64,000 nt of DNA from Parcubacteria bacterium GBS-2 (GTDB lineage Bacteria > Patescibacteriota > Minisyncoccia > Minisyncoccales > GBS-2). The notes under the pieces are model-generated. The model worked only from the letters and a program-made list of their open reading frames with translations. It had not been told where the DNA came from and made no database searches. The position numbers and the translations under genes were made by a program. The stretch lies in the NCBI GenBank assembly GCA_001443025.1, contig LEKP01000001.1, positions 97,889-161,888 of the forward strand, written 5' to 3'. Below, piece after piece: positions 1-64,000 of the stretch (its first letter is position 1; every line of letters begins with the position of its first letter).

Positions 1-1
1 A

Positions 2-1141
2 AAAGGGGGGAAGATTGTCTTTCAAGGAACACCAAAACAACTTTTAAAAGCTCGTACTTTAACTGGAGATTATCTATCCGGAAGGAAAAAAGTTGAAATA
101 AAAATTCCAAGTGCGCAATACGCAATACAAAATACGAAATATCTCATAATCAAAGGAGCAAGAGAACACAATTTAAAAAACATTGACGTTAAAATTCCTC
201 TTGGAAAATTTGTCTGCATCACTGGAGTTTCAGGTTCTGGAAAAAGTTCTTTAGTTAATGACATTTTAGCGAAAGCATTAATGAAAAAATTTTATCATTC
301 AAGAGAAGAGCCAGGAGATCATGATGAAATTTTAGGAACTGAGAATTTAGATAAAGTAGTAATCGTAGATCAATCTCCAATCGGAAGAACTCCAAGGTCA
401 AATCCTGCAACATACACTGGAGCTTTTTCTTTTATCCGACAGCTTTTTGCTCAAACAAAAGAGGCAAAAATTAGAGGATATAAACCTGGTAGATTTTCTT
501 TCAATGTAAAAGGGGGAAGATGCGAAAATTGTCAGGGACAAGGGCAAATTAAAGTTGAAATGTATTTTTTACCAGATGTTTTCGTTCAATGTCCTGAGTG
601 TAAAGGAAAAAGATTCAATAAAGAAACTTTGGAAGTGAAATACAAAGGGAAAAGTATTGCCGAAGTTTTAGAGATGACAGTTGAAGAAGCAATGGAATTT
701 TTCAAAAATTTCCCCCCTCTTTACCGAAAATTAAAAACTCTTTATGATGTTGGTCTAGGTTACATTGAACTTGGTCAACCTGCTCCTTCTTTATCAGGAG
801 GCGAGGCTCAAAGGATAAAATTGGCAGCAGAGCTTTCGAAAAAAGCAACTGATAAAACCCTTTACATTTTAGACGAACCGACCACTGGTTTACACTTGGA
901 TGACATTAAAAAGTTAATTTACGTTTTAAAAAAACTTGTTGAAAAAGGAAACACTGTTTTAATAATAGAACACAACCTTTCAGTGATTAAGAATGCAGAT
1001 TGGATAATAGATCTGGGGCCAGAAGGAGGCGAAAAAGGAGGCTATATTCTTGCAGAAGGCACACCAGAAGAAATAGCAAGAAATAAAAATTCTTATACTG
1101 GAAAATATTTAAGAGAAATTTTAGCAGGAAAAGTTCTTTAA
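2..1141 (+). CDS. uvrA: UvrA excinuclease ABC subunit A, C-terminal ~380 aa (5' end outside window)
   Basis: Frame of ORF 281..1141 stays open to the window edge. Walker [10 protein letters not shown], Zn module [19 protein letters not shown] signature LSGGEAQR, Walker [13 protein letters not shown]. Confidence 0.95.
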
Positions 1142-1185
1142 AGTCTTGACAATATTTTTCTCTTTCTTAAATTTAAAATATATAA

Positions 1186-1212
1186 TTATCACTCAAAGGT
1201 CGAGATTGATAA
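1186..1212 (+). promoter_or_regulatory. CIRCE-like HrcA operator upstream of groES
   Basis: TTATCACTC-N9-GATTGATAA matches CIRCE TTAGCACTC-N9-GAGTGCTAA at 8/9 and 7/9 positions. It overlaps TATAAT at 1181-1186 and ends 14 nt before the groES ATG. Confidence 0.6.
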
Positions 1213-1225
1213 TTTTAGACGAAAA

Positions 1226-1531
1226 ATGGCAAAGAAAATCAACATAAAACCCTTAGCAGACTACGTTTTGATAGAACCGATCAAAGAGGAAGAAAAGACA
1301 AAGGCAGGAATTTTGCTCCCAGAAAGCGCCGAAAAGGAAAAACCAGAAAAAGGAAAAGTGATTGCTGTCGGCCCTGGAAGAAGGGATGAAAAGGGAAATT
1401 TAATTCCAGTTTCTGTTAAAGTTGGGCAAACCGTTTTGTTTAAAAAATATGGCCCGGATGAGATAAAGGTCGATGACAAAGAATATTTAATTTGTAAAGA
1501 AGAGGATATTTTAGCAATTATTGAGGAATAA
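1226..1531 (+). CDS. groES: co-chaperonin GroES
   Basis: 101 aa. [33 protein letters not shown] is a typical Cpn10 sequence; sits directly upstream of groEL. Confidence 0.95.
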
Positions 1532-1532
1532 C

Positions 1533-3155
1533 ATGGCAGCAAAACAAATTTTGTTCAAAGAATTAGGAAGAAGAAAGTTGCTCTCTGGGATGAAAAAAGC
1601 TTTCGAAGCGATAAAGGTAACTTTAGGTCCAAAAGCAAGACTTGTTGTTTTGGACAAAGGTTTTGGAGCTCCTGAGATTTCAGATGATGGAGTTTCGATC
1701 GTAAAGGAAATTGAGTTGAAAGATAAAGTTGAGAATTTGGGGGTCGAGATTTTAAAAGAAGTTGCAGAAAAAACTTCAGACAAAGCTGGAGATGGAACTA
1801 CCACCGCGATGGTTTTAACTTATGCAATTGCTTCTGAAGGAATAAAGAATGTTACTGCTGGTGCTCATCCCTTGGCAATGAAAAGAGGACTTCAAAAAGG
1901 TTTAGAAGCTGTTATCGAAGAATTGAAAAGACTGTCAAAACCAATTTCAAAGAAAGAAGAAATAGCTCAAGTTGCAACGATTGCTGCTTTAGATTCAGAA
2001 ATCGGTCAAATAATTGCAGATACCATTTCTGAAGTTGGAAAAGATGGAGTAATTACTGTTGAAGAGTCAAAAAAATTTGGAATAGAAAGAGAAGTTGTGA
2101 AAGGACTTCAGTTTGACAGAGGTTATGTTTCACCTTATATGATCACTGATCCTGAAAGAATGGAAGCAGTTTTGGAAGACCCTTATATTTTGGTAACAGA
2201 CAAGAAAATTTCTGCCCTGACTGAAATTTTGCCAGTAATGGAAAAAGTTGCTCAAACTGGAAAGAAAAATTTATTGATTATCGCAGACGAAGTTGAGGGA
2301 GACGCTTTGGCAACTTTGGTTGTTAACAAACTGAGAGGGGTTTTCAACGGAATTGCAGTCAAAGCCCCTGGTTTTGGAGACAGAAAAAAGGAAATGCTCC
2401 AAGACATTGCAATAGTTACTGGAGCTCAAGTGATTTCTGAAGAGTTGGGTTTTAAACTTGAAAATATAAAATTGGAGCAACTTGGAAGGGCAAGAAAAGT
2501 AGTTGTTGAAAAAGAGAAAACTACAATCATCGAAGGGAAAGGAAAGAAAGAAGATATTGAAGCAAGGATAAAACAAATCAGAGAAGAGATAAAGAAAACT
2601 GAATCTGAGTTTGATAGAGAAAAATTACAAGAAAGACTGGCCAAATTAGCAGGAGGAGTGGCAGTAATCAAAGTTGGGGCAGCTACTGAAATTGAACAAA
2701 AAGCAAAGCAAAGAAAAACAGAGAATGCCTTGAATGCAACTAAAGCAGCAATCGAAGAAGGGATTTTGCCAGGAGGAGGAACAGGATTGTTAAGAGCCCA
2801 AAAAACCTTGGAAAAACTAGAAAAGGAATTAGAAGGAGATGAAAAAACCGGAGTTTTGATTTTGAAAAAAGCTTTAGAATTTCCAGTGAGACAAATTGCT
2901 GAAAACGCAGGTTGGGATGGAGGAGTGGTGGTGAACGAGATTAAAAAGAAAGAGGGAAATTATGGATTCAATGCCCAAACTCAAAAATTTGAAGATTTGG
3001 TTGAAGCTGGAGTTATCGATGCGACAAAGGTTGTTAGGACTTCTTTGGAAAATGCTGTTTCTGCAGCTTCGATGCTTTTGACCACTGAAGCAGTAGTCGC
3101 TGAAGAGCCAGAAAAAGAAAAGAAAGAAACCACAGAAATTCCAGAGGAATACTGA
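1533..3155 (+). CDS. groEL: chaperonin GroEL
   Basis: MAAKQILF start 2 nt after the groES stop, with GAGGA upstream. [11 protein letters not shown]-binding motif. The ORF-track start at 1521 is an upstream TTG and was rejected. Confidence 0.95.
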
Positions 3156-3217
3156 ACTGGTTTTCTGGTTTGCTAGTTGTCTAGTTTGCTGGTTTTCTAG
3201 TTAGCTGGGTTTTTTGG

Positions 3218-3253
3218 CGAAGTCGCTCTCCTTGTGGCGACTTTGATTTTTTT
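3218..3253 (+). terminator. rho-independent terminator of groESL
   Basis: Stem 3218-3226 (CGAAGTCGC) pairs with 3237-3245 (GCGACTTTG), with a 10-nt loop, then a T7 run at 3247-3253. Confidence 0.6.
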
Positions 3254-3266
3254 GTATAATCTCTTA

Positions 3267-3830
3267 ATGGCTTTGGGAACAATAATTTTGTTTTTAATAT
3301 TGCTAGTGGGGGGTTGGATTGTTATCTCTTATAATCGTTTGGTTAACTTGAGAAACAGAGCAAAAGAAGCTTGGGCAGATATTGATGTTCAATTGAAGAG
3401 AAGGTACGATTTGATCCCAAATTTAGTAGAAACAGTCAAGGGTTATGCTACCCATGAGAAGGAAGTTTTTGAAAAAGTAACAGAAGCAAGAGCTAGAGCG
3501 ATTTTAGCTGAAAAGGAGGGGGATGTGAAGAAAATTACTGAAGCTGAAAATTTTTTGTCTTCGACTTTAAAAACTCTTTTTGCACTTGTCGAAAACTATC
3601 CTGATTTGAAAGCTTCTCAAAACTTTTTGGAATTGCAAAGAGAGCTAAGGGATACTGAAGACAAAATAATGTACGCTAGAAGATTTTACAATTCGAACGT
3701 GAGAGATTTAAACACTGCCATAGAAAGCTTTCCAACAAACATCATTGCTTCAATTTTCAAATTCAAGAAAATGGATTTATTTGAAATTTCTAGGCCAGAG
3801 GAAAAAGAAGCGCCACCAGTCAAGTTTTAA
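3267..3830 (+). CDS. lemA: LemA family membrane protein
   Basis: N-terminal TM helix then [33 protein letters not shown] (LemA signature). ATG 3267 is preferred over GTG 3234 because 3234 lies inside the groESL terminator hairpin and TATAAT (3255-3260) sits 6 nt before 3267. Confidence 0.8.
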
Positions 3831-3832
3831 TT

Positions 3833-4714
3833 ATGGCAACTTTATACACTCAGGCTGAAAGAAACATCAGAAAAACTTGGATTTTAATGACCTCTTTTTT
3901 GGTTTTTATAATTATTCTCGGTTGGTTTTTTTCCAGAGTTTTTGATAGCCCATTGATTTTGTATATAGTAGTCATTCTTGCTTTCTCTCAAAGTTTCATC
4001 AGCTACTGGTATTCAGACAAAATCGTCTTGGCAATGACAAGAGCAAAACCTCTTGATAAAAAAGATAATCCAGAACTTTACAGAATTGTAGAAAATCTTT
4101 GTATTGGAGCAGGATTGCCATTACCAAAAATTTACATTATTGACGAAGACCAGCCAAATGCTTTCGCCACTGGAAGAGACAAAAACCACGCGGTAATAGC
4201 GGTAACCCGAGGGTTATTGGAAAGGCTGGAAAGAGCAGAACTTGAAGGGGTAATTGCTCACGAACTCGCTCACATTGGAAACAAAGATATGTTATTACAA
4301 ACAATTACCGTCACTTTAGTTGGATTCGTTCTAATTTTGTCAGATTGGTTCCTAAGAATGAGTAGATTCTCTTTTTCAAGTAAAAGAGAGAGAGGATCAG
4401 AAATTTTATTCATTTTCGCAATATTAGCTGCCATTTTAGCTCCGATTGCAGCCCAATTGATCCATCTTGCAATTTCAAGAAAAAGAGAATTTTTGGCAGA
4501 TGCTACTGGAGCTTTGATTACCAGATATCCTGAAGGATTGGCTAGGGCTTTAGAAAAAATTGCTTCTTATCCCCATTCAATGAGAGTTGCTTCAAACGCC
4601 ACCGCCCATTTGTTCATCGTCAATCCCTTTCGAGGATCAAAAATTGCAAATTTGTTTTCCACCCATCCCCCAATTGAAGAAAGAATTAAAGCCCTAAGAG
4701 AGATATCAATTTAG
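3833..4714 (+). CDS. htpX: HtpX-like M48 zinc metalloprotease
   Basis: TM helices, HEXXH motif HELAHIGN, C-terminal STHPPIEERI. The lemA-htpX pairing is common. Confidence 0.85.
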   Translation: MATLYTQAERNIRKTWILMTSFLVFIIILGWFFSRVFDSPLILYIVVILAFSQSFISYWYSDKIVLAMTRAKPLDKKDNPELYRIVENLCIGAGLPLPKIYIIDEDQPNAFATGRDKNHAVIAVTRGLLERLERAELEGVIAHELAHIGNKDMLLQTITVTLVGFVLILSDWFLRMSRFSFSSKRERGSEILFIFAILAAILAPIAAQLIHLAISRKREFLADATGALITRYPEGLARALEKIASYPHSMRVASNATAHLFIVNPFRGSKIANLFSTHPPIEERIKALREISI

Positions 4715-4727
4715 AGAAATTAATTTT

Positions 4728-4761
4728 TCTACTTAACAAAGCCATGGCAATCTTAAGTAGA
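4728..4761. repeat. 34-bp imperfect palindrome, copy 1 (TCTACTTAA-N16-TTAAGTAGA, centre GCCATGGC)
   Basis: Read directly from sequence. Near-identical copy at 5357-5390. Ends 1 nt before the ATG at 4763. Confidence 0.85.
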
Positions 4762-4762
4762 C

Positions 4763-5356
4763 ATGAAGATAGCAAAATATAAATATTATTTTCGGAAGCC
4801 AAAGTCTGAAATTGTGAAAGATATTCTTTATGGATTATTGGTAGCCGGCGCTTTTGCAATTGCCAGTTCTTCTCCTTATTTTTGGTGGAAGTTGTGGAAA
4901 GCAATTTTAAAAGGAAAGCCAAAGAATGGCTATTCAAAAAAGAAGAAGGTTTATAATGCCTTTCAAACTTTGTTGAAAAGGAAGGAAATCAAAATTGAAA
5001 GGAAAGGAAATCAAATTTATATTTCTTTAACCGAAAGAGGCAAAGCGAGAGCCGGTTGGTTGCAAATTGATGAGTTAAAAATAAAAAGACCAAAAAAGTG
5101 GGATGGAAAATGGCGGATAGTAATTTTTGATATCAGCCAATTAAAAAAAATTTATCGCGAGGCTTTCAGAGGAAAACTGAAAGAATTAGGTTTTTATCCT
5201 CTCCAAAAGAGTGTTTGGATTCTTCCTTTTGATTGCCAGGCAGAAATAGAATTACTTAGAGAATTTTTTGGTTTTTCAGAAAAAGAATTGCGTCTGATCG
5301 TTGCTGAAGATATTGGTCAGAGTGAGGAATTGAAAAAAATTTTTAAACTAAATTAG
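4763..5356 (+). CDS. membrane-anchored PaaX-like / Cas2-fold domain protein (putative regulator)
   Basis: N-terminal hydrophobic helix, wHTH-like segment NAFQTLLKRKEIKIERKGNQIYISLTERGKARA, then WDGKWRIVIFDIS..FRGKLKELGFYPLQKSVWILP typical of the PaaX/Cas2-like fold. Confidence 0.55.
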   Translation: MKIAKYKYYFRKPKSEIVKDILYGLLVAGAFAIASSSPYFWWKLWKAILKGKPKNGYSKKKKVYNAFQTLLKRKEIKIERKGNQIYISLTERGKARAGWLQIDELKIKRPKKWDGKWRIVIFDISQLKKIYREAFRGKLKELGFYPLQKSVWILPFDCQAEIELLREFFGFSEKELRLIVAEDIGQSEELKKIFKLN

Positions 5357-5390
5357 TCTACTTAAAAAAGCCATGGCAATGTTAAGTAGA
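5357..5390. repeat. 34-bp imperfect palindrome, copy 2
   Basis: TCTACTTAAAAAAGCCATGGCAATGTTAAGTAGA has 2 mismatches to copy 1. Starts 1 nt after the stop at 5356. A further half-site TGTAAGTAGAAAG lies at 5399-5411. Confidence 0.85.
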
Positions 5391-5459
5391 AAAAATTTTT
5401 GTAAGTAGAAAGTAAATTTTGAGTTGAAAGATTTGAGTCAAAAGTGTAAAATCGAGAAT

Positions 5460-5546
5460 GGAAGGGTGCCGGAGTGGACCAACGGGACGGCCTGGAGAGC
5501 CGTGCCCCTTTAATGGGGCTCGTGGGTTCGAATCCCACCCCTTCCG
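5460..5546 (+). tRNA. tRNA-Ser (anticodon GGA)
   Basis: Manual fold: acceptor GGAAGGG/CCCTTCC, anticodon stem ACGGC/GCCGT with loop CTGGAGA, long variable arm (CCCC..GGGG), T-arm GTGGG-TTCGAAT-CCCAC, discriminator G. No encoded CCA. Confidence 0.9.
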
Positions 5547-5553
5547 CAAAAAT

Positions 5554-6060
5554 ATGGAGTTTACTTTTTTTGAAAAAATTATTTTTAAGGCGACAAAAAT
5601 TTTTGTTATTTTTCTTTTGGCTTATTTTTTGAATCGTTCATTTTATTTAATTCTTAAAAAGTATCTAGAGCAAAAAGTAAAGGATGGGCTAGAGGAAAAA
5701 AGAAAAAGGATTCAAACTCTTCTTTCTGCGATTGGAGGTACTGCGAAATTAATCATTTGGGTTTTGGCATTCTTGATGGTATTGCCAGAGCTTGGAATTA
5801 ACATAGGTCCAATTTTAGCATCTTTGGGTTTGGCAGGTTTTGCCATTGGAATGGCAGCTAAAGAGATACTATCAGATTTTATTTCTGGACTCTTTGTTCT
5901 TTTGGAAGATCAATACCATGTTGGAGATAGAATAAAAGTCGGAAATTTAGAAGGAGAGGTAGTGGAATTCAATTTAAGACGCACGATTTTAAAAGATGAC
6001 CAAGGTAATTTTCACTTGATTCCAAACAGTCAAATCAAAATTTTATCAAAAAAGTTCTGA
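5554..6060 (+). CDS. mscS: small-conductance mechanosensitive channel (MscS family)
   Basis: TM helices plus AAKEILSDFISGLFVLLEDQYHVGDRIKVGNLEGEVVEFNLRRT (MscS pore helix and beta domain). The ORF-track start at 5458 overlaps tRNA-Ser, so the start was moved to MEFTFF. Confidence 0.8.
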   Translation: MEFTFFEKIIFKATKIFVIFLLAYFLNRSFYLILKKYLEQKVKDGLEEKRKRIQTLLSAIGGTAKLIIWVLAFLMVLPELGINIGPILASLGLAGFAIGMAAKEILSDFISGLFVLLEDQYHVGDRIKVGNLEGEVVEFNLRRTILKDDQGNFHLIPNSQIKILSKKF

Positions 6061-6068
6061 AAGAGAAA

Positions 6069-6096
6069 TTGAACTTTTTCAAGATCGTGGTATAAT
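6069..6096 (+). promoter_or_regulatory. sigma-70-type promoter (TTGAAC-N16-TGgTATAAT), 6 nt before ATG 6103
   Basis: Motifs read directly. The -10 hexamer is 6091-6096 with extended TG at 6088-6089. Confidence 0.5.
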
Positions 6097-6102
6097 TAAA
6101 AG

Positions 6103-6945
6103 ATGCCAAGAAAAAAAGAGAAAAAAGAGAAAAAAGAGAAAAAAGAGAAAAAAGAAGAATTTTACTTTAAAGATCCAAGACATCAACAGGATTTGATTTT
6201 TAAAATTGTTCCGATAGATTCTTTAGATGTGGTTGAGCATCAAAGAAAGCCAAGTAATTATCACGTTACTCATTTAATCTCTTCAATAGAGAGAGTCGGA
6301 TTTATCGTTCCTTTAGTAGTAGTTGAAAAGGATGGGAAATATACAATTTTAGATGGACAACATAGGTTTTTAGCAGCTCAAAAATTGGAATTAAAAGAAC
6401 TACCAGTGATCGTCGTTCCTCAAAAATTGGCAAATTTAATGATGAACTTTAACATCGAGAAAGAACTCAACATCAGAGAGAAATCTTATGTTGCTCTAAA
6501 CATTTACAGACAATACCTAAGGCAAAACTCTCAGCTTTTAGAAACAGAGCCTGTTTTGACAGATTCGATAGAACAGGCCTACTATGTGACATTAGGAATC
6601 GGATATGAAAAAGAGGAAAGGATGAGAGGCGGAATGTTAGAATCGATTATGAAAAAATGTGATTTCTTTTTAGAAATGCCCCTTGAGAAAGCTTTCAAAG
6701 AAAGAGAAAGAAGGTCAGAGAGAGTTCGCCAGGTAAATTCTCTGATCACAGAGATTGCTCAAAAATTAAAAGAAATGGAAAAATGGCACCCCTTCGTTTA
6801 TCAACAGATTTTGTCTTTTGCTAATCCCTATAAAAGAAAGAGGGAACCTATTGAATTTGACGAAATGTTTGATAATCTCATGAAGAATTTAGAGGAGGCA
6901 AAAAAGAATCCAGAAATAATTTTGAAAGAGAAAATTGAGGAATAA
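6103..6945 (+). CDS. ParB/Srx-like nuclease-domain protein with DGQHR motif
   Basis: N-terminal (KEK)n low complexity, then ParB N-terminal-like block IVPIDSLDVVEHQRK..ISSIERVGFIVPLVVV..YTILDGQHRFLAAQKL. Confidence 0.6.
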   Translation: MPRKKEKKEKKEKKEKKEEFYFKDPRHQQDLIFKIVPIDSLDVVEHQRKPSNYHVTHLISSIERVGFIVPLVVVEKDGKYTILDGQHRFLAAQKLELKELPVIVVPQKLANLMMNFNIEKELNIREKSYVALNIYRQYLRQNSQLLETEPVLTDSIEQAYYVTLGIGYEKEERMRGGMLESIMKKCDFFLEMPLEKAFKERERRSERVRQVNSLITEIAQKLKEMEKWHPFVYQQILSFANPYKRKREPIEFDEMFDNLMKNLEEAKKNPEIILKEKIEE

Positions 6946-6946
6946 A

Positions 6947-7336
6947 ATGAAAAAAAAGATTACACTTTCTCTTTTGGATCAGAAATTTGGAATTTGTCAC
7001 TTTGAAAAGAAAACTCCCATTCCAAAATGGGCTCTCGAAGGAGAGTTTTTTTCTATTACCAAAACTGATCAAGAGCTTTCGATAGTTTTTCCTCAAGAGA
7101 AAATTCCTCCTGGAGTTTTGAACGAACCAAATTGGAGAGCTTTTAGAGTTGAGGGAATTGTTGAGGGAATCTTTGCAGTTGGGATCATTGAGGCTTTAGC
7201 AAGACCCTTGGCAGAAAATCAAATCCCAATTTTTAATATCTCCACCTATCAAACAAATTATCTTTTCGTTGAGGAGAAAAATTTAAAAAAAGCAATCAAG
7301 CTTCTCTCTCAATTTTGCAAAATAAATGTTCTTTGA
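6947..7336 (+). CDS. ACT-domain (ACT_7-like) small-molecule-binding protein
   Basis: 129 aa. Pattern LSLLDQKFGICHF..FFSITKTDQELSIV..WRAFRVEG..GIIEALARPLAENQIPIFNISTYQTNYLFV. GAGGA precedes the ATG. Confidence 0.55.
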   Translation: MKKKITLSLLDQKFGICHFEKKTPIPKWALEGEFFSITKTDQELSIVFPQEKIPPGVLNEPNWRAFRVEGIVEGIFAVGIIEALARPLAENQIPIFNISTYQTNYLFVEEKNLKKAIKLLSQFCKINVL

Positions 7337-8483
7337 TTACTTTCAAAGAAAAATTCTAAAACAAAAAATCCTTTTGGAATTAACAAAGCTCAAAGATAGG
7401 AGAGGGTTTTTTAAAGCGGGATTGCCGAGGTTTAATAGGCTTTTTGGAAGAGATTCAATTATTGTTGCTTGGCAATTCTTAAATGAGAGGCCAGGAGTTG
7501 CAAAAGCAACTTTAGAAATTTTATCTCAGTATCAAGGAAAAGTAATCAATGGAGAAAGAGAAGAGGAACCAGGAAAAATCTTGCATGAGTTCGATTTTAA
7601 GTTTAAATCGCACCCTCAATACCATTTTCCATTTCCTTATTATGGCTCCGTTGATTCAACTTTACTTTTTTTAGTTTTGTTTTCTTTTTACTATCAAAAA
7701 ACAAAGGATAAAAAATTTTTGAATTCTCATTGGGAAAATATTTTGAGAGCAATTCACTGGATAGAAGAATATGGAGACAAAGACAAAGATTTATTCATTG
7801 AGTATCAGAGGAAAAGCGAAAACGGATTATTTCATCAAGGATGGAAAGATTCTTTTGAGGATCACTTAAAAATTGACCCTCCAGTTGCTTTAGTTGAGGT
7901 TCAAGGTTATCAGTATTTAGCTTTGAGAGAAATTGCAAATTTAGCAGAAGAAAAGAAAGATTGGGATTTAGTAGATAAACTTGAAGAGAGAGCTTGGCAA
8001 TTAAAGAAAAAATTTAATGAAAAATTTTGGATGGAAGATAAAAAATATTTTGCCTTGGCCTTAGACGGAAAAAAACAACAAAGAAAAGCAATTACTTCAA
8101 ACCCGGGACATCTGCTTTTTACTGGAATAATCAGAGAGAAAGAGAAAATTGAATTGGTGGTAAAAAGACTTTTTGCAAAAGATATGTTTACTCCTTATGG
8201 AATAAGAACCCATTCAGCCCTCGAAGAAGACTTTGATCCAAAATCTTATCATTTAGGTTCTGTTTGGCCCCACGACAATTGGATTATTGCTCAAGGACTT
8301 TTGAAATTGGGATACCAAAAGGAATATCAAAAAATAAGAAAAGCTATTTTGAGAGCTTATAAAGAATTAGGATATTTGCCAGAATATTATGGCGTAGTTG
8401 ATGGAAAAATTACCGTTGATTTACCAACACCTCCTTGTTATCTTCAGGCTTGGAGCTTGGGAGCTTTATTTGATTTTCTCTAA
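7326..8483 (+). CDS. amylo-alpha-1,6-glucosidase / glycogen-debranching-enzyme-like (GDE_C) protein
   Basis: RLFGRDSIIVAWQ, WKDSFEDH, VEVQGYQYLAL, HLGSVWPHDNW: (alpha/alpha)6 GDE_C-type motifs. Only the catalytic domain is present (385 aa). Confidence 0.7.
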   Translation: MFFDYFQRKILKQKILLELTKLKDRRGFFKAGLPRFNRLFGRDSIIVAWQFLNERPGVAKATLEILSQYQGKVINGEREEEPGKILHEFDFKFKSHPQYHFPFPYYGSVDSTLLFLVLFSFYYQKTKDKKFLNSHWENILRAIHWIEEYGDKDKDLFIEYQRKSENGLFHQGWKDSFEDHLKIDPPVALVEVQGYQYLALREIANLAEEKKDWDLVDKLEERAWQLKKKFNEKFWMEDKKYFALALDGKKQQRKAITSNPGHLLFTGIIREKEKIELVVKRLFAKDMFTPYGIRTHSALEEDFDPKSYHLGSVWPHDNWIIAQGLLKLGYQKEYQKIRKAILRAYKELGYLPEYYGVVDGKITVDLPTPPCYLQAWSLGALFDFL

Positions 8484-8948
8484 AATTTTCAATTTTAATT
8501 TTTTTGTTTTTGTGTCCAAAATTGCAAAAGTTGCTTTATAAAAAAGCCCTGCTAAATTTCCAGGATTTGCCAAAAAACATTTTTTTTCTTTTTTTAGAAA
8601 CGGCCAATGAGAGTGTCCAAAAAAGTAAAAGTCAAAATCGTCTAAATTTTTTTCTTTTAAATTAAAGATATGGCAAAATCCAATTTTCAATCCTTCAATT
8701 TCAATTTCTCCTTCATTTTCAAAAATCTTTGTTTTTTTTGCCTCTTTTAAAAGCGAATCTTTTATATCAGCATTTCCAAAACAAAGGTAAATCTTTTCAA
8801 AATTTTTTTCTATTTTCTTTAAAGTTTCTCCGCTACATACATCACCACAGTGAATTAAGGTGGTTATTTTTTCTTTTTTTATAAAATCAAAAAATTTTTT
8901 TAAATTTTCCAAATTATCATGAGTGTCTGAGATTATGGCTATTTTCAT
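8466..8948 (-). CDS. YfcE/MJ0936-type metallophosphoesterase
   Basis: Motifs ISDTHDN, HCGDV, GNAD and GHSH in the correct order; 160 aa. Confidence 0.8.
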   Translation of the reverse strand: MKIAIISDTHDNLENLKKFFDFIKKEKITTLIHCGDVCSGETLKKIEKNFEKIYLCFGNADIKDSLLKEAKKTKIFENEGEIEIEGLKIGFCHIFNLKEKNLDDFDFYFFGHSHWPFLKKEKKCFLANPGNLAGLFYKATFAILDTKTKKLKLKILEKIK

Positions 8949-9898
8949 AATTTTTTTAATTCCTCTAAAGACTCAAGAGATTTTCTTAAAACATTCAAGA
9001 AAAATCTTTTCCTTTCTTGAATTGTTTTTTTATCGTATTCTTTTGGTTTTTGCACAAAAGAATGAAACCCAACAAAAAGTGAATTTAATCTGAAAAGAAC
9101 TTCAAATGTTTCCTTTTTATTCCTTGGCAAAATTTTATAAAAATTGTCCAAAATTTTCCTTGCAACTTTTCTCTCTCTCCAAAGTCTTCCCCAAAGAAAG
9201 CAAACGTCGAAAGCAAAGTTTGAAATTTGCGCACTTTCCAAGTCAATTATCTTTATCTTTTTATCAAATAAAATTATGTTGCCAATTTGCAAATCTCCAT
9301 GACAAAAGTATTCGTTTTCTTTTTTCAAAATTTTGAAATTCTTTTTCAAAAATTCTTCAAGCTTTCTCAATCTTTCCCCTGAAAATATTTTTTCTTTTTC
9401 TATTTGCTCTGGTAATTGGAGATATTTTTTTAAATCGAATTTTTTCAAGAAAGGAAAATTGATAATTTTAATTTTTTGAAACTTCAAAAGGGCTTTGCAA
9501 ATTCTTAAAATTTCCTCCTGAGAAATTTTCCGTTTTAGTCTTTCGATATTCTTTCTATCTTCAAGAGGATCTTCATCAAAATACTCCCTTAAAATCCACT
9601 CAAAATCTTTTTTTATTTCGCCCTTGAAATATCTGGGAAAAAGATCATATCTTTTTTTCATTAAAACTTTGGCCAGCTTCACTTCTGTTGTCATTCTTTC
9701 TTTTTCAAACGGAGAATCATGTAATCTAGCATAAAAAATAAACCTTCTTCCCTTTTTATCTTGACAAACGGTTGAATATCTATGCTTTCTTCCATGGGTT
9801 CTTTTTAAAAATCTTTCTGGAGTTTCCAAGGGGGTGAGTTCTTCCTTTTTTAAAACCTCATTTATTTTTTCTGTTATTTTCGGGATTAGTTTAACCAT
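8945..9898 (-). CDS. aminoglycoside-phosphotransferase/choline-kinase-fold kinase
   Basis: Catalytic loop HGDLQIGNIIL followed by IIDLESA (APH-type HxDxxxxN..D). Confidence 0.6.
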   Translation of the reverse strand: MVKLIPKITEKINEVLKKEELTPLETPERFLKRTHGRKHRYSTVCQDKKGRRFIFYARLHDSPFEKERMTTEVKLAKVLMKKRYDLFPRYFKGEIKKDFEWILREYFDEDPLEDRKNIERLKRKISQEEILRICKALLKFQKIKIINFPFLKKFDLKKYLQLPEQIEKEKIFSGERLRKLEEFLKKNFKILKKENEYFCHGDLQIGNIILFDKKIKIIDLESAQISNFAFDVCFLWGRLWRERKVARKILDNFYKILPRNKKETFEVLFRLNSLFVGFHSFVQKPKEYDKKTIQERKRFFLNVLRKSLESLEELKKL

Positions 9899-10961
9899 TT
9901 AATATCCTGTAATACACTCTTTCATATTCCTTTGCCATTTTTTCTTTTGTGAAGTTTTTCTCAACCCACTCTCTGCAATTTTCTCTTTTGATGGCTGAAA
10001 TATTTTCGATTGCAGAAATGAAGTCATCAAAATTTTGTTTCCTTTTTTTGTAAGGTTTAATTACAAAACCAGTTCCTCTATCCTTCACTACTTCTGGAAC
10101 AGAACCTCTCGCAAAAGCAATTACTGGGGTTCCAGAAGCCATAGATTCTACCATCGTCAAACCAAAAGGTTCTTCCCACTGCAAAGGATACAAAAATGCG
10201 ATTGCGTTTCTGTAATAAAAAGAAAGTTTTTTTCCAGAAAGTTCTCCCAAATACCTAATTTTTCCCTTATTTAACTTTTTCTCAATGAATTTTTTAAAGA
10301 ATTGATGATCCTCTCTTTGTTGTGGGGGAGGAATTCTTCCTCCAATGTAAAGCGTAATTTTTGCCTTTTTCGCAATTTGGATTACCTCTAAAATCCCCTT
10401 CCTTTGTGATAATTCCCCAACCCAAATGAAATAATTTTTCGGTTTTTTGTTAAAAGGAAAACTTGAAATGTCAATTCCGTTATAAACGTTAGCGACATAG
10501 TTTAAATTAGGAGCGGGTTTTCTTTGGGCAAAAGAAATGGAAACCAATTTGGCATTCAATTTTTTATAGACCCAAATTCTATCTTTTCCTTTAAAGGGTA
10601 CATGCAAAGTATGGATGATCGGAATTTTCAATTGACCATATAAAGTTAAACTCCAGGGGCCTAAATGGTCGTGCAAAATATCTAATTTTAATTTTTCTGC
10701 CATTTTTGAAATTGTTATCATTTCCAAGGCATAATAAGGAGCATGATCTTTAATTTTTTTATTTACCCAGAGCGCCTTTTCAATTATTGGGATTAATTTG
10801 CAAGAAACTTTTGAATCTCCAGTTCCAAAAAGAAAAACTTCATGTCCCATTTTTTTCAAATCTTCGCAAAGCCAAAAAATAACCCTTTCTGTCCCTCCGT
10901 ATTTTTTTGGTGGAACGGGCAAATTTAAAGGAGAAATTTGTCCAATTCTCAACTTTCGCAT
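9891..10961 (-). CDS. GT4-family glycosyltransferase (paralog 1)
   Basis: N-terminus IGQISPLNLPVPPKKYGGTERV; C-terminus EEPFGLTMVESMASGTPVIAF (GT4 E-x7-E region). Confidence 0.8.
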   Translation of the reverse strand: MRKLRIGQISPLNLPVPPKKYGGTERVIFWLCEDLKKMGHEVFLFGTGDSKVSCKLIPIIEKALWVNKKIKDHAPYYALEMITISKMAEKLKLDILHDHLGPWSLTLYGQLKIPIIHTLHVPFKGKDRIWVYKKLNAKLVSISFAQRKPAPNLNYVANVYNGIDISSFPFNKKPKNYFIWVGELSQRKGILEVIQIAKKAKITLYIGGRIPPPQQREDHQFFKKFIEKKLNKGKIRYLGELSGKKLSFYYRNAIAFLYPLQWEEPFGLTMVESMASGTPVIAFARGSVPEVVKDRGTGFVIKPYKKRKQNFDDFISAIENISAIKRENCREWVEKNFTKEKMAKEYERVYYRILNG

Positions 10962-12043
10962 ATTTTTTGTAATTCTCCAAAAAATTTTTCCTCTCCTCTT
11001 TCAAAAACCTCTTTTTGCTTTTTTTTCATTTTTTTGATTTCTTTTTTATTAAATAAAAACTCCTCAATTCTTTTTGAAATTTTTTCAATTTTTGTCGTCT
11101 TTGTAAACATTTCACAAACCCCTATTCTTTTAAAAGGAGAAACCTCCCAAAAATGAAGCTTTGGTAATTCTTTTTTTAAAATTGAAACATTGCAGATTAC
11201 AGGAATTTGACAAGAAATTGCTTGAGCTAAAGTAACCATTCCCTGATGCATAAAAACCAAATCAGAAGAGGCTAAAATTTCAAAATATTTTTTTGATGAA
11301 ATTTTCTCTATGGTAATTAGCCATTTTTTTTGAACTTCAATTTTTGGTCCAATGTAAACGGCCTTGAGTTTTATTTCTTTCTCAACTAAACGATCGACTG
11401 CCTTGATAAAATTTCTTAATGCCCAATCTCGATATCCTGCGCCAAAACCAGAAAAATAAGAAAAAATCAACTTTTCTCCCTTCTTAATTCCCAGCTCTTT
11501 TCTTATTTTTTCTCTCCTTCCTTTTTTAAGTGACAAATAAGAAGGAATGAAACCGATCGGAATTAACTTTTCTTTCATCTCTTTTTCGATTTCAAAATCC
11601 CCCCCAAATTCTTTCAATCCGAGTTTGAAAATTCTTTCTGGAAACAAAACAAAATATTTATCTGCCCATCTTACAAAATCGTACAAAGGGTATTTTTTTT
11701 GATTGAAGAGCCAATTCGAATCAAAACAAAAAACAAATTTTGGTCTTTTAAAGGGGCATTCTTTTTTAAAATTATCATTCCACATTTTCGAATTGAACAA
11801 GAGTAAAAAATCTGGATTCTTTTTTTCAACAATTTCTTTTAATTTCTCTGGGGTCGGGGTTAAAAATATTTCAAATTCTTTATCATCTTCAAGGAAAAAT
11901 AAATTTTTCTCTTGATGCAGACAAAACAAAATTTTTCCTCCTTTTTTTGATAAAAATTTTGCCAAAGCTCTTGCTTGTCCTGTTTCCCCTGGTCCTCTCG
12001 AAACAAAACAAAATTTATAAGATCTGATAATAAATTTTTTCAT
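10949..12043 (-). CDS. putative GT-B fold glycosyltransferase (GT1/GT28-like), function unknown
   Basis: N-terminal FVSRGPGETGQARALAKFL and C-terminal SSDLVFMHQGMVTLAQAISCQIPVI resemble MurG/GT1-type nucleotide-sugar transferases. This is a weak, pattern-level call. Confidence 0.4.
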   Translation of the reverse strand: MKKFIIRSYKFCFVSRGPGETGQARALAKFLSKKGGKILFCLHQEKNLFFLEDDKEFEIFLTPTPEKLKEIVEKKNPDFLLLFNSKMWNDNFKKECPFKRPKFVFCFDSNWLFNQKKYPLYDFVRWADKYFVLFPERIFKLGLKEFGGDFEIEKEMKEKLIPIGFIPSYLSLKKGRREKIRKELGIKKGEKLIFSYFSGFGAGYRDWALRNFIKAVDRLVEKEIKLKAVYIGPKIEVQKKWLITIEKISSKKYFEILASSDLVFMHQGMVTLAQAISCQIPVICNVSILKKELPKLHFWEVSPFKRIGVCEMFTKTTKIEKISKRIEEFLFNKKEIKKMKKKQKEVFERGEEKFFGELQKICES

Positions 12044-13079
12044 AATTTTTTACCATTTTTTCAATTGAAAAATTTTTTTCAACCCACTCTCTACAATCTT
12101 TCCTTTTAATTTCTTTGATTCTGTCTATCGCCTCGATCAATCCCTCAAAATTCTTTTCTCCCTTTTTGTTCAAAAAAGGAACTACAAAGCCAGTTTTCCC
12201 GTCTTTAATTACTTCTTTTGCGGATCCAAAATTAAAAGCAATCACTGGAGTTCCGCAAGCCATCGATTCTGCCATGACTAGACCAAAAGGTTCTTCCCAC
12301 TCAATTGGATATAAAGTTGCAATCGCACCCTGATAAATTTTAATCAATTCTTTTTGCGAAACCTCTCCTAAATATTGGATTCTTTCGTTTAAATTTGGCT
12401 CTATTTTTTCTTTGAAATAATTCATTCTTTCAGGATCAACTTTTCCAATCAGCAACAATTTTATTTTTGTTTTTTTTGCGACATAAATTGCGTTTTCAAT
12501 TCCTTTATAAGGCTCAACCCTTCCCACCCACAAAAAGTAATCTTTTGGTTTGTTTGAAAATTCAAAAAGTTTCAAATCCACTCCATTATAAACGACAAAA
12601 TTTCTTTTGAAAGAAAAACTACAAAATTTTTTGTGAGCCTTCGATAAAAAAACTGCATTAATTTTCTCTTTATATCTTTTTGCAATTTCAAAGAGGGGAG
12701 TTTTCTTTTCAATTTTTATTGGATTGTGAAAAGTGAAAATTGTCGGAATTTTGACAAAATTTAAAAAGAAAAAAGTTTTTGGTCCGGTATGGCAGTGGAC
12801 GATATCAAAATTTTTCAAATTTGAAAAAGAAAAAGCAAGGTGTTCTAATTCTAAAAAGTAATCTGACCAGGGAATTTTATCTTGTGCCAAAGCTCTCTTT
12901 CTCCACCCGATAATTTTTACAGAAACCTTTGAATTTTTAGTGGTAAAAAGGGAAACTTTATGTCCCAATTTTTTTAACCCCTCTGTCAAATAATAGACGA
13001 TTCTTTCGATCCCCCCATACTTTTTAGGGGGGACAGGATACCAAATTGGAGCTATTTGGGCAATTTTAAGTTTTTTCAT
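12015..13079 (-). CDS. GT4-family glycosyltransferase (paralog 2)
   Basis: IAQIAPIWYPVPPKKYGGIERIV; EEPFGLVMAESMACGTPVIAF. Confidence 0.8.
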   Translation of the reverse strand: MKKLKIAQIAPIWYPVPPKKYGGIERIVYYLTEGLKKLGHKVSLFTTKNSKVSVKIIGWRKRALAQDKIPWSDYFLELEHLAFSFSNLKNFDIVHCHTGPKTFFFLNFVKIPTIFTFHNPIKIEKKTPLFEIAKRYKEKINAVFLSKAHKKFCSFSFKRNFVVYNGVDLKLFEFSNKPKDYFLWVGRVEPYKGIENAIYVAKKTKIKLLLIGKVDPERMNYFKEKIEPNLNERIQYLGEVSQKELIKIYQGAIATLYPIEWEEPFGLVMAESMACGTPVIAFNFGSAKEVIKDGKTGFVVPFLNKKGEKNFEGLIEAIDRIKEIKRKDCREWVEKNFSIEKMVKNYEKIYYQIL

Positions 13080-14103
13080 TTTTTGCCTTCTTTATTATTT
13101 TTTTATAAAGCTTTTCGTATCTATTAACCATCCTTCTCAAGCTAAAATTTTCTTCTATCCACTTTCTACAATTTTCTCTCTTTATTTTCTCAATTTTTTT
13201 CAATGCTAAAACTGCTTCTTCTATAGAATTGACCAAGAAGCCAGTTTCACCATCATTCATCAATTCTGGCATTGAGCCTTGTTTGAAAGCAATCACTGGA
13301 GTTCCGCAGGCCATGGCTTCAATAACAACTAAACCAAATGGCTCTGGTCTTTTTACTGGAAATAAAAATGCTTTTGCTCCTTGTAAAAGTTGAATTTTCT
13401 TTTTGAAATCTGCAGCTCCGACAAATTGAATTTTTTTTCCATCTATTAGTGGTTTTATTCTAAATTCAAAGTAATCTGCGTACTGTGGCAAAATCGGACC
13501 AGAAATTATTAATTTTTCTCCTGCAAGTTTTGCAATATCGATTGCCTCTGCAATTCCTTTATCAGGTCCAATTCTTGATAGCCAAAGTAAATAATCTTTC
13601 GGTTTTTCAGAAAATGGATATTTTTCTAGAGGGAGACCATGATAGATTGTTTTGACAACGTTTATTCCAGCAGCTCTTTTCATTTGATCTTTTGAGATTG
13701 CGACAAAATTAATGTTTGGGAATTTTTTGTAAAGAGTAATTGCCTCTTCAGTTAGGGGATGGTGCAAGGTTGTAACGATCGGAGGTTTTAAAAATTTTGA
13801 ATAAGGGCAAGTGTACCATTCGCAGTGATCGTGGATGATATCGAAATTGTCCTGCATTTCAATCAGTTTTTGGTAAAGCAAAGAAAAAACAGCATGAGGA
13901 GTTCTCAAATTTGCATTCCACAAAGAACATGGCCAAACAGGAACCAATTTTGCTTTCGTTTTTGAATCTCCTCCAGCAAACAACCAAACCTCATGCCCCC
14001 TTCTCACTAGTTCATCGCAAAGCCAGGCAATTACTAATTCAGTTCCTCCGTAAGTTTTTGGAGGAACGGAAATCCACAAGGGTGCAACCTGCGCTATTCT
14101 CAT
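13066..14103 (-). CDS. GT4-family glycosyltransferase (paralog 3)
   Basis: IAQVAPLWISVPPKTYGGTELVI; PEPFGLVVIEAMACGTPVIAF. Confidence 0.8.
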   Translation of the reverse strand: MRIAQVAPLWISVPPKTYGGTELVIAWLCDELVRRGHEVWLFAGGDSKTKAKLVPVWPCSLWNANLRTPHAVFSLLYQKLIEMQDNFDIIHDHCEWYTCPYSKFLKPPIVTTLHHPLTEEAITLYKKFPNINFVAISKDQMKRAAGINVVKTIYHGLPLEKYPFSEKPKDYLLWLSRIGPDKGIAEAIDIAKLAGEKLIISGPILPQYADYFEFRIKPLIDGKKIQFVGAADFKKKIQLLQGAKAFLFPVKRPEPFGLVVIEAMACGTPVIAFKQGSMPELMNDGETGFLVNSIEEAVLALKKIEKIKRENCRKWIEENFSLRRMVNRYEKLYKKIIKKAKNEKT

Positions 14104-14140
14104 AATTGAAAAAACTTTTAGTTTATTATAGCATAAATTG

Positions 14141-15865
14141 ATGGAGAGATCTCCAATCGAAGAAATAAAATCTCGACTAGATATTGTCGAGGTGATTTCT
14201 TCCTATTTACCATTAAAAAAGTGCGGAGCAAACTATAGAACTCTTTGTCCCTTCCACTCAGAAAAAACTCCCTCATTTTTCGTCTCTCCCACAAGACAAA
14301 TTTGGCATTGTTTTGGTTGTGGAAAATCAGGAGATGTTTTCAAATTCGTAATGGAAATTGAAGGAATTGAGTTTGGAGATGCATTAAGAATTTTAGCAAA
14401 AAGAGCGGGAGTTGAATTGAAACCAGTTTCTCCAGAGTATCAGAAATTAAAAACAGAAAGGCAAAGATTGTATGAAATTTGCGAATTAGCTTGTAAATTT
14501 TTTGAAAAACAATTGGAGGGAAAAACAGGAAAAGAAGTTGTTAAATATCTAGTGGAGAGGGGAATAAGCGAAGAATCAATCAAGAAATGGCGAGTCGGTT
14601 GGGCACCAGAGACAAAAAGGTCATTAGTTGATTTTTTGTCAAAGAAAGGGTATAAAAGAGATGAAATTGAGAAGGCAGGTCTTGTTATTAAATCAGAAAC
14701 TCACGAGTATTTCGATAGGTTTAGGGGAAGAATAATTTTTCCAATTTTTGATATCAATTCTCAAGTAATTGGTTTTGGGGGAAGAATTTTCAAAAAAGAA
14801 CAAGGCGCAAAGTATATTAACACTCCAAACACTTTAATTTACGATAAAAGCAAAGTTCTTTATGGTTTAGACAAGGCAAAAGTTGAAATTAGAAAGAAAA
14901 ACTTTTGTATTTTGGTTGAGGGTTACACTGACACGATTTTAGCTCACCAAGCAGGTTTTGAAAACACAGTTTCTGTTTCTGGGACTGCTTTAACTCAATA
15001 CCAATTGGCAATTTTGAAAAGATATTCAGATAATTTGTATTTAGCTTTTGACATGGACATTGCGGGGGATTTTGCGACAAAGAGGGGAATAGATTTGGCT
15101 CAAGAAGCAGGGTTTAACATTAAAGTTTTGATTTTACCAAAAGAAAAAGATCCCGCGGATATAATTTCAAAAGACCCAAAAGAATTTGAAAAAATAGTAT
15201 TGAACGCCATTGCAATTTTGGATTTTTATTTTCAAAGCGCATTTTCAAATTTTGATAAAAACACATTGGAGGGAAAAAGAGAAATTCTAAAGGTTTTGTT
15301 GCCAGTGATAAAAAGAGTTGAAAACAAAGTTGAGCAATCTTTCTGGGTTTCAAAATTAGCAAAGGAATTGGATACAAGAGAAGAAAGTATTTGGGAGGAG
15401 TTGGAAAAATTGAAGTTGGAAGAGAGAGGAATTGGACTGGAAAGAGAAGAAGAAAAAATTTTACAAAGATCCAGAGAAGAAGTTTTGGAAGAAAGACTTT
15501 TGACCTTAATTTTAAAATTTCCAGATAATTTAAATTTGATTGATGAAAACTCTTTCTCTTTTTTTAGTCAAAAAGGGAGAGAAGTTTTGGAAAGTCTGAA
15601 GATAAAAAATAAAGAACTCTCTCTTGAAACAAAAGAATATTTTGACATTCTTTCCTTAAGAGCAGAGGTTGAAGAAATTGAAAAAGAAAAAGTAATTCCT
15701 GAAATAAAATTTTGTTTAAGAGAAATTAAATTGATTAAATTAAAAAAAGAACTTGAAAAAGCATCAAAAGAATTAAAAAAAGCCGAAGAAGAAAAAGACG
15801 AGAAAAGAATTAAGGCTTTAATAGAAAAAATCAGTCAAATTTCAAAAAATTTGAGTAAATTATGA
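14141..15865 (+). CDS. dnaG: DNA primase DnaG
   Basis: Zn ribbon [39 protein letters not shown]. The first ATG (14141) is taken rather than the ORF-track TTG at 14138. Confidence 0.9.
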
Positions 15866-16989
15866 AGAAAAAGAAAACAAAAAAGAAAAAAACAAAAAAA
15901 CAAAAAAAAGAAAGGAAAAGGATAAAAAGAAAGGAGAAAAAGAAAGAGGTTTTTGTTGAAGACAAACTCTCTCAATTGATTCAAAAAGGAAAAGAGAGAG
16001 GTTTTGTTACTTTTTCAGAAATTTTGTATTTTTTCCCAGAAGTCGAAGAAGATATTGAAGGGCTAGAAAGGCTTTATGAAACTTTAGAAAAGGAAGGAAT
16101 AGAGGTTAGAGAACATAGAGGATTTTTGATGCCAGAAGAAGAGGAAGAAGAGTTGATCCCTGAAGCAAGAATCGACCCAGTCCAAATGTATTTGAAAGAA
16201 ATTGGCGAAACTCCTACCTTGACGGCTGAAGAAGAAAAAGAGCTTGCAAAAAGAATTGAAAAAGGGGACCGGGTTGCCAGAGAGAAATTGATAAAAGCAA
16301 ATTTAAGACTCGTTGTTTCGATTGCCAAAAAATATGTTGGCAAATCTCCCCACATGACCCTTTTAGATTTAATTCAAGAAGGAAACATTGGGTTATTTAG
16401 AGCGGTTGAAAAATTTGATTGGAGAAAAGGATATAAATTTTCAACCTATGCAACCTGGTGGATAAGACAAGCAATAACAAGAGCTTTAGCAGACCAGGCA
16501 AGGACAATTAGAATTCCAGTTCACATGGTTGAGTTGTTAACAAAGTTCAATCAAGTAAAGAGAAGGTTATTGCAAGACCTTGGCAGGGAACCTTTACCAG
16601 AAGAAATCGCAGCAGAGATGGGAATTGAGGTTGATAAAGTCCATCATTTAATAAAAATTTCGCAAGGAACAGTTTCTTTGGAAACTCCAGTTGGGGAAGA
16701 TGAGGAAGATACATTATCAGAATTCATCAAGGATGAAAAAATTCCTTTACCATCTGTTGAGGCAGCAAGAACATTATTGAAGGAAAGATTAAAAGAAATC
16801 TTGGTTGATTTAACTCCAAGGGAAAGAAAAATTTTGGAAATGAGATTTGGTTTGAAAGACGGAGTCACTCACACTTTAGAAGAAGTTGGAAAGGAATTTG
16901 GGGTGACTAGAGAAAGAATAAGACAAATTGAAGCAAAAGCATTAGAGAAATTAAGAGAACACAAAGAAATTCAAAAATTGAAAGAATAA
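15862..16989 (+). CDS. rpoD: RNA polymerase sigma-70 factor RpoD
   Basis: ATGA overlap with dnaG. Lys-rich N-terminus; region 2 [31 protein letters not shown]; region 4 [20 protein letters not shown]. Confidence 0.95.
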
Positions 16990-17016
16990 TTTACTTTTGG
17001 TAAAATTAAATTACAT

Positions 17017-17092
17017 TCCGCGGTAGCTCAATTGGTAGAGCGCCCGGCTGTTAACCGGAGGGTTGCAGGTTCGAGACCTGCCCGCGGAGCCA
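17017..17092 (+). tRNA. tRNA-Asn (anticodon GTT), CCA encoded
   Basis: Manual fold: acceptor TCCGCGG/CCGCGGA, D-arm GCTC-AATTGGTA-GAGC, anticodon loop CTGTTAA, T-arm GCAGG-TTCGAGA-CCTGC, discriminator G plus CCA. Confidence 0.9.
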
Positions 17093-17185
17093 TGTACCAG
17101 AGTTTGCTTTGCAAACACGGTACATGGCCATGAACCGTGCTTTGTTCTGGTTCATGGCCCTTTTGTTTCTCCAAGAGAAACAAAA
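17091..17185 (+). other. three consecutive strong hairpins directly after tRNA-Asn (terminator stack or small structured RNA)
   Basis: HP1: CATGTACC/GGTACATG (17091-98 with 17119-26), with inner GTTTGC/GCAAAC. HP2: GGCCATGAACC/GGTTCATGGCC (17126-36 with 17149-59). HP3: TTTTGTTTCTC/GAGAAACAAAA (17161-71 with 17175-85). Confidence 0.5.
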
Positions 17186-17404
17186 ATTATCAATGAAAAA
17201 ATTGCAATAAAGAACTCTAAAATTATTACTAAAAGATTCATTGAAACTAAGTTAAATTCACCCATCGCTGGACATTTTTTTGTTTTATGTATTATCGTGC
17301 TTTTTTATTTTACGCTATATTTTTAGGAAGTTACTAAAAGCTTAGATTCTGGCGCTTAATGATTTGAACCCTCTTGATTTTCGTTTCGTTTTCGTGTTAT
17401 CTTA

Positions 17405-17444
17405 AATTCATCAAACAAGTTCTAAAATCATCCATCAAGCGGAG
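17405..17444. repeat. 40-bp direct repeat, copy 1
   Basis: AATTCATCAAACAAGTTCTAAAATCATCCATCAAGCGGAG matches 23322-23361 at 39/40 positions. Confidence 0.9.
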
Positions 17445-17803
17445 TACTTTCAATTTACTTTTTAAAAAATGTTAATCGCGCTTTAAAATGTTTTTTATTT
17501 TTCCAAAAAACTAATTTTTTTAATGAATAACTTACTACTTAACTCTTTTAGAAATTTAATCGAATCAGTTGCGCTTTAAAGAAAATTTTTTAAAGTTCTC
17601 AAAAGAAGAAATCTAAAATTATTCAATAATTCTCTGAAACTATTTTTTCTGTTATTAAGGGGTGCGTTTTTCGTAATTTATTAAACTAAAGTATAGTATT
17701 TTTTCATATTTTTATTCGTTGAAAAATTAAATGGAAGAATATAATTAAATAATAAAAAATTTACTATTGACAAAAAACAAATAATTTGATTAAATATAAG
17801 AAA

Positions 17804-20317
17804 ATGAAAGAAATAAACCTTCAGCTAATTCTTATTTTTTGTTTTATCCATGTTTTTATTTTCAATTCTTTTGTTTTAGCTGAAACTCAAGAATACGTTG
17901 AGGGAGAAATAATTGTAAAGTTTAAAAAAAACGAAATAGGCCTAAATGATTTTGAAAATCAATTTTCGTTACAAACAAAAGAAACTCTAAATTGGCTAAA
18001 TGTAGTAGTTTTTAAAATTTTAGATCAAAAATCCATTGAAGAAAAAATAGAAGAAATTAAAAAGAATCCTGAAAATAACGCTGAAAATATTATAGAGTAT
18101 GTCGAACCGAATTATTTAAGATATCCTTTAGAAATTAATACCGATGATCCTCATAAAAACCTTCTCTGGGCGTTGGAAAATTTTGGTCAAGGGGTTAATG
18201 GAATTTCAGGAACTGAAGATGCAGACATTGATTTTTCTGAAGCGAGGGAAATGTTAGAAAATATTGAGAACGAAGTAATTGTCGCGATTATTGATACTGG
18301 AGTTGCTTACAATCACCCAGATCTTGATGAAAAAATGTGGAGAGTAAATAATTGGATAGACGAAGAAGGAAATCAAAAAAGTGGAGATGAAATTACTGGA
18401 TTTGATTTTAAAGATAAAGATAATTCTCCTTTAGATAGTGTTGGTCACGGGACGCATTTGGCAGGAGTTATTGGGGCAATTAAAGGGAATAGAAAAGGAA
18501 TCTTAGGAGTAGCGCCTAATGTGAAAATGATGGCTTTGAGAGTAGGAGATGAAAGTGGTTTTTCTGTTGTGGATATAGTGCGAGCAATTTTCTTTGCAAA
18601 AAACAACGGAGCCAAAATTATTAACGCAAGTTTTGGAGGAAAAGGAGAAAGTCAATTAGAAAAAGAAGCAATTTACTATTTCAAAGAGGCTGGCGGACTT
18701 TTTATTACTTCAGCTGGGAACGATGGAATTGATATTGATCAAAGTCCAATTTATCCTTGTGCTTATGAATTGGAAAACATTATTTGCGTAACAGCCACTA
18801 ATCAAAATGATCAATTGGCTAGGTTCTCAAATTATGGAAAAAATTCTGTTGATATTGGGGCACCTGGAGTAAATATTTATAGTGTTTTTCCTTCTTTTTT
18901 GGAAGTTTTTTTTGAAAATTTTGAAAATACTGATTTTTTTGAAAAATTTAATGCCACCGGAGTAGTTGTTACTTCCACAACCAGGGAAAATGAAAATACT
19001 TTAGCATTAAAAACCGATGTAAAAGAAAATGAACCTTGCTTTAATTTTCAATTAAAAAATCCTCTAATTTTTGATAATCTTGAGGAGATTGAAGGGGTTT
19101 ATTTTAATTTTTTGACTAAATTTGAGACAAATTCAAGTTCGACGTATTTAAAATTGAGTTTCAGTCAAAACGAAGAAAATTTTACTGAAATTTTAAAAAT
19201 TTCAAGAGACGATTTGGATAATGAAGAATGGAAGAAAATCAAAATAAAAATTCCTCCTGATTTTTGGGAAGATCTATTTAATTTCAGATTCGAGGGATGT
19301 GTCCAGAATGGCGATATTATTTGGATTGATGATATTAAAATTTTTATTGTAGACGATGGTTCTAATGAAAATTATGAATTTTTAGATGGAACGTCAATTT
19401 CTGCTTCTTTTGTTTCGGGTTTGGCAAGTTTAATTTGGGGAATAAAACCAGAATTAACCTTTTCTGAAGTAAAAGAAATTATTTTAAACACTGGAGATTC
19501 TTTGACTTTTTTGGAAAATAAAACTGCTACTGGGAAAAGAATTAATTTGTTCAGAGCATTAGACAAAATTGAGCCTCCAATTATCGACAACTTCATTGTT
19601 TTTTTCGATATCTCAAACCCTTCTAAAATTTCAGTTCTTAGTTTCGATGCCTATGACAATTCAGGAAATTGTTGGTATTTAGTCAGCGAGGATCCTAATC
19701 CTCCTTCTTTCGATGATCCTCGATGGCTATTTGATCAATTTCCGACCCCAATTGAATATGATCTTCAACGAGAGGGGATTAAAACTCTTTATGGATGGGT
19801 AAAAGATGGAGCTGGAAATTTTGTGAGTACGAGTAGTTCAATTTTAATCGACTGGACTCCCCCTCCTTATCCATTAACACTTTTGAATTTACCTCCAAAA
19901 AACACAAAATCAACTTCCGCAAAAATAATGATTGGAGGAGAGGATGTGGCATTTTATAAATACAAATTAGACAATGGAGATTGGAGTGAAGAATTACCTG
20001 TAACCATTCCAATAGAATTTAGCGAATTATCTTTAGGTTATCACACGCTCTATGTTTTAGGAAGAGATGCGATTGGGAATTGGCAGACAGCTCCAACCAG
20101 TTATACTTGGAGAATATATCGAGAAAGAATGATTTTTCCTTCAATTCCAATAAAAAACGGGGATTTTAACGGCGATGGAAAGGTTGATAAATACGATTTA
20201 GGTTTGATGATGGCTAATTGGGAAAGGAAAGGTGCTAACCCTTACGATTTAAATGGTGATGCCAAAGTCGACAAATATGATTTTGCTTTATTGATGCTAT
20301 ACTGGACTCTAGAATAA
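17804..20317 (+). CDS. secreted subtilisin-like (S8) serine protease with C-terminal type-I dockerin
   Basis: Signal peptide MKEINLQLILIFCFIHVFIFNSFVLA and an I9-like propeptide. Triad contexts IIDTGV, HGTHLAGVIGA, GTSISASFVSGLASL. The C-terminus has two EF-hand-like dockerin segments, DFNGDGKVDKYD and DLNGDAKVDKYD. Confidence 0.85.
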   Translation: MKEINLQLILIFCFIHVFIFNSFVLAETQEYVEGEIIVKFKKNEIGLNDFENQFSLQTKETLNWLNVVVFKILDQKSIEEKIEEIKKNPENNAENIIEYVEPNYLRYPLEINTDDPHKNLLWALENFGQGVNGISGTEDADIDFSEAREMLENIENEVIVAIIDTGVAYNHPDLDEKMWRVNNWIDEEGNQKSGDEITGFDFKDKDNSPLDSVGHGTHLAGVIGAIKGNRKGILGVAPNVKMMALRVGDESGFSVVDIVRAIFFAKNNGAKIINASFGGKGESQLEKEAIYYFKEAGGLFITSAGNDGIDIDQSPIYPCAYELENIICVTATNQNDQLARFSNYGKNSVDIGAPGVNIYSVFPSFLEVFFENFENTDFFEKFNATGVVVTSTTRENENTLALKTDVKENEPCFNFQLKNPLIFDNLEEIEGVYFNFLTKFETNSSSTYLKLSFSQNEENFTEILKISRDDLDNEEWKKIKIKIPPDFWEDLFNFRFEGCVQNGDIIWIDDIKIFIVDDGSNENYEFLDGTSISASFVSGLASLIWGIKPELTFSEVKEIILNTGDSLTFLENKTATGKRINLFRALDKIEPPIIDNFIVFFDISNPSKISVLSFDAYDNSGNCWYLVSEDPNPPSFDDPRWLFDQFPTPIEYDLQREGIKTLYGWVKDGAGNFVSTSSSILIDWTPPPYPLTLLNLPPKNTKSTSAKIMIGGEDVAFYKYKLDNGDWSEELPVTIPIEFSELSLGYHTLYVLGRDAIGNWQTAPTSYTWRIYRERMIFPSIPIKNGDFNGDGKVDKYDLGLMMANWERKGANPYDLNGDAKVDKYDFALLMLYWTLE

Positions 20318-20318
20318 A

Positions 20319-21224
20319 ATGAGGATGGAATTTAAAAATTTAAAAGTAATATTAATTTTAATTTCTAGTTTTTGGTTTGTTGATTTAGTCAATGCAGAAA
20401 ACCCCCTACTTTATGTTTTACCATCTAATTTAAACAAATTAGTGAACGAACCTTTCGAAATAGAAGTAAGAATAGATCCAAATGAAAGAAAAATTTGTGC
20501 AGTTGAGGGAAAAATTGTCTTTGAAAAAATTTTTTGCCAAAAAATTACTTTAGGAAAAAATATCATTGCGCAAACTTCTCCTTCTTGCGAAAACCCTTAT
20601 TTTCTTTTGGGAATCCCAGGATGTACTACTAATGATACTCTATTATTCACTGTAACCCTAAAAGGAGAAGCATTAGGTTTGGGAATTTTGAATTTTACCG
20701 AAGTCGACATTATAGGAGAGGGAAAATCAATTTCTTCAAATTTTGCTGGTGGAAATTATACTTTGGTTTCTCCTTGTTCTTGTGGAGAATGGAGTGATTG
20801 GCGAAATAAAAACTGCGGAGAAGGAACTTGCTCTTCAACTCAACGCCTTCAAATTCGTACCAGAACTTGTACACCGTCTGGATGCGACATTGAAACCCAG
20901 TATAAATGTATAGAAGATTCAAGTTGTATTCCAAGGTATCCAGCTGAAGAAGAAAAAATTGAAGAGGAAACACCAGTAGAGCAAACAACAGGAACTGAAT
21001 TAGAACAAGCTACTGAAAATGAAAAAGTTGAAAAACCAGAAAAAGGAACTTTTCAAAAAATTATTTTGCCCGAAATACCTCAGCAAAGTTTATTAGCTAC
21101 TTTGGCCATGGCTTGGAAGGAATTTACTAAATCTCCTTTGTTAATGACCCTAACCATTCTATCCTTGGTAAGTTTAGTTATAATCGGAATGAAAGAATGG
21201 CAATTACGAAGAAAAAAGAAATAA
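20319..21224 (+). CDS. membrane-anchored cohesin-like protein with TSP1-like Cys-rich module
   Basis: Signal peptide. Cohesin-like beta segment VNEPFEIEVRIDPNERKICAVEGKIVFEK..LFTVTLKGEALG. CGEWSDWRNKNCGEGTCSSTQRLQIRTRTCTPSGC fits the WSxW..C..RxRxC pattern. Acidic linker and a C-terminal TM helix followed by RRKKK. Confidence 0.55.
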   Translation: MRMEFKNLKVILILISSFWFVDLVNAENPLLYVLPSNLNKLVNEPFEIEVRIDPNERKICAVEGKIVFEKIFCQKITLGKNIIAQTSPSCENPYFLLGIPGCTTNDTLLFTVTLKGEALGLGILNFTEVDIIGEGKSISSNFAGGNYTLVSPCSCGEWSDWRNKNCGEGTCSSTQRLQIRTRTCTPSGCDIETQYKCIEDSSCIPRYPAEEEKIEEETPVEQTTGTELEQATENEKVEKPEKGTFQKIILPEIPQQSLLATLAMAWKEFTKSPLLMTLTILSLVSLVIIGMKEWQLRRKKK

Positions 21225-21271
21225 AAATAAGTGGGTGATCGAGCAAATACGTTTAAATACTTAACCAAAAC

Positions 21272-21294
21272 GCCCAGTGCTGGGCAATTTTTTT
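21272..21294 (+). terminator. rho-independent terminator
   Basis: GCCCA-GTGC-TGGGC followed by AATTTTTTT. Shares a ~30-bp module with the terminator at 23717. Confidence 0.65.
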
Positions 21295-21380
21295 ATTTCT
21301 TTAAGCTTTTCAGAAAAATAGATATCATAAAAATAGAAAGGCTGAAAGAAACATAAAGCTGTGAGCCTTTAAACTATTTC

Positions 21381-23099
21381 ATGAAAGAAAAAAATCAAAA
21401 ACAAAAAGCTTTTATCCAAATTCCAATATTGATAGCGGTTATTGTATCTTTTGCAGTAATCTCAATAGGAGGTTATGGCGGATTTGAATATTTTAAAACC
21501 TCCAAAATCATAAAAGAGGCCGAGCAGTTAGCAAGAGAAGAAAAATACGAAGAGGCAATTGAAAAATTAGAAATTGCTCAAAACAGATTACTCGGTAAGA
21601 TAATGCTTAAACAAACAATAAACACTAAGTTAGACGAAAACAAAAAACTCCTTACAGATAAAACAAAATATGATGAAGGAGTTAATAAACTTAACGAAGG
21701 CGACTTACAGGGTTCTATAGATTTATTATCAGAGCTTCCCGAAAACTCTTTTTATTATCAAAAAGCTCAAACTAAGATAGAAGAAGCAAAGAGAAAAATA
21801 CTAGAAGAAAAACTCTCAGAAGAGCAAATAGCGAGAAAAAAGGCGGAGGAAAAAGCAAAACAAGAAGAATTTGAAAAGAAATTAAAAGAACAACAATTAA
21901 TAAGCAAAGAGGTAGAAGAAAGAATGATGAACGCTGACAACGATGGCGACGGCTTAACTTATAGAGAAGAATTAAAATTAGGAACTTCTGATTGGAATAA
22001 AGATTCTGATTTTGATGGAATTCCAGATAATTTGGATCTACATCCAGCTGGTGGTGGAAGATATCAAGCTCAGACATTTGCTTGGAGTTATGGCGGCTAT
22101 AACTGGACTTGGACGGCTAATATTCATGAAGATTGGTATGAATATTATAAAGCTAAACCCCGATCTCCTCCTCTTAGTTTAGAATATATTACCTCTAACG
22201 ATCCCTTTATAAAAGAAGTAGCTAAAAAGATTTCCGAAGCCGCTATTAAAAATAATCTGAGTAAAAGTGCTTTAGTTGTAGCCTTTGTTCAAAGTCTATC
22301 TTATTTAGACGATGTATATACTGGTTATGATGAATATCCCAAATATCCCGTTGAAACTTTTTTTGAGAAAAATGGTGATTGTGAAGATATGAGTTATTTA
22401 GCAGCTTCTATTCTTAACGCCATGAATATAGATAGTGTTCTTGTTATCTTACCAGACCATATGGCAGTAGGAATTTGGTTTGATTGTGAAATGCCAGGGA
22501 CATATTATAAAGTTGGTGATAGATGTTATTACTATACAGAAACTACAGGAGAGGGATGGTTTTCAGGAGAAATACCTGACAAATATAAATATACAACTGC
22601 AACTTTAATAAAAATTCCCTCTGGAGAAAAAATAACTGTTTCACCCCAATATAAAAAACCTTGTTATGCTGTCAAAGATTTTCCAGGATATTATTCTGAT
22701 GGAAAAAACTTTTATTCTGATAGTCAATGTAATTATCTAGCTTATTGTGTACCCTACAAAGAGTTTTATGTTAATCCTCAAACATTAGACTTTTATTGGG
22801 ATAGTAGCTGTTCTCAATTAGTGGTAAAAGGTTGTTCTAAATCCACTTATTATCCAGGGTATTTCTTTGATGGTATTGATTATTATTATGACTCTCGATG
22901 TATCCAAAAAGCAAGAATATGTAGACCCTCTTCAATTTATTACGACAGATATTGGGATGGTTACGATCATTATTGGGATAGTAGTTGTACCCAAAGAGTA
23001 GTCCCAGGATGTTCCAAATCTATTTATCGTCCAGGATATTTCTTTGATGGTTGGAATTATTATTATGATTACCAATGCACCCAAAAAGTCTCATTTTAG
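21381..23099 (+). CDS. membrane-anchored transglutaminase-like (Cys-protease-fold) protein with TSP3-like Ca-binding repeats and C-terminal Cys/Tyr-rich repeats
   Basis: N-terminal TM helix, coiled-coil region, NADNDGDGLTYREE..DSDFDGIPDNLD. Cys/His core GDCEDMSYLAASIL..PDHMAVGIW. The C-terminus carries ~3 repeats of YWDSSC(S/T)Q.VV.GCSKS.Y.PGYFFDG..YYYD..C.QK. Confidence 0.55.
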   Translation: MKEKNQKQKAFIQIPILIAVIVSFAVISIGGYGGFEYFKTSKIIKEAEQLAREEKYEEAIEKLEIAQNRLLGKIMLKQTINTKLDENKKLLTDKTKYDEGVNKLNEGDLQGSIDLLSELPENSFYYQKAQTKIEEAKRKILEEKLSEEQIARKKAEEKAKQEEFEKKLKEQQLISKEVEERMMNADNDGDGLTYREELKLGTSDWNKDSDFDGIPDNLDLHPAGGGRYQAQTFAWSYGGYNWTWTANIHEDWYEYYKAKPRSPPLSLEYITSNDPFIKEVAKKISEAAIKNNLSKSALVVAFVQSLSYLDDVYTGYDEYPKYPVETFFEKNGDCEDMSYLAASILNAMNIDSVLVILPDHMAVGIWFDCEMPGTYYKVGDRCYYYTETTGEGWFSGEIPDKYKYTTATLIKIPSGEKITVSPQYKKPCYAVKDFPGYYSDGKNFYSDSQCNYLAYCVPYKEFYVNPQTLDFYWDSSCSQLVVKGCSKSTYYPGYFFDGIDYYYDSRCIQKARICRPSSIYYDRYWDGYDHYWDSSCTQRVVPGCSKSIYRPGYFFDGWNYYYDYQCTQKVSF

Positions 23100-23321
23100 T
23101 ATTTTCCCCAAAACTTTGTGCGACAATAAAGTAATATTTTTCAAAATCAAAGCGAAGGGAAAGAGTGTCTAAATCCAAATTTTGTATAGGATTACCTATA
23201 AATAACTTTTAAAACTTTCCGAGTTTACCACCCCCTCCTTTTGATAAATAGCTAGTAGAGGAAGGGAATATATCCGAAATGTCAAGCAGGCGTTAATAAT
23301 CACCGAAATTATTTTATATTG

Positions 23322-23361
23322 AATTCATCAACCAAGTTCTAAAATCATCCATCAAGCGGAG
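23322..23361. repeat. 40-bp direct repeat, copy 2
   Basis: AATTCATCAACCAAGTTCTAAAATCATCCATCAAGCGGAG; lies immediately upstream of the consensus promoter at 23368. Confidence 0.9.
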
Positions 23362-23367
23362 CAAAAT

Positions 23368-23396
23368 TTGACATGATATTTTGATAAAAATATAAT
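23368..23396 (+). promoter_or_regulatory. consensus sigma-70 promoter TTGACA-N17-TATAAT
   Basis: TTGACA at 23368-23373 and TATAAT at 23391-23396. ATG 23404 lies 7 nt downstream. Confidence 0.7.
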
Positions 23397-23403
23397 AAAA
23401 GTG

Positions 23404-23679
23404 ATGAATAAAGATTTCAGTGAGTTAATCGAATATTTAGATCAAAAATTCACAAAATTAAGTGAAGAGATAGCTCAACTTCGAGGAGAGGTAGGTGATA
23501 TTAAAGAGAGAATGGCAACAAAAGTAGAAATTGACAAACTTCTCGATGCAATAGATGCTTATATGAAACAAGGCGAAAATTATCGTCAGGAAATGGTGAT
23601 GTTAGCTCACAAAGTTGATAGGCATGAGAAATGGATAAAACAGATTGCTGAAAAGCTTGGAATAAAATTGGAATATTAA
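23404..23679 (+). CDS. small coiled-coil hypothetical protein (91 aa)
   Basis: Heptad-rich MNKDFSELIEYLDQKFTKLSEEIAQLRGEVGDIKERM..; has its own promoter and terminator. GTG 23401 is an alternative start. Confidence 0.6.
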   Translation: MNKDFSELIEYLDQKFTKLSEEIAQLRGEVGDIKERMATKVEIDKLLDAIDAYMKQGENYRQEMVMLAHKVDRHEKWIKQIAEKLGIKLEY

Positions 23680-23716
23680 TTTAAAAAATTTTTTTACTTT
23701 CTTATTAACCCAAAAC

Positions 23717-23740
23717 GCCCATCACTGGGCAATTTTTTTT
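23717..23740 (+). terminator. rho-independent terminator
   Basis: GCCCA-TCAC-TGGGC followed by AATTTTTTTT. Confidence 0.65.
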
Positions 23741-23775
23741 GGATAAAATGTTTAATTCATTTAAAATAAAAAAAC

Positions 23776-26700
23776 ATGGAGTTAAAACTTGTCTATAAAA
23801 ACCTTTGTCCAAATTGTGGGGGAAATATTAGCTCAGAAAGGCTGAGTAAGGGTTTGCCTTGTGAAAATTGTTTGCCAAATGAAAAAGGAAAATTAAAATT
23901 TGGTCCTTTATTGGAAGTTGAAGAAAGAAACAAAAGAATAGAAGAAATTGAAGAGCTTTTCAAAAAAGTAGTGAAAGCTAAAATGTGGGCTTTACAAAAG
24001 TTTTGGGTAAGAAGATTTTTAAAAGGTGAAAGCTTTACTTTGATTGCTCCGACAGGTTCTGGAAAAACGACAATCCAAATAATTTTGTGTTTGTTTTCAG
24101 CAAAATTTTTGAAAAAGAGATGCTTGATAATTTTACCAACCAGCATTTTAGTAAGCGAAGTGTCAAAAAGAATGAAAGATTTTTCAGAAAAATTAAACTT
24201 CAATCTCACAATTTCAAGTTATCACTCTTTACTTTCTCAAAAAGAAAAGAAAGAAGAAATTTCAAAGATTGATTTTGCAGACATTATTGTGACTACTCAC
24301 TTGAGCATAATGAAAAAAGAAGAAATAGCAAGGCAAAGCGTTGATGTTGTTTTTGTCGACGATGTAGATAGTTTTTTGAGAAAGAGCAAGGCAATAAGGT
24401 TTGTCTTGAGAATGATGAAGTTACCAGAAAAAATAAAAAAGATTGTCACAGGTGTTTTTGAAAAAAAGATTAATTTGAAAGATGCAATTTCTGAGATTTC
24501 AAACACAAAAGAAAAAATTACAGCCCAACTCATTGTTAGTGGAGCGACTCAAAAGGCAAAAAGGACAAGGGCAATTTCGATTTTAAATTCAATATTTGGA
24601 TTTTCGATTGGTTTAAAATCTGAGTTTGGAAGGAACATTTTAGATTGCTTTGTTGAGACAAAAGATATTAAAAAAGAGCTTTTAAATTTGGTTAAGATTT
24701 TGGGAGCTGGAGGTTTAATTTTTGTCCCAATGGATAAAAAATCTGAGTTTGCTGAAGAATTGGAGAAATTTTTGATAGAAAATGGAATAAAAGTTAAGGC
24801 ATTTTTAAAACCAGATAAAAAAACCTTTGAAGATTTCAAAAGCGGAAATTTGGATGCTTTAATTGGAATGGTGACAACGAGAAGCCCTCTAGTTAGGGGA
24901 ATTGATTTGCCTGCAAGAATTAGATATGCGATTTTTGGTGGAGTTCCAAAATTTGTAGTGAGAATAAAAATAGAAGAATTCCATCCTACAAAATGGCTAA
25001 TGCTTTTGAACAATCTTCAGCAGGCAATAAAGGAAGAGTATAAAAAAGAATACCAACTCCTTGTTGCAAATTTAATAAAAATAAAAACCTTGAATACAGA
25101 ACAACTGGAAGCAGTCAGAAAAGCTCTTGCTGAAAATAAAAATTTGGAAGGGTTTTTAGAATTTGTAAGGAAAGTTGCCTTAAGTGGATTGGAATTTTTC
25201 AAAAAAATTTTGAAAGATGAAGATATTTTAAAAGCAATAAGAGAATCCCCGACAATAAGCTTTAGCGAAAGAGAAGGGGAGTATTCGTTTTTGATTCCAG
25301 ATTCGATAGCTTACATTCAAGCCTCAGGAAGAACGAGTAGATTGTACATTGGAGGTGTAACAAAAGGATTGAGCGTTGTGATAATAGATGAAAAAAAAGC
25401 ATTCAATTCTTTGAAAAAGGATTTAAGTTATTTTGAAGATATTGAGTGGAAAAATTTGAAAGAAATCGATTTGAAAAAAGTTATTGAAGAGATTGATGAA
25501 GATAGAAAGAAGGTTTTGCTCTCTCTTGAAGATAAGTTGAGAGTGGAAGAAACAAAAATAGCTTTGAAGACAAGGTTATTCATCGTAGAATCACCAACTA
25601 AAGTGAAAACTATTGCGAGATTTTTTGGAAAGCCGGCAAAGAAAAGATACGAAGGTTTAATCGTTAATGAAGTTTTTGGGGCAAATTCCCTATTAATAAT
25701 CACTTCGAGTAAAGGACATATTACTGATTTGAGCGAAGAGGAAGGATTTTTTGGGGTTGAGGTAAAAGAAACCTTCATTCCCTACAATGAGCCAATAAGA
25801 AAGTGCGCAGTTTGTGGGAAAGAAATTGAAGAGAATGAAAAAGAGTGTGCTTGTGGAAGTAAAAAATTTACTGATTCAAAACCAAGAATTGAGGTTTTAA
25901 GAGAGATTGCATCTTTAGTGGATGAAGTGATCATTGGTACTGATCCTGATAGTGAAGGAGAAAGAATTGCTTTTGACTTGTGTTTGCTTTTGAAGCCATT
26001 CAACAAAAACATAAAAAGAGCAAGGTTTCACGAAGTCACAAAGAAAGAAATCCATCGGGTTTTGGAAAATTTGGAAGATTTTGATTTGAATTTGGTCAAG
26101 GCTCAATTGGTAAGAAGAATAGAAGATAGATGGATTGGATTTAGTATTTCTCCTGTACTTTGGATGGTTTTTAAAAACAAAAGGCTTTCTGCAGGAAGGG
26201 TTCAAACTCCAGTTTTGGGATGGGTTGTTGAGAGAACAAAAAAACTTAAAGAAAAAGAAGAGTTAATAAGTTTGAAATTAGAAAATGGCCTTCAATTACA
26301 ATTTAGGGCCAAAAAAGGAACTTATCAAAAAATTTCCAAAGAGGGATTTGTTGAGATAAAAAAAGTAAAGACCTTTAAAGAAGAAATAAGTCCTCTTCCT
26401 CCATTTACCACAGACACTTTTATTTCTGCTTTAACTTCCCTTTTGAAAATCGATGCTGGAGAAGCAATGCAAATTGCTCAAAAATTATTTGAAAGCGGAC
26501 TAATTACTTATCATAGAACTCCAAGCACTACTGTTAGTTCAGCAGGGATTAGTATTGCCAAAGAGTACATTTTTTCGAATTTTGGAGAAGAGTTGTTTAA
26601 AGCAAGAAAATGGGAAACAGAAGGAGCCCACGAATGTATAAGACCAACAAAAGCAATCGATTCTCAAAAGTTGAGAAATTTAATTGGATTGAAAATTTTG

Positions 26701-27333
26701 AGATTTCCAGTTCCTTTCACAGAAAGAGAAATGAGAGCTTATGATTTAATTTTCAAGAGATTTATCGCAAGTCAAATGAAACCTTCTAAAGTTGAGAAAA
26801 TAAAATTTAAAATTTTGGCTGGAGGACAAGAGAAAGAATTTGAATTTGTAAACAAAGTTTTAGAAGAAGGATTTTCAAAGATTTTTAAATTGCAAGAAAA
26901 AAACATTCTCGCTTTAAAAGAGGGAAAAACAAAAATTTTAGAGAGTAAAAAGAAAACAGTTCCAGTTTTTTACCCTTTTACTTACTCAGAAATCGTTTCG
27001 ATGATGAAAGAAAAAGGAATCGGAAGGCCTTCAACTTACGCCAAAATTTTGGAAATTTTAAAAAGAAGAAAATACGTGAAAGAAGTGAAAAAATCCATGT
27101 TAGTTTCTACAGTCTTGGGAAGAAAAGTTTTTGAGTTTTCACAGCAAAATTTTAGTAAATATTTGCACGAACAAACAACCAAAAAATTAGAAGAAGATAT
27201 GGACAGCGTTGAAACCGGAAAGAAAAAATTTGAAGAGGTCTTAAGAGAAATTTTTGTTCAAGTAAAAGAAATTATAAAAAATAACCTTGAAAAAGGAGTT
27301 GAATATCCAAATCTTTCATTGGTTAGATTTTAA
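23776..27333 (+). CDS. rgy: reverse gyrase (helicase-like domain fused to type IA topoisomerase)
   Basis: 1185 aa. N-terminal Zn finger CPNCGG..CENC. Helicase-like motifs APTGSGKTT, DDVD, SGAT, QASGRTSRL. TOPRIM LFIVESPTK and GTDPDSEGERIA. Internal Zn ribbon CAVCGK..CACGSKKF. Catalytic Tyr context LITYHRTPST. Confidence 0.9.
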   Translation: MELKLVYKNLCPNCGGNISSERLSKGLPCENCLPNEKGKLKFGPLLEVEERNKRIEEIEELFKKVVKAKMWALQKFWVRRFLKGESFTLIAPTGSGKTTIQIILCLFSAKFLKKRCLIILPTSILVSEVSKRMKDFSEKLNFNLTISSYHSLLSQKEKKEEISKIDFADIIVTTHLSIMKKEEIARQSVDVVFVDDVDSFLRKSKAIRFVLRMMKLPEKIKKIVTGVFEKKINLKDAISEISNTKEKITAQLIVSGATQKAKRTRAISILNSIFGFSIGLKSEFGRNILDCFVETKDIKKELLNLVKILGAGGLIFVPMDKKSEFAEELEKFLIENGIKVKAFLKPDKKTFEDFKSGNLDALIGMVTTRSPLVRGIDLPARIRYAIFGGVPKFVVRIKIEEFHPTKWLMLLNNLQQAIKEEYKKEYQLLVANLIKIKTLNTEQLEAVRKALAENKNLEGFLEFVRKVALSGLEFFKKILKDEDILKAIRESPTISFSEREGEYSFLIPDSIAYIQASGRTSRLYIGGVTKGLSVVIIDEKKAFNSLKKDLSYFEDIEWKNLKEIDLKKVIEEIDEDRKKVLLSLEDKLRVEETKIALKTRLFIVESPTKVKTIARFFGKPAKKRYEGLIVNEVFGANSLLIITSSKGHITDLSEEEGFFGVEVKETFIPYNEPIRKCAVCGKEIEENEKECACGSKKFTDSKPRIEVLREIASLVDEVIIGTDPDSEGERIAFDLCLLLKPFNKNIKRARFHEVTKKEIHRVLENLEDFDLNLVKAQLVRRIEDRWIGFSISPVLWMVFKNKRLSAGRVQTPVLGWVVERTKKLKEKEELISLKLENGLQLQFRAKKGTYQKISKEGFVEIKKVKTFKEEISPLPPFTTDTFISALTSLLKIDAGEAMQIAQKLFESGLITYHRTPSTTVSSAGISIAKEYIFSNFGEELFKARKWETEGAHECIRPTKAIDSQKLRNLIGLKILRFPVPFTEREMRAYDLIFKRFIASQMKPSKVEKIKFKILAGGQEKEFEFVNKVLEEGFSKIFKLQEKNILALKEGKTKILESKKKTVPVFYPFTYSEIVSMMKEKGIGRPSTYAKILEILKRRKYVKEVKKSMLVSTVLGRKVFEFSQQNFSKYLHEQTTKKLEEDMDSVETGKKKFEEVLREIFVQVKEIIKNNLEKGVEYPNLSLVRF

Positions 27334-27894
27334 TTTTGATTTTAAAAACAAAATTGAGATAGTAGAAAATAAAGCAGTTGAAATGGCAATGAGTTTTGGG
27401 GACAAATTTTTTTCTTTAGAATCTTTTGGAATCTCTGCCAAAAGTTTTTGAGGTTTCTCTTTTTCAATTTCAGGTTTTAAAATTTTTATTTTCTCTCTGG
27501 CTTGAACATAAGAACTTTTCCCACTTTCTCTGACTTTTATTACAACTTCAGCCTCTCCCTCAAAAAACAAAAATTCTTTTTTCATTCTCAATTTTAATTT
27601 TCCCTCAAAAGAAGGACCCGAAAATAAATTTTTAAGATAATAAAAGGAATCTCTCCATTTTTGGTTTTTCTCATCGTATACTTCAGATAATACCTTATCT
27701 TTTTCAATAGAAATTTTTAAATCATAAGAGGTATTTTTTAAATTCGAAATTGAAACAAAAATTTCAACTTCTTCGTTTGCCTTAAAGCTTTCTGGAAAAG
27801 AAAGCGAAATTTTTGGTTTTTGTTGGGCTTTGGCAAGAGCAATTTCAAAGGAGAAAAGTAAAATGGAAATTGCAAAGATTTTAAACAGTTTCAT
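27316..27894 (-). CDS. hypothetical secreted protein with C-terminal membrane anchor
   Basis: Signal peptide MKLFKIFAISILLFSFEIALA, beta-rich body, C-terminal TM helix LIAISTALFSTISILFL. Its 3' end overlaps the rgy 3' end by 18 nt. Confidence 0.5.
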   Translation of the reverse strand: MKLFKIFAISILLFSFEIALAKAQQKPKISLSFPESFKANEEVEIFVSISNLKNTSYDLKISIEKDKVLSEVYDEKNQKWRDSFYYLKNLFSGPSFEGKLKLRMKKEFLFFEGEAEVVIKVRESGKSSYVQAREKIKILKPEIEKEKPQKLLAEIPKDSKEKNLSPKLIAISTALFSTISILFLKSKLKSNQ

Positions 27895-27914
27895 TTTATC
27901 ATTATAATCAAAGA

Positions 27915-30900
27915 ATGGAAGAAAAAGAAATCATTGAGAGAGTAATTTTAGAAAACAAAATTGAAAAGTTAAACCCTGTTCAGCAAGGGGCATTAAAAAT
28001 GGGGATTTTGAAAAGGGAAAGCTTGGTTGTTTCTTCTCCAACATCAAGCGGAAAGACTCTTTTGGCAGAATTGGCAGGATTGAACGTTACTCTAAATAAA
28101 AGAAAAAAGATGGTTTATCTTTGTCCCTTAGTTGCTTTGGCAAGGGAAAAATACGAGGATTTCAAAAGAAAATATCAAAAATATGGAATCAAAGTTGCTC
28201 TTTCTGTCGGAAATTATGATTCTTCAGATCCTTGGCTTGAAAAATTTGATTGGATAGTTGCCTCAAATGAAAAATTCGATTCTTTAATCAGGCACGAAGC
28301 TCCTTGGATAGGAGAAATTGGTTTAATTGTTGCAGACGAAATTCATCTTTTGGACGATCCAAGCAGGGGACCGACCTTGGAAATTTTGTTAACGATTTTG
28401 AAAGAAATTTTACCAAAAGCTCAAATTTTGGCATTTTCAGCAACAATCAAAAACGCAGATGAAATAGGGGAGTGGTTGGGAGCAAAAGTTTTAAAATCAA
28501 ATTTTAGGCCAGTCCCTCTTTACAAGGGAATTTTGTTTGGAGGAAAAATAAAATTGTTTGATTTCAAAGAATACAAATTGAGTCAAGAATTAGGACTCGA
28601 AGAATCAATAGTTGAAAACACTCTTTTAATGAAAAAGCAATTGATATTTTTCCTTTCTTCAAGAAGGAATGCCGAGGCCTTAGCAGAAAGGCTTTCAAAA
28701 TTGGTTTTTCACTTTTTGGAAGAAAAAGAAATTGAAAAACTAAGAGAAATTTCAAAGAAAATTGAAACTACATTAGAAATTCCAACTGAGCAATGCAAAA
28801 AATTGGCAAAATGTGTAGAAAAAGGAGTTGCATTCTATCATTCTGGAATTTTGTTTGGACAGAGAGTTTTAATCGAAGAGGCTTATAAAAAGGGATTAAT
28901 AAAAGTCATTACCTCGACAACTGCCCTTTGCGTACATCCAGACACTTTAGTTTATTGTCAAAACGGGGAATTAAAAAAAATTAAAGATCTAAAAATTGGT
29001 GAAAAAATTTTGACCTTCAATTTTAAAAATTTCACTTTTAAATTTGCTAAAGTTCTTAAAAAATTTGCTAGACCTTTATCCAAAAAAGAAAAACTCATTG
29101 AGATAACAACATTCAGTGGGAAAAAAATAATTACAACCTCAACCCACCCATTTCTTACACTAAAAGGAGGACAATTCAAATGGATTTCAGCCTCTCAATT
29201 GAGTAAAAAAGATTATCTCGTAGTAGCTAAAGAAATTCCACAACCAAAAAGCAAAACTCCCAATTTCCTTGAAATTTTACCCAGTAACGCCAGGATAGCG
29301 GAGAAGAAATTAATAAAATTCGTTTTGAACGAATTAATTAAGAAATATAAGACAAAAGTAAACATTTCAAGAAAATTCAAAATAAATATAAAAAAATTGG
29401 AAACTTATTTCAATCGAGGAACGAGCTTGCCTTTTAAATACTTTCGGAGTTTTATTAAAGATTTAGATATAAAACCTGAATTTCTTTCAAGAACAATCCA
29501 TATATCTAGCTGGAAACAAATGGATAAAATAAAAATTTCTCAGAATTTAAATCTTTTAGCAAGACTGTATGGAATTTTGTTAGGTGATGGCAATCTTTTA
29601 AAAGTCAAGAGTTTTAATCGAGGGAATACTTATCTCATCTCTCTTACAAGCGGAGATGAAAAATGGCTTAAACAATATCAGACCCTGTTAAGAAAATTTG
29701 GTCTTCAAACCAAAATTCGGTCCCATCTCAAATTTTCTGGAGTGAAACAAATATCCTTTAAATCAAAAATTTTAGGAGAAATATTACATGAAAAATTAAA
29801 TTTTCCATTGGGAAGAAAAGCGAAAATCATCAAAATAACGCCTTTCTTTCTCTCCTCGAACGAACTTTTAAAAGAGGTAATCGGTGGCTTGATCGACACT
29901 GATGGAAGTATAGGTAAAGATAAAATAGAAATTTCTTCGATTAGTAAAGAATTGATTCAACAACTTCAACTTGCTTTAATGAGATTTGGTATCTATTCCC
30001 ACCTCGAAAAAAGAAAAAAACATCTCACCCGTTTAGTAAAATCAAAAAATCCTTCTTATCGATTGTCTATTTTTGGAAAAAACGCAATTCTCTTTAAAAG
30101 AAATTTTACCTTGCTTCATTATAAAAAAAGAGAAAAGCTCAAGTTAATTAAAGAAAAATCAAACACCTATAGCAAAGATATTATTCCAGATTCTGGCACT
30201 TTTATTAAAAAAATTTTAAAAGAAACAAAATTATCTCAATGGAAATTCAGAAAGATAGTTAAATTGAGCCCCTGGCATTATTTAGTTAAGGGACAAAATC
30301 TTTTAAGGAAAACTATTCTAAATAATTTTTCTAAATTACCCAATTCAAGAACGCTTTGTTTTTTAAGAAAAATAGCAAACTCTCCTTTAGCTTTTGAGCA
30401 AATTAAGCGTATAAAAGAAGTTAAAAAATCGATTGTTTACGATTTAACAACTACTGAGAATTTTTGGGCTAATGGATTTGTGATTCATAATTCCTACGGT
30501 ATCAATCTTCCAAATTTCCGAGCAGTAGTTAGAGATGTGAAAAGATACTATCCAGGATTAGGATCTGTTTATTTGCCGGTTTTGGAAGTTGAACAAATGT
30601 TTGGAAGGTCTGGAAGACCTCAATTTGACAGTTGGGGAGAAGGGATTTTGGTGGCAAAGACAAAAGAAGATGTAAAGGAATTAGAAGATTATTACATTAA
30701 GGGAGAATTAGAAGAAATTTCAAGTAAAATTTCCACAGAATCTGCCTTAAGGATGCATATTTTATCTTTAATTTCAAACAGGTTTTGTAAAAGCCAAAAT
30801 CAATTGTTAGATTTTTTGAAAAAGACATTCTTTGGAAAAAAGTTCAAAGAAATTTTGATTTTAAGAGAGAAAATTGAGGAAGTGATTTTTGCCCTCGAGG

Positions 30901-31625
30901 ATTGGGGATTTATTAAAACAGAAGAAATAAAAGAGGATGGGGAAGTGATAGATAAAAAATTGATGACAACAAGAATCGGTAAAAGAATTTCTCAGCTTTA
31001 CCTGGATCCAGCTAGCGCCAATTTATTCATTGAGAATTTAAGAGATTGTCAAAAAGCAAACGAATTTACCTTATTTTGCCTTCTATCAAAAGCAGAAGAA
31101 TTAAAGCCCTCACCAAGTCTGTCAATGAAGGATGCTTTTTTGATCGAGCAAGAAATTTTCAAGAATGAAGAATACTTTTTCTTTCAAATTCCAGATGAAT
31201 TTGATGAGGAATACGAGGAATTTTTGCGAGAGGCAAAGTTGGCAACGATTTTTAGTTTTTGGATTGAGGAAAAAGCAGAAGGGGAAATTATGGAAAAGTT
31301 AAAAATAACTCCTGGAGAGCTACACTCAAGGATTGAAATTTTAGATTGGTTGCTTTATTCAATTTTGGAAATTTCAAAGTTGATTCCTTTTGATGAAAAA
31401 ATAAAGAAAATGCTAAAAAAACTAAGAGTCAGAGCTTATTATGGAATAAAAGAAGAGTTAATTCCTCTGGTATCTTTGGAGGGAATTGGGAGAATCAGGG
31501 CAAGAACCCTTTTTGATGCAGGATTGAAAACGATTTCAGATTTAAAAAAAGCAAGTGTTGAGAAAATTGCAAAAGTTTTAAAAAGCAAAAGTCTAGCAGA
31601 GAAAATAAAAGAGCAAATTAAATAA
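27915..31625 (+). CDS. hel308: Hel308/Ski2-type DEAH-box DNA helicase, interrupted by an intein
   Basis: Walker A SSPTSSGKT, VADEIHLLDD, AFSATIKN. Motif V is split as STTAL|intein|SYGINLP. Motif VI QMFGRSGRPQFD; C-terminal HhH LEGIGRIRARTLFDAGL. The extein totals 715 aa. Confidence 0.85.
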   Translation: MEEKEIIERVILENKIEKLNPVQQGALKMGILKRESLVVSSPTSSGKTLLAELAGLNVTLNKRKKMVYLCPLVALAREKYEDFKRKYQKYGIKVALSVGNYDSSDPWLEKFDWIVASNEKFDSLIRHEAPWIGEIGLIVADEIHLLDDPSRGPTLEILLTILKEILPKAQILAFSATIKNADEIGEWLGAKVLKSNFRPVPLYKGILFGGKIKLFDFKEYKLSQELGLEESIVENTLLMKKQLIFFLSSRRNAEALAERLSKLVFHFLEEKEIEKLREISKKIETTLEIPTEQCKKLAKCVEKGVAFYHSGILFGQRVLIEEAYKKGLIKVITSTTALCVHPDTLVYCQNGELKKIKDLKIGEKILTFNFKNFTFKFAKVLKKFARPLSKKEKLIEITTFSGKKIITTSTHPFLTLKGGQFKWISASQLSKKDYLVVAKEIPQPKSKTPNFLEILPSNARIAEKKLIKFVLNELIKKYKTKVNISRKFKINIKKLETYFNRGTSLPFKYFRSFIKDLDIKPEFLSRTIHISSWKQMDKIKISQNLNLLARLYGILLGDGNLLKVKSFNRGNTYLISLTSGDEKWLKQYQTLLRKFGLQTKIRSHLKFSGVKQISFKSKILGEILHEKLNFPLGRKAKIIKITPFFLSSNELLKEVIGGLIDTDGSIGKDKIEISSISKELIQQLQLALMRFGIYSHLEKRKKHLTRLVKSKNPSYRLSIFGKNAILFKRNFTLLHYKKREKLKLIKEKSNTYSKDIIPDSGTFIKKILKETKLSQWKFRKIVKLSPWHYLVKGQNLLRKTILNNFSKLPNSRTLCFLRKIANSPLAFEQIKRIKEVKKSIVYDLTTTENFWANGFVIHNSYGINLPNFRAVVRDVKRYYPGLGSVYLPVLEVEQMFGRSGRPQFDSWGEGILVAKTKEDVKELEDYYIKGELEEISSKISTESALRMHILSLISNRFCKSQNQLLDFLKKTFFGKKFKEILILREKIEEVIFALEDWGFIKTEEIKEDGEVIDKKLMTTRIGKRISQLYLDPASANLFIENLRDCQKANEFTLFCLLSKAEELKPSPSLSMKDAFLIEQEIFKNEEYFFFQIPDEFDEEYEEFLREAKLATIFSFWIEEKAEGEIMEKLKITPGELHSRIEILDWLLYSILEISKLIPFDEKIKKMLKKLRVRAYYGIKEELIPLVSLEGIGRIRARTLFDAGLKTISDLKKASVEKIAKVLKSKSLAEKIKEQIK
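28929..30491 (+). mobile_element. class-1 intein with LAGLIDADG homing-endonuclease domain (521 aa)
   Basis: Starts with Cys (CVHPDTLV, block A). Block B TTSTHPF. LAGLIDADG motifs LYGILLGDGNL and GGLIDTDGSI. Ends NGFVIHN followed by +1 Ser. Removing it restores the helicase motif V sequence STTALSYGINLP. Confidence 0.9.
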
Positions 31626-32259
31626 TGCCAGATCTTTTCCAAAGAGAAAGTAAAATTTTGAAGTTTTCTTTTTTCTTTTTCAGAAAAAGACAGTTAAAAT
31701 CGATTTCCTCTTCGATAGTAAAAATTCTTCCTAAGGGAATGAAATTTCTTTTTTCAACTAAACTCACTAATTCCCCAAAACTCAAAAGATTTTTCTTTCT
31801 CAATGGATCTGGATTGTATTTTTGGTAAGAATTTGGAGAGAATTTTTGAATCGTCTCTAAAAATAAAAAAATTTTTGTTACTCTTTTTAGCTCATTAAGC
31901 GCTCTTTCTCTCTCTTTTTTGTTCAAGTATTCAATCACATCAAAACAAGTTACCACCTCAAAACTTTCTTTTTTAAATGGCAACTTCAAAATATTTCCTT
32001 TTATAATTCATTTTTTTGCTGGAGAATTTTTAAGGCAAAAATTAGATATTTCCACTCCAAAAGCCTTGTATCCCATTTTCCTCAGTGCCAAAACTAGCCC
32101 TCCCATTCCACACCCAACATCTAAAAACTTCCAGGATTTTTTTGGTTTCAAAACTTCAACCAGTCTTTTTGCTTCAAACTTTCCTAATTTCTTGTAATTT
32201 TTTAAATAATCGGAATACCAACCACTCGAAAAATATTTTTCATCAAAATCTAGTTTCAT
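31618..32259 (-). pseudogene. class I SAM-dependent methyltransferase interrupted by one in-frame TGA
   Basis: Motif I FLDVGCGMGG lies upstream and FEVVTCFDVIEYL downstream of a single TGA (complement of 32008-32010). Same frame throughout: ..NSPAKK*IIKGNILKLPFKK.. Confidence 0.6.
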
Positions 32260-32266
32260 TTTGAGT

Positions 32267-33277
32267 TTAATTTTTCTCAAATTTGTAGAGGGAAACCGGA
32301 GGGAAATATTTATTTTTCCATTGATAGTTATTCTGTAAAAAGTCAATTTTTTCCATCCCCAATTTTATTGCATCATCAATTTCATAGAGATTGAGGAAGT
32401 TTCCGATTCCCGAAAACTCTGAAATGTTGTAACCGCATTTTACCGCATAATAAGTTTTATTCAAAATACAAACCAAGTCAACTCCCGCATCCTTCCCATC
32501 GATTTTCACCTTAATCATTTTCACCCTGTAGGATGTTCCCGAAAATTTAATTACATTTTTGAAAGTTTCTACTCTTCTTGGATCATCCCAATCCACGCTC
32601 TCTCCCCTTTCTCCAAACCTCTTTTTGGCCAAGTTAATCAAAACATCTAAATCAGAAAAATTATCGATTATCACTTCCGGATTTTGTCTCAAAATTCTGT
32701 TTTTATCTTTTCTTAAATTCCTTCTTGTGTTCTTTTTTAAAGTCATTAAATAACCCTCATGATTTTTAAATCCTTTCAGGTTCAAAACGTATTTTGGTTC
32801 ATCCTCTTTGAAATCCACTTTGCCTTTTAATTTTTCAACCGTCTTTTGAGAGATTGCATTCAAATAAAGAGGGGTCGGTGCGAGAGAGAGTAGAATGGGT
32901 ACATAATCTATATTCTTTGCAAAGAATTTATTTTCTTCTTGCCAATCTGAACCAAACCAAGTGTACCTTTTCAAATTTTTATCATAAAAGTTATTATCTT
33001 CGTACCAAAGGGGCAAAAGCGCTAAATTCTCCCCGTTTTTCTTCAAGACTAAAAAGTAAGGGTTGTATTTATAAGCTTCATAAAAAGCTAATCTAAACTC
33101 CCAAGTGTCAAAGAGAGTCAAATTTGGAGAAAATTCTTTCCAAAGTTTTTCACACTCTTTGATGTCAGAAACTACAACAACTTTGTGTTTCAAAATAAAA
33201 AGAGACCCTAACTCTTTGAGGGGCTCCTCAAGCTTTAGTTTTTTGTTTTTATCCGAGGGATCCTGGCCTTGGCCCAT
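32267..33277 (-). CDS. CelD/BioF2-like GNAT-fold acyltransferase (Acetyltransf_6-like)
   Basis: 336 aa. Pattern WEFRLAFYEAY..LALLPLWYE..; C-terminal GNAT-like YYAVKCGYN..GIGNFLNLYEIDDAIKLGMEKIDF. Family-level call only. Confidence 0.5.
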   Translation of the reverse strand: MGQGQDPSDKNKKLKLEEPLKELGSLFILKHKVVVVSDIKECEKLWKEFSPNLTLFDTWEFRLAFYEAYKYNPYFLVLKKNGENLALLPLWYEDNNFYDKNLKRYTWFGSDWQEENKFFAKNIDYVPILLSLAPTPLYLNAISQKTVEKLKGKVDFKEDEPKYVLNLKGFKNHEGYLMTLKKNTRRNLRKDKNRILRQNPEVIIDNFSDLDVLINLAKKRFGERGESVDWDDPRRVETFKNVIKFSGTSYRVKMIKVKIDGKDAGVDLVCILNKTYYAVKCGYNISEFSGIGNFLNLYEIDDAIKLGMEKIDFLQNNYQWKNKYFPPVSLYKFEKN

Positions 33278-33315
33278 AGGTGATTATTAGAATATTAAGG
33301 CATCAAGATACCTTG

Positions 33316-33804
33316 TCAAGAACCCCTTTCTCTTTTTATTGCTTCTTCGATCATTCTCTCTGCAACTTCCTTTCCCTTAAATTCTCTCAATTTTACCCAT
33401 TTTCCAGGCTCCAATCTTTTATAAGTTTCAAAAAATTCTTTAATTTCTTTTTTGGTATGCTCTGGCAAATCTTTTACATCTTGGATTTCTTTAAACCTTG
33501 GATCGATTTTTTCTACAGGCACAGCCAAGATTTTTGTATCCACTCCTTCTTCATCTTCCATTTCTAAGACCCCAATCGGTCTTGCTTTGATAAGGCATCC
33601 TGGAAAAGTGGGATAAGTTGAGAGCAAAACACAATCTAAAGGATCTCCATCTTCCCCTCTCGTTCCTTTGATAAATCCATACTCAAAAGGAAAATGCATA
33701 GGTCCATAAAGAGTCCTATCTAGTTTTATTTGCCCTTCTTTCTCATCAAACTCAAACTTTTGTGGCGATCCCTTTGGGATTTCGACAAAAACCAAAATTT
33801 CCAT
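33316..33804 (-). CDS. ppa: inorganic pyrophosphatase (family I)
   Basis: VFVEIPKGSPQKFEFD..YGFIKGTRGEDGDPLDCVLL..EDEEGVDTKILAVP. Confidence 0.9.
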   Translation of the reverse strand: MEILVFVEIPKGSPQKFEFDEKEGQIKLDRTLYGPMHFPFEYGFIKGTRGEDGDPLDCVLLSTYPTFPGCLIKARPIGVLEMEDEEGVDTKILAVPVEKIDPRFKEIQDVKDLPEHTKKEIKEFFETYKRLEPGKWVKLREFKGKEVAERMIEEAIKRERGS

Positions 33805-33834
33805 ATTATTTTATTTTTGGATTTTCAAGATTTA

Positions 33835-34373
33835 ATGTCAAGAGATAGAATGAAGTTGATGATCTGTAAAATTTGTAAAAAAGAAAAAACCTTAGCAAAA
33901 TTTTTGGGAGTCTGCAAAGATTGCATTCTGGAAAGATGGGAAGAGGCAAAAAGTTTTATTGAAATTGCTCATCAAAAGTCAAGAAAAGAATTTTCCTTGT
34001 CAGAAAAAGTTCCAAAATCAAAATTGGGAATAAAATGCAATCTTTGCTCCAATGAATGCCAAATTGGGAAAGGAGAATTTGGTTTTTGCGGATTGAGGAA
34101 AAATGAAAATGGAAAATTGATTTCTTTTGTTTCAAAAGATAAAGCAATTTTAGAGTATTATTATGATCCAATTCCCACAAACTGCGTTGATGCACCCTGG
34201 TGCAATGCAAAAGAAAGAGAGTACAATTTGGCAGTTTTTATGGGAGCTTGCAATTTTAATTGTTTGTTTTGTCAAAATTGGCATTTTTTGGACAAGCTCA
34301 ATCCTGTTTTGAGTCAGCTAAAAAGACAGGATTAAAAAATGTAAGAATTGGCAATGCTCATTGGTTAAGCTAA
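33835..34373 (+). pseudogene. radical-SAM enzyme remnant (PflA/AmmeMemoRadiSam-like) with internal deletion and frameshift
   Basis: N-terminal Cys-rich domain and cluster motif GACNFNCLFCQNW are followed by a stop after ~15 more codons. A different frame then reads ESAKKTGLKNVRIGNAHWLS*, which looks like the natural C-terminal tail. The ~150 aa of the TIM-barrel core are absent. Confidence 0.55.
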
Positions 34374-34383
34374 AATTGAAATC

Positions 34384-34938
34384 ATGGAAAGAGAAAAACT
34401 TTTAAAGCTTTTGAAAGAAAATCTCAAAAACCCAAATCTAATAAAACACTCTTTGGCAGTAGAAGCTGGAATGAGGGCATTGGCAAGGTATTTTGGAGAA
34501 GATGAAGAAAAATGGGCAATCGCTGGGCTCTTGCATGATATTGATTATGAAAAAACTAAAGGAGATTCTAATTTGCATTCAAAAGTAGGTTCTCAGATTT
34601 TAAAAGAAATGGGATTTGATCAAGAAATTTGCGAAGCGATTTTAACTCATAACGAAGCTCATGGAATTTTACCTTTAACGAAAATGGCAAAAGCCCTTTT
34701 TTGCTTGGATCCTTTAACCGGATTAATCGTTGCTGCAACTTTGGTTTTACCCTCGAAGAAATTAAAAGATTTGAAAGTTGAGAATGTTTTGAATAGATTT
34801 AAAGAGAAATCTTTTGCTAAAGGTGCAAACAGAGAGATAATTAAAAAATGTGAAGAATATTTGGGGTTGTCCCTTGAGAAATTTGTTGAGATTGTTCTTG
34901 GAGCAATGCAGGAAATTTCAGATCAATTGGGATTATGA
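34384..34938 (+). CDS. HD-domain metal-dependent phosphohydrolase
   Basis: H..HD signature: KHSLAVE..LLHDIDYEK..THNEAHG. Confidence 0.75.
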   Translation: MEREKLLKLLKENLKNPNLIKHSLAVEAGMRALARYFGEDEEKWAIAGLLHDIDYEKTKGDSNLHSKVGSQILKEMGFDQEICEAILTHNEAHGILPLTKMAKALFCLDPLTGLIVAATLVLPSKKLKDLKVENVLNRFKEKSFAKGANREIIKKCEEYLGLSLEKFVEIVLGAMQEISDQLGL

Positions 34939-35441
34939 GAAAGAAATTAATAAAAAAGTGTAAAGGAAATGTGGTTTTGTTTGAGGTTTTTGAGGAAAGA
35001 ATTGAGAAAAGCAAAATTAAATGGGATTTGGTTAATGTTCCGAGAGCAGTTGGAATTTTACCGTTAATTGGGAAAGATAAAATTGTTCTCATTAGGCAAT
35101 TTCGCTTTCCGATAAATAAAGAAATTTGGGAAATCCCCGCTGGAAAATTGAAAAAAGGAGAAAAACCTGAAATTGGGGCAAAAAGGGAATTGGAAGAAGA
35201 AACAGGTTATATGGCGAAAAATTTAAAGAAAGTAGGCGAGTTTTATTTGAGTCCTGGTTATTCAACTGAATATATGTATTTGTTCTTGGCAAGGGGATTG
35301 AAAAAGGGCCAACAAAATTTAAGTAAAAGAGAAAAAATTAAGGAAGTTAAAGTTTTTTCGAAAAAAGAAATATTAAAAATGATAAAAGAACGAAAAATTG
35401 TGGACGCAAAAACAATTTTAGCCCTATTTTTTCGGGCTTGA
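34935..35441 (+). CDS. NUDIX hydrolase (ADP-ribose pyrophosphatase-like)
   Basis: Nudix box GKLKKGEKPEIGAKRELEEETGY; ATGA overlap with the HD gene. Confidence 0.85.
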   Translation: MRKKLIKKCKGNVVLFEVFEERIEKSKIKWDLVNVPRAVGILPLIGKDKIVLIRQFRFPINKEIWEIPAGKLKKGEKPEIGAKRELEEETGYMAKNLKKVGEFYLSPGYSTEYMYLFLARGLKKGQQNLSKREKIKEVKVFSKKEILKMIKERKIVDAKTILALFFRA

Positions 35442-35556
35442 CTTAATCCTTTAACTTGTTAATTTAAAAGAAAGATAAAAATCAGCAGTCCTAGATGGCA
35501 AATTTCAAATCGAACTATTTGAATTTAAAGGTCGCTAATTTTATTTCATTTTTAAC

Positions 35557-35718
35557 ATGGCAACTGAAGCCTATTGTGTAAAATGCAAGCAAAAGAGGGA
35601 AATGAAGGACGAACAAGTGATTGAAATAAAAGGAAAGGGAGGAACAAAAAGAAAGGCGGTTCAAGGGGTATGTCCAGTTTGCGGAACGAAAATGTTTAAG
35701 ATTTTGGGAAAGACTTAA
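35557..35718 (+). CDS. small zinc-ribbon protein (DUF5679-like), 53 aa, absent from the ORF track
   Basis: Own translation: MATEAYCVKCKQKREMKDEQVIEIKGKGGTKRKAVQGVCPVCGTKMFKILGKT. Two CxxC pairs. Confidence 0.65.
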   Translation: MATEAYCVKCKQKREMKDEQVIEIKGKGGTKRKAVQGVCPVCGTKMFKILGKT

Positions 35719-36137
35719 AAGATTGCAAATTCCAAGAAAAACGGATAACGCAAAGGTTACGAGTGCGCTTTCTGCTAGAATATTAAAACAATCGCTCTAT
35801 TTTGTAACAAACTCTGAACCTGATTCAATGTTGATGTTAAACGTCAACAGGAAGGAGTTACCTTGTTTGTTAGTTGAATAAAGAACAGACAATAGAGAAA
35901 AACTACCAAAACACGATTCAAGGTTCGATAAAAATGAAGGAAAATTAAAAGAAGACGATTTAAAATTTGATGAAATTGAAGAAACCTTGTAAATAATTAA
36001 GCTGGATACAGAATTTAGCAAAAAATGAATTAAAGCAGAAAGTAGACAGGTAAGAATTCGCTGATTTAGAAAAAAGAGTTAGCCTGTTAGAAGCGAAATT
36101 TAATAAGTTAAAAGAAATTTGCAAAATCCAATCAAAG

Positions 36138-36159
36138 ACGCCCTTTTTAGGGCGTTTTT
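36138..36159 (+). terminator. rho-independent terminator
   Basis: ACGCCC-TTTTTA-GGGCGT followed by TTTTGGTTTT. Confidence 0.6.
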
Positions 36160-36258
36160 GGTTTTCTCTAATTTACTCTAAAAAAAAGAGAGGATGTTAC
36201 GAAAGAACTAAGTTAAGAACCAATGGATTTCTGAAACATTGTTATTATTTGCTTTTTG

Positions 36259-36423
36259 TTAGCTTTTTATTAGTCGTACAATCAAGCCCTTTTCAGTTTC
36301 CTTTTTTCTGAGTTTTCTTTTGAGAAGCAGCGCTTCAGTTTTTGTAATGGCAATTCTCGCTACTATCTTTCCCGTCGTTGTGTCTACGTAACACAGTTCG
36401 TATACCTCCTCTTCCTCTACCAT
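36259..36423 (-). CDS. hypothetical small protein (54 aa), absent from the ORF track
   Basis: Own translation: MVEEEEVYELCYVDTTTGKIVARIAITKTEALLLKRKLRKKETEKGLIVRLIKS. Upstream on the minus strand: TGgTATTAT then GGTGAGAAA-ATG. Confidence 0.3.
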   Translation of the reverse strand: MVEEEEVYELCYVDTTTGKIVARIAITKTEALLLKRKLRKKETEKGLIVRLIKS

Positions 36424-36702
36424 TTTCTCACCATCTTTATAATACCAAATTTAATCAATGTTCGCTAAGCTCTATTATAATATTTAAATAACTCGAAGAG
36501 TATTTGGAGAAAAAGTATTAGAATTTTGTAAAAAAGAACATTTTTCAAAAATGCCTTAAACGTTTAGATTATTAAAGGTACATTTCCCCGTAACCTAAGA
36601 TCAAGCAACTAAGAAATAACTCAACATATTCAAGTCTTTGATTAGAATTTAGTTTCTTAGCCTCCATTTGTTTATTTTTGAGGGAAAATCTATACTCAAA
36701 AA

Positions 36703-37572
36703 ATGAGAAATAGAAACGGACAATTTATTCTTTTCGTTTTAGGATTTCTGCTTTCAATAAATTTTTTTGCCTGGCTTGTTGTTTTTGACTTAAAAAGAAA
36801 TAAATTTTTAGAGGTTATTTTTTTCGATGTTGGGCAAGGGGACGCAATTTTTATAGAAACCCCAACAGGACATCAAATTTTAATAGACGGAGGTCCTTCC
36901 TTTAAAATCGTTGAAAAATTAGCAAGAGAAATCCCGTTTTGGGACAGGTCTATTGACATGATTATTTTGACTCATCCAGAAAAAGATCACTTAATAGGAC
37001 TCTTGGAGGTTTTAAAAAGATACAAAGTTGAGAATATTCTATGGACTGGAGTTGTGAGAAACATTCCAGAGTGGAGAGAATGGGTAAATCTAATAGAAAA
37101 AGAAAAAGCTAATATAAAAATTGCCCAAGCTGGGCAAAAAATTTCTTGTAAGAATTGTCAATGGAAAATTGAAATTTTCTATCCCTTTGAAAATCTTAAC
37201 GGGAGAGAAATAGAAGATTCAAACAACACTTCGATCGTTAGTAAATTAACCTTGGGTGACCTTTCCTTTTTATTCACCGGAGATATTTCAAAAGAGGTTG
37301 AAGAGAGTTTAATTTTGAGTTCTTTTGATTTGAAGTCGAAAATTTTAAAGGTGTCTCATCATGGTTCTAAAACTTCAAGTTCTCAAAAATTTTTAGAAAA
37401 AGTTTTGCCAGAAATTGCAATAATTTCAGTCGGTGAAAACAGGTACGGTCATCCTCACAGAGAAGTTTTGGAAACTTTGGGAAAATATGGTATAAACGTT
37501 TTAAGGACTGACAAAAAGGGCGATATAAAAATCAGTTTTGATGGTAAAAAATATGAAATTTCCAATTTTTAA
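36703..37572 (+). CDS. ComEC/Rec2-related metallo-beta-lactamase-domain protein
   Basis: N-terminal TM helix then FFDVGQGDAIFIETPTGHQILIDGG..THPEKDHLIGL..VSHHGSK (ComEC C-terminal MBL domain only). Confidence 0.8.
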   Translation: MRNRNGQFILFVLGFLLSINFFAWLVVFDLKRNKFLEVIFFDVGQGDAIFIETPTGHQILIDGGPSFKIVEKLAREIPFWDRSIDMIILTHPEKDHLIGLLEVLKRYKVENILWTGVVRNIPEWREWVNLIEKEKANIKIAQAGQKISCKNCQWKIEIFYPFENLNGREIEDSNNTSIVSKLTLGDLSFLFTGDISKEVEESLILSSFDLKSKILKVSHHGSKTSSSQKFLEKVLPEIAIISVGENRYGHPHREVLETLGKYGINVLRTDKKGDIKISFDGKKYEISNF

Positions 37573-38599
37573 AACAAAAGTTAAAGGGGTTACAAAAAGA
37601 TTCAATTTGACAGACCCTCAAGAGGTCAAAGAATATTTTCAACTTAAGGCGGGGAAAGAAATTGAAAAATTAAGAGATTTTTTGAAAGAATCCACTTTTG
37701 TAGCGTATCTTTTGGGAAAGAAGAATTCTGGGAAGGGCACTTACTCAAAAATGCTTGCTGAAATTGTTGCGCCAGATAAAATTGATCACTTTTCAATAGG
37801 AGATATGGTAAGAGGAATAGATCAAGAATTGAAAGATAAAGAAAAAAGAGCAGAATTGATCGCCTATTTGGAAAAGAACTACCGGGGACCGTATTCTTTA
37901 GAGGAAATAATTTATGCTTTAGAAAATAGAAACACCAAGACTCTTTTGCCGACAGAGTTAATTTTAACTCTAGTAAAAAGAGAAATGGAAAAAAGAGAGA
38001 AAAAAACAGTTTTTATTGATGGGTTTCCAAGGGAGCTTGATCAGGTTGGCCTTTCCTTGTTTTTTAGGGATTTGATCGGTCATCGTGATGATCCTGATGT
38101 TTTCGTGTTTATAGATGTTCCAAACGCAGTGATCGACGAAAGGATAAAATGGCGAAGAGTGTGCCCAAAATGTAATACCCCTAGGAACTTGAAACTTTTA
38201 GCTACCAAAGAAGTGATTTTTGAAAACGGAGAATTTCATTTAATCTGCGATAATTGCAAAGTAAAAATGATACAAAAAGAAGGAGATGAGCTTGGAATTG
38301 AACCGATAAAGGAAAGGCTGAAAAAAGAAGAGGAAATAATGAAAAATGCAATGGCGCTTTATGGAATTCCAAAAATTTTGTTAAGGAATTCAATTCCAGT
38401 TTCGGTGGCGAAAGATTTCGTTGAAGATTATGAAATAACTCCAGAGTATTATTATGAATTAAAAAATGGAAAAGTGATAATTAAAGAAAGACCTTGGGTT
38501 TTTAAAGACGATGAAGGAGTTGACTCTTATTCTCTTTTACCTCAACCAGTTGTTTTATCTTTCATTAAGCAGTTGGTGGAAGTTTTGAATATTTCTTGA
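37541..38599 (+). CDS. long adenylate-kinase-family paralog (~350 aa)
   Basis: P-loop GKKNSGKGTYS, FSIGDMVR, IDGFPRELDQ, Zn-lid-like RRVCPKCN..CDNCK, plus N- and C-terminal extensions. Start is ambiguous (37541 or 37553). Confidence 0.6.
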   Translation: MVKNMKFPIFKTKVKGVTKRFNLTDPQEVKEYFQLKAGKEIEKLRDFLKESTFVAYLLGKKNSGKGTYSKMLAEIVAPDKIDHFSIGDMVRGIDQELKDKEKRAELIAYLEKNYRGPYSLEEIIYALENRNTKTLLPTELILTLVKREMEKREKKTVFIDGFPRELDQVGLSLFFRDLIGHRDDPDVFVFIDVPNAVIDERIKWRRVCPKCNTPRNLKLLATKEVIFENGEFHLICDNCKVKMIQKEGDELGIEPIKERLKKEEEIMKNAMALYGIPKILLRNSIPVSVAKDFVEDYEITPEYYYELKNGKVIIKERPWVFKDDEGVDSYSLLPQPVVLSFIKQLVEVLNIS

Positions 38600-38696
38600 C
38601 AAGAAAGTATGTTACAAAGGATAATGAAATAAAGAATTTTTTAGCTTCCTTGATTTCAACACTAAAGAATAAAATCTAAAACTAAAAAATCAAAAA

Positions 38697-40514
38697 ATGA
38701 GAAAAAACTTTCAAAAATTTATTCTCTTGATGGCCGGAGTTTTAGCAATGAGTATTTTAATTGGTTATTTAGTCCTTGCTTGGACAGAACCTTCTCAAAA
38801 TCCACCCCAAGGAAACGTTCCAGCACCTCTTCATGTGGGTTCTCAAGGACAAGCAAAAGAAGGTGGTTTGATACTCAACACTGGGGGAGCTCCTACAGGT
38901 TTAATCGTTCAACATGGCAACGTCGGCATCGGGACGACGGCACCAGCTTACAAATTAGATATCGCTGGCGATGTTAGATGGACAGGAACTTTACAAGGTG
39001 GTTCTGTTCCCTGGGCAAGATTAACAAGTTTTCCAGGAGATTGCCCTTCAGGCCAATATGTCTATGGAATAGGAAGCACTCTAAAATGCTCTGCTCCACC
39101 AAGTGGTGGTATTGGTGGAAGCGGAACAACGAATTACCTAGCAAAATTCACTGGCTCCACAACAATTGGTAATTCAATCATCTATGATAACGGCAACGTC
39201 GGCATCGGGACGACCGCACCACAAAGACGATTACATGTTAACGGAGAAATAGTATCGAGTAGCTGGGAAACAGGATATGCACAATTTAGGGCCGTAGCAG
39301 CTGACTATGGCTTCATGATTCGAAATGATAATCAGTCTACCTTTTTTTTACTCACGAACTATCGTGACCCATATGGTAGTTACAATAATCTTAGACCGCT
39401 TGCAATACGTAATTTGGACGGTACCGTAACTTTGGGTAAGGTATTATGGGTTCAGCATGATGGCAACGTCGGCATCGGGGCGGGGTGGCCACTGCAAAAA
39501 TTACATGTAGAGGGCAATGCATACATTAGTGGCAATCTCGGCGTTGGAACGTTCCGCCCAGAGAGACGACTACATGTTTACGGAGAAATACTATCGAGTA
39601 GATGGGACACAGGACATGCACAGTTCAGAGCTATAGGAAATGACTATGGCTTCATGATTCGAAATGATGGTATTGCTACTTATTTTTTACTCACGAACCG
39701 TGGTGACCCATATGGTGGTTGGAATACGCTTAGACCACTTACAATACATGATTCGGACGGCTCCGTATATTTGGGCAATGTATTATGGGTTCAGCATGGT
39801 GGCAACGTCGGCATCGGGACGACGGCACCAGCTTATAAATTAGATGTAGCTGGCGCAGTCCACGGCACAAGCTTCCCAGTTTCTTCAGATATAAGGTTCA
39901 AAGAAAACATTGTTCCATTAAGTAGCTCAGGCAGTATTTTGGAAAAATTAGAAAATCTCAAAGGAGTGTATTTTGAGTGGAACGAAGCCTACAAGAAATT
40001 GGGAAGAGCTGTACCAGGCAGACACATTGGTTTAATTGCTCAAGAAGTTCAACAACAATTTCCAGAGATTGTTTCTGTTTGGGGTGATGATTCTGATTAT
40101 TTGGCAATTGACTATAGCAGATTTTCAGTTGTCCTTTTGGAGGGAATAAAAGAACTTTACCAACAAACTAAAGCTCAGCAAAAAGAGATTGAAGAAATGA
40201 AACTTCAACTAAATTCTTTAGGTCAAATTGGATCAGAACCAACTGACGATTCCCAAAATTTTGTTGGAAAAATAAAACAAGTCTTAACTTTCCTTGGCTT
40301 CTTTCTTGAAAATGACATCGCCAAGATAAAAGAGATAATCACTGAGAAGCTTTCAGCTGAAGTAATTGTTTCAAAGAAAATCGAAACTGAAAGGATGATC
40401 ACAAAAGAAATTCAAATGGTTGATAAGGTAACTGGAAAAGTTTATTGTCTCTGGATTGAAAATGGAGAATTGATGAAAATAGAAGGGGAATGTGAGTCAA
40501 TGAATAACGAATAA
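38697..40514 (+). CDS. tail-fibre-like surface protein with C-terminal S74-type intramolecular chaperone domain
   Basis: N-terminal TM helix then AWTEPSQNPPQGN. Four GNVGIGT(T)AP..KL(D/H)V.G repeats and a duplicated ~100-aa module. SSDIRFKENI..LKGVYFEWNE..HIGLIAQEVQ..AIDYSRF matches the endosialidase/tail-spike chaperone pattern. The DNA is visibly more GC-rich than its neighbours. Confidence 0.7.
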   Translation: MRKNFQKFILLMAGVLAMSILIGYLVLAWTEPSQNPPQGNVPAPLHVGSQGQAKEGGLILNTGGAPTGLIVQHGNVGIGTTAPAYKLDIAGDVRWTGTLQGGSVPWARLTSFPGDCPSGQYVYGIGSTLKCSAPPSGGIGGSGTTNYLAKFTGSTTIGNSIIYDNGNVGIGTTAPQRRLHVNGEIVSSSWETGYAQFRAVAADYGFMIRNDNQSTFFLLTNYRDPYGSYNNLRPLAIRNLDGTVTLGKVLWVQHDGNVGIGAGWPLQKLHVEGNAYISGNLGVGTFRPERRLHVYGEILSSRWDTGHAQFRAIGNDYGFMIRNDGIATYFLLTNRGDPYGGWNTLRPLTIHDSDGSVYLGNVLWVQHGGNVGIGTTAPAYKLDVAGAVHGTSFPVSSDIRFKENIVPLSSSGSILEKLENLKGVYFEWNEAYKKLGRAVPGRHIGLIAQEVQQQFPEIVSVWGDDSDYLAIDYSRFSVVLLEGIKELYQQTKAQQKEIEEMKLQLNSLGQIGSEPTDDSQNFVGKIKQVLTFLGFFLENDIAKIKEIITEKLSAEVIVSKKIETERMITKEIQMVDKVTGKVYCLWIENGELMKIEGECESMNNE

Positions 40515-40643
40515 TCAACGACCAAAGAAAGTGGCACAAGTCAAACCAGTGTTAAAATTTCATTTACTCTTTATTTCTCGATCGCGAAATAACGCGTAAC
40601 TTGCACCTCTAAATAAATTTTTTTGAAAATTTTCAACTATTAA

Positions 40644-40683
40644 TCTCTTACAGATTTTTGCCATGGCAAAATTATGTAAGAGA
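40644..40683. repeat. 40-bp imperfect palindrome TCTCTTACA..TGCCATGGCA..TGTAAGAGA
   Basis: Read directly. Same architecture (9-bp arms, CCATGG centre) as the 4728/5357 palindromes. Its right half recurs as a solo copy at 40954-40974. Confidence 0.8.
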
Positions 40684-40809
40684 ATTCATGAATAAAGAAA
40701 GAGACCTTTTCACTATTTCACAATTGTGAAATTGTGAAAAACTGAAATTCTTGAATTGGATTTTTTTTGTTTAATTTTTGAATATCTAACTTTTTTTCAA
40801 TTAAAAGGT

Positions 40810-40838
40810 AGAAATTCCATTGCTACGTAGCAGTGGAG
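40810..40838. repeat. 29-bp repeat with palindromic core CCATTGCTACGTAGCAGTGG, copy 1
   Basis: AGAAATTCCATTGCTACGTAGCAGTGGAG. Second copy at 46336-46364 with the T/G pair swapped to C/A. Confidence 0.85.
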
Positions 40839-40901
40839 TTTTTGCCCCAAATTAAGAGAATAAAGGAATTAGAAAAATTGATTGCTAAAAATTACATCAT
40901 A

Positions 40902-40957
40902 ATGTTGACGTCTGACATCAACATAAGGCAGTCAACACAAGGCATCAACATAAGGCA
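40902..40957. repeat. 27-bp shared element plus three 13-bp iterons (TCAACAYAAGGCA)
   Basis: ATGTTGACGTCTGACATCAACATAAGG is identical to 56705-56731. Iterons at 40918-30, 40932-44 and 40945-57. Confidence 0.85.
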
Positions 40958-41033
40958 AATTATGTAAGAGAATTTGGCGAAGGTGTTTAAAAATAGATTG
41001 AAAATTTTACTTGATGATATTAAACATTGGGAG

Positions 41034-41061
41034 TTGACTTTTTTTTATTTAGTTTTAAAAT
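41034..41061 (+). promoter_or_regulatory. candidate promoter TTGACT-N16-TAAAAT, 7 nt before rpsL ATG
   Basis: Hexamers read directly at 41034-39 and 41056-61. Confidence 0.45.
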
Positions 41062-41068
41062 AGAAAGT

Positions 41069-41497
41069 ATGCCAACGATTAATCAATTGGTAAAAAAAGG
41101 AAGAAAAAAGAAGATAGGGAGAATAAGATCTCCCGCTTTGAAATTTTCTTTTAATGTTTTAAAGAACAAGCCAGTTTTCTTTCCTTCTCCTTTCAAGAGA
41201 GGAGTTTGTATTAAAGTTTTTACCACTACTCCTAAAAAGCCAAACTCAGGTTTAAGGAAAGTTGCAAAGGTGAGATTGACAAACGGAAAAGAAATTACTG
41301 CTTACATTCCTGGTATTGGCCACAATTTGCAAGAACACTCAATCGTTTTAGTTAGAGGAGGAAGGGTAAAGGATTTACCAGGAGTAAGATATCATATTGT
41401 CAGAGGAGCCTATGATGCTGCGGGAGTTGAAGGAAGAAAAACTTCAAGGTCAAAGTATGGGGCAAAGAAAGAAAAAGTTGTAGAAACTACATCATGA
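41069..41497 (+). CDS. rpsL: 30S ribosomal protein S12
   Basis: [48 protein letters not shown]. The ORF-track start at 41027 was rejected. Confidence 0.95.
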
Positions 41498-41961
41498 GCA
41501 GAAGAAAACATAGAATAGAAAGGCCAGTTCCTCCAGATCCTGTTTACAACAGTGAATTAGTTTCAAAATTTATTAACTATGTGATGAGGAAAGGGAAAAA
41601 AACCATAGCAAGAAAAATAGTCTATGGTGCTTTTGATATCATTAAAGAAAAAACAAAAAAGGATCCTTTAGAAGTTTTCCAAAAAGCAGTTGAGAATGCT
41701 GGACCCTACTTAGAAGTAAGACCGAGAAGAATCGGTGGAGCAACTTATCAAATTCCGGTTAAGGTCCCCGATTACAGAAGGATTACTTTGGCAATGAAAT
41801 GGATGATTTTGGGAGCAAAACAAAAAAAGGGAAAAGCAATGAAAGAGAAATTGGCAGAAGAAATAATCGCTGCTTCAAGAGGCGAAGGTTTTGCAGTTAA
41901 AAAGAGAGAAGATTTACACAAAATGGCAGAAGCAAACAAAGCATTCGCCCATTTTGCTTAG
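41494..41961 (+). CDS. rpsG: 30S ribosomal protein S7
   Basis: ATGA overlap with rpsL; [31 protein letters not shown]. Confidence 0.95.
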
Positions 41962-41970
41962 TAAAAAATT

Positions 41971-44061
41971 ATGCCCCGCAAGTACCCTATTGAAAACTTA
42001 AGAAACATAGGGTTTATTGCCCATATTTCAGCAGGTAAAACAACAACGACTACCTGTGTTTTGTATTACACTGGGAGGATTCACAAAATTGGGAGTTTAG
42101 AAAAGGGAACCACTCCCTTGGATTGGATGATCCAAGAGAGAGAAAGAGCAATGACTATTATGGCAGCAGCAACTTCTTGCTATTGGAAAGTTGGAGGAAA
42201 GGAGTATGAAATAAATATTATTGACACTCCAGGACACATTGATTTTACTGCAGAAGTTCAAAGATCTTTAAGAGTTCTAGATGGTGCAGTGGTTGTTTTT
42301 GATGGATCGGCAGGTGTTCAATCACAATCTGAGACAGTTTGGCATCAAGCAGACAATTTTTCTGTTCCAAGAATTTGTTTTGTGAATAAAATGGATAAAG
42401 TTGGAGCAGATTTTGAAATGAATTTAAAATCAATCTGGCAAAGATTGAGTGAAAACGCAGTACCTCTGCAATTGCCAATCGGAGTTGAAGAAAACTTTTC
42501 TGGTTTGATCGATTTAATTGAAATGAAGGCGTTGAAGTTTGAAGGAGAAGAAGGATCGATAAAAAAAGAGTTTGAAATCCCGTCTGAGATGAAAGACTTG
42601 GCAATGAAATGGAGAGAAAAATTACTCGAGAAAGTTGCTGGAGAAGATGAAATTTTATTAGAGAAGTATTTGTCCAATAAAGAAGGGATAACTCCAGAAG
42701 AATTGAGAAGTGCAATTAGAAGAGCAACGATAAAGTGTAGATTATTCCCAGTATTTTTTGGTTCCCTCTATAAACGAATTGGAGTTTTGCCACTTTTGGA
42801 TGGAATAGTTTACTATTTACCGAGTCCTTTAGACCTTCCTCCAGTTAAAGGAACAGATCCAAAAACTGGACAAATTATAGAAAGAAAACCATTAGAAACA
42901 GAACCTTTCTGTGCATTGGCCTTCAAAATTCAAGCTGATCCTTATGTGGGAACTTTAACTTACTTTAGAGTTTATTCTGGAACTTTGAAAAAAGGTTCTT
43001 ATGTTTTAAATACTACCTCTGGAGAAAAAGAAAGAATCGGAAGAATTTTGAGAATGCATGCAGACAAAAGAGAAGAAGTTGAAGAAGCTTTCGCTGGAGA
43101 TATTTTAGCTACTGTTGGTTTAAAAAACACCCTAACAGGGCACACACTCTGTGATGAAAATTATCCCATAGTTTTAGAAAAGCCGACATTTCCTGAACCT
43201 GTAATTTCAGTAAAAATTGAACCCAAAACCAAAGCAGATCAAGACAAATTAGCATCTGCTCTTAAAAAACTTTCTGAGGAAGATCCTACTTTTAAAACCA
43301 GATACGATACAGAAACCGGAGAAACGATCATTTCGGGAATGGGGGAATTGCACTTAGAAATAATTGCTGATAGACTAAAAAGAGAATTTCATGTAGAAGG
43401 AAATTTGGGGAAACCACAAGTTGCCTACAAAGAAACGATAAAAGAAGTAGCAGAAGCCGAGGGAAAATACATTAGACAATCTGGAGGAAGAGGACAATAC
43501 GGTCACGTAATAATCAGAGTTGAGCCAAAAGAAAGAGGGACAGGTTTTGAATTCGTTGATGCAATCAAGGGAGGAGTGATTCCGAAAGAATTCATTCCTG
43601 CAGTTGAAAAAGGAGTAAAAGCAGCGATGGAAAAAGGAGTTTTAGCAGGTTATCCATTGATTGATTTAAAGGTTACTCTTTTTGATGGTTCCTTTCACGA
43701 AGTAGATTCTTCTGAGTATGCTTTTAAAATTGCAGGTGAAATTGCTTTGAAAGAAGCAGCAAAAAAAGCAAAACCAACCCTTCTTGAACCTATAATGAAA
43801 GTAGAGGTAGTTATTCCTGAAGAATATTTTGGAGATGTTTTAGGAAATTTGGCAGCGAGAAGGGGAAAAATTGAAGAGACGATAGATAGAATAAAAACAA
43901 AAATCATTAGAGCAAAAGTTCCTTTAGCTGAAATGTTCGGTTATGCAACTGACTTGAGATCCTTGACAAAAGGTCGAGGATCATTTATTATGGAATTTGA
44001 TCATTACGAAGAAGTCCCGGAATACATTCAACAGCAAATCATCGAAGGAAAACTTAAATGA
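41971..44061 (+). CDS. fusA: elongation factor G
   Basis: G1 [22 protein letters not shown]; 696 aa. Confidence 0.95.
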
Positions 44062-44122
44062 GCCATAAAAGGTCTTAAAATAAAAGGTCTTAAAAATCTT
44101 TTTTAATTTTAATTTAAATAGC

Positions 44123-45322
44123 ATGCCAGAAAAAGAAAAATTTGTAAGAACAAAACCCCACATTAACATAGGAACGATTGGTCACGTAGACCATGGAAAA
44201 ACTACTTTAACCGCTGCTATTTTGAAGGTTTTAAGCATGAAAGGTCTTTACGCGCCAGTGAAAACGGTTGAGGAGATAGACTCTGCGCCAGAGGAAAAAG
44301 CTCGAGGTTTAACCATTAATATTTCTCATTTGGAATATGAAACCGAAAAACGTCATTACGCTCATATTGATTGTCCGGGCCACGCAGACTACATTAAAAA
44401 CATGATCACTGGAGCAGCCCAAATGGATGGTGCGATTTTAGTAGTTTCTGCAGTAGATGGAGTGATGCCCCAAACAAGAGAGCACGTTTTACTAGCAAGA
44501 CAAGTGGGATTGCCAGCTTTAGTCGTTTTTATCAACAAATGCGATGCAGTAGCCGACAAAGAATTAATAGATTTGGTAGAAAGTGAAGTAAGAGAGCTTT
44601 TGAAAAAATACGAATTTCCAGGAGAAGAAATTCCAGTAGTGAAAGGATCTGCTTTAAAAGCCTTAGAAGCTACTTCTATAGACGACCCGTGGGCAAAATC
44701 AATTTTAGAATTAATGGATGCAGTTGACAATTACATTCCAGATCCAGTGAGAGAAATTGACAAACCATTTTTAATGGCGATCGAGGATGTTTTCACAATT
44801 GCTGGAAGGGGAACTGTTGTTACGGGAAGGATTGAAAGAGGAGTTATTCATCCAAACGATGAAATTGAGATTGTTGGAATAAAACCAACGATAAAAACTG
44901 TTGCAGTTTCAATAGAAATGTTTAGGAAAATTTTGGACGAAGGTAGAGCGGGAGATAATGTTGGAATTTTATTAAGAGGGGTGAAAAAAGAAGATGTTCT
45001 CAGAGGTCAAGTGGTAGCAGCTCCAGGAAGTGTTACTCCCCATTCAGAATTTGAGGCTCAAGTTTATGTCCTAACAAAAGAAGAAGGAGGAAGACACACA
45101 CCATTTTTCTCAGGATACAAGCCTCAATTTTATTTCAGAACTGCCGATGTTACAGGAGAGGTTATTTTGCCAGAAGGTACCGAAATGGTAATGCCAGGAG
45201 ATACCGTTAATTTAAAAGTGAAATTAATTTATCCAGTTGCGATGGAAGAAAAACAAAGGTTTGCTATCAGAGAAGGTGGAAAAACAATTGGGGCAGGTGT
45301 TGTTACAAAGATTATCAAATAA
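44123..45322 (+). CDS. tuf: elongation factor Tu
   Basis: [22 protein letters not shown]; 399 aa. Confidence 0.97.
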
Positions 45323-45657
45323 TGGCAAAGAAAAAAGAAAAAGAGGAAGTTCCAAAACAGAAAATCAGAATAAAATTGAAAGCCTACGATTATAAAGTTA
45401 TTGATTCGTCTGCAAGGCAGATAATAGATGTTCTATTAAGATACGGTGCAAAAGTTGCAGGCCCTATTCCTTTGCCAACAGAAATCCACAGATATACAGT
45501 GAATAGAGATGCCTTTGTCCACAAAGATAGTAGAGAACAATTTGAAATCAGAATTCACAAACGATTGATTGAGGTTTGTGGATTGAATCAAAGGATAATC
45601 GATGCTTTACAAAATTTGAGCTTGCCAGCGGGAGTTGAAATTGAAATAAAAATTTAA
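45322..45657 (+). CDS. rpsJ: 30S ribosomal protein S10
   Basis: [28 protein letters not shown]; TAATG overlap with tuf. Confidence 0.95.
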
Positions 45658-45697
45658 GTTTTTATGTTTTTCCACTAATTTTTTATTTTTGCCTCTA

Positions 45698-45727
45698 GAG
45701 AAAAACTCGAGATGTCGGGTTTTTCTC
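45698..45727 (+). other. 9-bp-stem hairpin between rpsJ and rplC (attenuator/processing candidate)
   Basis: GAGAAAAAC-N12-GTTTTTCTC followed by GGCATTTTT. Confidence 0.4.
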
Positions 45728-45741
45728 GGCATTTTTAAATT

Positions 45742-46356
45742 ATGAAGTTTATTTTAGGAAAGAAAATTAAAATGTCACAAATTTTCGATAGAGAAGGGAA
45801 CGTTATTCCCGTAACGATTATTGAAGCAGGCCCCTGCTATGTTACTCAATTGAAAACAAAAGACAAAGATGGATATGAAGCAGTTCAAATTGGTTTTGAA
45901 AGACTAAAAGAAAAGAAAATGACAAAGTCAAAGGAGAAAAAGCCATTTAAGTATCTAAGAGAATTTAGAGACGAGATTAAAAATTATCAATTAGGTCAAG
46001 AAATTACAGTTTCAATCTTTAAAGAAGGCGATTTAGTTTCCGTTTCTGGAATTTCAAAGGGAAAAGGCTTCGCGGGGGCAGTAAAAAGATGGGGATTTTC
46101 TGGAAGACCAGCCACTCACGGAATGAAGCATGAAGAAAGAACACTAGGGTCGGTTGGTTCTTCAACTCCCTCAAGAGTGATTAAAGGAAAAAAAATGCCA
46201 GGAAGAGCAGGTGGTGAAAGGGTAACGATTAAAAACTTAGAAATTGTTAAAGTAGAACCAGAGAAAAATTTATTGTACATTAAGGGAGCAGTGCCTGGTA
46301 GTCGCGGAACTCTTTTAGAAATCACCACCAAAAACAGAAATTCCACTGCTACGTAG
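45742..46356 (+). CDS. rplC: 50S ribosomal protein L3
   Basis: ILGKKIKMSQIFD..GKGFAGAVKRWGF..GAVPGSRG. The last ~7 codons and the stop lie inside the 46336-46364 repeat. Confidence 0.95.
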   Translation: MKFILGKKIKMSQIFDREGNVIPVTIIEAGPCYVTQLKTKDKDGYEAVQIGFERLKEKKMTKSKEKKPFKYLREFRDEIKNYQLGQEITVSIFKEGDLVSVSGISKGKGFAGAVKRWGFSGRPATHGMKHEERTLGSVGSSTPSRVIKGKKMPGRAGGERVTIKNLEIVKVEPEKNLLYIKGAVPGSRGTLLEITTKNRNSTAT

Positions 46357-46364
46357 CAATGGAG
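46336..46364. repeat. 29-bp repeat with palindromic core, copy 2
   Basis: AGAAATTCCACTGCTACGTAGCAATGGAG; contains the rplC TAG stop (46354-46356). Confidence 0.85.
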
Positions 46365-46392
46365 AAATTAATTTTGAGGAGTTTTAATTATC

Positions 46393-47040
46393 ATGTTAGT
46401 TAAAGTTTACAATGCAAAGGGGGAAGTAGTTGGAGAAACTGAGTTACCGTCAGAAATTTTTAATGTTGAATTCAATCCAGATTTGGTTCATCAGGTTGTT
46501 GTTTCTCAAATGGCAAACAAAAGACAACCTATCGCTCATACTAAAGACAGATCTGAAGTTTCAGGAAGTGGAAGAAAAATTTGGCCCCAAAAAGGGTTAG
46601 GAAGGGCAAGGCACGGGGATATTCGAGCTCCGATTTTCAGACATGGTGGAGTTGCCCACGGTCCAAGGAAAGAGAAAATTTATAAAGTAAAAATTCCAAA
46701 AAAAATGAAAAGGAAAGCTCTTTTTATGGTTTTATCGCAAAAGGTAAAAGACGATGAATTGATTTTGTTGGATGATTTGAAAATAGAAAAGCCGAAGACA
46801 AAATTGGTGGCAAAAATAATTCAGAATTTAAGAGAAAAAATTGAAAATTTCAAAAAAGGTTCTGTTCTCATTGCCATTCCAAAAAAAGATGAAAATTTAA
46901 TTTTGGCAGCAAGAAATATTCCAAAAGTTGGAGTTTTGGAGGCAAGGAATTTGAACTGTTTAGATTTGCTAAATTATAAATTTTTATTGATGCCAAAAGA
47001 GTCAATTGAAAAAATTAAAGAAACATTTTTGAAAAAATGA
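46393..47040 (+). CDS. rplD: 50S ribosomal protein L4
   Basis: Operon position; KGLGRARHGDIRAPIFRHGGVAHGP. Confidence 0.95.
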   Translation: MLVKVYNAKGEVVGETELPSEIFNVEFNPDLVHQVVVSQMANKRQPIAHTKDRSEVSGSGRKIWPQKGLGRARHGDIRAPIFRHGGVAHGPRKEKIYKVKIPKKMKRKALFMVLSQKVKDDELILLDDLKIEKPKTKLVAKIIQNLREKIENFKKGSVLIAIPKKDENLILAARNIPKVGVLEARNLNCLDLLNYKFLLMPKESIEKIKETFLKK

Positions 47041-47315
47041 GGGAAGAGCAAATTATAATCAGACCAGTTTTAACAGAGAAAGCAAGGGAACTTTCAGAAA
47101 AGGGACAATATGTTTTTGAAGTTTCAAAGCTAGCAAACAAAAGTGAAATAAAAAAGGCAATAGAAAAGCTTTTCAAGGTCAAAGTAGAAAAAGTTAGAAT
47201 CATAAAGCTTCCAGAAAAGCCAAGAAGGCTTGGAAGAATTTTTGGGAAAAAGGGAGGAATTAAAAAGGCAATCGTTAAATTAAAAGAAGGTCAAAAAATT
47301 GAAATTTTTAAATGA
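47037..47315 (+). CDS. rplW: 50S ribosomal protein L23
   Basis: Operon position; [29 protein letters not shown]. Confidence 0.93.
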
Positions 47316-48088
47316 TGAGTACAACAGTTTTAACAAAAAAAGAGCCAGAAAAGAAACTTTTGAGGCCAAAAAAGAAAAAGGCTGGAAGGTCAACCCAGAC
47401 AGGACAAATTACAGTTAGACATCGCGGAGGGGGAGTAAAAAGGCTTTATCGAGTTGTTGATTTTGGGCAAGAAAAATTTAAAATTCCAGGAAAAGTGATT
47501 GCAATAGAATATGATCCAAATAGGACTGCTTATTTGGCTTTGGTAGAATATCAGGATGGAGAAAAAAGATATGTTTTGGCTCCCCATGGAATAAAGATTG
47601 GTGATGAAATAATTTGTGATGAGAAGACAGAAGTTAAAATTGGAAATAGAATGAAATTAAAAAATATTCCAATTGGAACTGAGGTTTTCAACGTTGAATT
47701 GATCCCAGGAAAAGGTGGAAAAATGGTTAGAGCAGCAGGAACTTGTGCTAAAGTTTTAGGTCAAGAAGGAGAATATACTATTTTGGAATTACCTTCTAAA
47801 GAACGAAGGAGAGTTTTTTCAGAATGTTTTGCGACGATTGGAAGAGTTTCTAACCCAGAACACATTTTTGAAGACATTGGAAAAGCAGGAAGGAGAAGAT
47901 TGAAAGGATGGAGACCTACAGTAAGAGGGAAGGCAATGAATCCAGTTGATCATCCCCATGGCGGAGGAAAGGGCAAAGCCCCAATTGGAATGCCCTATCC
48001 AAAAACTCCCTGGGGAAAACCTGCCAGGGGAGTAAAAACCAGAAAGAAAAAATGGACAGATAAATTAATAATTAAGAGAAGAAAATAA
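47312..48088 (+). CDS. rplB: 50S ribosomal protein L2
   Basis: [32 protein letters not shown]. Confidence 0.95.
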
Positions 48089-48089
48089 C

Positions 48090-48416
48090 ATGCCGAGGAG
48101 CTTAAAAAAAGGTCCATATGTAGATCAAAAATTGTTAAAGAAGGTTTTGAAACTGAAGGCAGAAAAGAAAGAGGAACCCATAAAGACCTGGGCCAGAGAT
48201 TGTACTATCATCCCAGAGTTTGTCGGAATTACTTTTTTGGTTCACAATGGAAAAGATTTTATTCCAGTGAAAATTAGAGAGGAAATGGTTGGTCATAAAC
48301 TCGGCGAATTTGCCCCAACGACAAAATTCATTAGACACGGTGGTAAAATGCAAAGAGAATTGGAAAAGAAAGTAGCAAAGAAAGAGGCAGAAAAAATTAA
48401 AGCAGAAATGAAATAA
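48090..48416 (+). CDS. rpsS: 30S ribosomal protein S19
   Basis: [33 protein letters not shown]. Confidence 0.95.
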
Positions 48417-48419
48417 AGA

Positions 48420-48764
48420 ATGAAAGAGGTAAAAGCAAAATTAAAATATTTAAGGATTGCACCAAGAAAAGTAAGGTTGGTAGCAGATTTAATAAGAGGA
48501 AAAACAGTTGAGGAAGCTGAAAGGATTTTGAATTTTACAAGAAAAAAAGCAGCCCCTCCTCTTTTGAAGCTTTTAAAGTCTGCGATTGCCAACGCAAGGC
48601 ACAATTTCAATTTAGATGAGAAAAACCTTTACATTTCAAAAATTACAGTCGATGAAGGTCCAAAAATGGAAAAAATTTTCCCAAGAGCAAGAGGAAGAGC
48701 AGATATAGTTCAAAAGAAAACTTCTCATGTAACTTTAATTTTAAAAGAAAAAGAAAAAACATGA
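48420..48764 (+). CDS. rplV: 50S ribosomal protein L22
   Basis: AKLKYLRIAPRKVRLVADLIRGK. Confidence 0.95.
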   Translation: MKEVKAKLKYLRIAPRKVRLVADLIRGKTVEEAERILNFTRKKAAPPLLKLLKSAIANARHNFNLDEKNLYISKITVDEGPKMEKIFPRARGRADIVQKKTSHVTLILKEKEKT

Positions 48765-49396
48765 CATTCAAAGCTCATCCAAAAGGTTTAAGATTAAGAA
48801 GAATGGAAGATTGGGACTCCAGAGGTTTTTATGAGAAAGATTTTGCGAAAAAATTAGAAGAAGATTTTAAAATTAGAAAATATCTCGAAGAAAATTTAAA
48901 AGAAGGCCTAGAAAGAATTGAAATTGAAAGGTCTCCAGGAAGAATCAATCTAATAATCAATACCTCAAGACCAGGTTTGATAATTGGAAGAGGTGGAGAA
49001 GGAGTTGAAAAAATAAAAAAAGATATTGAAGAGAAGATTTTAAAAAGGAAAGGAGAATTAAGAATTGAGGTAAGAGAAGTGAAGAATCCTTGGGCTTCTG
49101 CAACTTTGGTGGCAAAGTGGATGGCAAGTCAAATTGAAAAAAGAGTGCCCTACAGAAGGGTTCTTAAGACCGCCTTAGCTAGAATTATGAGCCAAAAAGG
49201 AGTTGAAGGAGCGAGAGTTCAAGTTGCAGGAAAATTAGATGGAGTAGAAATTGCAAGAACTGAGTGGTTACAACAGGGAAAACTCCCAAGGCAAACATTG
49301 AGAGCAAACATAGATTATGCCCAAGCCACTGCTTTTTGTACTTACGGAACAGTTGGGATAAAGGTTTGGATTTATAAGGGAGAAAAATTTGACTGA
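48761..49396 (+). CDS. rpsC: 30S ribosomal protein S3
   Basis: KH domain GLIIGRGGEGVEK..; C-terminal GKLDGVEIARTEW. Confidence 0.95.
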   Translation: MTFKAHPKGLRLRRMEDWDSRGFYEKDFAKKLEEDFKIRKYLEENLKEGLERIEIERSPGRINLIINTSRPGLIIGRGGEGVEKIKKDIEEKILKRKGELRIEVREVKNPWASATLVAKWMASQIEKRVPYRRVLKTALARIMSQKGVEGARVQVAGKLDGVEIARTEWLQQGKLPRQTLRANIDYAQATAFCTYGTVGIKVWIYKGEKFD

Positions 49397-49806
49397 TGCA
49401 GTTTAGACCAGCAAAAACTAAATACAGAAAAGAACAAAGAGGAAGAGGTTTTGAAGGGACTGAAACCAGAGCAACAAATTTGGCCTTTGGTTCTTTTGGT
49501 CTGAAGGCGCTAGAATCTAAATGGATAAACGAAAAGCAATTAGAAGCAGTAAGGAAGATAATTTTGAAATACTTAAAAAAGGGTGGGAATGTTTGGTTCA
49601 GAGTTTTCCCTCAAAAACCCATTACTTCAAAGGGAGTGGAATTTTCAATGGGAGGAGGAAAAGGAGATGTTGTAGGCTATGTTGCTCCAGTTAAAAAGGG
49701 AAGGATTATAGTCGAAATTGATGGTATTGACGAAGAAGTTGCAAGAGAAGCTTTGAGAAAAGCTGCAGCAAAACTTCCAATTAAGACAAAATTTGTGAAA
49801 AAATGA
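49396..49806 (+). CDS. rplP: 50S ribosomal protein L16
   Basis: RPAKTKYRKEQRGR..ITSKGVEFSMGGGKG. Confidence 0.95.
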   Translation: MQFRPAKTKYRKEQRGRGFEGTETRATNLAFGSFGLKALESKWINEKQLEAVRKIILKYLKKGGNVWFRVFPQKPITSKGVEFSMGGGKGDVVGYVAPVKKGRIIVEIDGIDEEVAREALRKAAAKLPIKTKFVKK

Positions 49807-50015
49807 GGGCAAAAGAATTGAGAGAAAAGAAAATAGAGGAGTTAAAAAAAGTTTTAAAAGAAAAGAGGGAAAAGTTAAAAAACTTAAAACTTGATTTAAT
49901 TCAAGGAAAGTTGAAAAATGTAAGGGAAATTAGAGAAGCAAAAAGGGATATTGCAAGGATTTTAACAATTTTAAGAGAAAAAACATGCCAAAAAGAAGAT
50001 TCATTGGACAAGTAA
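49803..50015 (+). CDS. rpmC: 50S ribosomal protein L29
   Basis: Operon position; [33 protein letters not shown]. Confidence 0.9.
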
Positions 50016-50227
50016 TATCAGACAAAATGCAAAAAACGGTTGTAGTTAAAGTGGAGAAGGTAAAACGCCACCCGCTTTATAAAAAGACCTACAAAGTCCA
50101 CAAAAAATATCATGCTCACGATGAATTAGGTTGTAAAGTAGGAGATACTGTTTTAATCGAAGAATCAAGACCTTATTCAAAGACAAAAAAGTGGAAAGTA
50201 GTCCAAATAATTGAAAGAGCAACATGA
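49985..50227 (+). CDS. rpsQ: 30S ribosomal protein S17
   Basis: [36 protein letters not shown]. Confidence 0.93.
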
Positions 50228-50595
50228 TTCAGATGAAAACAAAATTGAAAGTAGCAGATAATACTGGAGCAAAAGTCATTCAGTGTATTAGAGTTTTGGG
50301 TGGGTCAAAAAGAAGATATGGAAGAGTTGGAGATGTGATAGTTGGTGTAATAAAGGAGGCAGAGCCAAGGAGAGAGATAAAAAAGCATCAAATCGTCAGA
50401 GCTGTGATTGTTAGGACAAGAAAAGAAATTAGAAGAAAAGATGGAACTTATGTTAGGTTCGACGATAATGCTTGCGTAATAATTGACCCAAAAACTGGAG
50501 ATCCAAAAGGAACGAGAATAATTGGTCCCATCGCAAGAGAAGTAAAAGAAAAAGGTTTTGAAAAAGTTGCAGCTTTGGCAGAAGAAATAGTATGA
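50224..50595 (+). CDS. rplN: 50S ribosomal protein L14
   Basis: [27 protein letters not shown]. Confidence 0.95.
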
Positions 50596-50897
50596 AGATA
50601 AAAAAAGGAGACACAGTTTTAGTAATTTCTGGAAAATGGAGGGGAAAAGTTGGAAAAGTTTTGAGAGCTTTTCCAAGGGAGTTTAAAGTTTTGGTAGAGG
50701 GAGTGAATATTGTTAAAAAACATCAAAGACCAAAGAGAGCAGGAGAAAAGGGACAAATTGTTGAAATTTCAAAACCAATTCCTGTTTCAAAAGTGAAATT
50801 AATTTGTCCTTCTTGCAAAAAAGCGACTAAAGTTGGCTACAAAATCGAGGGCGAAGAAAAATTTAGAATTTGTAAAAAATGCGGAGCAAAAGTATGA
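50592..50897 (+). CDS. rplX: 50S ribosomal protein L24
   Basis: [22 protein letters not shown] (KOW motif), plus a CxxC..CxxC tail. Confidence 0.93.
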
Positions 50898-51448
50898 GGT
50901 TAAAGGAAAAATATGAAAAAGAAGTAATTCCAAAGATGATGGAAATTTTTGGTTTTGAAAATAAAATGGAAGTTCCAAAGGTTGAAAAAGTTATAATAAA
51001 TTGTGGTTTTGGAAAGTTGGTTGCTGGTAAGAGCGAAAAGGAAAAAGAAGAAATCATAAAAAACATAGTACACGATCTTTCGATGATTACAGGACAAAAG
51101 CCTATTTTAACAAGAGCAAAAGAGTCAATTTCTGCGTTTAAAATAAAAAAAGGAGAAGAAATTGGGGCAAAAGTAACCTTAAGAAGAAAGAGAATGTATG
51201 ATTTTTTAGAAAGGCTAATTAATATTGGACTTCCAAGGTCGAGAGATTTTAAAGGAGTGGAAAAGAGTTGGTTTGATCAATCTGGAAATTTAAACATTGG
51301 CATTAAAGAACAAATTGCCTTTCCGGAAGTTTCTCCAGAAGAAACAAAATTTATTTTTGGGTTTCAGGTGACAATAGTTACCAATGCAAAAAAGAGAGAA
51401 CATGCTATTGAATTAATGAAGCTTTTGGGTTTTCCGATTAAAGAATAA
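50894..51448 (+). CDS. rplE: 50S ribosomal protein L5
   Basis: [13 protein letters not shown]; ATGA overlap with rplX. The ORF-track start at 50879 was rejected. Confidence 0.93.
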
Positions 51449-51453
51449 ATTTT

Positions 51454-51639
51454 ATGCCAACAAAAGCAAAAATTGTAAAAGCGCAAAAACCACCAAAGTA
51501 TAAAACCCGAATTGAAAGGAGGTGTTTTAAATGTGGGAGAAAAAAAGGATACATGAGAAAATTTGGACTTTGCAGAATTTGCTTTAGAGAAATGGCAAGG
51601 CAAGGTCTAATCCCAGGAGTAAAAAAAGCCTCTTGGTAA
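51454..51639 (+). CDS. rpsN: 30S ribosomal protein S14, type Z (zinc-binding, 61 aa)
   Basis: [24 protein letters not shown]. Confidence 0.93.
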
Positions 51640-51641
51640 AT

Positions 51642-52058
51642 ATGTCAGTAGATCCAATTTCAGACATGTTTTGTGCAATAAAGAATGCTCAAGCTGTTAA
51701 AAAAGAGACAGTTGATATTCCCTTTTCAAAAATGAAATTTGAAATTGCAAAAATTTTAGAAAAAGAAGGTTTTATTGAAAAAGTTGAAAAAATAAAAAAG
51801 AAAATTCAAAAAGGAAGAAAAAAACCAAAACCATTTCTGAGAATAAAGTTAAAGTATGATGAGAACAAGATAGGAGCGATTTCAGATATAAAAAGAATCT
51901 CAAAACCAGGACAAAGAATTTATTTACCTTATAAAAGAATTAAAAAAGTGAAAGGAGGCTATGGGATTGCGATAATTTCAACTTCAAAAGGAATAATGAC
52001 TGATAAAGAAGCAAGGAAACAAAAGGTTGGGGGAGAGGTAATATGTGAAGTATGGTAG
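51642..52058 (+). CDS. rpsH: 30S ribosomal protein S8
   Basis: MSVDPISDMFCAIKNAQ..; the ATG 3 nt after the rpsN stop is taken as the start. Confidence 0.93.
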   Translation: MSVDPISDMFCAIKNAQAVKKETVDIPFSKMKFEIAKILEKEGFIEKVEKIKKKIQKGRKKPKPFLRIKLKYDENKIGAISDIKRISKPGQRIYLPYKRIKKVKGGYGIAIISTSKGIMTDKEARKQKVGGEVICEVW

Positions 52059-52059
52059 T

Positions 52060-52605
52060 ATGTCAAGGATAGGTAAAAAACCAATTGAAATTCCAAAAGA
52101 AGTTCAAGTTAAAATCGAAGGTCAAAAAGTAATAGTTTCTGGTCCAAAAGGGACTTTGGAAAGAGAATTTCGGCCAGAAATTGGTTTTGAGATTAAAGAA
52201 GGGAAGATTTTTGTTTTTCCAAAAATTGAATCAAAAGTGGCAAAAGCTCTTTGGGGAACCTACAGGCAGTTAATATCCAATATGATTGAGGGAGTTGTAA
52301 AGGGGTATGAAAAGAAATTAGAAATTGAGGGATTAGGATATAAAGCTACAATGGAGGGAGAAAATTTAGTTTTAAGAGTAGGCTTTTCACATCCAGTAAT
52401 AATTGCACCTCCAAAGGAAATTAAGATTTCAGTTGATAAAAATATTATTACCGTTTCCGGGATTGACAAAGAATTAGTTGGCCAAGTAGCTGCTAATATT
52501 AAGAAAGTAAAACCTGCAGAGCCCTACAAAGGAAAAGGAATAAAATATCTTGGAGAAAAAATTAGGAGAAAAGTTGGAAAAAAGGCAACTGCGGGTGCAA
52601 AATAA
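52060..52605 (+). CDS. rplF: 50S ribosomal protein L6
   Basis: MSRIGKKPIEIP..GYKA..VGFSHPV. Confidence 0.93.
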   Translation: MSRIGKKPIEIPKEVQVKIEGQKVIVSGPKGTLEREFRPEIGFEIKEGKIFVFPKIESKVAKALWGTYRQLISNMIEGVVKGYEKKLEIEGLGYKATMEGENLVLRVGFSHPVIIAPPKEIKISVDKNIITVSGIDKELVGQVAANIKKVKPAEPYKGKGIKYLGEKIRRKVGKKATAGAK

Positions 52606-52622
52606 AATAAAGAGCAAAAGCT

Positions 52623-52979
52623 ATGGAAAGAAAAGAAAAAATAAAAAGGAGGGAAAAGAGAAAAAAGAGAACAAGGAGAAAAACTTTTGGTACTAAAGAG
52701 AGACCGAGACTTTGTGTTTTCAGATCGTTAAAGCATATTTATGCCCAGATCGTCGATGATACCGAAGGTAAAACTTTAGTTTCTGCCTCCGATCGTGAAT
52801 TAAAAGAGAAAAAAGGATTAAAAAAGGTTGAAATAGCAAGAGAAGTTGGAAAATTGATTGCAAAAAAAGCTTTAGAAAAGAAAATAGAGAAAGTTTCTTT
52901 TGACAGGTCAGGTTATAAATATCATGGGAGGGTGAAAGCTTTGGCAGAAGGAGCAAGAGAAGGAGGACTAAATTTTTAA
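52623..52979 (+). CDS. rplR: 50S ribosomal protein L18
   Basis: [44 protein letters not shown]. Confidence 0.93.
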
Positions 52980-52995
52980 TTTTTAATTTTTAAAC

Positions 52996-53490
52996 ATGGA
53001 GGAATTAGAGCAAAAAAAAGAGGAAAAAATCGAGACAAAACTTTTAGATTTAAAAAGAGTTGCCCACACTAGAGCTGGTGGGAAAAAGTTAAGATTTAGA
53101 GCGGTAATGGTTGTTGGAAATAAAGCCGGAAAAGTTGGGGTTGGGGTGGCTTCTGGTTTGGATGTTGCTCAAGCAATCGAAAAAGCAACTTTTCAGGCAA
53201 AGAAGAATATGATCGAAGTTCCAATTGTTAATGACACTATTCCTCACGAAGTTTACGCAAAATATGGACCCGCAAAGGTTTTATTGAAACCTCAAAGAAA
53301 AGGTAGAGGACTTGTTGCAGGAGGGACAGTGAGAATTGTTTGTCTTTTAGCTGGGATTAAAAACATTTCTTCAAAAAATTTAGGGAGAACTTCTAACAAA
53401 ATGAATGTTGCAAGAGCAACCATAGAGGCGTTAAAAAAATTGAAAAAGAAACCGATTGAACAACAAACAATTAAAAACAAAACAGAATGA
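52996..53490 (+). CDS. rpsE: 30S ribosomal protein S5
   Basis: VAHTRAGGKKLRFRAVMVVGN..GRGLVAGGTVR. Confidence 0.93.
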   Translation: MEELEQKKEEKIETKLLDLKRVAHTRAGGKKLRFRAVMVVGNKAGKVGVGVASGLDVAQAIEKATFQAKKNMIEVPIVNDTIPHEVYAKYGPAKVLLKPQRKGRGLVAGGTVRIVCLLAGIKNISSKNLGRTSNKMNVARATIEALKKLKKKPIEQQTIKNKTE

Positions 53491-53506
53491 ACAAAAATAA
53501 AAAATT

Positions 53507-53935
53507 ATGCAAATACATCAATTGAAACCAAAGACAAAAAGAAAGAAAGAAAAAAGAGTAGGAAGAGGGGGAGACAGTGGTCCTTATTGTGGAAGGGGCG
53601 TTAAAGGACAAAAGTCAAGGGCAGGAAGAAAATTAAAACCTATTATCAGGGATATTTTAAAGAAATATCCAAAGCTAAGAGGATACAGATTTAAAGCAAA
53701 GAAGGATTACGAAATAATCAATCTTGAAAAAATTGAAAAAGTTTTTCAAGACGGAGAGAGAGTTACTCCTGAAATTTTGGTTGAAAAAAAATTGATTAGG
53801 AGAAAGGCTGGAAAAGTACCGAAGGTTAAAGTTTTAGGCAGAGGAAAACTTACTAAACAGCTTATTTTCGAAAATTGCAAGATTTCAAAATCTGCAAAAG
53901 AAAAAATCGAGAAAGCGGGAGGCCATGTGGTATAA
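53507..53935 (+). CDS. rplO: 50S ribosomal protein L15
   Basis: RVGRGGDSG.YCGRGVKGQKSRAG. Follows S5 directly, with no L30 gene in the 16-nt gap. Confidence 0.93.
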   Translation: MQIHQLKPKTKRKKEKRVGRGGDSGPYCGRGVKGQKSRAGRKLKPIIRDILKKYPKLRGYRFKAKKDYEIINLEKIEKVFQDGERVTPEILVEKKLIRRKAGKVPKVKVLGRGKLTKQLIFENCKISKSAKEKIEKAGGHVV

Positions 53936-55196
53936 ACCATTAATCAATGTTTTCAAAATAAAAGATTTAAGACAAAGGGTTTTGTTCATTTTTTTGGTTT
54001 TTGCAATTTTTAGGATTTTAGCAAATATTCCAATCCCGGGAATTGACTTTGAGAAATTAAAACAACTTTTCGATCAATTTAAAATGTTAGGACTCTTAAA
54101 TGTCTTTACAGGAGGAACTTTAGAAAGATTTTCTATTGCTATGCTTGGCTTGGGACCTTACGTTATTTCTGTGGTTATCTTACAGCTTTTAACAATGATT
54201 TTTCCATCTCTCGAAAAAATGTACAAAGAAGGAGGGGAAGAAGGAAGAAGGAAATTTGAACAGTATGGAAGAATTCTCACCCCTTTTTTATCTGCCCTTC
54301 AAGCTTTTGGAATGCTAAGTCTTTTTTCTCGGGAAGGAATAATTTCTTATTTTTCTCCCCTTTTAATGCTTTCTTCGGTTATTTCAATCTCAGCGGGAAC
54401 TGTTTTATTAATGTGGTTGGGTGAATTAATTTCCGGGAAAAGAATCGGAGATGGAATTTCTCTTTTGATCTTTGCGGGAATTGCTGCAGATTTTCCAAGA
54501 AATATGTTAGCTATGATTGCTGGCTTTGATCCAACCAAAATTTTTTCTTATTTACTTTTTCTAGTGATGGTTTTTTTGATAATAGTTTTTGTTGTAATAG
54601 TTACTGAAGCAAGGAAAATAATTCCAGTAACTTATGCAAAGAGGGTCAGAGGGTTTAGAATGTATGGGGGCGTATCCACTTATTTACCTCTTTCGGTGAA
54701 TCCAGCTGGAGTAATGCCAATTATTTTCGCTTTATCGATTTTAACTTTTCCTTCGATGGTAGCTAATTTTTTTGGAGGAGCTTCAGGGATTTTGGGTCAA
54801 ATTTCAAAAAGCACTCTTTTATTTTTTGAAAATCCGTTTGTCCATTCAAGTTTATATTTTCTTTTTGTAATCCTCTTTACTTATTTCTATACCGCAATCG
54901 TTCTTGACCCAAAAACAATTTCAGAAAATCTACAAAAAATGGGAGGTTTTATCCCAGGAATTAGACCAGGAAAAGCGACTGCAGAGTATCTTTCTTTTGT
55001 TATAAATAGGACTTTGGTTTTTGGATCGATTTTTTTGGGATTGATTGCAATAATGCCAACTATCATCCAGTCAATCACCAAGATTCAAGCCTTTTCGTTT
55101 TTAGTTGGGGGAACTTCGGTTTTGATATTAGTTTCAGTTGTTTTGCATACTTATGAAAGAATCAAATCAGAAATAGAAATGAGAGAATATGAGTAG
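53925..55196 (+). CDS. secY: preprotein translocase subunit SecY
   Basis: 10-TM profile; IPIPGID..LGLGPYVISVVILQLL. Confidence 0.95.
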   Translation: MWYKPLINVFKIKDLRQRVLFIFLVFAIFRILANIPIPGIDFEKLKQLFDQFKMLGLLNVFTGGTLERFSIAMLGLGPYVISVVILQLLTMIFPSLEKMYKEGGEEGRRKFEQYGRILTPFLSALQAFGMLSLFSREGIISYFSPLLMLSSVISISAGTVLLMWLGELISGKRIGDGISLLIFAGIAADFPRNMLAMIAGFDPTKIFSYLLFLVMVFLIIVFVVIVTEARKIIPVTYAKRVRGFRMYGGVSTYLPLSVNPAGVMPIIFALSILTFPSMVANFFGGASGILGQISKSTLLFFENPFVHSSLYFLFVILFTYFYTAIVLDPKTISENLQKMGGFIPGIRPGKATAEYLSFVINRTLVFGSIFLGLIAIMPTIIQSITKIQAFSFLVGGTSVLILVSVVLHTYERIKSEIEMREYE

Positions 55197-55911
55197 TTCT
55201 AAGAAATCAAGTTCTAAAAAATTTTTTCCGAAAGTGATAATAATATTAGGACCTCCTGGAGCGGGCAAAGGAACGCAGGCCTTTCTTTTAGCTGGAAAGC
55301 TTAATCTCTATCATTTGGAGACTAGCAAAATCCTAGAAGAAAGCTTCGAAGAGAGAGTCAATGAGAAAGTAATTATCGAAAGGAAAGAATATAGTTTTAA
55401 GAAAGAAAAGAAAATCTGGGAAGCTGGGAAACTTTGTTCTCCACCACTGGTTACTTATTTACTTGTTGAAAAAATAAAGGAGTTAAATAAATCTGAGCTC
55501 AATTTAGTCCTATCTGGTTCACCAAGGACTCTCTACGAAGCAGAGAGAATAATTCCTGTTTTAGAAAAGCTTTACGGCAGGAAGAATATTAGATGTTTTT
55601 TCTTAGACATTCCTCCAGAAGAAACGATTTTTAGGAATTCTCGTCGAAGGATTTGTCAACTTCTTCGTCATCCAATTTTGTATTCAAAGGAAAACGAAAA
55701 ATTAAAGCGTTGCCCTCTAGATGGTTCAAAATTGATAAAAAGGGGAAAATTAGATAAACCCGAGACAATAAAAGTTAGGTTGCAAGAATTTAAAGAAAAG
55801 ACCTTGCCGGTCCTTGATTATTTAAAGAAAAGAAAAATAAAAGTTGAAAAAATAGATGGAACTTCACCTCCAGAAGTGGTTTTTCAAAATATTCTCAGAA
55901 AATTGAAATGA
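55189..55911 (+). CDS. adk: adenylate kinase
   Basis: ILGPPGAGKGTQA; operon position after secY. Confidence 0.85.
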   Translation: MSSSKKSSSKKFFPKVIIILGPPGAGKGTQAFLLAGKLNLYHLETSKILEESFEERVNEKVIIERKEYSFKKEKKIWEAGKLCSPPLVTYLLVEKIKELNKSELNLVLSGSPRTLYEAERIIPVLEKLYGRKNIRCFFLDIPPEETIFRNSRRRICQLLRHPILYSKENEKLKRCPLDGSKLIKRGKLDKPETIKVRLQEFKEKTLPVLDYLKKRKIKVEKIDGTSPPEVVFQNILRKLK

Positions 55912-56669
55912 TTAGGATAAAAACAGACAAGGAAATTGAAATAATGGCAGAAGGAGGTAGGGTTTTAGCAAGGATAATGAGAGAACTTGAAAAAAATGTT
56001 AAACCAGGAATAAGAACGATTGAGTTAGAGAATTTAGCAGAAAATTTAATTTTGAAATCCGGAGGAAAGTGTGCCTTTAAAGGATATACAAGCGAATACA
56101 GCCAAATTCCATATCCTGCTTGCCTTTGTACTTCGATCAACGAGGAAATAGTCCATTGTATTCCTTCAGAAAGAGTTCTAAAAGAAGGGGATGTTTTAAA
56201 ATTGGACCTGGGTCTATTCTGGAAAGGTTATTATTTGGACATGGCGGTTACTGTTCCAGTTGGGAAAGTTTCTTTTGAAGCTCAAAGATTGATTAGAGTG
56301 ACAAAAAAAGCATTAAAATTGGCGATCAAGAAAGTGAAACCTGGAAATACTTTTGGAGACATTGGTAATACAATCCAAAGATACGTTGAAAGCCAAGGGT
56401 TTAACGTTGTCAGGGAACTTTGCGGTCATGGAATTGGAAGAGAGCTTCACGAAGAGCCAAAAATTTTAAATTATGGGAAAAGGAAAACAGGAGAGAAAAT
56501 TAAAGAAGGAATGGTCTTTTGCATTGAACCAATGGTCACTGCGGGACACTGGCATTTAAAAAGAACAAAAGATGGTTTTGGTTATCAAACAGTCGATGGA
56601 TCTTTGACCGCTCATTTTGAACATACAGTAGCAGTTACAAAGTACGGCTCTAGGATATTAACAAAATGA
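55908..56669 (+). CDS. map: type I methionine aminopeptidase
   Basis: IKTDKEIEIM..DLGLFWKGYYLDMA..GHGIGRELHEEP..FCIEPM..FEHTV. Confidence 0.95.
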   Translation: MIRIKTDKEIEIMAEGGRVLARIMRELEKNVKPGIRTIELENLAENLILKSGGKCAFKGYTSEYSQIPYPACLCTSINEEIVHCIPSERVLKEGDVLKLDLGLFWKGYYLDMAVTVPVGKVSFEAQRLIRVTKKALKLAIKKVKPGNTFGDIGNTIQRYVESQGFNVVRELCGHGIGRELHEEPKILNYGKRKTGEKIKEGMVFCIEPMVTAGHWHLKRTKDGFGYQTVDGSLTAHFEHTVAVTKYGSRILTK

Positions 56670-56704
56670 TTTTTTAAGTGAAATCTAAAGTTAATAAATT
56701 CTCG

Positions 56705-56753
56705 ATGTTGACGTCTGACATCAACATAAGGTCAGAATCAACATAAGGTCAGA
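56705..56753. repeat. 27-bp shared element plus two 17-bp tandem iterons (ATCAACATAAGGTCAGA)
   Basis: 56705-56731 is identical to 40902-40928. Tandem units at 56720-36 and 56737-53. Confidence 0.85.
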
Positions 56754-56857
56754 CATTGATTTTTTAAAAAATACGACAATCGTTTTAAATTGTAACCAAG
56801 GAACGATCATATTTGTTTTACCCTTCTTTACTTTGAGATAGCCTTTTTTTATTTTTT

Positions 56858-56866
56858 TGGTAGAAT
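56858..56866 (+). promoter_or_regulatory. extended -10 promoter element TGgTAGAAT, 6 nt before ATG 56873
   Basis: Read directly. Confidence 0.45.
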
Positions 56867-56872
56867 ATTACA

Positions 56873-57601
56873 ATGTCAAAAATTTATTTATCGGTTATTA
56901 TTCCAGCCTTCAACGAAGAAAAAAGGTTGCCAAAAACATTAAGAGAAATTGATGAGTATTTAAGAGAACAAAGTTTTGAATTTGAAATCATTGTTGTGTC
57001 CGATGGTTCAACTGATAGAACTTGCGAGGTTGTAGAAAATTTAAAATCTCAAATTCCAAATTTGAAATTAATTTGCGAAAAAATAAACAGAGGAAAAGGG
57101 TATGGCGTAAAAGTTGGAATGCTCAATGCCAAAGGAAAATATCGGCTGTTTACTGATGCTGACAATTCCACTCCAATTTCAGAGATTGAAAAGTTTTGGG
57201 CAGAATTTGAAAAGGGGGCAGATATTGTAATTGCTTCTCGAGATATTAAAGGCGCAATTTTAGATCCGCCCCAACCTCTCTTTAGAAGATTTGTCGGTGA
57301 GGTTTTTAAATATTTAAGGAAAATAATCGTTGGGCTTTGGGAAATAGAAGATACTCAGTGCGGTTTTAAATGCTTCAAAGGAGAAGCTGCAGAGAAAATT
57401 TTTCCAAAAGCCAAAATCGAAAAGTTTGCGTTTGATCCTGAAATTTTATTGATCGCAAAGAAAATGGGGTTTAAAATAAAAGAAGTCCCAGTTTATTGGA
57501 AGAATGATTTACAAAGTAAAGTAAAATTCAAGTCTATGATAAAAATGCTAATTGATTTGTTTAAAATAAGATTTAATTTTTTGAAAGGGGAATATGACTG
57601 A
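56873..57601 (+). CDS. GT2-family glycosyltransferase (dolichyl/polyprenyl-phosphate glycosyltransferase-like)
   Basis: LSVIIPAFNEEKRL..VVSDGSTD..FTDADNSTP..QCGFK. Confidence 0.8.
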   Translation: MSKIYLSVIIPAFNEEKRLPKTLREIDEYLREQSFEFEIIVVSDGSTDRTCEVVENLKSQIPNLKLICEKINRGKGYGVKVGMLNAKGKYRLFTDADNSTPISEIEKFWAEFEKGADIVIASRDIKGAILDPPQPLFRRFVGEVFKYLRKIIVGLWEIEDTQCGFKCFKGEAAEKIFPKAKIEKFAFDPEILLIAKKMGFKIKEVPVYWKNDLQSKVKFKSMIKMLIDLFKIRFNFLKGEYD

Positions 57602-58616
57602 AAAATTTCCCTCTGAATTGCGTTTTGACACAATTTCAAAAGATTGGGTGATAATTGCGACTGGGAGGGCAAAAAGACCTGAGGCTTTCAAAATTAAAAA
57701 AAGAAAAGAAATTAAAATTTCAAAAAAGGAATGTCCTTTTTGTAATATCCAAACCCAAGAAAAACCTCTTTTAATTTTTTCCAAGGGCAAAGAAATTCCT
57801 CTAAAAGAAGAAATTCCAAAAAATTGGACGACTATTGTTATTCCAAACAAGTATCCAGCACTATTGCCAGCAAAAAAAATTAAGGTTGAAAAGGAAGGGA
57901 AATTTTATCGGAAAATTACTGGGGCAGGTTATTGCGAATTGGTAATAACCAGAGATCATAAAAAACATTTTCCAAATTTTGAAATTTGGCAAATAAAAGA
58001 AGTATTAGATTGTTATCAAAAAAGATATTTGGAATTAATGAAAAAACCAAACGTTGCCTACATTTCAATTTTTCACAACTATGGAGTAGAGGCAGGAGCT
58101 TCCCAACCTCATCCCCATTCTCAAATAATCACCACTCCATTGATCGATGTAGACTTGGAAAAAGCTCTTTTTAATTCGAAAAAATATTTTGAAAAAACAA
58201 AAAAATGTATTTATTGTGAAATGAACAGATGGGAAATGAAAGTAAAAAAGAGGATTGTATTTGAAAACGAAGAGTTTTTGGTTTTGTGCCCTTTCGCTTC
58301 AAAATCTGCCTTTGAAATAATTATTTCTCCTAAAAAACATTCTTCGAATTTCGAAAGAATCGGAGAAAAAGAAAAAATAAAACTAGCAGAAGCTTTCAAG
58401 GTAACAATGAAAAAACTTTCAAAAGCCCTAGACAATCCTCCTTATAATTTCTACTTGCATACTTCTCCAGTAAAAGGAAAATATCCCTATTATCATTGGC
58501 ATTTCACAATCTTGCCAAAAACTCAAACTTTGGCAGGTTTTGAGTTAGGGACAAAAATGGAAATCTCAACAATTGAACCAGAGAGAGCAGCAGATTACCT
58601 TAGAAAAATGGGTTAA
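57594..58616 (+). CDS. galT: galactose-1-phosphate uridylyltransferase (HIT superfamily)
   Basis: Zn site KKECPFCN; active site SQPHPHSQI (HxHxQ). Overlaps the GT2 gene by 8 nt. Confidence 0.8.
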   Translation: MTEKFPSELRFDTISKDWVIIATGRAKRPEAFKIKKRKEIKISKKECPFCNIQTQEKPLLIFSKGKEIPLKEEIPKNWTTIVIPNKYPALLPAKKIKVEKEGKFYRKITGAGYCELVITRDHKKHFPNFEIWQIKEVLDCYQKRYLELMKKPNVAYISIFHNYGVEAGASQPHPHSQIITTPLIDVDLEKALFNSKKYFEKTKKCIYCEMNRWEMKVKKRIVFENEEFLVLCPFASKSAFEIIISPKKHSSNFERIGEKEKIKLAEAFKVTMKKLSKALDNPPYNFYLHTSPVKGKYPYYHWHFTILPKTQTLAGFELGTKMEISTIEPERAADYLRKMG

Positions 58617-58697
58617 GAGAAAGGTGGTAAGTGATCTTTGCACAAAATAAAAATTGAATCAGGTCTTCATTTAACAAAAATTTTTAAAGCGGGAATT

Positions 58698-59180
58698 ATG
58701 AGAAATCAAAAATCTTTCACTTTAATTGAACTTTTGGTTGTTATTACTGTTATTGGGATGCTATTTTCAATTGCTTTTGTAGCTACAAGAGAAGCAGCAA
58801 AAAAAGCAAGAGATGAAAAGAGAATAAGTGATTTAAAAAATCTTCAAAAGGCTCTCTTAATTTACTATGATAAACATGGGTACATGCCTATAAATAGAAA
58901 TCCCGGTTACGGGTATTGCGATGATCAACCAAATTTTTTGCAAGAATTAGTAGACGATGGATTGATTTCAACTAACCCTAAAGATCCTTCATCTCCCACA
59001 AGACGTTATTGCTATTACGATTACGGCTCCGGCAATGATAAAGGAGCTTTACTCGTGGCTACTTTAGAAACATATACTGGCACTACTGGTCTTCCTCCTT
59101 CTTGTCGGCCCTGGGCTCCAGGGCAAAATTGGTGTGATCAATCAAATAATAGCTATTATTGTCTTTGCACTCCCTACTAA
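58698..59180 (+). CDS. type IV pilin-like / pseudopilin protein
   Basis: Prepilin-type N-terminus MRNQKSFTLIELLVVITVIGMLFSIAFV and a Cys-rich C-terminal domain. The ORF-track TTG start at 58638 was rejected. Confidence 0.8.
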   Translation: MRNQKSFTLIELLVVITVIGMLFSIAFVATREAAKKARDEKRISDLKNLQKALLIYYDKHGYMPINRNPGYGYCDDQPNFLQELVDDGLISTNPKDPSSPTRRYCYYDYGSGNDKGALLVATLETYTGTTGLPPSCRPWAPGQNWCDQSNNSYYCLCTPY

Positions 59181-59183
59181 CTC

Positions 59184-59960
59184 ATGGAAACAATAATTGT
59201 CGCTAATTGGAAAATGAATCCTCAAAGTTTGCCAAAAGCAAAAGAGCTTTTCAATTCGGTGAGAAATTGGATTAAAAAAAATTCTAACATTCTGCAGAGT
59301 GTTAGAATAATAATTTGTCCACCGTTTGTTTATCTAGAATCAATTTCAAAATTACTAAAAACGAAAAACTTTCGACTGAAAGTTGAATTGGGAGCTCAAA
59401 ACCTCTTTTGGGAAGAGAAAGGAGCTTTTACTGGTGAAATTTCCCCAAAGATGTTGAAAAATTTAGGGGTTAAATATGTAATTGTTGGGCATTCTGAGAG
59501 AAGGAAAATTTTAGGTGAGAGTGATGAAATGATAAACAAAAAGTTGAAAGCAGCAATAAAAGCGAAAATAAAACCAATTTTGTGTATCGGGGAAACCTTC
59601 GAAGAGAGAAAAAGAGGAAAAACCTTCAAAGTTTTAAAAAATCAATTAACTAAATCACTCACCCACTTAACTACTCAACCACTCAACTACTTAATTTTAG
59701 CTTACGAGCCCATTTGGGCAATTGGTACGGGAAATCCCTGCAAACCAGAAGATGCGAAAGAAGTTCTTTTATTTTTGAGAAAATTCACTCAGCCACTTTT
59801 TCGCTCAATCACTCAAACACTAATTCTTTACGGCGGAAGTGTCAATTCAAAAATCGCAAAAGATTATATTAAAATTGGTTTCGATGGTCTTTTAGTTGGC
59901 GGTGCTTCGTTAAAGAAAACAGAATTTGTTGAGATAATAAAGGACATCGCAAAAGATTGA
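59184..59960 (+). CDS. tpiA: triosephosphate isomerase
   Basis: VANWKMN..VGHSERR..AYEPIWAIGTG..YGGSV. Confidence 0.93.
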   Translation: METIIVANWKMNPQSLPKAKELFNSVRNWIKKNSNILQSVRIIICPPFVYLESISKLLKTKNFRLKVELGAQNLFWEEKGAFTGEISPKMLKNLGVKYVIVGHSERRKILGESDEMINKKLKAAIKAKIKPILCIGETFEERKRGKTFKVLKNQLTKSLTHLTTQPLNYLILAYEPIWAIGTGNPCKPEDAKEVLLFLRKFTQPLFRSITQTLILYGGSVNSKIAKDYIKIGFDGLLVGGASLKKTEFVEIIKDIAKD

Positions 59961-60008
59961 TTAATTTTTAAAAATGTAGTAACATCCTATTAATGACATC
60001 TATTAATT

Positions 60009-60518
60009 ATGAGTGAGCCCGAAATTTTAAAAGGAAAATTCTATAACCCAAGTAAAGGAAATTTAGACTTCAAGGGAGTAGTAAAGGAGATAATTTCTTA
60101 CATCTCTGAAAAACCAGAGAAATTTTATGATGTGATAGTAGGGTGCGATTCTTCTTCTGGAGAAGAACCTAATTTTCCCGTTGCGATTGTGGTTCTGAGA
60201 ATGGGAGAAGGAGGAAGATTTTTTTTGAAAAAATTTCACTATCAAAATAAAAAATTTTACAATCTAAAACAAAGAATTTTAGAAGAAGTTTTTCTTTCTT
60301 GCCAGTTAGCGTTAAGTTTGAGGGAAGTTTTGAAGGAAAAAACGAAAAATAAAAACTACAACTATCAATTACGCTATATTCATGCAGACATTGGCGAAAA
60401 CGGAGCGACTAAAGATATGATTAAGGAAGTAATTGGATTAATTAAGGGTAATGGTTTTGAACCAAAAATAAAACCAGAATCCTTCGCTGCTTCGGTAGTA
60501 GCGGATAGGTATTCTTAA
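60009..60518 (+). CDS. RNase H-like YkuK/DUF458 family protein
   Basis: YDVIVGCDSS..FPVAIVVLRMGEGGRFF..IHADIGENG..SFAASVVADRYS. Confidence 0.55.
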   Translation: MSEPEILKGKFYNPSKGNLDFKGVVKEIISYISEKPEKFYDVIVGCDSSSGEEPNFPVAIVVLRMGEGGRFFLKKFHYQNKKFYNLKQRILEEVFLSCQLALSLREVLKEKTKNKNYNYQLRYIHADIGENGATKDMIKEVIGLIKGNGFEPKIKPESFAASVVADRYS

Positions 60519-60550
60519 AGTTTAAAGATTTTGATAAAATCTAGAGTGAA

Positions 60551-62257
60551 ATGAATTCTGATCAATTAAGGAAACAATTCCTAAATTTTTTTGAAAAAAG
60601 AGGGCATGCAATCGTTCCTTCTTCTTCTTTAATTCCAACAGATCCTTCTGTTTTGTTTACTACCGCAGGAATGCAGCAGTTCAAGCCTTATTATTTAGGT
60701 GAACCTTGCCCTTACGGGAAAAACGTTGCTTCTTGCCAAAAATGTTTTAGGACTTCAGATATCGACGAAGTAGGAGACGAAAGACATTTAACATTTTTTG
60801 AGATGCTTGGGAATTTTTCGTTTGGAGGATATTTTAAGGAAGAAGCAATCAAATTTGCTTTTGAATTTTTATTTAAGGTGCTAAAGCTTCCTCTTAAAAA
60901 TGCAATTTTTACTGTATTTAAAGGAGATGAAGAAGTCCCAGAAGATAAGGATTCCCCGAAAATTTGGCAAAAATTAGGGGTTCCGAAAGAAAAAATAGTT
61001 GGGATGGGAAGGCAAGATAATTTTTGGGGACCAACAGGATTAGAGGGACCATGCGGACCTACCACTGAAATTCACATCAATGGAATTGAGGTTTGGAATT
61101 TAGTTTTTAATGAGTACTTTAAAGATAGAGATGGAAAATTGACACCTTTAAAACAAAAAGGAGTTGACACAGGAGCAGGACTGGAAAGACTGGTTATGGT
61201 TGTTCAAAAGAAAAACAACGTTTTTGAAACTGATCTTTTCGAACCGATTGTGAAGATAATACGGAAGAACAAATGCGATCTGTCCAACACGAGGTCAGAA
61301 AGAATAATTGCAGATCATATAAAAGGGGCTGTTTTTTTGATCTCTGAGGGAGTGTTGCCATCGAACGTTGAAAGAGGATATGTATTAAGAAGGATCCTGA
61401 GAAGAGCAATTTTACATTCAAAAATCTTAAATTTACCCAAAAATTCTTTAACGGAAGTTGGAAAGGAAGTAATTGAAATTTACAAAAATGTTTATCCTGA
61501 GGTGGGAACGCACCAGGCCGATGTGTTAACAGTAATTGAGGGCGAAAGAGAAAAGTTTGAAAAAACTTTAGAAAACGGACTGAAAAAATTAAAATTACAA
61601 ATTAAAAGTTGTAAATCGAAAAATGAAAAAACCTTACCAGGAAAAATAGTTTTTGATTTGTTTCAAAGTTATGGTTTTCCTTTTGAGATTACAAAGGAGA
61701 TTGCAAAAGAGGAGGGGTTAGAAGTTGACGAGAAGGATTTTCAAGAAAGATTTAAGAAACATCAAGAGATTTCTAGGGTTGGTGCAGAAAAAAAATTTGG
61801 AGGACTTGGGAAAGTAACAGATTACAATATGGTAAAGTTACATACCGCCACTCATTTACTACATTCTGCTTTAAGAAAAATTCTAGGTGAAAAAGTTAAA
61901 CAGATGGGATCTGATATCACTCCAGAAAGGTTGAGGTTCGATTTTTCTTTTGAAAGGAGGCTAAAAGAAGAAGAAATAAGAAAAATTGAAGAATTAGTAA
62001 ACCAAAAGATAAAAGAAGATTTGGAGGTAAAAAAAGAAGAAATGGAATTGGACGAGGCACTAAAATCAGGAGCTTTAGCTTTCTTTAAAGAAAAATATCC
62101 AGAAAAGGTGACAGTCTATACTATTGGTGATTTTTCAAAAGAAATTTGTGCTGGCCCTCACGTGAAAAAGACTTCGGAGTTGGGAATTTTCAAAATTAAA
62201 AAAGAAGAATCCGCTGGAAAAGGAATTAGAAGGATCTATGCAATTTTATTGAAATAA
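60551..62257 (+). CDS. alaS: alanine--tRNA ligase, shortened form (568 aa, no C-Ala domain)
   Basis: FLNFFEKRGH..LFTTAGMQQFKP..FEMLGNFSFGGYFK..DTGAGLERL. Editing-site motifs HTATHLLH and CAGPHV. Ends ~30 aa after CAGPHV. Confidence 0.9.
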   Translation: MNSDQLRKQFLNFFEKRGHAIVPSSSLIPTDPSVLFTTAGMQQFKPYYLGEPCPYGKNVASCQKCFRTSDIDEVGDERHLTFFEMLGNFSFGGYFKEEAIKFAFEFLFKVLKLPLKNAIFTVFKGDEEVPEDKDSPKIWQKLGVPKEKIVGMGRQDNFWGPTGLEGPCGPTTEIHINGIEVWNLVFNEYFKDRDGKLTPLKQKGVDTGAGLERLVMVVQKKNNVFETDLFEPIVKIIRKNKCDLSNTRSERIIADHIKGAVFLISEGVLPSNVERGYVLRRILRRAILHSKILNLPKNSLTEVGKEVIEIYKNVYPEVGTHQADVLTVIEGEREKFEKTLENGLKKLKLQIKSCKSKNEKTLPGKIVFDLFQSYGFPFEITKEIAKEEGLEVDEKDFQERFKKHQEISRVGAEKKFGGLGKVTDYNMVKLHTATHLLHSALRKILGEKVKQMGSDITPERLRFDFSFERRLKEEEIRKIEELVNQKIKEDLEVKKEEMELDEALKSGALAFFKEKYPEKVTVYTIGDFSKEICAGPHVKKTSELGIFKIKKEESAGKGIRRIYAILLK

Positions 62258-62261
62258 AGTC

Positions 62262-63521
62262 ATGCCCAAAAAAATATTTGATATTTTGCCTCCAAAACGG
62301 CAGAAAGAAAAAACCTTAGTTTTTGAAATTCAAAGAAAAGAAACAAAGGCCAAAACTTCTCCCATAAAACTACATTTTCCAAAAATTTCTTTTAAAAAAG
62401 TTTTTGTTGCCTTTTTTGTTTTAATTTTGGCATCAATTTTATTTTTCTCTTTTAAATTTTCTAGAGTAGAAGTTAAAATCTGGCCAGAGGTTAAAGATAT
62501 TAATTTCGTTGAAAGTATTACAGTAGAAACAGAGACAGAAACGGTGGATGTTCACAAAAAAATAATTCCCGGTAAAATCTTTGAATTTGAAGAGGTTTTT
62601 TCGGATACATTCAATTCGTCTGGAAAAATCTTAAAGAAGGCGGAGGGAGTTATTAGACTTTTTAATGAATATACTACCCAAGATGAAGTTTGGAAAGAAG
62701 GCACTAGATTCGTTTCTGCAGACGGCAAACTTTTTAAATCAAAAGACAAAATTTACGTTCCTGGTGCAACAATTAAAAATGGAAAGATTGAACCTTCTTT
62801 TGTTGATGTTCCGGTAATTGCGGCAGAAGGAGGAGATCATTACAATATTGGTCCTTCTGAATTTTCAATAGTTGCTTTTAAAGGAAGTCCTCGATATTTT
62901 AAATACTATGGAAAATCTTTTGAACCTATGAAAGGAGGAGGAGAATTTTTCGTTGTCACGAAGGAAGATTTAGAAAAAGCTGAAAAAGAATTGATAGACT
63001 TGGCACATCAAAAAGCAAAAGAAATCTTACGTGAAAGAAGTGGTGAGGAATTTTTATTTTCAGAGGATGCGATAGAGGTTTCAGTTTTAAGCAAAAACTC
63101 TTCGGCGACAGAAGGAGAAGAAAAAGAAAAATTTGATTTTCAGGTTAGAGCGAAGATAAAAACAATAATTTTTTCAAAAAAAGATCTTGAAGAGTTTATT
63201 AAAACTTATTTAAGTTCAAAAATTTCATCAGAGAAAGAGTTTTATTTTCCATCTTTGAAATTTGACTTAGAAGGAGAAGTTAAGAATTTAGAATTAGGGA
63301 AAATAAGACTTCAACTAAAAATTTTTGGTAAAGAATATTCAAAAATCGACCTGTTATCAACTAAAAAATCATTAGCAGGGAAAAATTTAGACGAAGCTAA
63401 ATTTTATTTGCTCAATCAAAAAGAAATTTCCAAAACAAAGATTGAAATCTATCCCTTCTGGATAAAAAAGATTCCAGATGATATAAACAGAATCGAAATT
63501 TCATACCCTCTTATTGACTAA
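62262..63521 (+). CDS. hypothetical membrane-anchored protein
   Basis: One N-terminal TM helix (VFVAFFVLILASILFFSF) and a beta-rich extracytoplasmic body. No family recognised. Confidence 0.5.
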   Translation: MPKKIFDILPPKRQKEKTLVFEIQRKETKAKTSPIKLHFPKISFKKVFVAFFVLILASILFFSFKFSRVEVKIWPEVKDINFVESITVETETETVDVHKKIIPGKIFEFEEVFSDTFNSSGKILKKAEGVIRLFNEYTTQDEVWKEGTRFVSADGKLFKSKDKIYVPGATIKNGKIEPSFVDVPVIAAEGGDHYNIGPSEFSIVAFKGSPRYFKYYGKSFEPMKGGGEFFVVTKEDLEKAEKELIDLAHQKAKEILRERSGEEFLFSEDAIEVSVLSKNSSATEGEEKEKFDFQVRAKIKTIIFSKKDLEEFIKTYLSSKISSEKEFYFPSLKFDLEGEVKNLELGKIRLQLKIFGKEYSKIDLLSTKKSLAGKNLDEAKFYLLNQKEISKTKIEIYPFWIKKIPDDINRIEISYPLID

Positions 63522-63544
63522 AAACCTCCTTTTTGGTAAGTTAA

Positions 63545-63760
63545 ATGATTAATCAAAAGAAAATAATAAAAAAAGGAAGGGTGATTGAGAGTTTGCCAAA
63601 CGCAAATTTTAAGATTTTACTGGAAGACGGAAAAGAGATTTTATGTCACGTTGCAGGTAAATTAAGAATGTATAAAATAAAAATACTTCCCGGAGATGAA
63701 GTTGAAGTAGAAATTTCTCCGTACGATGAGAAGAGGGGGAGAATAATCAAGAGAAAATAA
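63545..63760 (+). CDS. infA: translation initiation factor IF-1
   Basis: [46 protein letters not shown]. Confidence 0.95.
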
Positions 63761-63761
63761 A

Positions 63762-63875
63762 ATGAAAGTAAGACCATCGGTAAAAAAAATTTGTAAAAAA
63801 TGTAAGATCGTCAAAAGGAAAGGACGAGTTTATGTAATTTGTGAAAATCCAAAGCACAAACAGAGACAAGGATGA
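63762..63875 (+). CDS. rpmJ: 50S ribosomal protein L36 (37 aa, absent from the ORF track)
   Basis: Own translation: [37 protein letters not shown]. Confidence 0.93.
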
Positions 63876-63888
63876 AAAATGAGTAATG

Positions 63889-63993
63889 AGTAATTAGTTT
63901 ATGAGTAGATGAGAGATTGATGAATAAATAGAGTAATGGGAATTTTACCATCTACTAAAAGTCGCTTCGCGATCACACTCATAACTAATTACT
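63889..63993 (+). other. ~105-nt structured spacer before the next ATG (63998): candidate r-protein operon leader
   Basis: Outer stem AGTAATTAGTT(T)ATGAGT (63889-63906) pairs with ACTCATAACTAATTACT (63977-63993). Inner stem AGATG/CATCT. Side hairpin GTCGC-TTC-GCGAT. Confidence 0.35.
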
Positions 63994-64000
63994 AAACATG

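Follow-up and report, generated by a model that had tools for sequence, protein, structure and literature searches.

How did a reverse gyrase gene (rgy) and a gene for the helicase Hel308, both archaeal-type, come to lie side by side in a bacterial genome? The first-pass annotation of the 64,000-nt stretch of DNA analyzed here (the window) had reported two such large genes ~580 bp apart on one strand, called them an island, and proposed joint acquisition or a functional link. The spacing was confirmed: 581 bp separate the rgy stop from the Hel308 ATG, with both genes on the + strand. The only gene between them, previously described as small and convergent, is convergent with rgy (tail to tail, with an 18-nt overlap at the rgy 3' end) but divergent from Hel308 (head to head, with start codons 20 nt apart). 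The main features of the locus are:

17017..17092, + strand, tRNA-Asn(GTT) (ARAGORN, Rfam)
23776-27333, + strand, reverse gyrase (rgy), full-length ORF, 1185 aa
27316..27894, - strand, gene for a 192-aa protein of no known family, filling the rgy-Hel308 gap
27915-31625, + strand, intein-split Hel308 helicase, ORF of 1236 aa
27915..28928, + strand, Hel308 N-extein (aa 1-338): motifs I-IV and the first half of motif V
28929..30491, + strand, intein of 521 aa (aa 339-859) with a LAGLIDADG homing-endonuclease domain (Pfam Intein_splicing, LAGLIDADG_3; NCBIfam intein_Nterm)
30492..31625, + strand, Hel308 C-extein: rest of motif V, motif VI, winged helix, ratchet domain 4, and HhH domain 5

Reverse gyrase and Hel308 in a CPR bacterium

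The host belongs to the bacterial group Patescibacteria (Parcubacteria/Paceibacteria-like CPR). It carries the bacterial markers DnaG, RpoD, S12/S7/EF-G/EF-Tu...SecY, and GroEL; its ribosomal operon is bacterial in type (S5-L15-SecY order, L30 missing); and the sole named SecY match among the 120 matches listed was from Parcubacteria (62%). Shine-Dalgarno sites are nearly missing from the genome. The host is probably a tiny thermophile from a hot spring.

Reverse gyrase introduces positive supercoils in an ATP-driven reaction and protects DNA at high temperature. The window copy comprises an N-terminal zinc finger, an SF2 helicase-like domain, Toprim, and topoisomerase IA (Pfam zf_Rg, DEAD, Toprim, and Topoisom_bac). 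It scored 1164 bits against NCBIfam TIGR01054 "rgy" (equivalog cut-off, 472) and matched the PDB reverse gyrases 1gku, 1gl9, and 4ddt in two stretches spanning both domains (E ~1e-182 to 1e-190). It thus shares the full architecture of the A. fulgidus (1GKU) and T. maritima (4DDT) enzymes as well as their catalytic tyrosine (Tyr912; the GLITYHRT motif aligns with A. fulgidus Tyr809). Reverse gyrase genes are linked to hot habitats and have been transferred from archaea into Thermotogae, Aquificae, and other bacteria. These transfers and the habitat link were reportedly described by Forterre in 2002, Brochier-Armanet and Forterre in 2007, and Catchpole and Forterre in 2019 (the last cited in PMC12329446). 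The window gene resembles other bacterial copies in its archaeal ancestry and hot-habitat association; however, unlike the Thermotogae/Aquificae-type recipients, its host is a Patescibacteria/CPR bacterium, and its nearest relatives, in the DPANN Aenigmatarchaeota, are unusually close for an inter-domain pair (75-77% identity). In the literature searched, the sole mention found of rgy in a Paceibacteria MAG was implicit (PMC9789041).

The Hel308 ORF contains DEAD, HTH_61, Helicase_dom4_arc, and HHH_5 domains together with Intein_splicing and LAGLIDADG_3 (Pfam), and residues 5-700 of the spliced protein aligned with P. furiosus Hjm 2zj2 (E = 1e-145), as well as with 2p6r and 2va8. As a 3'-to-5' helicase, Hel308 remodels recombination intermediates and forks that have stalled. 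Like archaeal Hel308/Hjm (P. furiosus 2ZJ2, A. fulgidus 2P6R, and S. solfataricus 2VA8), the window protein has five domains that align end to end, with all SF2 motifs, the winged helix, the ratchet, and HhH. Unlike them, it is bacterial and belongs to a deep monophyletic clade, scores too low for the clade-specific NCBIfam equivalog cut-offs (681 versus 887 bits; 489 versus 1200), and carries a motif V intein. Reviews describe Hel308 as archaeal and metazoan and bacterial Ski2-like helicases as Lhr-type (PMC13623763, PMC7437997). The catalytic motifs of both proteins are intact, and each is predicted to be enzymatically active.

The intein reported in the first pass was borne out. Its junctions (TSTTAL|CVHP...VIHN|SYGINLP) lie within helicase motif V, and Hel308 would be active only once the intein had been spliced out. 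It contains Cys1, a TSTH block B, a terminal His-Asn followed by a +1 Ser, and two LAGLIDADG motifs. These class 1 residues (Cys1, T-x-x-H, HN then Ser) and the pair of LAGLIDADG motifs are shared with the LAGLIDADG inteins of archaeal RFC, PolB, and helicases, which likewise sit in conserved catalytic motifs and are polymorphic among near-identical alleles; unlike them, the window intein resides in a bacterial copy of an archaeal gene. Intein presence varies at the identical site among close relatives, and intein and extein identities are discordant (68% versus 90% in contig L027; 89% versus 74% for the C-extein in L047). The motif V site also holds a mini-intein in Aenigmatarchaeota Hel308 P0221, and two further sites are used in the family (P0127 and P0201). 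The window intein may be a selfish homing element, spreading from one Hel308 allele to another.

The rgy-Hel308 adjacency recurs in a crown subclade

A neighborhood survey, as proposed in the first pass, detected rgy-Hel308 adjacency not only in the window but also in 11 related contigs, which come from at least eight metagenome data sets. One explanation for archaeal-type genes in this setting is artifactual: a fragment of an Aenigmatarchaeota genome may have been mis-joined to a bacterial contig during assembly or binning, or the window itself may be archaeal. Reverse gyrase genes 77% identical to the window copy are labeled Aenigmatarchaeota in GTDB/NCBI records, the GC content of the archaeal and bacterial loci is similar (0.31-0.34), and both organisms occur in one sample: a 76%-identical rgy copy among archaeal S19e, L37ae, Rpr2, and RFC genes (L028) came from the same sample as L027. 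However, bacterial genes lie on both flanks, and the same flanks and junctions recur in L027, L030-L033, L035, L036, L046, L050, and L065, which argues against a chimera. Independent assemblies from at least eight metagenome data sets, with contigs of up to 796 kb, contain the junctions rpoD-tRNA-Asn-rgy (contiguous in L027 and L031) and Hel308-MT-GNAT-PPase-HD-NUDIX. In addition, the upstream -10 boxes are bacterial-type rather than archaeal TATA-type, and the bacterial copies form clades of their own. We therefore consider an artifact hardly credible.

On the Hel308 tree, adjacency was limited to a crown clade that includes L036 (91% support) and was missing in L037, L047, L048, and L058-L060. 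Within the crown it was secondarily broken in L040, nested with L027/L030-L032 (99.5%), and in L034/L045, grouped with L035 (100%). Adjacency arose once, in the crown subclade and downstream of tRNA-Asn, and has since been broken repeatedly. The tRNA directly precedes rgy in L027 and L031, with 63 to 64 nt between them in relatives; the same tRNA lies 1.5 kb before rgy in L061, in an otherwise unrelated context. Three contigs (L061-L063) carry rgy without Hel308. Since the L061 order, rgy-conv-MT213, resembles that of the window minus Hel308, the order of events at the locus is only partly resolved.

The two genes differ in divergence from their archaeal relatives

Neighbor-joining trees were built from simple corrected distances with bootstrap support. 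In the rgy tree, bacterial copies and one Aenigmatarchaeota group formed a clade (100%) that was sister to a second Aenigmatarchaeota group (100%); Sulfolobales and Desulfurococcales branched next. Inside this clade, the bacterial and archaeal subgroups were monophyletic at only 65 to 67% support. Two more groups in bacterial contexts, P0030/31 (related to the window lineage) and P0032/33, branch near the base, making back-transfer from bacteria to Aenigmatarchaeota as parsimonious as repeated archaea-to-bacteria transfers. In the Hel308 tree, all bacterial copies were monophyletic (100%) and sister to Aenigmatarchaeota-labeled sequences; deep members occur without rgy in plainly bacterial settings, beside an F-ATPase operon, FtsA/FtsZ/L9/L27, or QueA/TGT.

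As for the phylogenetic congruence that the first-pass annotation had suggested checking, the nearest sampled archaeal relatives of both genes are Aenigmatarchaeota (DPANN) found in the same metagenomes, but the depths of divergence differ: identity to the nearest archaeal copies is ~75-77% for rgy and ~50% (48-53%) for Hel308. Between bacterial copies, identity is lower for rgy than for Hel308 (86% versus 90%; 75% versus 81%), so that rgy is the faster-evolving gene there. That rgy is nonetheless closer to its archaeal copies points to different arrival times. An unsampled true donor lineage of Hel308 would shrink the apparent age difference.

These data bear directly on whether rgy and Hel308 entered together on one fragment from an Aenigmatarchaeota-like donor. 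Such an event would fit the shared archaeal phylum and the retention of adjacency in the window and 11 contigs. However, it is at odds with the ~50% versus ~76% archaeal identity given the faster evolution of rgy in these bacteria, with the far deeper Hel308 clade present without rgy in many bacterial contexts, and with the contigs that carry rgy alone. No adjacency was found at ~10 archaeal rgy loci (flanks up to 10 kb) or at one archaeal Hel308 locus. GC content is flat across the window with no compositional anomaly, and a Pfam scan of the window found no integrase, transposase, or mobility genes. Joint acquisition is therefore largely refuted, and we regard it as very unlikely. Of the "island," what stands is that both genes are archaeal-type in a bacterial genome; they are not one imported unit.

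rgy and Hel308 have separate putative promoters in the window

The regulatory features around the two genes are:

23717..23730, + strand, GC-rich hairpin with a T-run after it; L027, L031, and L032 have the same hairpin downstream of tRNA-Asn
23762..23767, + strand, -10-like box TAAAAT, 8 nt before the rgy ATG, read from the sequence
27892..27917, both strands, symmetric divergent promoter core CAT-N6-ATTATAAT-N6-ATG
27903-27908, + strand, -10 box before Hel308 (TATAAT-N6-ATG), read from the sequence

Consensus promoter matches numbered 27 overall against 26.6 ± 5 expected from shuffles; with no enrichment, motifs alone mean little, and their credibility comes from spacing conserved in relatives. 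Both -10 boxes noted in the first pass, TAAAAT-N8-ATG (23762) and TATAAT-N6-ATG (27903), were found there and are conserved. TAAAAT-N8/9-ATG is kept before rgy in L027, L031-L033, L035, L061, and L062, whereas archaeal rgy copies have a TTTATAT-type box ~30 nt upstream instead; the box is a putative promoter for a leaderless rgy transcript. The hairpin resembles an intrinsic terminator and would insulate rgy from the gene upstream. The divergent core is palindromic, so that both strands carry TATAAT, each copy 6 nt from the start codon of its gene. This core is nearly invariant in nine relatives, and TATAAT-N6-ATG is retained before Hel308 without an adjacent divergent gene in L034, L044, L045, and L050.

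The 192-aa protein has an N-terminal signal peptide and a C-terminal hydrophobic anchor in its translation, with no match in Pfam or NCBIfam. Its gene is kept head to head with Hel308 in L027, L030-L032, L036, L039-L041, and L046, including L040, where rgy is missing, and lies upstream, more widely spaced, in L044 and L050 (60-71% identity across all of these). With this opposite-strand gene and separate promoters between rgy and Hel308, a single transcript is impossible in the window.

This arrangement bears on a second alternative, that the genes were acquired separately but kept together as a selected module, favored by co-regulation and by joint action of the two enzymes, for example where forks stall or are damaged at high temperature. 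Even with rgy down to 75% identity, adjacency is retained through the crown clade, and it has tightened to an operon-like arrangement in L033, L035, and L065, where no gene intervenes and rgy either ends 5 to 11 nt short of the Hel308 ATG or runs into the Hel308 start. Hel308 has also lost its own TATAAT in the two of these whose upstream sequence was read (L033 and L035), implying co-transcription there. The shared donor phylum, clade-wide persistence, and tightening are compatible with some selection for co-location. On the other hand, the window genes are separate transcription units, very close relatives have lost the adjacency on two or more occasions (L040; L034/L045), it was not seen at the archaeal loci examined, where both proteins are native, and no paper in the literature searched links reverse gyrase to Hel308. 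A selected module thus appears unlikely, though less so than joint import.

Two transfers as the probable history

We favor, as probable, two separate archaea-to-CPR transfers, Hel308 earlier, with the genes becoming neighbors secondarily and now forming independent transcription units. Hel308 would have been acquired first and inherited vertically through the deep bacterial clade since. Reverse gyrase would be a later arrival, or more recently exchanged with Aenigmatarchaeota. The order and direction of transfer proposed here are probable readings of the trees and identities. In the crown-subclade ancestor, rgy may have been placed downstream of tRNA-Asn, beside a pre-existing divergent pair of membrane protein gene and Hel308. 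Each gene would have acquired a bacterial -10 box in place of the archaeal TATA-type upstream region; boxes 6 to 8 nt from the ATG imply leaderless mRNAs, and both genes are probably transcribed in this way.

A precedent for Aenigmarchaeota-to-CPR transfer is form III-like RuBisCO, in the account that PMC8407114 gives citing Jaffe et al. 2019. As in that account, the donor and recipient radiations are the same, with co-occurring ultra-small symbionts of two domains exchanging genes. Unlike RuBisCO, rgy and Hel308 are information-processing/DNA-topology genes rather than metabolic ones, and part of the rgy clade fits transfer in either direction.

A window-specific insertion upstream of rgy

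The window differs from its relatives between tRNA-Asn and rgy:

17093..23700, + strand, window-specific insertion of 6.6 kb, missing in L027 and L031
17786-20317, subtilase with dockerin, within the insertion (Pfam)
23368..23396, + strand, sigma-70 consensus promoter TTGACA-N17-TATAAT, read from the sequence
23404..23679, + strand, small coiled-coil protein gene, 91 aa from the ATG or 92 aa from a GTG at 23401

Besides the subtilase and the coiled-coil gene, the insertion carries 301-aa and 572-aa ORFs. A search around it for tRNA-derived repeats of at least 12 nt yielded none but one chance match. The insertion belongs outside the rgy/Hel308 pair. The perfect promoter that the first pass had assigned to the coiled-coil gene was upheld: no other site in 23000-32200 matches the consensus at 12/12 positions. 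With 7 nt between the end of this promoter's -10 box and the ATG at 23404, the mRNA would be leaderless. The coiled-coil gene has only weak coiled-coil Pfam matches, is missing from this position in relatives, and is unrelated to the pair; its homologues (40-46% identity) lie at other places in L034, L045, and L048.

Two archaeal-type genes in a patescibacterial genome

The first-pass annotation described a reverse gyrase gene (rgy) and an intein-bearing Hel308 helicase gene on the same strand, about 580 bp apart, and proposed that they form an archaeal-type DNA-maintenance island. This placement was confirmed, with open reading frames that leave a gap of 581 bp. The features of the region are listed here by window coordinates; L-numbers denote contigs or loci of relatives, and P-numbers, used further on, denote homologous protein sequences.

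Features of the rgy-Hel308 region
17093-23700: 6.6-kb insertion between tRNA-Asn and rgy, absent in L027 and L031
17786-20317: subtilase with a dockerin domain, within the 6.6-kb insertion
23368-23396, plus strand: perfect TTGACA-N17-TATAAT, promoter of a coiled-coil gene
23762, plus strand: TAAAAT-N8-ATG, before rgy
23776-27333, plus strand: rgy, 1185-aa product
27316-27894, minus strand: small ORF (192 aa) occupying the 581-bp rgy-Hel308 gap, with signal peptide and C-terminal hydrophobic anchor
27903, plus strand: TATAAT-N6-ATG, before Hel308
27915-31625, plus strand: Hel308, 1236 aa with intein, 715 aa after splicing
28929-30491, plus strand: intein (aa 339-859, 521 aa), splitting Hel308 helicase motif V between TSTTAL and SYGINLP

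The host is bacterial. DnaG and RpoD are encoded just upstream of rgy (14138-16989), and the window has further genes for GroEL and for a bacterial ribosomal cluster, S12-S7-EF-G-EF-Tu...SecY. A spacer of 16 nt separates S5 from L15, which SecY follows (52996-55196), leaving no space for L30. Absence of L30 characterizes the Candidate Phyla Radiation (CPR), so this order fits assignment to the CPR/Patescibacteria; the sole named SecY relative among the 120 matches listed was a Parcubacteria bacterium (62%). Given these bacterial markers, the archaeal-type rgy and Hel308 sit in a Patescibacteria genome. An archaeal identity of the window is ruled out by DnaG, RpoD, EF-Tu, the bacterial ribosomal operon, and GroEL. 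An assembly chimera is ruled out by the same gene order on independent contigs from at least eight metagenome data sets, including contigs of 517 kb and 796 kb. The order that recurs, whole or in overlapping parts, is rpoD-tRNA-Asn-rgy-(small ORF)-Hel308-methyltransferase-GNAT-pyrophosphatase-HD-NUDIX. Candidates for further archaeal-type genes that would extend the island within the window were rejected: GroEL is bacterial, and ORFs of 301, 572, and 192 aa belong to no family, the last of these (the small ORF) having no match in Pfam or NCBIfam.

In the rgy product, one chain holds both an SF2 helicase-like module, at the N terminus, and a type IA topoisomerase, at the C terminus, as seen in Pfam, NCBIfam, and PDB matches. 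Pfam domains were zf_Rg (PF17915, aa 4-38, E = 4e-17), DEAD (74-222), Toprim (601-753), and Topoisom_bac (770-1156), and the match to the NCBIfam equivalog TIGR01054 spanned aa 4-1166 and scored 1164 bits (cut-off, 472 bits). The solved reverse gyrases of A. fulgidus (1gku) and T. maritima (4ddt) were matched in two stretches. Zinc-finger residues (CPNC...CENC) are readable in the translation, which also contains the ATP-binding Walker A motif APTGSGKT as well as VDDVD. The catalytic-tyrosine motif GLITYHRT superposes on GLITYHRT of A. fulgidus, aligning Tyr912 with Tyr809, reportedly the number of the catalytic residue (Rodriguez and Stock, 2002). By architecture, zinc finger, and catalytic tyrosine, the product is a member of the reverse gyrase family, with ATP-dependent positive supercoiling at high temperature as its predicted activity.

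The five-domain Hel308/Hjm layout is likewise complete: RecA1, RecA2, winged helix, ratchet domain 4, and helix-hairpin-helix (HhH) domain 5 (Pfam DEAD, HTH_61, Helicase_dom4_arc, and HHH_5). Residues 5 to 700 of the 715 in the spliced protein aligned to P. furiosus Hjm (2zj2) with the best E value, 1e-145, and the Hel308 proteins of A. fulgidus (2p6r) and S. solfataricus (2va8) also aligned end to end. Curated NCBIfam equivalog cut-offs (NF040935 helicase_Hel308, PRK02362, and others) were missed (681 versus 887 bits; 489 versus 1200). Since the alignments are full length, these scores point to divergence from the clades on which the models were built and not to another architecture. Although Hel308 is regarded as an archaeal/metazoan helicase, this host and the whole clade of relatives are bacterial. 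The window Hel308 is, as judged from sequence comparison, an orthologue by descent through horizontal transfer, sister to the copies of Aenigmatarchaeota (DPANN archaea), with 3'-to-5' unwinding of forked DNA as its predicted activity.

Promoters and organization of the region

Both -10 boxes reported by the first-pass annotation, TAAAAT before rgy and TATAAT before Hel308, are present in the sequence. Matches to the promoter consensus occurred at chance level (27 observed versus 26.6 ± 5 in shuffles); because the scan did no better than shuffling, we built the promoter argument on conservation of specific boxes across genomes. The rgy box, TAAAAT-N8/9-ATG, is kept in L027, L031 to L033, L035, L061, and L062, whereas in archaeal rgy copies its place is taken by an element of TTTATAT type some 30 nt upstream. 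The small ORF and Hel308 have divergent start codons only 20 nt apart, and between them lies a palindrome, CAT-N6-ATTATAAT-N6-ATG (27892-27917), in which both strands contain a TATAAT, at 6 nt from the respective start codon. This palindromic -10 element is nearly invariant in nine related contigs, and the TATAAT-N6-ATG of Hel308 persists even where no divergent gene is adjacent. From the shared element, bidirectional leaderless transcription of the small ORF and Hel308 is predicted.

Shine-Dalgarno-like motifs precede only 4 of the 51 window genes. A strict TAWAWT box ending 6 to 10 nt before the ATG precedes seven, four of them in the rgy-Hel308 region. These counts suggest that initiation that is leaderless or independent of Shine-Dalgarno motifs may be widespread in the host CPR genome. 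The two genes do not form an operon in the window, where a minus-strand gene intervenes (27316-27894) and Hel308 is preceded by a conserved -10 box of its own. On the simplest reading, the region would comprise three to four independent units, transcribed leaderless. The putative leaderless boxes are of bacterial type, which suggests that the foreign genes were refitted with bacterial promoters.

Upstream, rgy is linked to tRNA-Asn(GTT), which lies 63 to 64 nt from it in L027 and L031 and is also nearby in the otherwise different locus L061. There, the gene after rgy encodes a methyltransferase with 73% identity to its counterpart downstream of Hel308 in L027. The 6.6-kb insertion that separates tRNA-Asn from rgy in the window carries, besides the subtilase, a 301-aa ORF, a 572-aa transglutaminase-like ORF (both without family), and the coiled-coil gene. 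The perfect promoter noted earlier upstream of the pair does exist, but both it and the coiled-coil gene are carried by the insertion and thus belong to it, not to rgy and Hel308. As a candidate integrative element at tRNA-Asn, the insertion was rejected: no att-like repeat of the tRNA 3' end of at least 12 nt was detected except one chance match inside rgy, and no integrase was found.

Origins of rgy and Hel308

Hyperthermophily has its classic marker in reverse gyrase, whose passage from archaea to bacteria serves as a textbook example of adaptive horizontal gene transfer (HGT); transfer into thermophilic bacteria is classical. A 2019 study by Catchpole and Forterre, cited in PMC12329446, reportedly also treats this transfer. 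Aenigmarchaeota reverse gyrases were found only in metagenome-assembled genomes (MAGs) of thermal habitats (PMC8407114), and the same article recalls a RuBisCO transfer from Aenigmarchaeota to the CPR. A Kerguelen hot-spring study implicitly includes a Paceibacteria MAG among its rgy-positive MAGs (PMC9789041). Beyond that implicit listing, our literature search found no description of rgy or Hel308 in Patescibacteria; it also found none of bacterial Hel308 orthologues or of a functional link between rgy and Hel308.

Homologs of rgy with 70 to 86% identity fell into two contexts. Bacterial-context copies include L027, L031 to L033, L035, L036, and L061; archaeal copies include L028, set amid S19e, L37ae, Rpr2, and an intein-bearing RFC, and L001, L002, and L008, labeled Aenigmatarchaeota. 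Pfam searches of the L001 and L002 flanks returned no domain-diagnostic content; the archaeal status of their group was assigned from the archaeal ribosomal and RFC genes of L028, shared LTD and AAA_14 neighbors, and NCBI labels. In a bootstrapped neighbor-joining (NJ) tree, the copies from both contexts formed one clade (100% support). Its sister (100%) was a second Aenigmatarchaeota group of about 61% identity, with Sulfolobales and Desulfurococcales branching next. This topology indicates that the ultimate origin of rgy is archaeal. Inside the clade, the main bacterial group was monophyletic at 65% and the archaeal group at 67%. Near its base lay the bacterial-context copies P0030/31, whose neighbors are homologous to L034/L035 genes, and a second bacterial-context group (P0032/33), beside RmuC-MutS-MutL. 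The transfers of rgy could either all have run from archaea to bacteria or include one in reverse.

In the Aenigmatarchaeota-type contig L028 (3786-9980, minus strand), rgy divergently adjoins a 2064-aa replication factor C gene with two LAGLIDADG inteins. In the very AT-rich contig L062 (GCA_964502135.1, 1-16103; GC 0.256), the order RmuC-MutS-MutL-rgy places it next to DNA repair genes in a second bacterial-looking context.

Copies of Hel308 with about 56 to 100% identity formed one clade, apart from Aenigmatarchaeota-labeled sequences at 48 to 53%. A smaller tree included 21 bacterial-side copies and three archaeal outgroups; every bootstrap replicate (100%) recovered those 21 copies as monophyletic. 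Deep members of the clade lie in unambiguously bacterial neighborhoods: an F-type ATPase operon with DinB and AddA, CtpA-L25-FtsA-FtsZ-L9-L27, and QueA/TGT/PolX.

Probable separate acquisition

The two genes differ in depth. In genomes with both, rgy diverges faster than Hel308 (86% versus 90% identity in L027; 75% versus 81% in L036), whereas the nearest archaeal relatives reach about 75 to 77% for rgy and only about 50% for Hel308. On contigs that carry both SecY and Hel308, their respective identities to the window were similar (81%/81% and 64%/71%). Hel308 tracks the host in these comparisons, and it also reaches far deeper than rgy. The phylogenies of rgy and Hel308, compared through NJ trees and identities, were therefore not congruent, their divergence depths being discordant.

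Archaeal loci pointed the same way. Hel308 was not found within the flanks (up to 10 kb) of about 10 archaeal rgy loci, and the only gene that the window had in common with Aenigmatarchaeota rgy loci was rgy itself. At the Aenigmatarchaeota Hel308 locus L064, on a 938-kb contig, no rgy was found nearby; PolB, Hjc, Kae1, and rubrerythrin are there instead. A LemA and peptidase M48 pair occurs both in the bacterial window (3234-4714) and near this L064 neighborhood (18632-20100). No compositional anomaly was detected, GC content being 0.30 to 0.32 over 22 to 32 kb, as in the flanks, and flat at 0.30 to 0.33 over the region, and no integrase or transposase was found. The discordant divergence, the greater depth of Hel308, the unpaired archaeal loci that leave no adjacency in the donor lineage, and the missing border signature of composition or mobility argue that the genes were not acquired together and contradict the earlier suggestion of joint acquisition as one island. 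What survives of the island is the archaeal origin of its genes, whose nearest archaeal relatives belong to the same phylum, and a neighborhood kept in a subclade; a co-acquired unit and an operon in this genome do not.

A probably mobile intein in Hel308

All residues of a class 1 intein were found: Cys1 (CVHPDTL...), TSTH in block B (TSTHPF), terminal His-Asn (...GFVIHN), and Ser at +1. Profile matches comprised PF14890 (E = 1e-22), TIGR01445 (intein_Nterm), and PF14528 in two stretches, and two LAGLIDADG motifs, LLGDGNL and GLIDTDGS, are readable in the translation. The motif V intein is carried by the window, L027, L043 to L045, L047, L048, and L065, whereas 715-aa alleles with 87 to 91% identity (L030 to L036 and L040) are uninterrupted at the same site, TSTTAL-S/A-xG(I/V)NLP. 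Identities of intein and exteins to the window are at odds (68% versus 90% in L027; 89% versus 74% for the C-extein in L047), in keeping with a mobile homing element. The identical site is occupied by a mini-intein in P0221, an Aenigmatarchaeota Hel308. Across the family, inteins occupy three sites: motif V, motif VI (P0201), and a point near motif Ia/Ib, after GKFD, where P0127 has a Ser1 intein.

Gain, loss, and tightening of the adjacency

A survey of gene neighborhoods recovered the rgy-Hel308 adjacency only in a crown clade of the Hel308 tree (91% support, including L036); it was absent from the archaeal loci covered and from the next outgroups, namely, L037/L047 (PPDK and aminotransferase genes upstream), L048, and L058 to L060. 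Within the crown clade, it was lost at least two times among close relatives. L040, with the order LigA-FtsW-small ORF-Hel308, nests with L027/L030 to L032 at 99.5%, and L034 and L045, which also lost it, group with L035 at 100%. Elsewhere, the pair has tightened: the small ORF is gone in L033, L035, and L065, where 5 to 11 nt separate the rgy stop from the Hel308 start codon or the two overlap (junctions at about 9969-10001, 6564-6585, and 9995-10001, respectively), and Hel308's own TATAAT is missing in L033 and L035. This spacing suggests an operon-like state, seen in these relatives only.

These data are probably best explained by two transfers between domains, one after the other, into thermophilic CPR bacteria, with juxtaposition as a secondary event: rgy and Hel308 would have entered the lineage separately and would have become neighbors only later. 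That a functional partnership of reverse gyrase and Hel308 was selected is possible but unlikely; the operon-like junctions are what it would lead one to expect, set against repeated loss of the adjacency and the separate units of the window. Genomes of the L065 type make this partnership testable. A broader scenario, which we regard as doubtful, is that hot-spring Patescibacteria assemble a genome-maintenance toolkit that is chimeric and archaeal in style, by serial exchange with Aenigmatarchaeota living alongside them, with rgy and Hel308 becoming a cotranscribed module because their products cooperate, at high temperature, on forks that are stalled or damaged. If so, the partnership would be one so far undescribed even in archaea, the L033/L035/L065 sublineage would already be operon-like, and the 75 to 77% inter-domain identity of rgy would reflect ongoing two-way traffic between ultra-small symbiont radiations.

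Under the preferred history of sequential transfers, what is new is that known families have members in a host where they were not expected; no new mechanism or type of system is revealed. Both genes are intact and long kept in genome-reduced CPR bacteria, extending thermophilic adaptation by HGT to Patescibacteria. A bacterial clade of true Hel308 orthologues is documented, and gene traffic between CPR and DPANN now includes information-processing genes. The relatives also provide natural series for the domestication of foreign genes, from archaeal TATA-type upstream regions to bacterial leaderless -10 promoters, and for cluster formation and dissolution, with adjacency gained, lost, and tightened and an intein gained and lost.

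Elsewhere in the window, a 605-aa protein (38697-40514, plus strand) carries the phage long-tail-fiber domain Gp34_trimer and a Peptidase_S74 intramolecular-chaperone domain. Its gene lies where the window has its single rise in GC (0.40 versus about 0.32) and could be a prophage remnant or encode a phage-derived adhesin in a CPR episymbiont.

Follow-up and report, generated by a model that had tools for sequence, protein, structure and literature searches.

The window, as we call the whole 64-kb stretch of DNA analysed here, encodes a full-length reverse gyrase in which the catalytic and zinc-binding residues are conserved. Reverse gyrase is a DNA-overwinding enzyme typical of heat-loving microbes. 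Taking the evidence jointly, we hold it very probable that the enzyme is functional in an AT-rich thermophile belonging to the Parcubacteria/Paceibacteria, that the gene came from archaea by inter-domain transfer before a hot-spring clade of these bacteria diverged, and that it has been under purifying selection since.

A full-length reverse gyrase with conserved catalytic and zinc-binding residues

The initial annotation, made from the sequence alone, had proposed a reverse gyrase of 1185 residues with a set of quoted motifs; the ORF listing and a motif search recovered the frame and every one of these motifs (Table 1). An open frame of 3.5 kb at 32% GC excludes a chance ORF. The protein matched the NCBIfam model TIGR01054 ('reverse gyrase') from end to end (residues 4–1166 on model positions 3–1172 of 1172) at 1163.9 bits, where the cutoff is 471.7, whereas the TopA and Topo III models scored below their cutoffs. 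The Pfam domains zf_Rg, DEAD, Toprim and Topoisom_bac follow one another in the order in which the hallmarks had been read. The solved reverse gyrases of A. fulgidus and T. maritima matched at E-values of 1e-189 and 1e-182, respectively, which identifies the product as a reverse gyrase along with the profile match.

Across 131 homologues, 28 functional residues are conserved, the majority of them invariant. In the helicase-like module (aa 55–392 align with 3OIY, the helicase domain of T. maritima reverse gyrase), Gly94 and Lys97 of Walker A are present in 131/131 homologues; Asp195 and Asp196 of motif II (FVDDVD in A. fulgidus reverse gyrase) and Gln515, Gly518, Arg519 and Arg522 of motif VI are likewise invariant. 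The same holds for the acidic TOPRIM residues Glu605, Asp723, Asp725 and Glu727 (131/131) and for Tyr912 (131/131), which pairs with Tyr809 of A. fulgidus (ENGLITYHRT; the number 809 is counted off the alignment coordinates), so that the TOPRIM and tyrosine motifs are aligned as they had been read. Cys11, Cys14, Cys29 and Cys32 of the N-terminal zinc finger (CPNCGG, aa 11–16) are kept in 124–128 of the 131 homologues, and Cys677, Cys680, Cys691 and Cys693 of the internal zinc ribbon in 117–122, including 8/8 members of the CPR clade.

An AlphaFold model of the 1185-residue protein (pLDDT 87.6, pTM 0.84) gave TM 0.82/0.88 against PDB 7FSF/4DDT over ~1183 columns and, against full-length T. maritima and A. 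fulgidus structures, TM 0.75–0.82 (query) and 0.87–0.90 (target) over 1125–1184 columns. The window protein thus has the same single-chain architecture as the A. fulgidus (PDB 1GKU/1GL9) and T. maritima (4DDT–4DDX, 7FSF) enzymes: a zinc finger, two RecA-like domains with an insertion, a TOPRIM domain with a zinc ribbon, a type IA core and all catalytic motifs. It differs from them in being only 31–35% identical and 80–130 residues longer; most of the extra length comes from a helical insertion at aa ~404–495 that is larger than theirs. This insertion gave no HMMER alignment to the A. fulgidus enzyme; over aa 404–490 it is built of helices in the model (pLDDT 86–93), and its position suggests that it is the equivalent of the latch. 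The protein is complete and apparently works as an enzyme.

Table 1. Positions of the reverse gyrase gene, its domains and motifs, and other features of the window
Feature	Position	Strand	Basis
GroEL	1521-3155
DnaG	14138-15865
RpoD	15862-16989
tRNA-Asn(GTT), upstream of reverse gyrase	17017..17092	+
Strain-variable segment, tRNA-Asn to reverse gyrase	17093..23775	.	ORFs of 843 (subtilisin-like), 301, 572 and 92 aa, in that order
Candidate terminator-like hairpin with T-run, ending 92-aa ORF	23717-23730	+	consensus scan and sequence inspection
Candidate weak promoter-like site	23740-23767	+	consensus scan and sequence inspection
Reverse gyrase CDS, 1185 aa, ATG start	23776..27333	+	ORF listing, TIGR01054, structures
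N-terminal reverse gyrase zinc finger, aa 4-38	23785..23889	+	Pfam PF17915 zf_Rg, E 4e-17
SF2 helicase-like ATPase module, aa ~55-590	23938..25545	+	Pfam DEAD aa 74-222
Walker A/motif I APTGSGKTT, aa 91-99, Lys97	24046..24072	+	motif match
Motif II DDVD, aa 195-198	24358..24369	+	motif match
Helical insertion in second RecA-like domain, aa ~404-495, at latch position	24985..25260	+
Helicase motif VI QASGRTSRL, aa 515-523	25318..25344	+	motif match
TOPRIM domain, aa 601-753	25576..26034	+	Pfam PF01751, E 1.8e-18
TOPRIM Glu605 in ESPTK, aa 605-609		+	motif match
Internal zinc ribbon within TOPRIM (CAVCGK/CACGS), aa 677-695	25804..25860	+	motif match
TOPRIM DPDSEGE (Asp723/Asp725/Glu727), aa 723-729	25942-25962	+	motif match
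Type IA topoisomerase core, aa 770-1156	26083..27243	+	Pfam PF01131 Topoisom_bac, E 9.7e-84, profile 3-410/411
Catalytic tyrosine codon, Tyr912 (GLITYHRT; ITYHRT aa 910-915)	26509..26511	+	alignment
Conserved 192-aa ORF, convergent, 18-nt overlap with reverse gyrase 3' end	27316..27894	-
Hel308-type (archaeal-type Ski2-like) helicase, 1236 aa	27915..31625	+
LAGLIDADG intein in Hel308, 521 aa, aa 339-859	28929-30491	+
S5	52996-53490
L15, 16 bp past S5	53507-53935

Archaeal relatives and the probable direction of transfer

The closest named relatives, at 61–77% identity over the full length, come from MAGs labelled Aenigmatarchaeota or Pacearchaeota; reverse gyrases of the Sulfolobales and Desulfurococcales follow at about 49% (~47–51%), and a Nautiliaceae bacterium (L024) and other groups at 36–38%. 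A distance-based neighbour-joining tree (100 bootstraps) recovered at 79% a subclade of CPR sequences (A), which includes the window gene. Its union with two subclades from archaeal contexts (B and C) received 100%, as did the union of A+B+C with the main Aenigmatarchaeota clade; the Sulfolobales and Desulfurococcales form the next outgroup. The Aenigmatarchaeota and other DPANN enzymes (for example L001–L007, P0034–P0045; 1178–1195 aa, host GC 31–34%) belong to the 100% clade that holds the window gene, and they differ from it in their archaeal hosts, distinguishable codon usage and lack of flanking synteny with the window. Archaeal contexts are evident where the gene lies beside S19e, L37ae and RFC (L028) or RadA, FEN1 and PolD (L036). 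The same clade also includes bacterial contexts that do not look like CPR, one with OEP/MMPL (L030, diderm-like) and one with GyrB/MutS/MutL (L034). The Aenigmatarchaeota labels on L001 and L002 are the depositors' own, and no domain-specific marker was found within ±10 kb of their reverse gyrase genes.

Because close relatives are found among archaea as well as bacteria, this lineage of the gene has crossed domains repeatedly; with archaea in both of the successive outgroups, the group is ultimately archaeal in origin. We infer that the window gene came from archaea, with the DPANN Aenigmatarchaeota as its closest named relatives; an exact donor and the direction of transfer can be read from the tree only tentatively. 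The initial annotation had left the choice between archaea-to-bacteria and bacteria-to-bacteria transfer. A transfer is upheld and its source narrowed to archaea, as the gene falls inside an archaeal group, and the classical bacterial clades drop out as the source. Aquificota and Thermotogota are among the classical bacterial carriers of reverse gyrase. The classical bacterial enzymes belong to the same family, and they too represent the uptake of a thermoadaptive gene by a bacterium; they lie in another part of the tree, at the 36–38% identity given above, and are not ancestral to the window gene. The crenarchaeal TopR1/TopR2 type is similar in length to the window protein. Its hosts are free-living hyperthermophiles that often have two paralogues, whereas one copy was seen in the 64 kb of the window.

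It is rather unlikely, if well short of negligible, that the family instead arose or diversified in bacteria, possibly CPR, and was acquired by the Aenigmatarchaeota of subclade B, or that CPR obtained it from another bacterium. The mixture of CPR, L030, L034 and archaea within A+B+C would fit such a history, the internal nodes are weak (A+B 44%, C 11%), and parsimony requires ~3 inter-domain events whichever polarity is chosen; against it stand the successive archaeal outgroups and the low identity of the classical bacterial enzymes.

The probable host and its predicted growth temperature

GroEL, DnaG, RpoD, EF-G, EF-Tu, SecY and AlaRS in the window all match bacterial models, and no uL30 gene lies between S5 and L15 in its spc operon, in keeping with the earlier description of the neighbours as bacterial and CPR-like. 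Among the best 120 SecY matches, the sole named relative is Parcubacteria group bacterium CG1_02_39_15 (62%), and the others form a continuum at 61–85%. As one marker only, SecY gives moderate evidence for membership; together with the absence of uL30, it points to a host in the Parcubacteria/Paceibacteria. Another small, AT-rich, thermophilic bacterium outside the CPR is an improbable host. Such an assignment would draw on there being one named SecY relative, on the lack of an rRNA gene within the 64-kb window and on the fact that uL30 is missing from some non-CPR bacteria too. Against it, the named SecY relative is a Parcubacterium amid relatives at 61–85%, uL30 is absent here, the longest contigs among the relatives measure 0.5–0.8 Mb (only suggestive), and a hot-spring Paceibacteria MAG with reverse gyrase has been reported (PMC9789041).

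The initial annotation had pictured a heat-adapted host. The IVYWREL fraction of 0.427 (18,923 residues) predicts ~65 °C by the Zeldovich relation, the tRNAs have 64.5–67% GC in a genome of 33% GC, and the sample names of the archaeal reverse gyrase relatives refer to Tengchong hot springs. These proxies suggest a thermophile growing near 65 °C, which does not imply a hyperthermophile.

Locus, residence and selection

A tRNA-Asn gene lies upstream of reverse gyrase in the window and in two diverged relatives, abutting it directly in L027 (9863–9936) and lying 1.5 kb away in L032. The segment between the two genes in the window is missing in the syntenic L027, and in the near-identical strains L037 and L038 HicAB takes the place of the window's 92-aa ORF immediately upstream of reverse gyrase. 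The candidate terminator and the weak candidate promoter in this interval are consensus matches, which is not proof of function. On its 517-kb contig, L027 has glycosyltransferases, DnaG, RpoD, tRNA-Asn, reverse gyrase (86%), a 193-aa ORF, an intein-bearing Hel308, a methyltransferase and onward in the same order; L035 (reverse gyrase 75%) shares the downstream synteny, and the junction of reverse gyrase, 192-aa ORF and Hel308 is the same in L037 and L038, which come from two other samples. The 192-aa ORF, 69% identical in L027 and also present in L035, L037 and L038, gave no family match in the profile search.

The neighbouring helicase contains the Pfam domains DEAD, HTH_61, Helicase_dom4_arc, HHH_5, Intein_splicing and LAGLIDADG_3. 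Its best NCBIfam models (PRK02362, PRK00254 and NF040935 Hel308; 464–656 bits) all remain below their full-length cutoffs because the 521-aa intein splits the match; the extein of 715 aa corresponds to the intein-free allele of L035. With Aenigmatarchaeota as its closest named relatives (48–52%), this Hel308 is by its sequence archaeal in type. Decay is seen in genes near reverse gyrase in this strain: a methyltransferase is split, and a radical-SAM gene survives as a truncated remnant.

The reverse gyrase gene has GC 0.317, GC3 0.258 and a synonymous log-likelihood of -0.899, compared with window means of 0.336, 0.260 and -0.906. Its host-versus-archaeal codon score (+0.018) is host-like, given +0.040±0.022 for window genes and -0.041±0.018 for archaeal genes. 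dN/dS is 0.079 against L027, at dS ~1, and 0.06–0.08 between strains, for a range of 0.06–0.09 over strain and genus depth. Reverse gyrase therefore behaves as a long-resident host gene under strong purifying selection. The initial annotation had argued against a very recent transfer from AT-rich usage; that reading held, although the match in AT-richness by itself proves little because the archaeal relatives are also at 31–34% GC. Stronger evidence comes from the codon-usage likelihood test, from the synteny that diverged relatives conserve and from a dS of ~1 against the nearest congener.

Selection of this strength also bears on the reading of the gene as a relic, decaying or repurposed, whose product might for instance bind or relax DNA without positive supercoiling in a host that is no longer thermophilic. 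We regard this as very unlikely: the frame is intact, the ATPase, TOPRIM, tyrosine and zinc-ligand residues are all conserved, dN/dS is low at both depths, and proteome and tRNA composition point to thermophily, against which weigh the decay of neighbouring genes and the occurrence of reverse gyrase in some merely moderately thermophilic bacteria, such as Nautilia. The locus is no chimera, as had been argued earlier: a misjoining, in assembly or binning, of an archaeal fragment with reverse gyrase and Hel308 to a bacterial contig might be suspected from the archaeal closest named relatives of both genes and from the ~32% GC common to donors and recipient, which also co-occur in samples (as L027 and L028 do in JGI 3300050342), but it has next to no probability, being contradicted by bacterial genes on both sides of the pair in one window, by recurrence of the arrangement in the 86% congener and the 75% relative, by the same downstream junction in the other-sample strains and by codon usage of both genes on the host side in the likelihood test.

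Prior reports and proposed role

Reverse gyrase is carried by a clade of hot-spring Parcubacteria beyond this genome, and the genes of this clade are already annotated as 'reverse gyrase' in IMG. The initial annotation had been aware of no description of the enzyme as a CPR trait; this stands in that no explicit description is known, and is qualified by the IMG labels and by the implicit report in PMC9789041. Thus the enzyme is a known one, and the host lineage is one for which it had no explicit prior description. A precedent for genes moving between these two groups of ultrasmall organisms is form III-like RuBisCO, for which the passage of PMC8407114 that cites Jaffe et al. 2019 gives DPANN–CPR exchange, including from Aenigmarchaeota to CPR; RuBisCO differs in being a metabolic enzyme without a temperature link, whereas reverse gyrase acts on DNA topology.

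We propose that the gene entered the sampled hot-spring Parcubacteria from archaea before their divergence and has been kept by strong purifying selection since. Its product fuses an SF2 helicase-like ATPase (Lys97, DDVD, motif VI) with a type IA topoisomerase (Glu605, Asp723/725, Tyr912) and contains two elements that bind zinc. By analogy with the A. fulgidus, T. maritima and Sulfolobus enzymes, ATP binding would close the helicase-like module and unwind DNA locally, Tyr912 would cut one strand to form a 5′-phosphotyrosine intermediate, and directional strand passage would raise the linking number, yielding positive supercoiling. By the same analogy, the enzyme may also protect and re-anneal damaged DNA at high temperature, and both its activity and its part in heat adaptation would follow those of its relatives. 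A tiny-genome CPR bacterium of hot springs thus appears to carry a reverse gyrase traced to ultrasmall archaea of the DPANN type, and not to other bacteria.

The reverse gyrase gene and its product

The window gene begins with ATG and encodes a protein of 1185 residues, which the initial annotation had described as a full-length reverse gyrase. All of the motifs claimed there were found, in the order and at the positions given, and are listed below with the Pfam domains. The NCBIfam equivalog model TIGR01054 ('reverse gyrase') matched residues 4-1166 over model positions 3-1172 of 1172, with a score of 1163.9 bits against a cutoff of 471.7, whereas the TopA and Topo III models of NCBIfam all fell under their own cutoffs. 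This end-to-end match, together with the sub-threshold TopA and Topo III scores, excludes a TopA-like half joined to an unrelated ATPase.

Features of the window and of its reverse gyrase (aa, residues of the protein; nt, nucleotides of the window)
Feature	Position	Strand	Source or remark
Zinc finger CPNCGG	aa 11-16		motif search
Walker A APTGSGKTT	aa 91-99		motif search
DDVD	aa 195-198		motif search
QASGRTSRL	aa 515-523		motif search
ESPTK	aa 605-609		motif search
Zinc ribbon CAVCGK…CACGS	aa 677-695		motif search
DPDSEGE	aa 723-729		motif search
ITYHRT	aa 910-915		motif search
zf_Rg	aa 4-38		Pfam
DEAD	aa 74-222		Pfam
Toprim	aa 601-753		Pfam
Topoisom_bac	aa 770-1156		Pfam
Helical insertion	aa ~404-495		AlphaFold2 model
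GroEL	nt 1521-3155		bacterial gene
200-aa ORF	nt 5458-6060	+	
tRNA-Ser(GGA)	nt 5460-5547		
Glycosyltransferase run	nt 8945-14103	-	five tandem ORFs
DnaG	nt 14138-15865		bacterial gene
RpoD	nt 15862-16989		bacterial gene
tRNA-Asn to reverse gyrase stretch	nt 17017-23775		
Reverse gyrase	nt 23776-27333	+	ORF listing
Hel308	nt 27915-31625	+	
Hel308 intein	nt 28929-30491		LAGLIDADG
Split SAM methyltransferase	nt 31618-32346	-	
Radical-SAM remnant	nt 33730-34335	+	
605-aa ORF	nt 38697-40514	+	
EF-G	nt 41971-44061		bacterial gene
EF-Tu	nt 44123-45322		bacterial gene
SecY	nt 53925-55196		bacterial gene
AlaRS	nt 60551-62257		bacterial gene

A phmmer search of the PDB returned the reverse gyrases of A. 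fulgidus (1GL9/1GKU, E 1e-189) and T. maritima (4DDT, E 1e-182). In the phmmer alignment, ENGLITYHRT of A. fulgidus pairs with GLITYHRT of the window protein, placing Tyr912 on the catalytic Tyr809, and the motifs ESPTK, GTDPD(S/T)EGE, APTG(S/V)GKT, FVDDVD and Q(A/G)SGRTSRL are each in register. Across a MAFFT alignment of 131 full-length homologues, Gly94, Lys97, Asp195, Asp196, Gln515, Gly518, Arg519, Arg522, Glu605, Asp723, Asp725, Glu727, Tyr912 and Arg914 are invariant; the eight zinc-binding Cys are kept in 117-128 of the 131, and in 8/8 members of the CPR subclade.

AlphaFold2, run on an alignment of 42 sequences, gave a model with a mean pLDDT of 87.6 and a pTM of 0.84. The top Foldseek match of this model in the PDB is full-length T. 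maritima reverse gyrase (7FSF; TM 0.82/0.88 over 1183 columns), followed by that of A. fulgidus (TM 0.75-0.77 on the query, 0.87-0.89 on the target) and then by bare topoisomerase I structures (TM ~0.39 on the query). The helical insertion, which is confidently modelled in the second RecA-like domain, is the sole region that HMMER left unaligned to A. fulgidus; from its position, it may correspond to the latch of characterised enzymes. Judged by its sequence, the predicted enzyme is a textbook reverse gyrase in which all residues needed for the mechanism are present, and from its likeness to characterised enzymes we infer that it would be active.

The steps of that mechanism are well established for reverse gyrases (review: Lulchev & Klostermeier 2014, as cited in PMC9789041). 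ATP bound at the helicase-like module (Lys97, DDVD and motif VI) would close the cleft and locally unwind the duplex, and the latch would couple the topoisomerase gate to this movement. With the help of Mg2+ and the acidic cluster of TOPRIM, Tyr912 would then cleave a single strand, and one-way strand passage would raise the linking number. Apart from supercoiling, the enzyme may coat and protect nicked DNA at high temperature.

Host assignment, contiguity and predicted heat adaptation

Bacterial genes flank the reverse gyrase on either side, in keeping with the bacterial, CPR-like surroundings first described. No uL30 gene lies between S5 and L15 in the window, L15 starting 16 bp after S5; absence of uL30 is a recognised CPR trait according to a passage of PMC9297842. 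Among the best 120 of 8000 SecY matches, which span 61-100% identity, the sole named sequence is 'Parcubacteria group bacterium CG1_02_39_15' (62%), and no rRNA gene occurs within the 64-kb window. From this single marker and the missing uL30, the host is very probably a member of the CPR, class Paceibacteria/Parcubacteria.

Several other features of the window were observed. Three of the five tandem ORFs in the glycosyltransferase run are paralogous GT4-type enzymes (39-47% mutual identity); the run also holds an aminoglycoside-phosphotransferase-like gene and is kept directly upstream of dnaG-rpoD in L027, a syntenic contig. The 605-aa ORF, just upstream of the S12-S7-EF-G operon, has a GC content of 0.41 versus 0.33 and the worst codon fit of the window (-1.14); it matches the phage tail-fibre domains Gp34_trimer and Peptidase_S74 intramolecular chaperone and may be a phage-derived or surface fibre. 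The 5' end of the 200-aa ORF wholly overlaps tRNA-Ser(GGA), so this ORF is probably no real gene; ARAGORN found both tRNA-Ser and tRNA-Asn, and Rfam at its gathering threshold only tRNA-Asn. Gene decay in the window strain is seen in a SAM methyltransferase split into ORFs of 123 and 112 aa, which is intact (213-214 aa) in L027 and in a second relative, L035, and in a 201-aa remnant that matches a radical-SAM gene only in part, where both relatives carry a DUF362 and radical-SAM pair.

The gene order around the reverse gyrase recurs in other assemblies. L027, a 516,918-bp JGI contig, carries four glycosyltransferases, DnaG, RpoD, tRNA-Asn, reverse gyrase, a 193-aa ORF, an intein-bearing Hel308 helicase (81%), methyltransferase, GNAT and pyrophosphatase, and then HD and NUDIX genes; in L035, all gene order downstream of reverse gyrase is as in the window. 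The junction of reverse gyrase, a 192-aa ORF and Hel308 also occurs in two further samples, in near-identical strains (ERZ27289264 and SRR7539479).

The composition of the gene lies inside the window distribution, with GC of 0.317 (window 0.336±0.029), GC3 of 0.258 (0.260±0.035) and a synonymous-codon log-likelihood of -0.899 (-0.906±0.069). GC was dropped as a test of foreignness, since hosts of the clade range from 25 to 39% GC, with each reverse gyrase matching its own host. Because the loci of archaeal relatives have the same GC as the window (31-34%), codon likelihood under the window reference was contrasted instead with that under an archaeal reference from the flanks of two archaeal loci, L028 and L036. 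The contrast is +0.040±0.022 for window genes and -0.041±0.018 for archaeal genes; the window reverse gyrase scores +0.018 and Hel308 +0.034, versus -0.026 and -0.045 for archaeal reverse gyrases. Codon usage of the gene is host-like, perhaps slightly intermediate; by eye, the annotation had judged the gene to share the AT-rich, Lys/Glu/Ile-rich usage of its neighbours. Nei-Gojobori dN/dS is 0.079 against L027 (dS ~1.0), 0.088 against L035 and 0.06-0.08 between strains (8-9 synonymous versus 2-3 non-synonymous changes). These values indicate a constrained, long-resident chromosomal gene, and with the synteny, the two independent assemblies and the codon contrast they argue strongly against both a chimera and a very recent transfer. 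The initial finding is real, and its interpretation is supported.

The reading of the host as heat-adapted also agrees with its predicted proteins. The IVYWREL fraction over 62 window proteins (18,923 residues) is 0.427, which by the Zeldovich relation (937F-335) gives an estimated growth temperature of ~65 °C; the charged-minus-polar bias is +0.147, and the two window tRNAs are 64.5% and 67% GC in a genome of 33% GC. Such signatures are standard for a thermophile and do not require hyperthermophily. Any organism that lives at a high enough temperature would be expected to have reverse gyrase.

Relatives of the gene and the neighbouring Hel308 helicase

Homologues fell into tiers of 100% identity (three assemblies), 71-86% (30 clusters, nearly all metagenome proteins), 58-63% (mainly named Aenigmatarchaeota) and ~47-51% (Sulfolobales and Desulfurococcales). 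Among GTDB species representatives, two full-length MAGs and one contig-truncated MAG (746/1185 residues), all labelled Aenigmatarchaeota, reach 77%; further Aenigmatarchaeota and Pacearchaeota MAGs, with names from the Tengchong hot-spring sites DRTY-6, JZ-1 and ZZQ, reach 61-63%, and a Nautiliaceae bacterium and other groups 36-38%. Hosts were assigned from gene context for a subset of tree tips. An NCBIfam and Pfam scan found no domain-diagnostic gene around L001 and L002, two of the 77% loci labelled Aenigmatarchaeota, and L028 and L036 were used as verified archaeal contexts in their place. L027 and the archaeal L028 come from one and the same sample.

Loci carrying close relatives of the window gene
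Locus	Identity to window gene	Gene context	Assigned host
L027	86%	syntenic with window	CPR lineage
L035	75%	syntenic downstream	CPR lineage
L032	73%	L11, S6-SSB-S18, DnaX, ClpB, GatC	bacterium
L028	76%	S19e, L37ae, Rpr2, intein-laden RFC	archaeon
L036	74%	RadA, FEN1, STT3, PolD DP2, diphthamide synthase	archaeon
L030	74%	OEP, MMPL, bacterial MetK; 39% GC	different, diderm-like bacterium
L034	71%	GyrB, MutS, MutL; 26% GC	another bacterium

A neighbour-joining tree (Kimura distances, 1164 columns, 100 bootstraps; distance-based only) placed the window gene in an archaeal group. The hot-spring CPR subclade A (P0001-8, P0022 and P0028) and the mostly archaeal subclade B each have 79% bootstrap. 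The joint clade of A, B and a further related subclade, C, has 100%, as does its union with the main Aenigmatarchaeota clade, with Sulfolobales and Desulfurococcales next outside. This nested and outgroup placement at 100% nodes points to an ultimately archaeal origin of the allele family, with Aenigmatarchaeota as the closest named lineage; archaea-to-bacteria mobility of reverse gyrase is well known. On the assigned contexts, at least three inter-domain transfers would be needed within A+B+C. The A+B node has a bootstrap of only 44%, so the tree does not fix the immediate donor to the CPR lineage. Reverse gyrase/SecY identities to the window, for pairs whose contigs are equal in length and so probably one contig, are ~86/82, 75/81 and ~73/66. 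One reverse gyrase in the 90% cluster of the L032 protein is on a contig of 56,859 bp, which is also the length of the contig bearing a SecY with 66% identity to that of the window. The window, L027 and L032 all have tRNA-Asn upstream of reverse gyrase. The paired identities and the tRNA position both fit one gain, with vertical inheritance in these Parcubacteria thereafter.

Other members of the allele family have varied surroundings. The diderm-like L030/L031 (JGI 3300045871, SRR25522543; like L034, within 71-74% identity to the window gene) also carry IlvD nearby, and a cluster member lies on a 2.4-Mb contig. In L034 (GCA_964502135.1), reverse gyrase follows MutS-MutL near GyrB, which shows that reverse gyrase and gyrase coexist in a single genome. 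The L028 reverse gyrase adjoins a 2064-aa replication factor C gene (3786-9980, minus strand) that is interrupted by two LAGLIDADG inteins; in the community of that sample, DNA-metabolism genes appear often to carry inteins.

Next but one after the window reverse gyrase lies the gene of a Hel308/Hjm-type helicase; helicases of this family are typical of archaea. An intein of 521 aa interrupts it at …TSTTAL/C…HN/SYGINLP, leaving an extein of 715 aa, the length of the intein-free L035 allele. Its best named relatives are Aenigmatarchaeota (48-52%), and in a neighbour-joining tree the window, L027, L035 and L039 proteins and 53-91% relatives form one clade apart from Aenigmatarchaeota. The literature searched contained no link between Hel308 and CPR. 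Co-transfer of both genes as a single archaeal block is unsupported: they are non-adjacent in every archaeal locus examined, their divergence from named Aenigmatarchaeota is unequal (61-77% for reverse gyrase versus 48-52% for Hel308), L039 has a 59% Hel308 homologue in a bacterial context without reverse gyrase, and the more distant, reverse-gyrase-bearing L032 lacks an adjacent Hel308. L039 suggests that the archaeal-type helicase is wider spread than reverse gyrase in these bacteria and was acquired separately. The context of this locus, on a 156-kb contig (JGI 3300038380), comprises LigA, GtrA-DnaX, a complete F-type ATP synthase operon, DinB, TGT, TruB and a UvrD-like gene.

As for a mobile vector, no viral contig carried a close reverse gyrase relative, no att-like repeat of the tRNA-Asn 3' end was found in the window, and the interval from tRNA-Asn to reverse gyrase showed no integrase. 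This interval differs between strains. In the window, it spans 6.7 kb and holds ORFs for a subtilisin-like protein of 843 aa, a product of 301 aa, a Cys/Tyr-rich protein of 572 aa and a coiled-coil product of 92 aa; in L027 (9863-10000), reverse gyrase follows directly on the tRNA, and in the near-identical strains L037 and L038 a HicA/HicB toxin-antitoxin pair is immediately upstream.

Prior reports and implications

The reference reverse gyrase phylogeny of 2019 (376 sequences) leaves CPR and DPANN unmentioned (PMC6878951), and a full-text literature search found no paper that explicitly describes the enzyme as a CPR, Patescibacteria or Parcubacteria trait. In Kerguelen hot springs, 29 of 42 MAGs have reverse gyrase and the 13 lacking it are listed (PMC9789041); RB32-MAG13, the sole Patescibacteria/Paceibacteria MAG, is off that list, so the trait was reported there implicitly and without comment. 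Genes of relatives are already labelled 'reverse gyrase' by IMG. The supposition that this is not a described CPR trait therefore holds for explicit descriptions, but not for the Kerguelen data or the IMG annotations. The enzyme itself is ordinary and its genes are already annotated in public metagenomes; what is new is the host radiation, the DPANN-like archaeal source and the neighbouring archaeal-type Hel308.

Reverse gyrase of thermal Aenigmarchaeota has been published, with an inferred origin from Bathyarchaeota, and a passage of the same study reports Aenigmarchaeota-to-CPR transfer of RuBisCO (PMC8407114). Patescibacteria are among the phyla richest in MAGs in Tengchong springs. It is possible, though we propose it tentatively, that the capture of archaeal DNA-maintenance genes was part of how a hot-spring Parcubacteria clade became thermophilic, with reverse gyrase from an Aenigmatarchaeota-like DPANN archaeon and Hel308 earlier from a similar source, and that this family of reverse gyrase alleles later passed three or more times among ultrasmall archaea, CPR and larger bacteria of the same springs. 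Because the only cultured Parcubacteria known parasitise archaea (PMC12281837, PMC10936435), this pattern could be the trace of a physical association between CPR and archaea at high temperature, in which genes passed across domains from one symbiont to another or from host to symbiont.

Reverse gyrase serves as a presence/absence marker of (hyper)thermophily and is an input when the growth temperatures of ancestors, LUCA among them, are reconstructed (PMC6878951); its presence in LUCA has been assigned a PP of 0.97 (PMC11383801). The window copy, being clearly secondary and archaeal-derived, speaks against CPR reverse gyrase as ancestral and is further evidence that trees of reverse gyrase are blurred by transfer between domains. 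The interest of the finding lies in ecology and evolution rather than in the enzyme: a bona fide, selected CPR copy widens the host range of reverse gyrase by a major bacterial radiation, offers a concrete marker for heat-adapted Parcubacteria and provides, after RuBisCO, a second example of genes passing between DPANN archaea and CPR.

Follow-up and report, generated by a model that had tools for sequence, protein, structure and literature searches.

The stretch of DNA analyzed here, hereafter the window, comprises 64,000 nucleotides of the Parcubacteria bacterium GBS-2 genome (contig LEKP01000001.1) and carries a Hel308 helicase precursor gene directly downstream of a reverse gyrase gene (Table 1). 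The precursor reading frame contains no internal stop codons and consists of an N-extein that stops halfway through motif V (...VITSTTAL), an intein of 521 aa (1563 nt), and a C-extein that opens with the codon for the +1 Ser (30492-30494) and the remaining half of motif V (SYGINLP), followed by motif VI, winged helix, ratchet domain 4, and HhH domain. The intein starts with CVHPDTLV, its Cys1 being precursor Cys339 (codon beginning at nt 28929), and ends with FVIHN, its Asn521 being precursor Asn859 (codon finishing at nt 30491), after which Ser follows immediately. The insertion point lies between Leu338 and a motif V residue that is usually Ala, but is Ser in this gene. The intein-excised site reads TCGACAACTGCCCTT before the junction and TCCTACGGTATCAATCTTCC after it, while the empty Hel308 allele at the insertion site reads ...ACTGCTTTA and GCTTTTGGAGTC, respectively. 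A six-frame scan of the window using an HMM of the GBS-2 intein detected no second intein, and an Rfam scan of the window matched only a tRNA. A downstream methyltransferase gene of GBS-2 contains a nonsense codon, so gene decay does occur locally.

Table 1. Positions within the window of the helicase precursor gene, the parts of its intein, and the adjacent reverse gyrase gene.
Feature	Positions	Strand	Basis
Reverse gyrase gene, directly upstream of Hel308 (context, not intein)	23776..27333	+	TIGR01054, 1164 bits
Hel308 helicase precursor gene (N-extein + intein + C-extein)	27915..31625	+	ORF list; 1236 aa plus stop
N-extein, aa 1-338 (RecA1 and most of RecA2)	27915..28928	+	Pfu Hjm 10-330, Afu Hel308 17-332
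Intein, 521 aa, Cys1 to Asn521	28929..30491	+	Boundaries, family scans, AlphaFold model, Foldseek
Hint N-terminal lobe, intein aa about 1-100	28929..29228	+	TIGR01445 on intein aa 1-77; model beta strands
Helical insert between Hint N-lobe and endonuclease, intein aa about 113-179	29265..29465	+	Model helices
LAGLIDADG homing endonuclease core, intein aa about 189-405	29493..30143	+	Pfam LAGLIDADG_3 (two matches), motifs, fold
C-terminal helical domain ahead of block F, intein aa about 422-484	30192..30380	+	Model helices
Hint C-terminal lobe (block F VYDLTTTENFWANG and block G FVIHN)	30387..30491	+	TIGR01443, motif positions
C-extein, 377 aa plus stop	30492..31625	+	Pfu Hjm 331-684; Pfam HTH_61, Helicase_dom4_arc, HHH_5

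Architecture of the intein and of the intein-excised helicase

Within the N-terminal Hint lobe, block A supplies Cys1 and block B the T70-x-x-H73 motif (TSTH, intein aa 70-73, nt 29136-29147), while the C-terminal lobe contains D505 in block F (intein aa 503-516) and the terminal His-Asn pair (aa 520-521). Cys1, T70/H73, D505, H520, N521, and Ser+1 are all intact in the GBS-2 intein, and the same set of splicing residues (Cys1, TxxH, block F Asp, His-Asn, and Ser+1) is invariant across ten aligned site-b inteins. The endonuclease core bears LAGLIDADG-1 (LYGILLGDGNL, intein aa 213-223, nt 29565-29597) with the acidic residue D220 (LLGD220G) and LAGLIDADG-2 (VIGGLIDTDGSI, intein aa 317-328, nt 29877-29912) with the acidic residue D324 (IDTD324G). 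Family profiles detect both the splicing and the endonuclease domains: Pfam Intein_splicing (PF14890) matched with an E-value of 2e-23 and 83.4 bits against a cutoff of 35.8, Pfam LAGLIDADG_3 (PF14528) matched two stretches (E 6e-19), and the NCBIfam models intein_Nterm (TIGR01445) and intein_Cterm (TIGR01443) scored 40.1 bits (cutoff 24.5) and 16.8-18.0 bits (cutoff 15.6), respectively. Such matches are far beyond chance expectation. With its conserved blocks, its nucleophiles, and its in-frame insertion, the GBS-2 insert qualifies, as judged from sequence, as a class-1 Hint-fold intein.

Structural modeling is consistent with this assignment. The AlphaFold model of the intein (pLDDT 84.5, pTM 0.85) places beta strands at model residues 19-112, corresponding to intein aa 7-100, and helices at model residues 125-191 and 434-496. 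The top Foldseek matches of the model were PI-TkoII (2cw7, E 1.6e-21), the TliVMA intein, and PI-PfuI, with PI-SceI also recovered, while the endonuclease core resembles I-DmoI and I-Tsp061I in fold (TM about 0.7, normalized to target). Based upon the motifs, the profile matches, and the fold, the endonuclease is predicted to be a monomeric, two-motif LAGLIDADG enzyme with the pseudo-dimeric alpha-beta-beta-alpha-beta-beta-alpha fold. Like PI-TkoII, PI-PfuI (1dq3), the Tli and Pho VMA inteins (7qss, 7qst), and PI-SceI (1vde), the GBS-2 intein has a Hint domain interrupted by an endonuclease with two LAGLIDADG motifs, together with accessory domains (Foldseek E 1e-21 to 1e-10, TM-scores 0.5-0.75 normalized to target length). 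However, these solved inteins share just 11-20% sequence identity with it and reside in DNA polymerase, RNR, and V-ATPase hosts, and neither of the two GBS-2 accessory helical domains has an obvious match to their "stirrup" or DRR domains. The helical insert, which is missing from the 399-405-aa and 240-aa inteins of the same site, is probably an accessory DNA-binding domain, whereas the C-terminal helical domain is kept in the 240-aa mini-intein (P0039/L008) that has neither LAGLIDADG motif.

Excision of the intein yields a protein of 715 aa reading STTAL-SYGINLP and regains the Pfam Helicase_C match, and the spliced sequence is covered by Hel308 models in one unbroken stretch. Pfam detects DEAD, Helicase_C, HTH_61, Helicase_dom4_arc, and HHH_5 on this sequence, from which the five-domain Hel308 layout (RecA1, RecA2, winged helix, ratchet domain 4, and HhH domain 5) is predicted to be present after excision. 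The solved archaeal Hel308/Hjm structures 2zj2, 2p6r, and 2va8, which have the same five domains and are collinear with the spliced protein, were matched by phmmer (E 1e-104 to 1e-136). Against P. furiosus Hjm (2zj2), precursor residues 5-338 align with 10-330 and precursor residues 860-1221 with 331-684; since residue 330 continues directly to 331, the helicase has no gap at the junction. The NCBIfam Hel308 models match at E 1e-197 to 1e-204, but the scores fall below the equivalog cutoffs (488.8 versus 1200 bits for NF040935, helicase_Hel308; 681.3 versus 887 bits for NF002654) and the GBS-2 extein is therefore a divergent Hel308. Unlike its archaeal counterparts, it is also bacterially encoded and has Ser in place of Ala at +1. 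A preliminary description of this locus had proposed a full-length LAGLIDADG intein with exactly these boundaries, inserted into SF2 motif V of a Hel308-type helicase with a C-terminal HhH domain, and each of these points is borne out by the profile matches and complete motif set, the alignment of the terminal residues to splicing-domain models, the restored motif, and the full-length alignments to 2zj2 and 2p6r.

Distribution, mobility, and selection

ATPase motifs are favored locations for inteins, and inteins occupy this same motif V site in 14 homologues, all following the pattern C...HN and then S, with sizes of 240, 399-405, and 521-528 aa. In archaea, the site shares the pattern T-P/T-T/A-L, then C...H-N, then S-x-G-[IV]-N-L-P, and it is filled in Thermococcus MAGs (403 aa), Methanobacteriota and Thermoplasmata (393 aa), Nitrososphaeria (404 aa), Nanoarchaeia (515 aa), Iainarchaeum (504-511 aa), and Aenigmatarchaeota (240, 405, and 527-528 aa). 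The motif V site is consequently a widespread archaeal intein allele rather than a new one. The GBS-2 intein shares only 42-45% identity with its nearest archaeal counterparts (P0027 and P0029) and about 30% with the 400-aa type. Three further intein sites exist in the same helicase of the Hel308 family. Nanohaloarchaea inteins were considered as members of the same allele and rejected, as they occupy a different site (FHHAGL, then C...AHN, then T). The "Mja Helicase" intein of InBase is presumably a helicase intein of comparable kind, and M. jannaschii Hel308 (MJ1124) probably bears an intein near the motif V position. In their article, Novikova et al. 2016 (PMC4760082) list eleven Ski2-like/Hel308 (COG1204) helicase inteins in Euryarchaeota, which reside in the same host protein family as the GBS-2 intein, although the GBS-2 host is a bacterium of the CPR. 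Our literature search for a catalogued motif V site returned only this general Ski2/COG1204 listing in the article text.

Empty alleles are abundant. Among 102 intein-free homologues, the +1 residue is Ala in 95, Ser in four (P0032, P0033, P0035, and P0076), and Gly in the remaining three. The idea that homologous helicases might carry the segment as a non-intein domain finds no support among close orthologues, as P0008, P0010, and P0011 encode proteins of 715 aa from which the segment is wholly missing, and the syntenic locus L037 has an empty site reading TAL-AFGV.

Within the bacterial clade, the distribution of the intein is patchy, with every intein-bearing tip having an intein-free sister, and two intein variants of about 68% identity are spread discordantly with the host-gene tree. 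For example, P0002 and P0005 have exteins that are 96.5% identical and inteins that are 67.8% identical, with identity changing abruptly at the junctions. Conversely, P0003 and P0004 share 93-95% intein identity with P0005 but only 82% extein identity. JGI sample 3300050342 is the source of P0003 as well as P0004. Synonymous divergence within pairs is similarly uneven, as dS is 0.14-0.43 for the intein versus 0.72-2.06 for the flanking exteins. In the P0004/P0005 pair, high identity extends about 20 codons beyond the C-terminal junction, whereas in near-identical hosts with different variants, the junction-proximal sequence is less similar than the distal sequence. Both patterns are those expected of co-conversion. 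The intein as a whole has a dN/dS of 0.12-0.17 and the endonuclease core 0.09-0.12 in three of four pairs, the exception being P0004/P0005 (0.4, with few substitutions). The Hint C-lobe has no nonsynonymous changes in any of the four pairs, while extein dN/dS is 0.04-0.09, indicating a host gene under selection. Collectively, the patchy variants, low intein dS, and low dN/dS argue for recent homing of a functional element, and its spread through related bacteria appears to be continuing. What had been described as an apparently intact element can accordingly be upgraded to one that is probably under purifying selection and recently mobile. Some of the discordance could stem from recombination of larger gene segments rather than from endonuclease-driven homing.

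The same patchiness might instead reflect vertical inheritance since the acquisition of the helicase, followed by repeated precise losses, with an endonuclease that is possibly inactive now. The intein-free sister of each intein-bearing tip is compatible with such a history and the four intein-free homologues with Ser+1 could be footprints of precise loss. However, inheritance with loss alone fails because, pair by pair, the inteins have several-fold lower dS than the exteins around them, the near-identical hosts P0002 and P0005 hold such divergent variants, and the endonuclease core is under purifying selection; we consider this scenario unlikely. Less probable still, and only barely credible, is the idea that the intein is domesticated or degenerate and has stopped splicing, such that the 1236-aa protein would be either dead or working with its insert retained. 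Motif V is indeed split, splicing is predicted from sequence, and genes do decay nearby, but the catalytic residues are all present, the Hint C-lobe and the exteins are conserved as described above, and a helicase with 521 aa in motif V is unlikely to function, judging from SF2 structure.

Host genome and ancestry of the helicase

The window carries GroEL, DnaG, RpoD, bacterial S12, EF-G, EF-Tu, and SecY, with DnaG and RpoD at 14-17 kb and the str operon at 41-45 kb placing bacterial genes on either side of Hel308, and GC content is about 0.3 throughout. The best named relative of SecY, and the sole named one, is a Parcubacteria group bacterium. The host genome is that of a CPR/Patescibacteria bacterium. 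An archaeal (DPANN) window was first suggested by the named Hel308 matches, all of which are Aenigmarchaeota, and was ruled out by these bacterial markers. The DnaG-RpoD...rgy-Hel308 synteny is kept on a 796-kb contig, the adjacency of reverse gyrase and Hel308 is kept in L035, L037, and L043, and the arrangement is repeated in independent assemblies, including contigs of 38, 517, and 796 kb. In a basal member of the clade, Hel308 is flanked by an F-type ATPase operon, LigA, and UvrD, and SecY and Hel308 are probably located together on three further contigs, since both match contigs of 65,312, 81,241, and 36,431 bp. An assembly or binning artefact that fused archaeal (Aenigmarchaeota) DNA to a CPR contig can thus be practically dismissed: for both Hel308 and reverse gyrase, the closest named relatives are archaea, and Hel308 has been described as "absent from fungi and bacteria" (PMC7776575), but the bacterial flanks, even GC content, independent assemblies, basal clade member, and SecY contigs all contradict it.

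In an extein-only tree, built by neighbor-joining from the best 120 matches only, lacking support values and a broader archaeal outgroup, the sequences fall into two clades, one of bacterial context and the other of Aenigmarchaeota. Beyond the CPR clade, the nearest relatives of reverse gyrase are Aenigmatarchaeota (59-63% identity), and those of Hel308 beyond the bacterial clade are likewise Aenigmarchaeota. Because both genes have their nearest relatives outside the clade in the same lineage, transfer from archaea to CPR is likely, the most likely donors of Hel308 and its neighbor reverse gyrase being Aenigmarchaeota-like DPANN archaea. We infer the direction and number of transfers from the reported lack of Hel308 in bacteria (PMC7776575). 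The archaeal ancestry originally suspected for both host gene and intein is supported by these relatives and by the same-site archaeal inteins, and as the genome is that of a CPR bacterium, such ancestry amounts to horizontal acquisition. A precedent is form III-like RuBisCO, for which PMC8407114 credits the report of lateral transfer between Aenigmarchaeota/DPANN and CPR to Jaffe et al. 2019. The inferred donor and recipient lineages are the same pair, but the GBS-2 genes serve genome maintenance and have a selfish element aboard.

Overall, we favor, with a probability of roughly 0.9, a class-1 LAGLIDADG intein in motif V of an archaea-derived CPR Hel308 that splices and homes among lineages. 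By analogy with other inteins, translation would give a 1236-aa precursor with a split RecA2 domain, from which the Hint domain would excise itself through an N-S acyl shift at Cys1, transesterification to Ser+1, cyclization of Asn521 aided by His520, and a final O-N shift. Splicing would leave an active helicase of 715 aa and release the 521-aa endonuclease, which presumably cuts the motif V coding sequence of intein-free Hel308 alleles. Repair of the cut allele off the intein-bearing copy would then convert it, thus completing homing. On a longer timescale, the CPR host most likely gained Hel308 and reverse gyrase from an Aenigmarchaeota-like DPANN archaeon, in which the site holds related inteins, with the intein presumably continuing to move between lineages within the bacterial clade. 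The fuller scenario, in which hot-spring CPR took both genes from such archaea and the motif V intein, whether co-arriving or later, homes among CPR as a tracer of DNA exchange, is advanced tentatively, at slightly less than even odds.

The intein itself is ordinary, as its architecture is standard and many archaeal Hel308 genes bear an intein at the same position. Of greater consequence is the presence of a bona fide Hel308-type helicase, stably inherited beside reverse gyrase in a CPR/Patescibacteria clade, with which genome-maintenance genes join the known gene traffic between DPANN and CPR. Furthermore, the variant discordance, low dS, and co-conversion-like tracts constitute direct sequence evidence that uncultivated CPR lineages have recently exchanged DNA and undergone homologous recombination. 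With full-length, 400-aa, and 240-aa inteins sharing one site, and three other sites besides, the family should provide a handy system for the study of intein gain, decay, and competition. If the fuller scenario is correct, the intein would be a natural tracer of chromosomal exchange and recombination among ultra-small, supposedly isolated episymbionts, perhaps still including exchange with DPANN, and a Hel308 that serves replication and repair in bacteria would run counter to the distribution that textbooks give for the family.

The intein in motif V of Hel308

The 521-aa LAGLIDADG intein proposed in the preliminary description lies exactly where it had been placed, within an uninterrupted helicase reading frame of 1236 aa: boundaries, motifs and profile matches all agree. 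The intein starts with CVHPDTLV, ends with FVIHN and is followed by Ser, and Asp-Gly closes both LAGLIDADG helices (D220 and D324). In profile searches, Pfam Intein_splicing was matched with an E-value of 2e-23 and LAGLIDADG_3 in two stretches with 6e-19. The intein ends match dedicated profiles as well, with NCBIfam intein_Nterm spanning intein aa 1-77 and intein_Cterm spanning the final 20 residues with a score over its cut-off. Such matches leave no room for a chance origin. The insertion junction, ATPTL/SAGINTP (slashes mark intein junctions), falls in SF2 motif V of Ski2-like helicases, as this motif is established for the SF2 family. As had been claimed, excision of exactly 1563 nt yields a 715-aa helicase, which regains its Helicase_C match and is matched by Hel308 models as one stretch. 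Furthermore, precursor residues 5-338 and 860-1221 align to residues 10-330 and 331-684 of 2zj2, the structure of P. furiosus Hjm. This alignment is continuous across the intein, and thus the helicase neither loses nor repeats a residue there. Compared with its exteins, the intein has more Lys, less Glu and a slightly lower GC content (0.287 versus 0.331), a difference in composition that explains why GC skew dips there. A six-frame search of the whole window with an HMM of this intein found no second one.

The intein, extended by 12-aa flanks, was modeled in AlphaFold2 with ten homologues as input (mean pLDDT 84.5, pTM 0.85), and the model predicts the domains listed in the table. Its top PDB matches are intein homing endonucleases, namely PI-TkoII (E 1.6e-21), the TliVMA intein, PI-PfuI, the PhoVMA intein and PI-SceI, while the endonuclease core alone resembles I-DmoI and I-Tsp061I.

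Features of the intein and of neighboring genes in the window
Feature	Window position (strand)	Intein aa	Description
Subtilase	17786-20317 (+)		843 aa; fervidolysin-like N-terminal prodomain, C-terminal type I dockerin domain
Reverse gyrase	23776-27333 (+)		full-length; TIGR01054, 1164 bits; directly upstream of Hel308
Hel308 precursor	27915-31625 (+)
Intein	28929-30491 (+)	1-521	Cys339 from nt 28929, Asn859 to nt 30491; 1563 nt
Hint N-lobe		~7-100	beta-rich; AlphaFold2 model
Block B T-x-x-H		70-73
Helical insert		~113-179	AlphaFold2 model
Pseudo-dimeric LAGLIDADG core		~189-405	AlphaFold2 model
LAGLIDADG-1		213-223	LYGILLGDGNL
LAGLIDADG-2		317-328	VIGGLIDTDGSI
Second helical domain		~422-484	AlphaFold2 model
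Hint C-lobe		~487-521	AlphaFold2 model
Block F		503-516	VYDLTTTENFWANG
His-Asn		520-521
Methyltransferase	31618-32260 (-)		downstream of Hel308; in-frame TGA at 32008-32010
Gp34/Peptidase_S74 protein	38697-40514 (+)		605 aa; phage long-tail-fibre Gp34 trimerisation and Peptidase_S74 (endosialidase chaperone) domains

A bacterial host and an archaeal-type helicase

The window encodes GroEL, a DnaG-type primase, RpoD, bacterial S12/S7, EF-G, EF-Tu, SecY and a bacterial AlaRS, and the sole named close relative of its SecY is from a Parcubacteria group bacterium (62% identity), which together place the host within the CPR/Patescibacteria. The class within the CPR is inconsistent between sources, as the nearest GTDB loci, L003 and L004, are labeled 'Candidatus Saccharibacteria' versus 'Parcubacteria group' for SecY. 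The named Hel308 matches, all Candidatus Aenigmarchaeota, hint at a DPANN archaeon as the host, but the bacterial genes of the window rule this out. Nor is the locus chimeric, since within the window the helicase has bacterial genes on either side, a 796-kb contig repeats the order DnaG-RpoD-...-reverse gyrase-Hel308(intein) at 80% protein identity, a 517-kb contig repeats reverse gyrase-Hel308(intein), and the identical sequence is found in independent ENA and JGI assemblies.

A neighbor-joining tree of 120 exteins, built without support values or a wider outgroup, separates a bacterial-context group from an Aenigmarchaeota group. In the former, bacterial contexts were found in the members inspected, P0004, P0008 and P0049 (the last beside LigA, Pol III tau, F-type ATPase and UvrD); P0020 has no domain-diagnostic neighbors and a gene order common to other clade members. 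The latter includes every Aenigmarchaeota-named protein, with P0061 and P0029 in archaeal contexts (PolB, Hjc, Nop5, fibrillarin). The reverse gyrase is 70-86% identical to its CPR relatives, followed by Aenigmatarchaeota (59-63%) and Sulfolobales (~49%), and it suggests a thermophilic CPR lineage carrying a gene of archaeal origin. Both the extein tree and the nearest relatives of reverse gyrase support the archaeal ancestry suggested for the helicase gene, the organism itself being bacterial. As Hel308 is described as lacking in fungi and bacteria (PMC7776575), the parsimonious reading is that Hel308 and reverse gyrase would have been acquired from Aenigmarchaeota-like archaea. Co-transfer is not established, because the two genes are non-adjacent in the archaeal loci inspected and also in clade members P0049, P0020 and P0002. 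Aenigmarchaeota-to-CPR transfer has a precedent in RuBisCO, as cited in PMC8407114, and the list of MAGs without reverse gyrase in PMC9789041 omits a hot-spring Patescibacteria MAG. We found no publication that describes Hel308 from CPR bacteria or an intein in it, a weak negative given incomplete literature coverage.

The methyltransferase downstream of Hel308 reads NSPAKK-stop-IIKGN at its in-frame TGA versus NSPAKKWIIKGN in the L043 orthologue (6704-7345), which has Trp there. This is likely a nonsense pseudogene or a sequencing error; TGA reassignment is countered by long ORFs elsewhere in the window. The rpsL-rpsG-fusA-tuf operon follows shortly after the gene for the Gp34/Peptidase_S74 protein, which may be what is left of a prophage or else a fibre for attachment to a host.

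Relatives, empty sites and mobility of the intein

Eleven archaeal Ski2-like/Hel308 inteins are on record in Euryarchaeota under COG1204 in Novikova et al. 2016 (PMC4760082). In public genomes, the same motif V site is filled in Thermococcus, Methanobacteriota, Thermoplasmata, Nitrososphaeria, Nanoarchaeia, Iainarchaeum and Aenigmatarchaeota, making it a widespread archaeal allele, and the element therefore belongs to an already known kind. As a lead only, the InBase 'Mja Helicase' intein presumably lies close to this position in M. jannaschii MJ1124. Searched exhaustively with phmmer, 1.84 billion representatives yielded 2328 relatives of the window's intein at E <= 1e-3, among which only the intein's own cluster and that of P0027 exceed 40% identity.

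Among the best 120 precursor homologues, 14 carry an intein at exactly the motif V site, all fitting T-x-x-L / C...H-N / S-x-G-[IV]-N-L-P. They comprise a 521-528 aa class (the window's type), a 399-405 aa class from another endonuclease lineage (~30% identity) and one 240-aa mini-intein, P0039 (locus L008 923-1714, an Aenigmatarchaeota MAG), which has lost both LAGLIDADG motifs. Its retention of the C-terminal helical domain (window intein aa ~422-484) indicates that this domain goes with the splicing module, not the endonuclease. Elsewhere in the Hel308 family, inteins occur after 'YD' near extein residue 102 (P0012, 496 aa, Ser1...Lys-Asn/Ser), in motif VI (P0085, a 231-aa mini-intein, GR/C...HN/CGRP) and after FHHAGL (Nanohaloarchaea SG9, locus L006 3001-4656).

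Intein-free alleles are abundant (102 homologues), and their +1 residue, the first of the C-extein, is Ala in 95, Ser in 4 and Gly in 3, whereas every intein-bearing allele at the site has Ser. The four intein-free Ser alleles (P0032, P0033, P0035 and P0076) may record the precise loss of an intein, or they may be pre-adapted to invasion. P0008 provides a true empty site, ...ACTGCTTTA/GCTTTTGGAGTC (TAL/AFGV), as evidenced by its length of 715 aa, its 84% identity to the window's extein and the shared gene order (reverse gyrase ... Hel308 - methyltransferase - acetyltransferase - pyrophosphatase - HD).

In the bacterial clade of the extein tree, an intein-free sister stands beside each intein-bearing tip, and two intein variants, ~68% identical, are present: alpha (P0001, which is the window's own, and P0002) and beta (P0003, P0004 and P0005). 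Their distribution contradicts that of the host gene. Between P0002 and P0005, identity is 96.5% in the exteins but 67.8% in the inteins, dropping sharply at residues 340 and 860. The inteins of P0003 and P0004 share 93-95% identity with that of P0005, although their exteins are only 82% identical to those of P0005. Likewise, the window intein is 89% identical to that of P0002 (exteins 82.6%) and 68% to that of P0003 (exteins 89.9%). Synonymous divergence (dS) is several-fold lower in the intein (0.14-0.43) than in the flanking exteins of the same pairs (0.72-2.06); P0002/P0005 are the opposite, with extein dS of 0.18-0.29 and a saturated intein dS (68.5% nt identity). In sliding windows, the high identity of P0004 and P0005, which share a variant, extends ~20 codons past the C-junction and then drops, and near-identical hosts with different variants have junction-side flanks of 80-87% versus 97-100% in distal sequence, which is the expected outcome of co-conversion during double-strand-break repair. 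Whole-intein dN/dS is 0.12-0.17, and that of the endonuclease core is 0.09-0.12 in three of four pairs (0.4 on 21 substitutions in the remaining pair); in the Hint C-lobe, all four pairs lacked nonsynonymous changes. Taken together, variant/host discordance, low intein dS, the co-conversion pattern and dN/dS argue that splicing and endonuclease functions would both have been maintained and that transfer was probably recent.

The preliminary description is thereby confirmed in its observation and supported in its interpretation. The intein in itself is ordinary. What adds to its interest is that a CPR bacterium hosts this archaeal-type pair of helicase and reverse gyrase, and that sequences from uncultivated CPR lineages bear clear signatures of what appears to be intein homing still under way among them.
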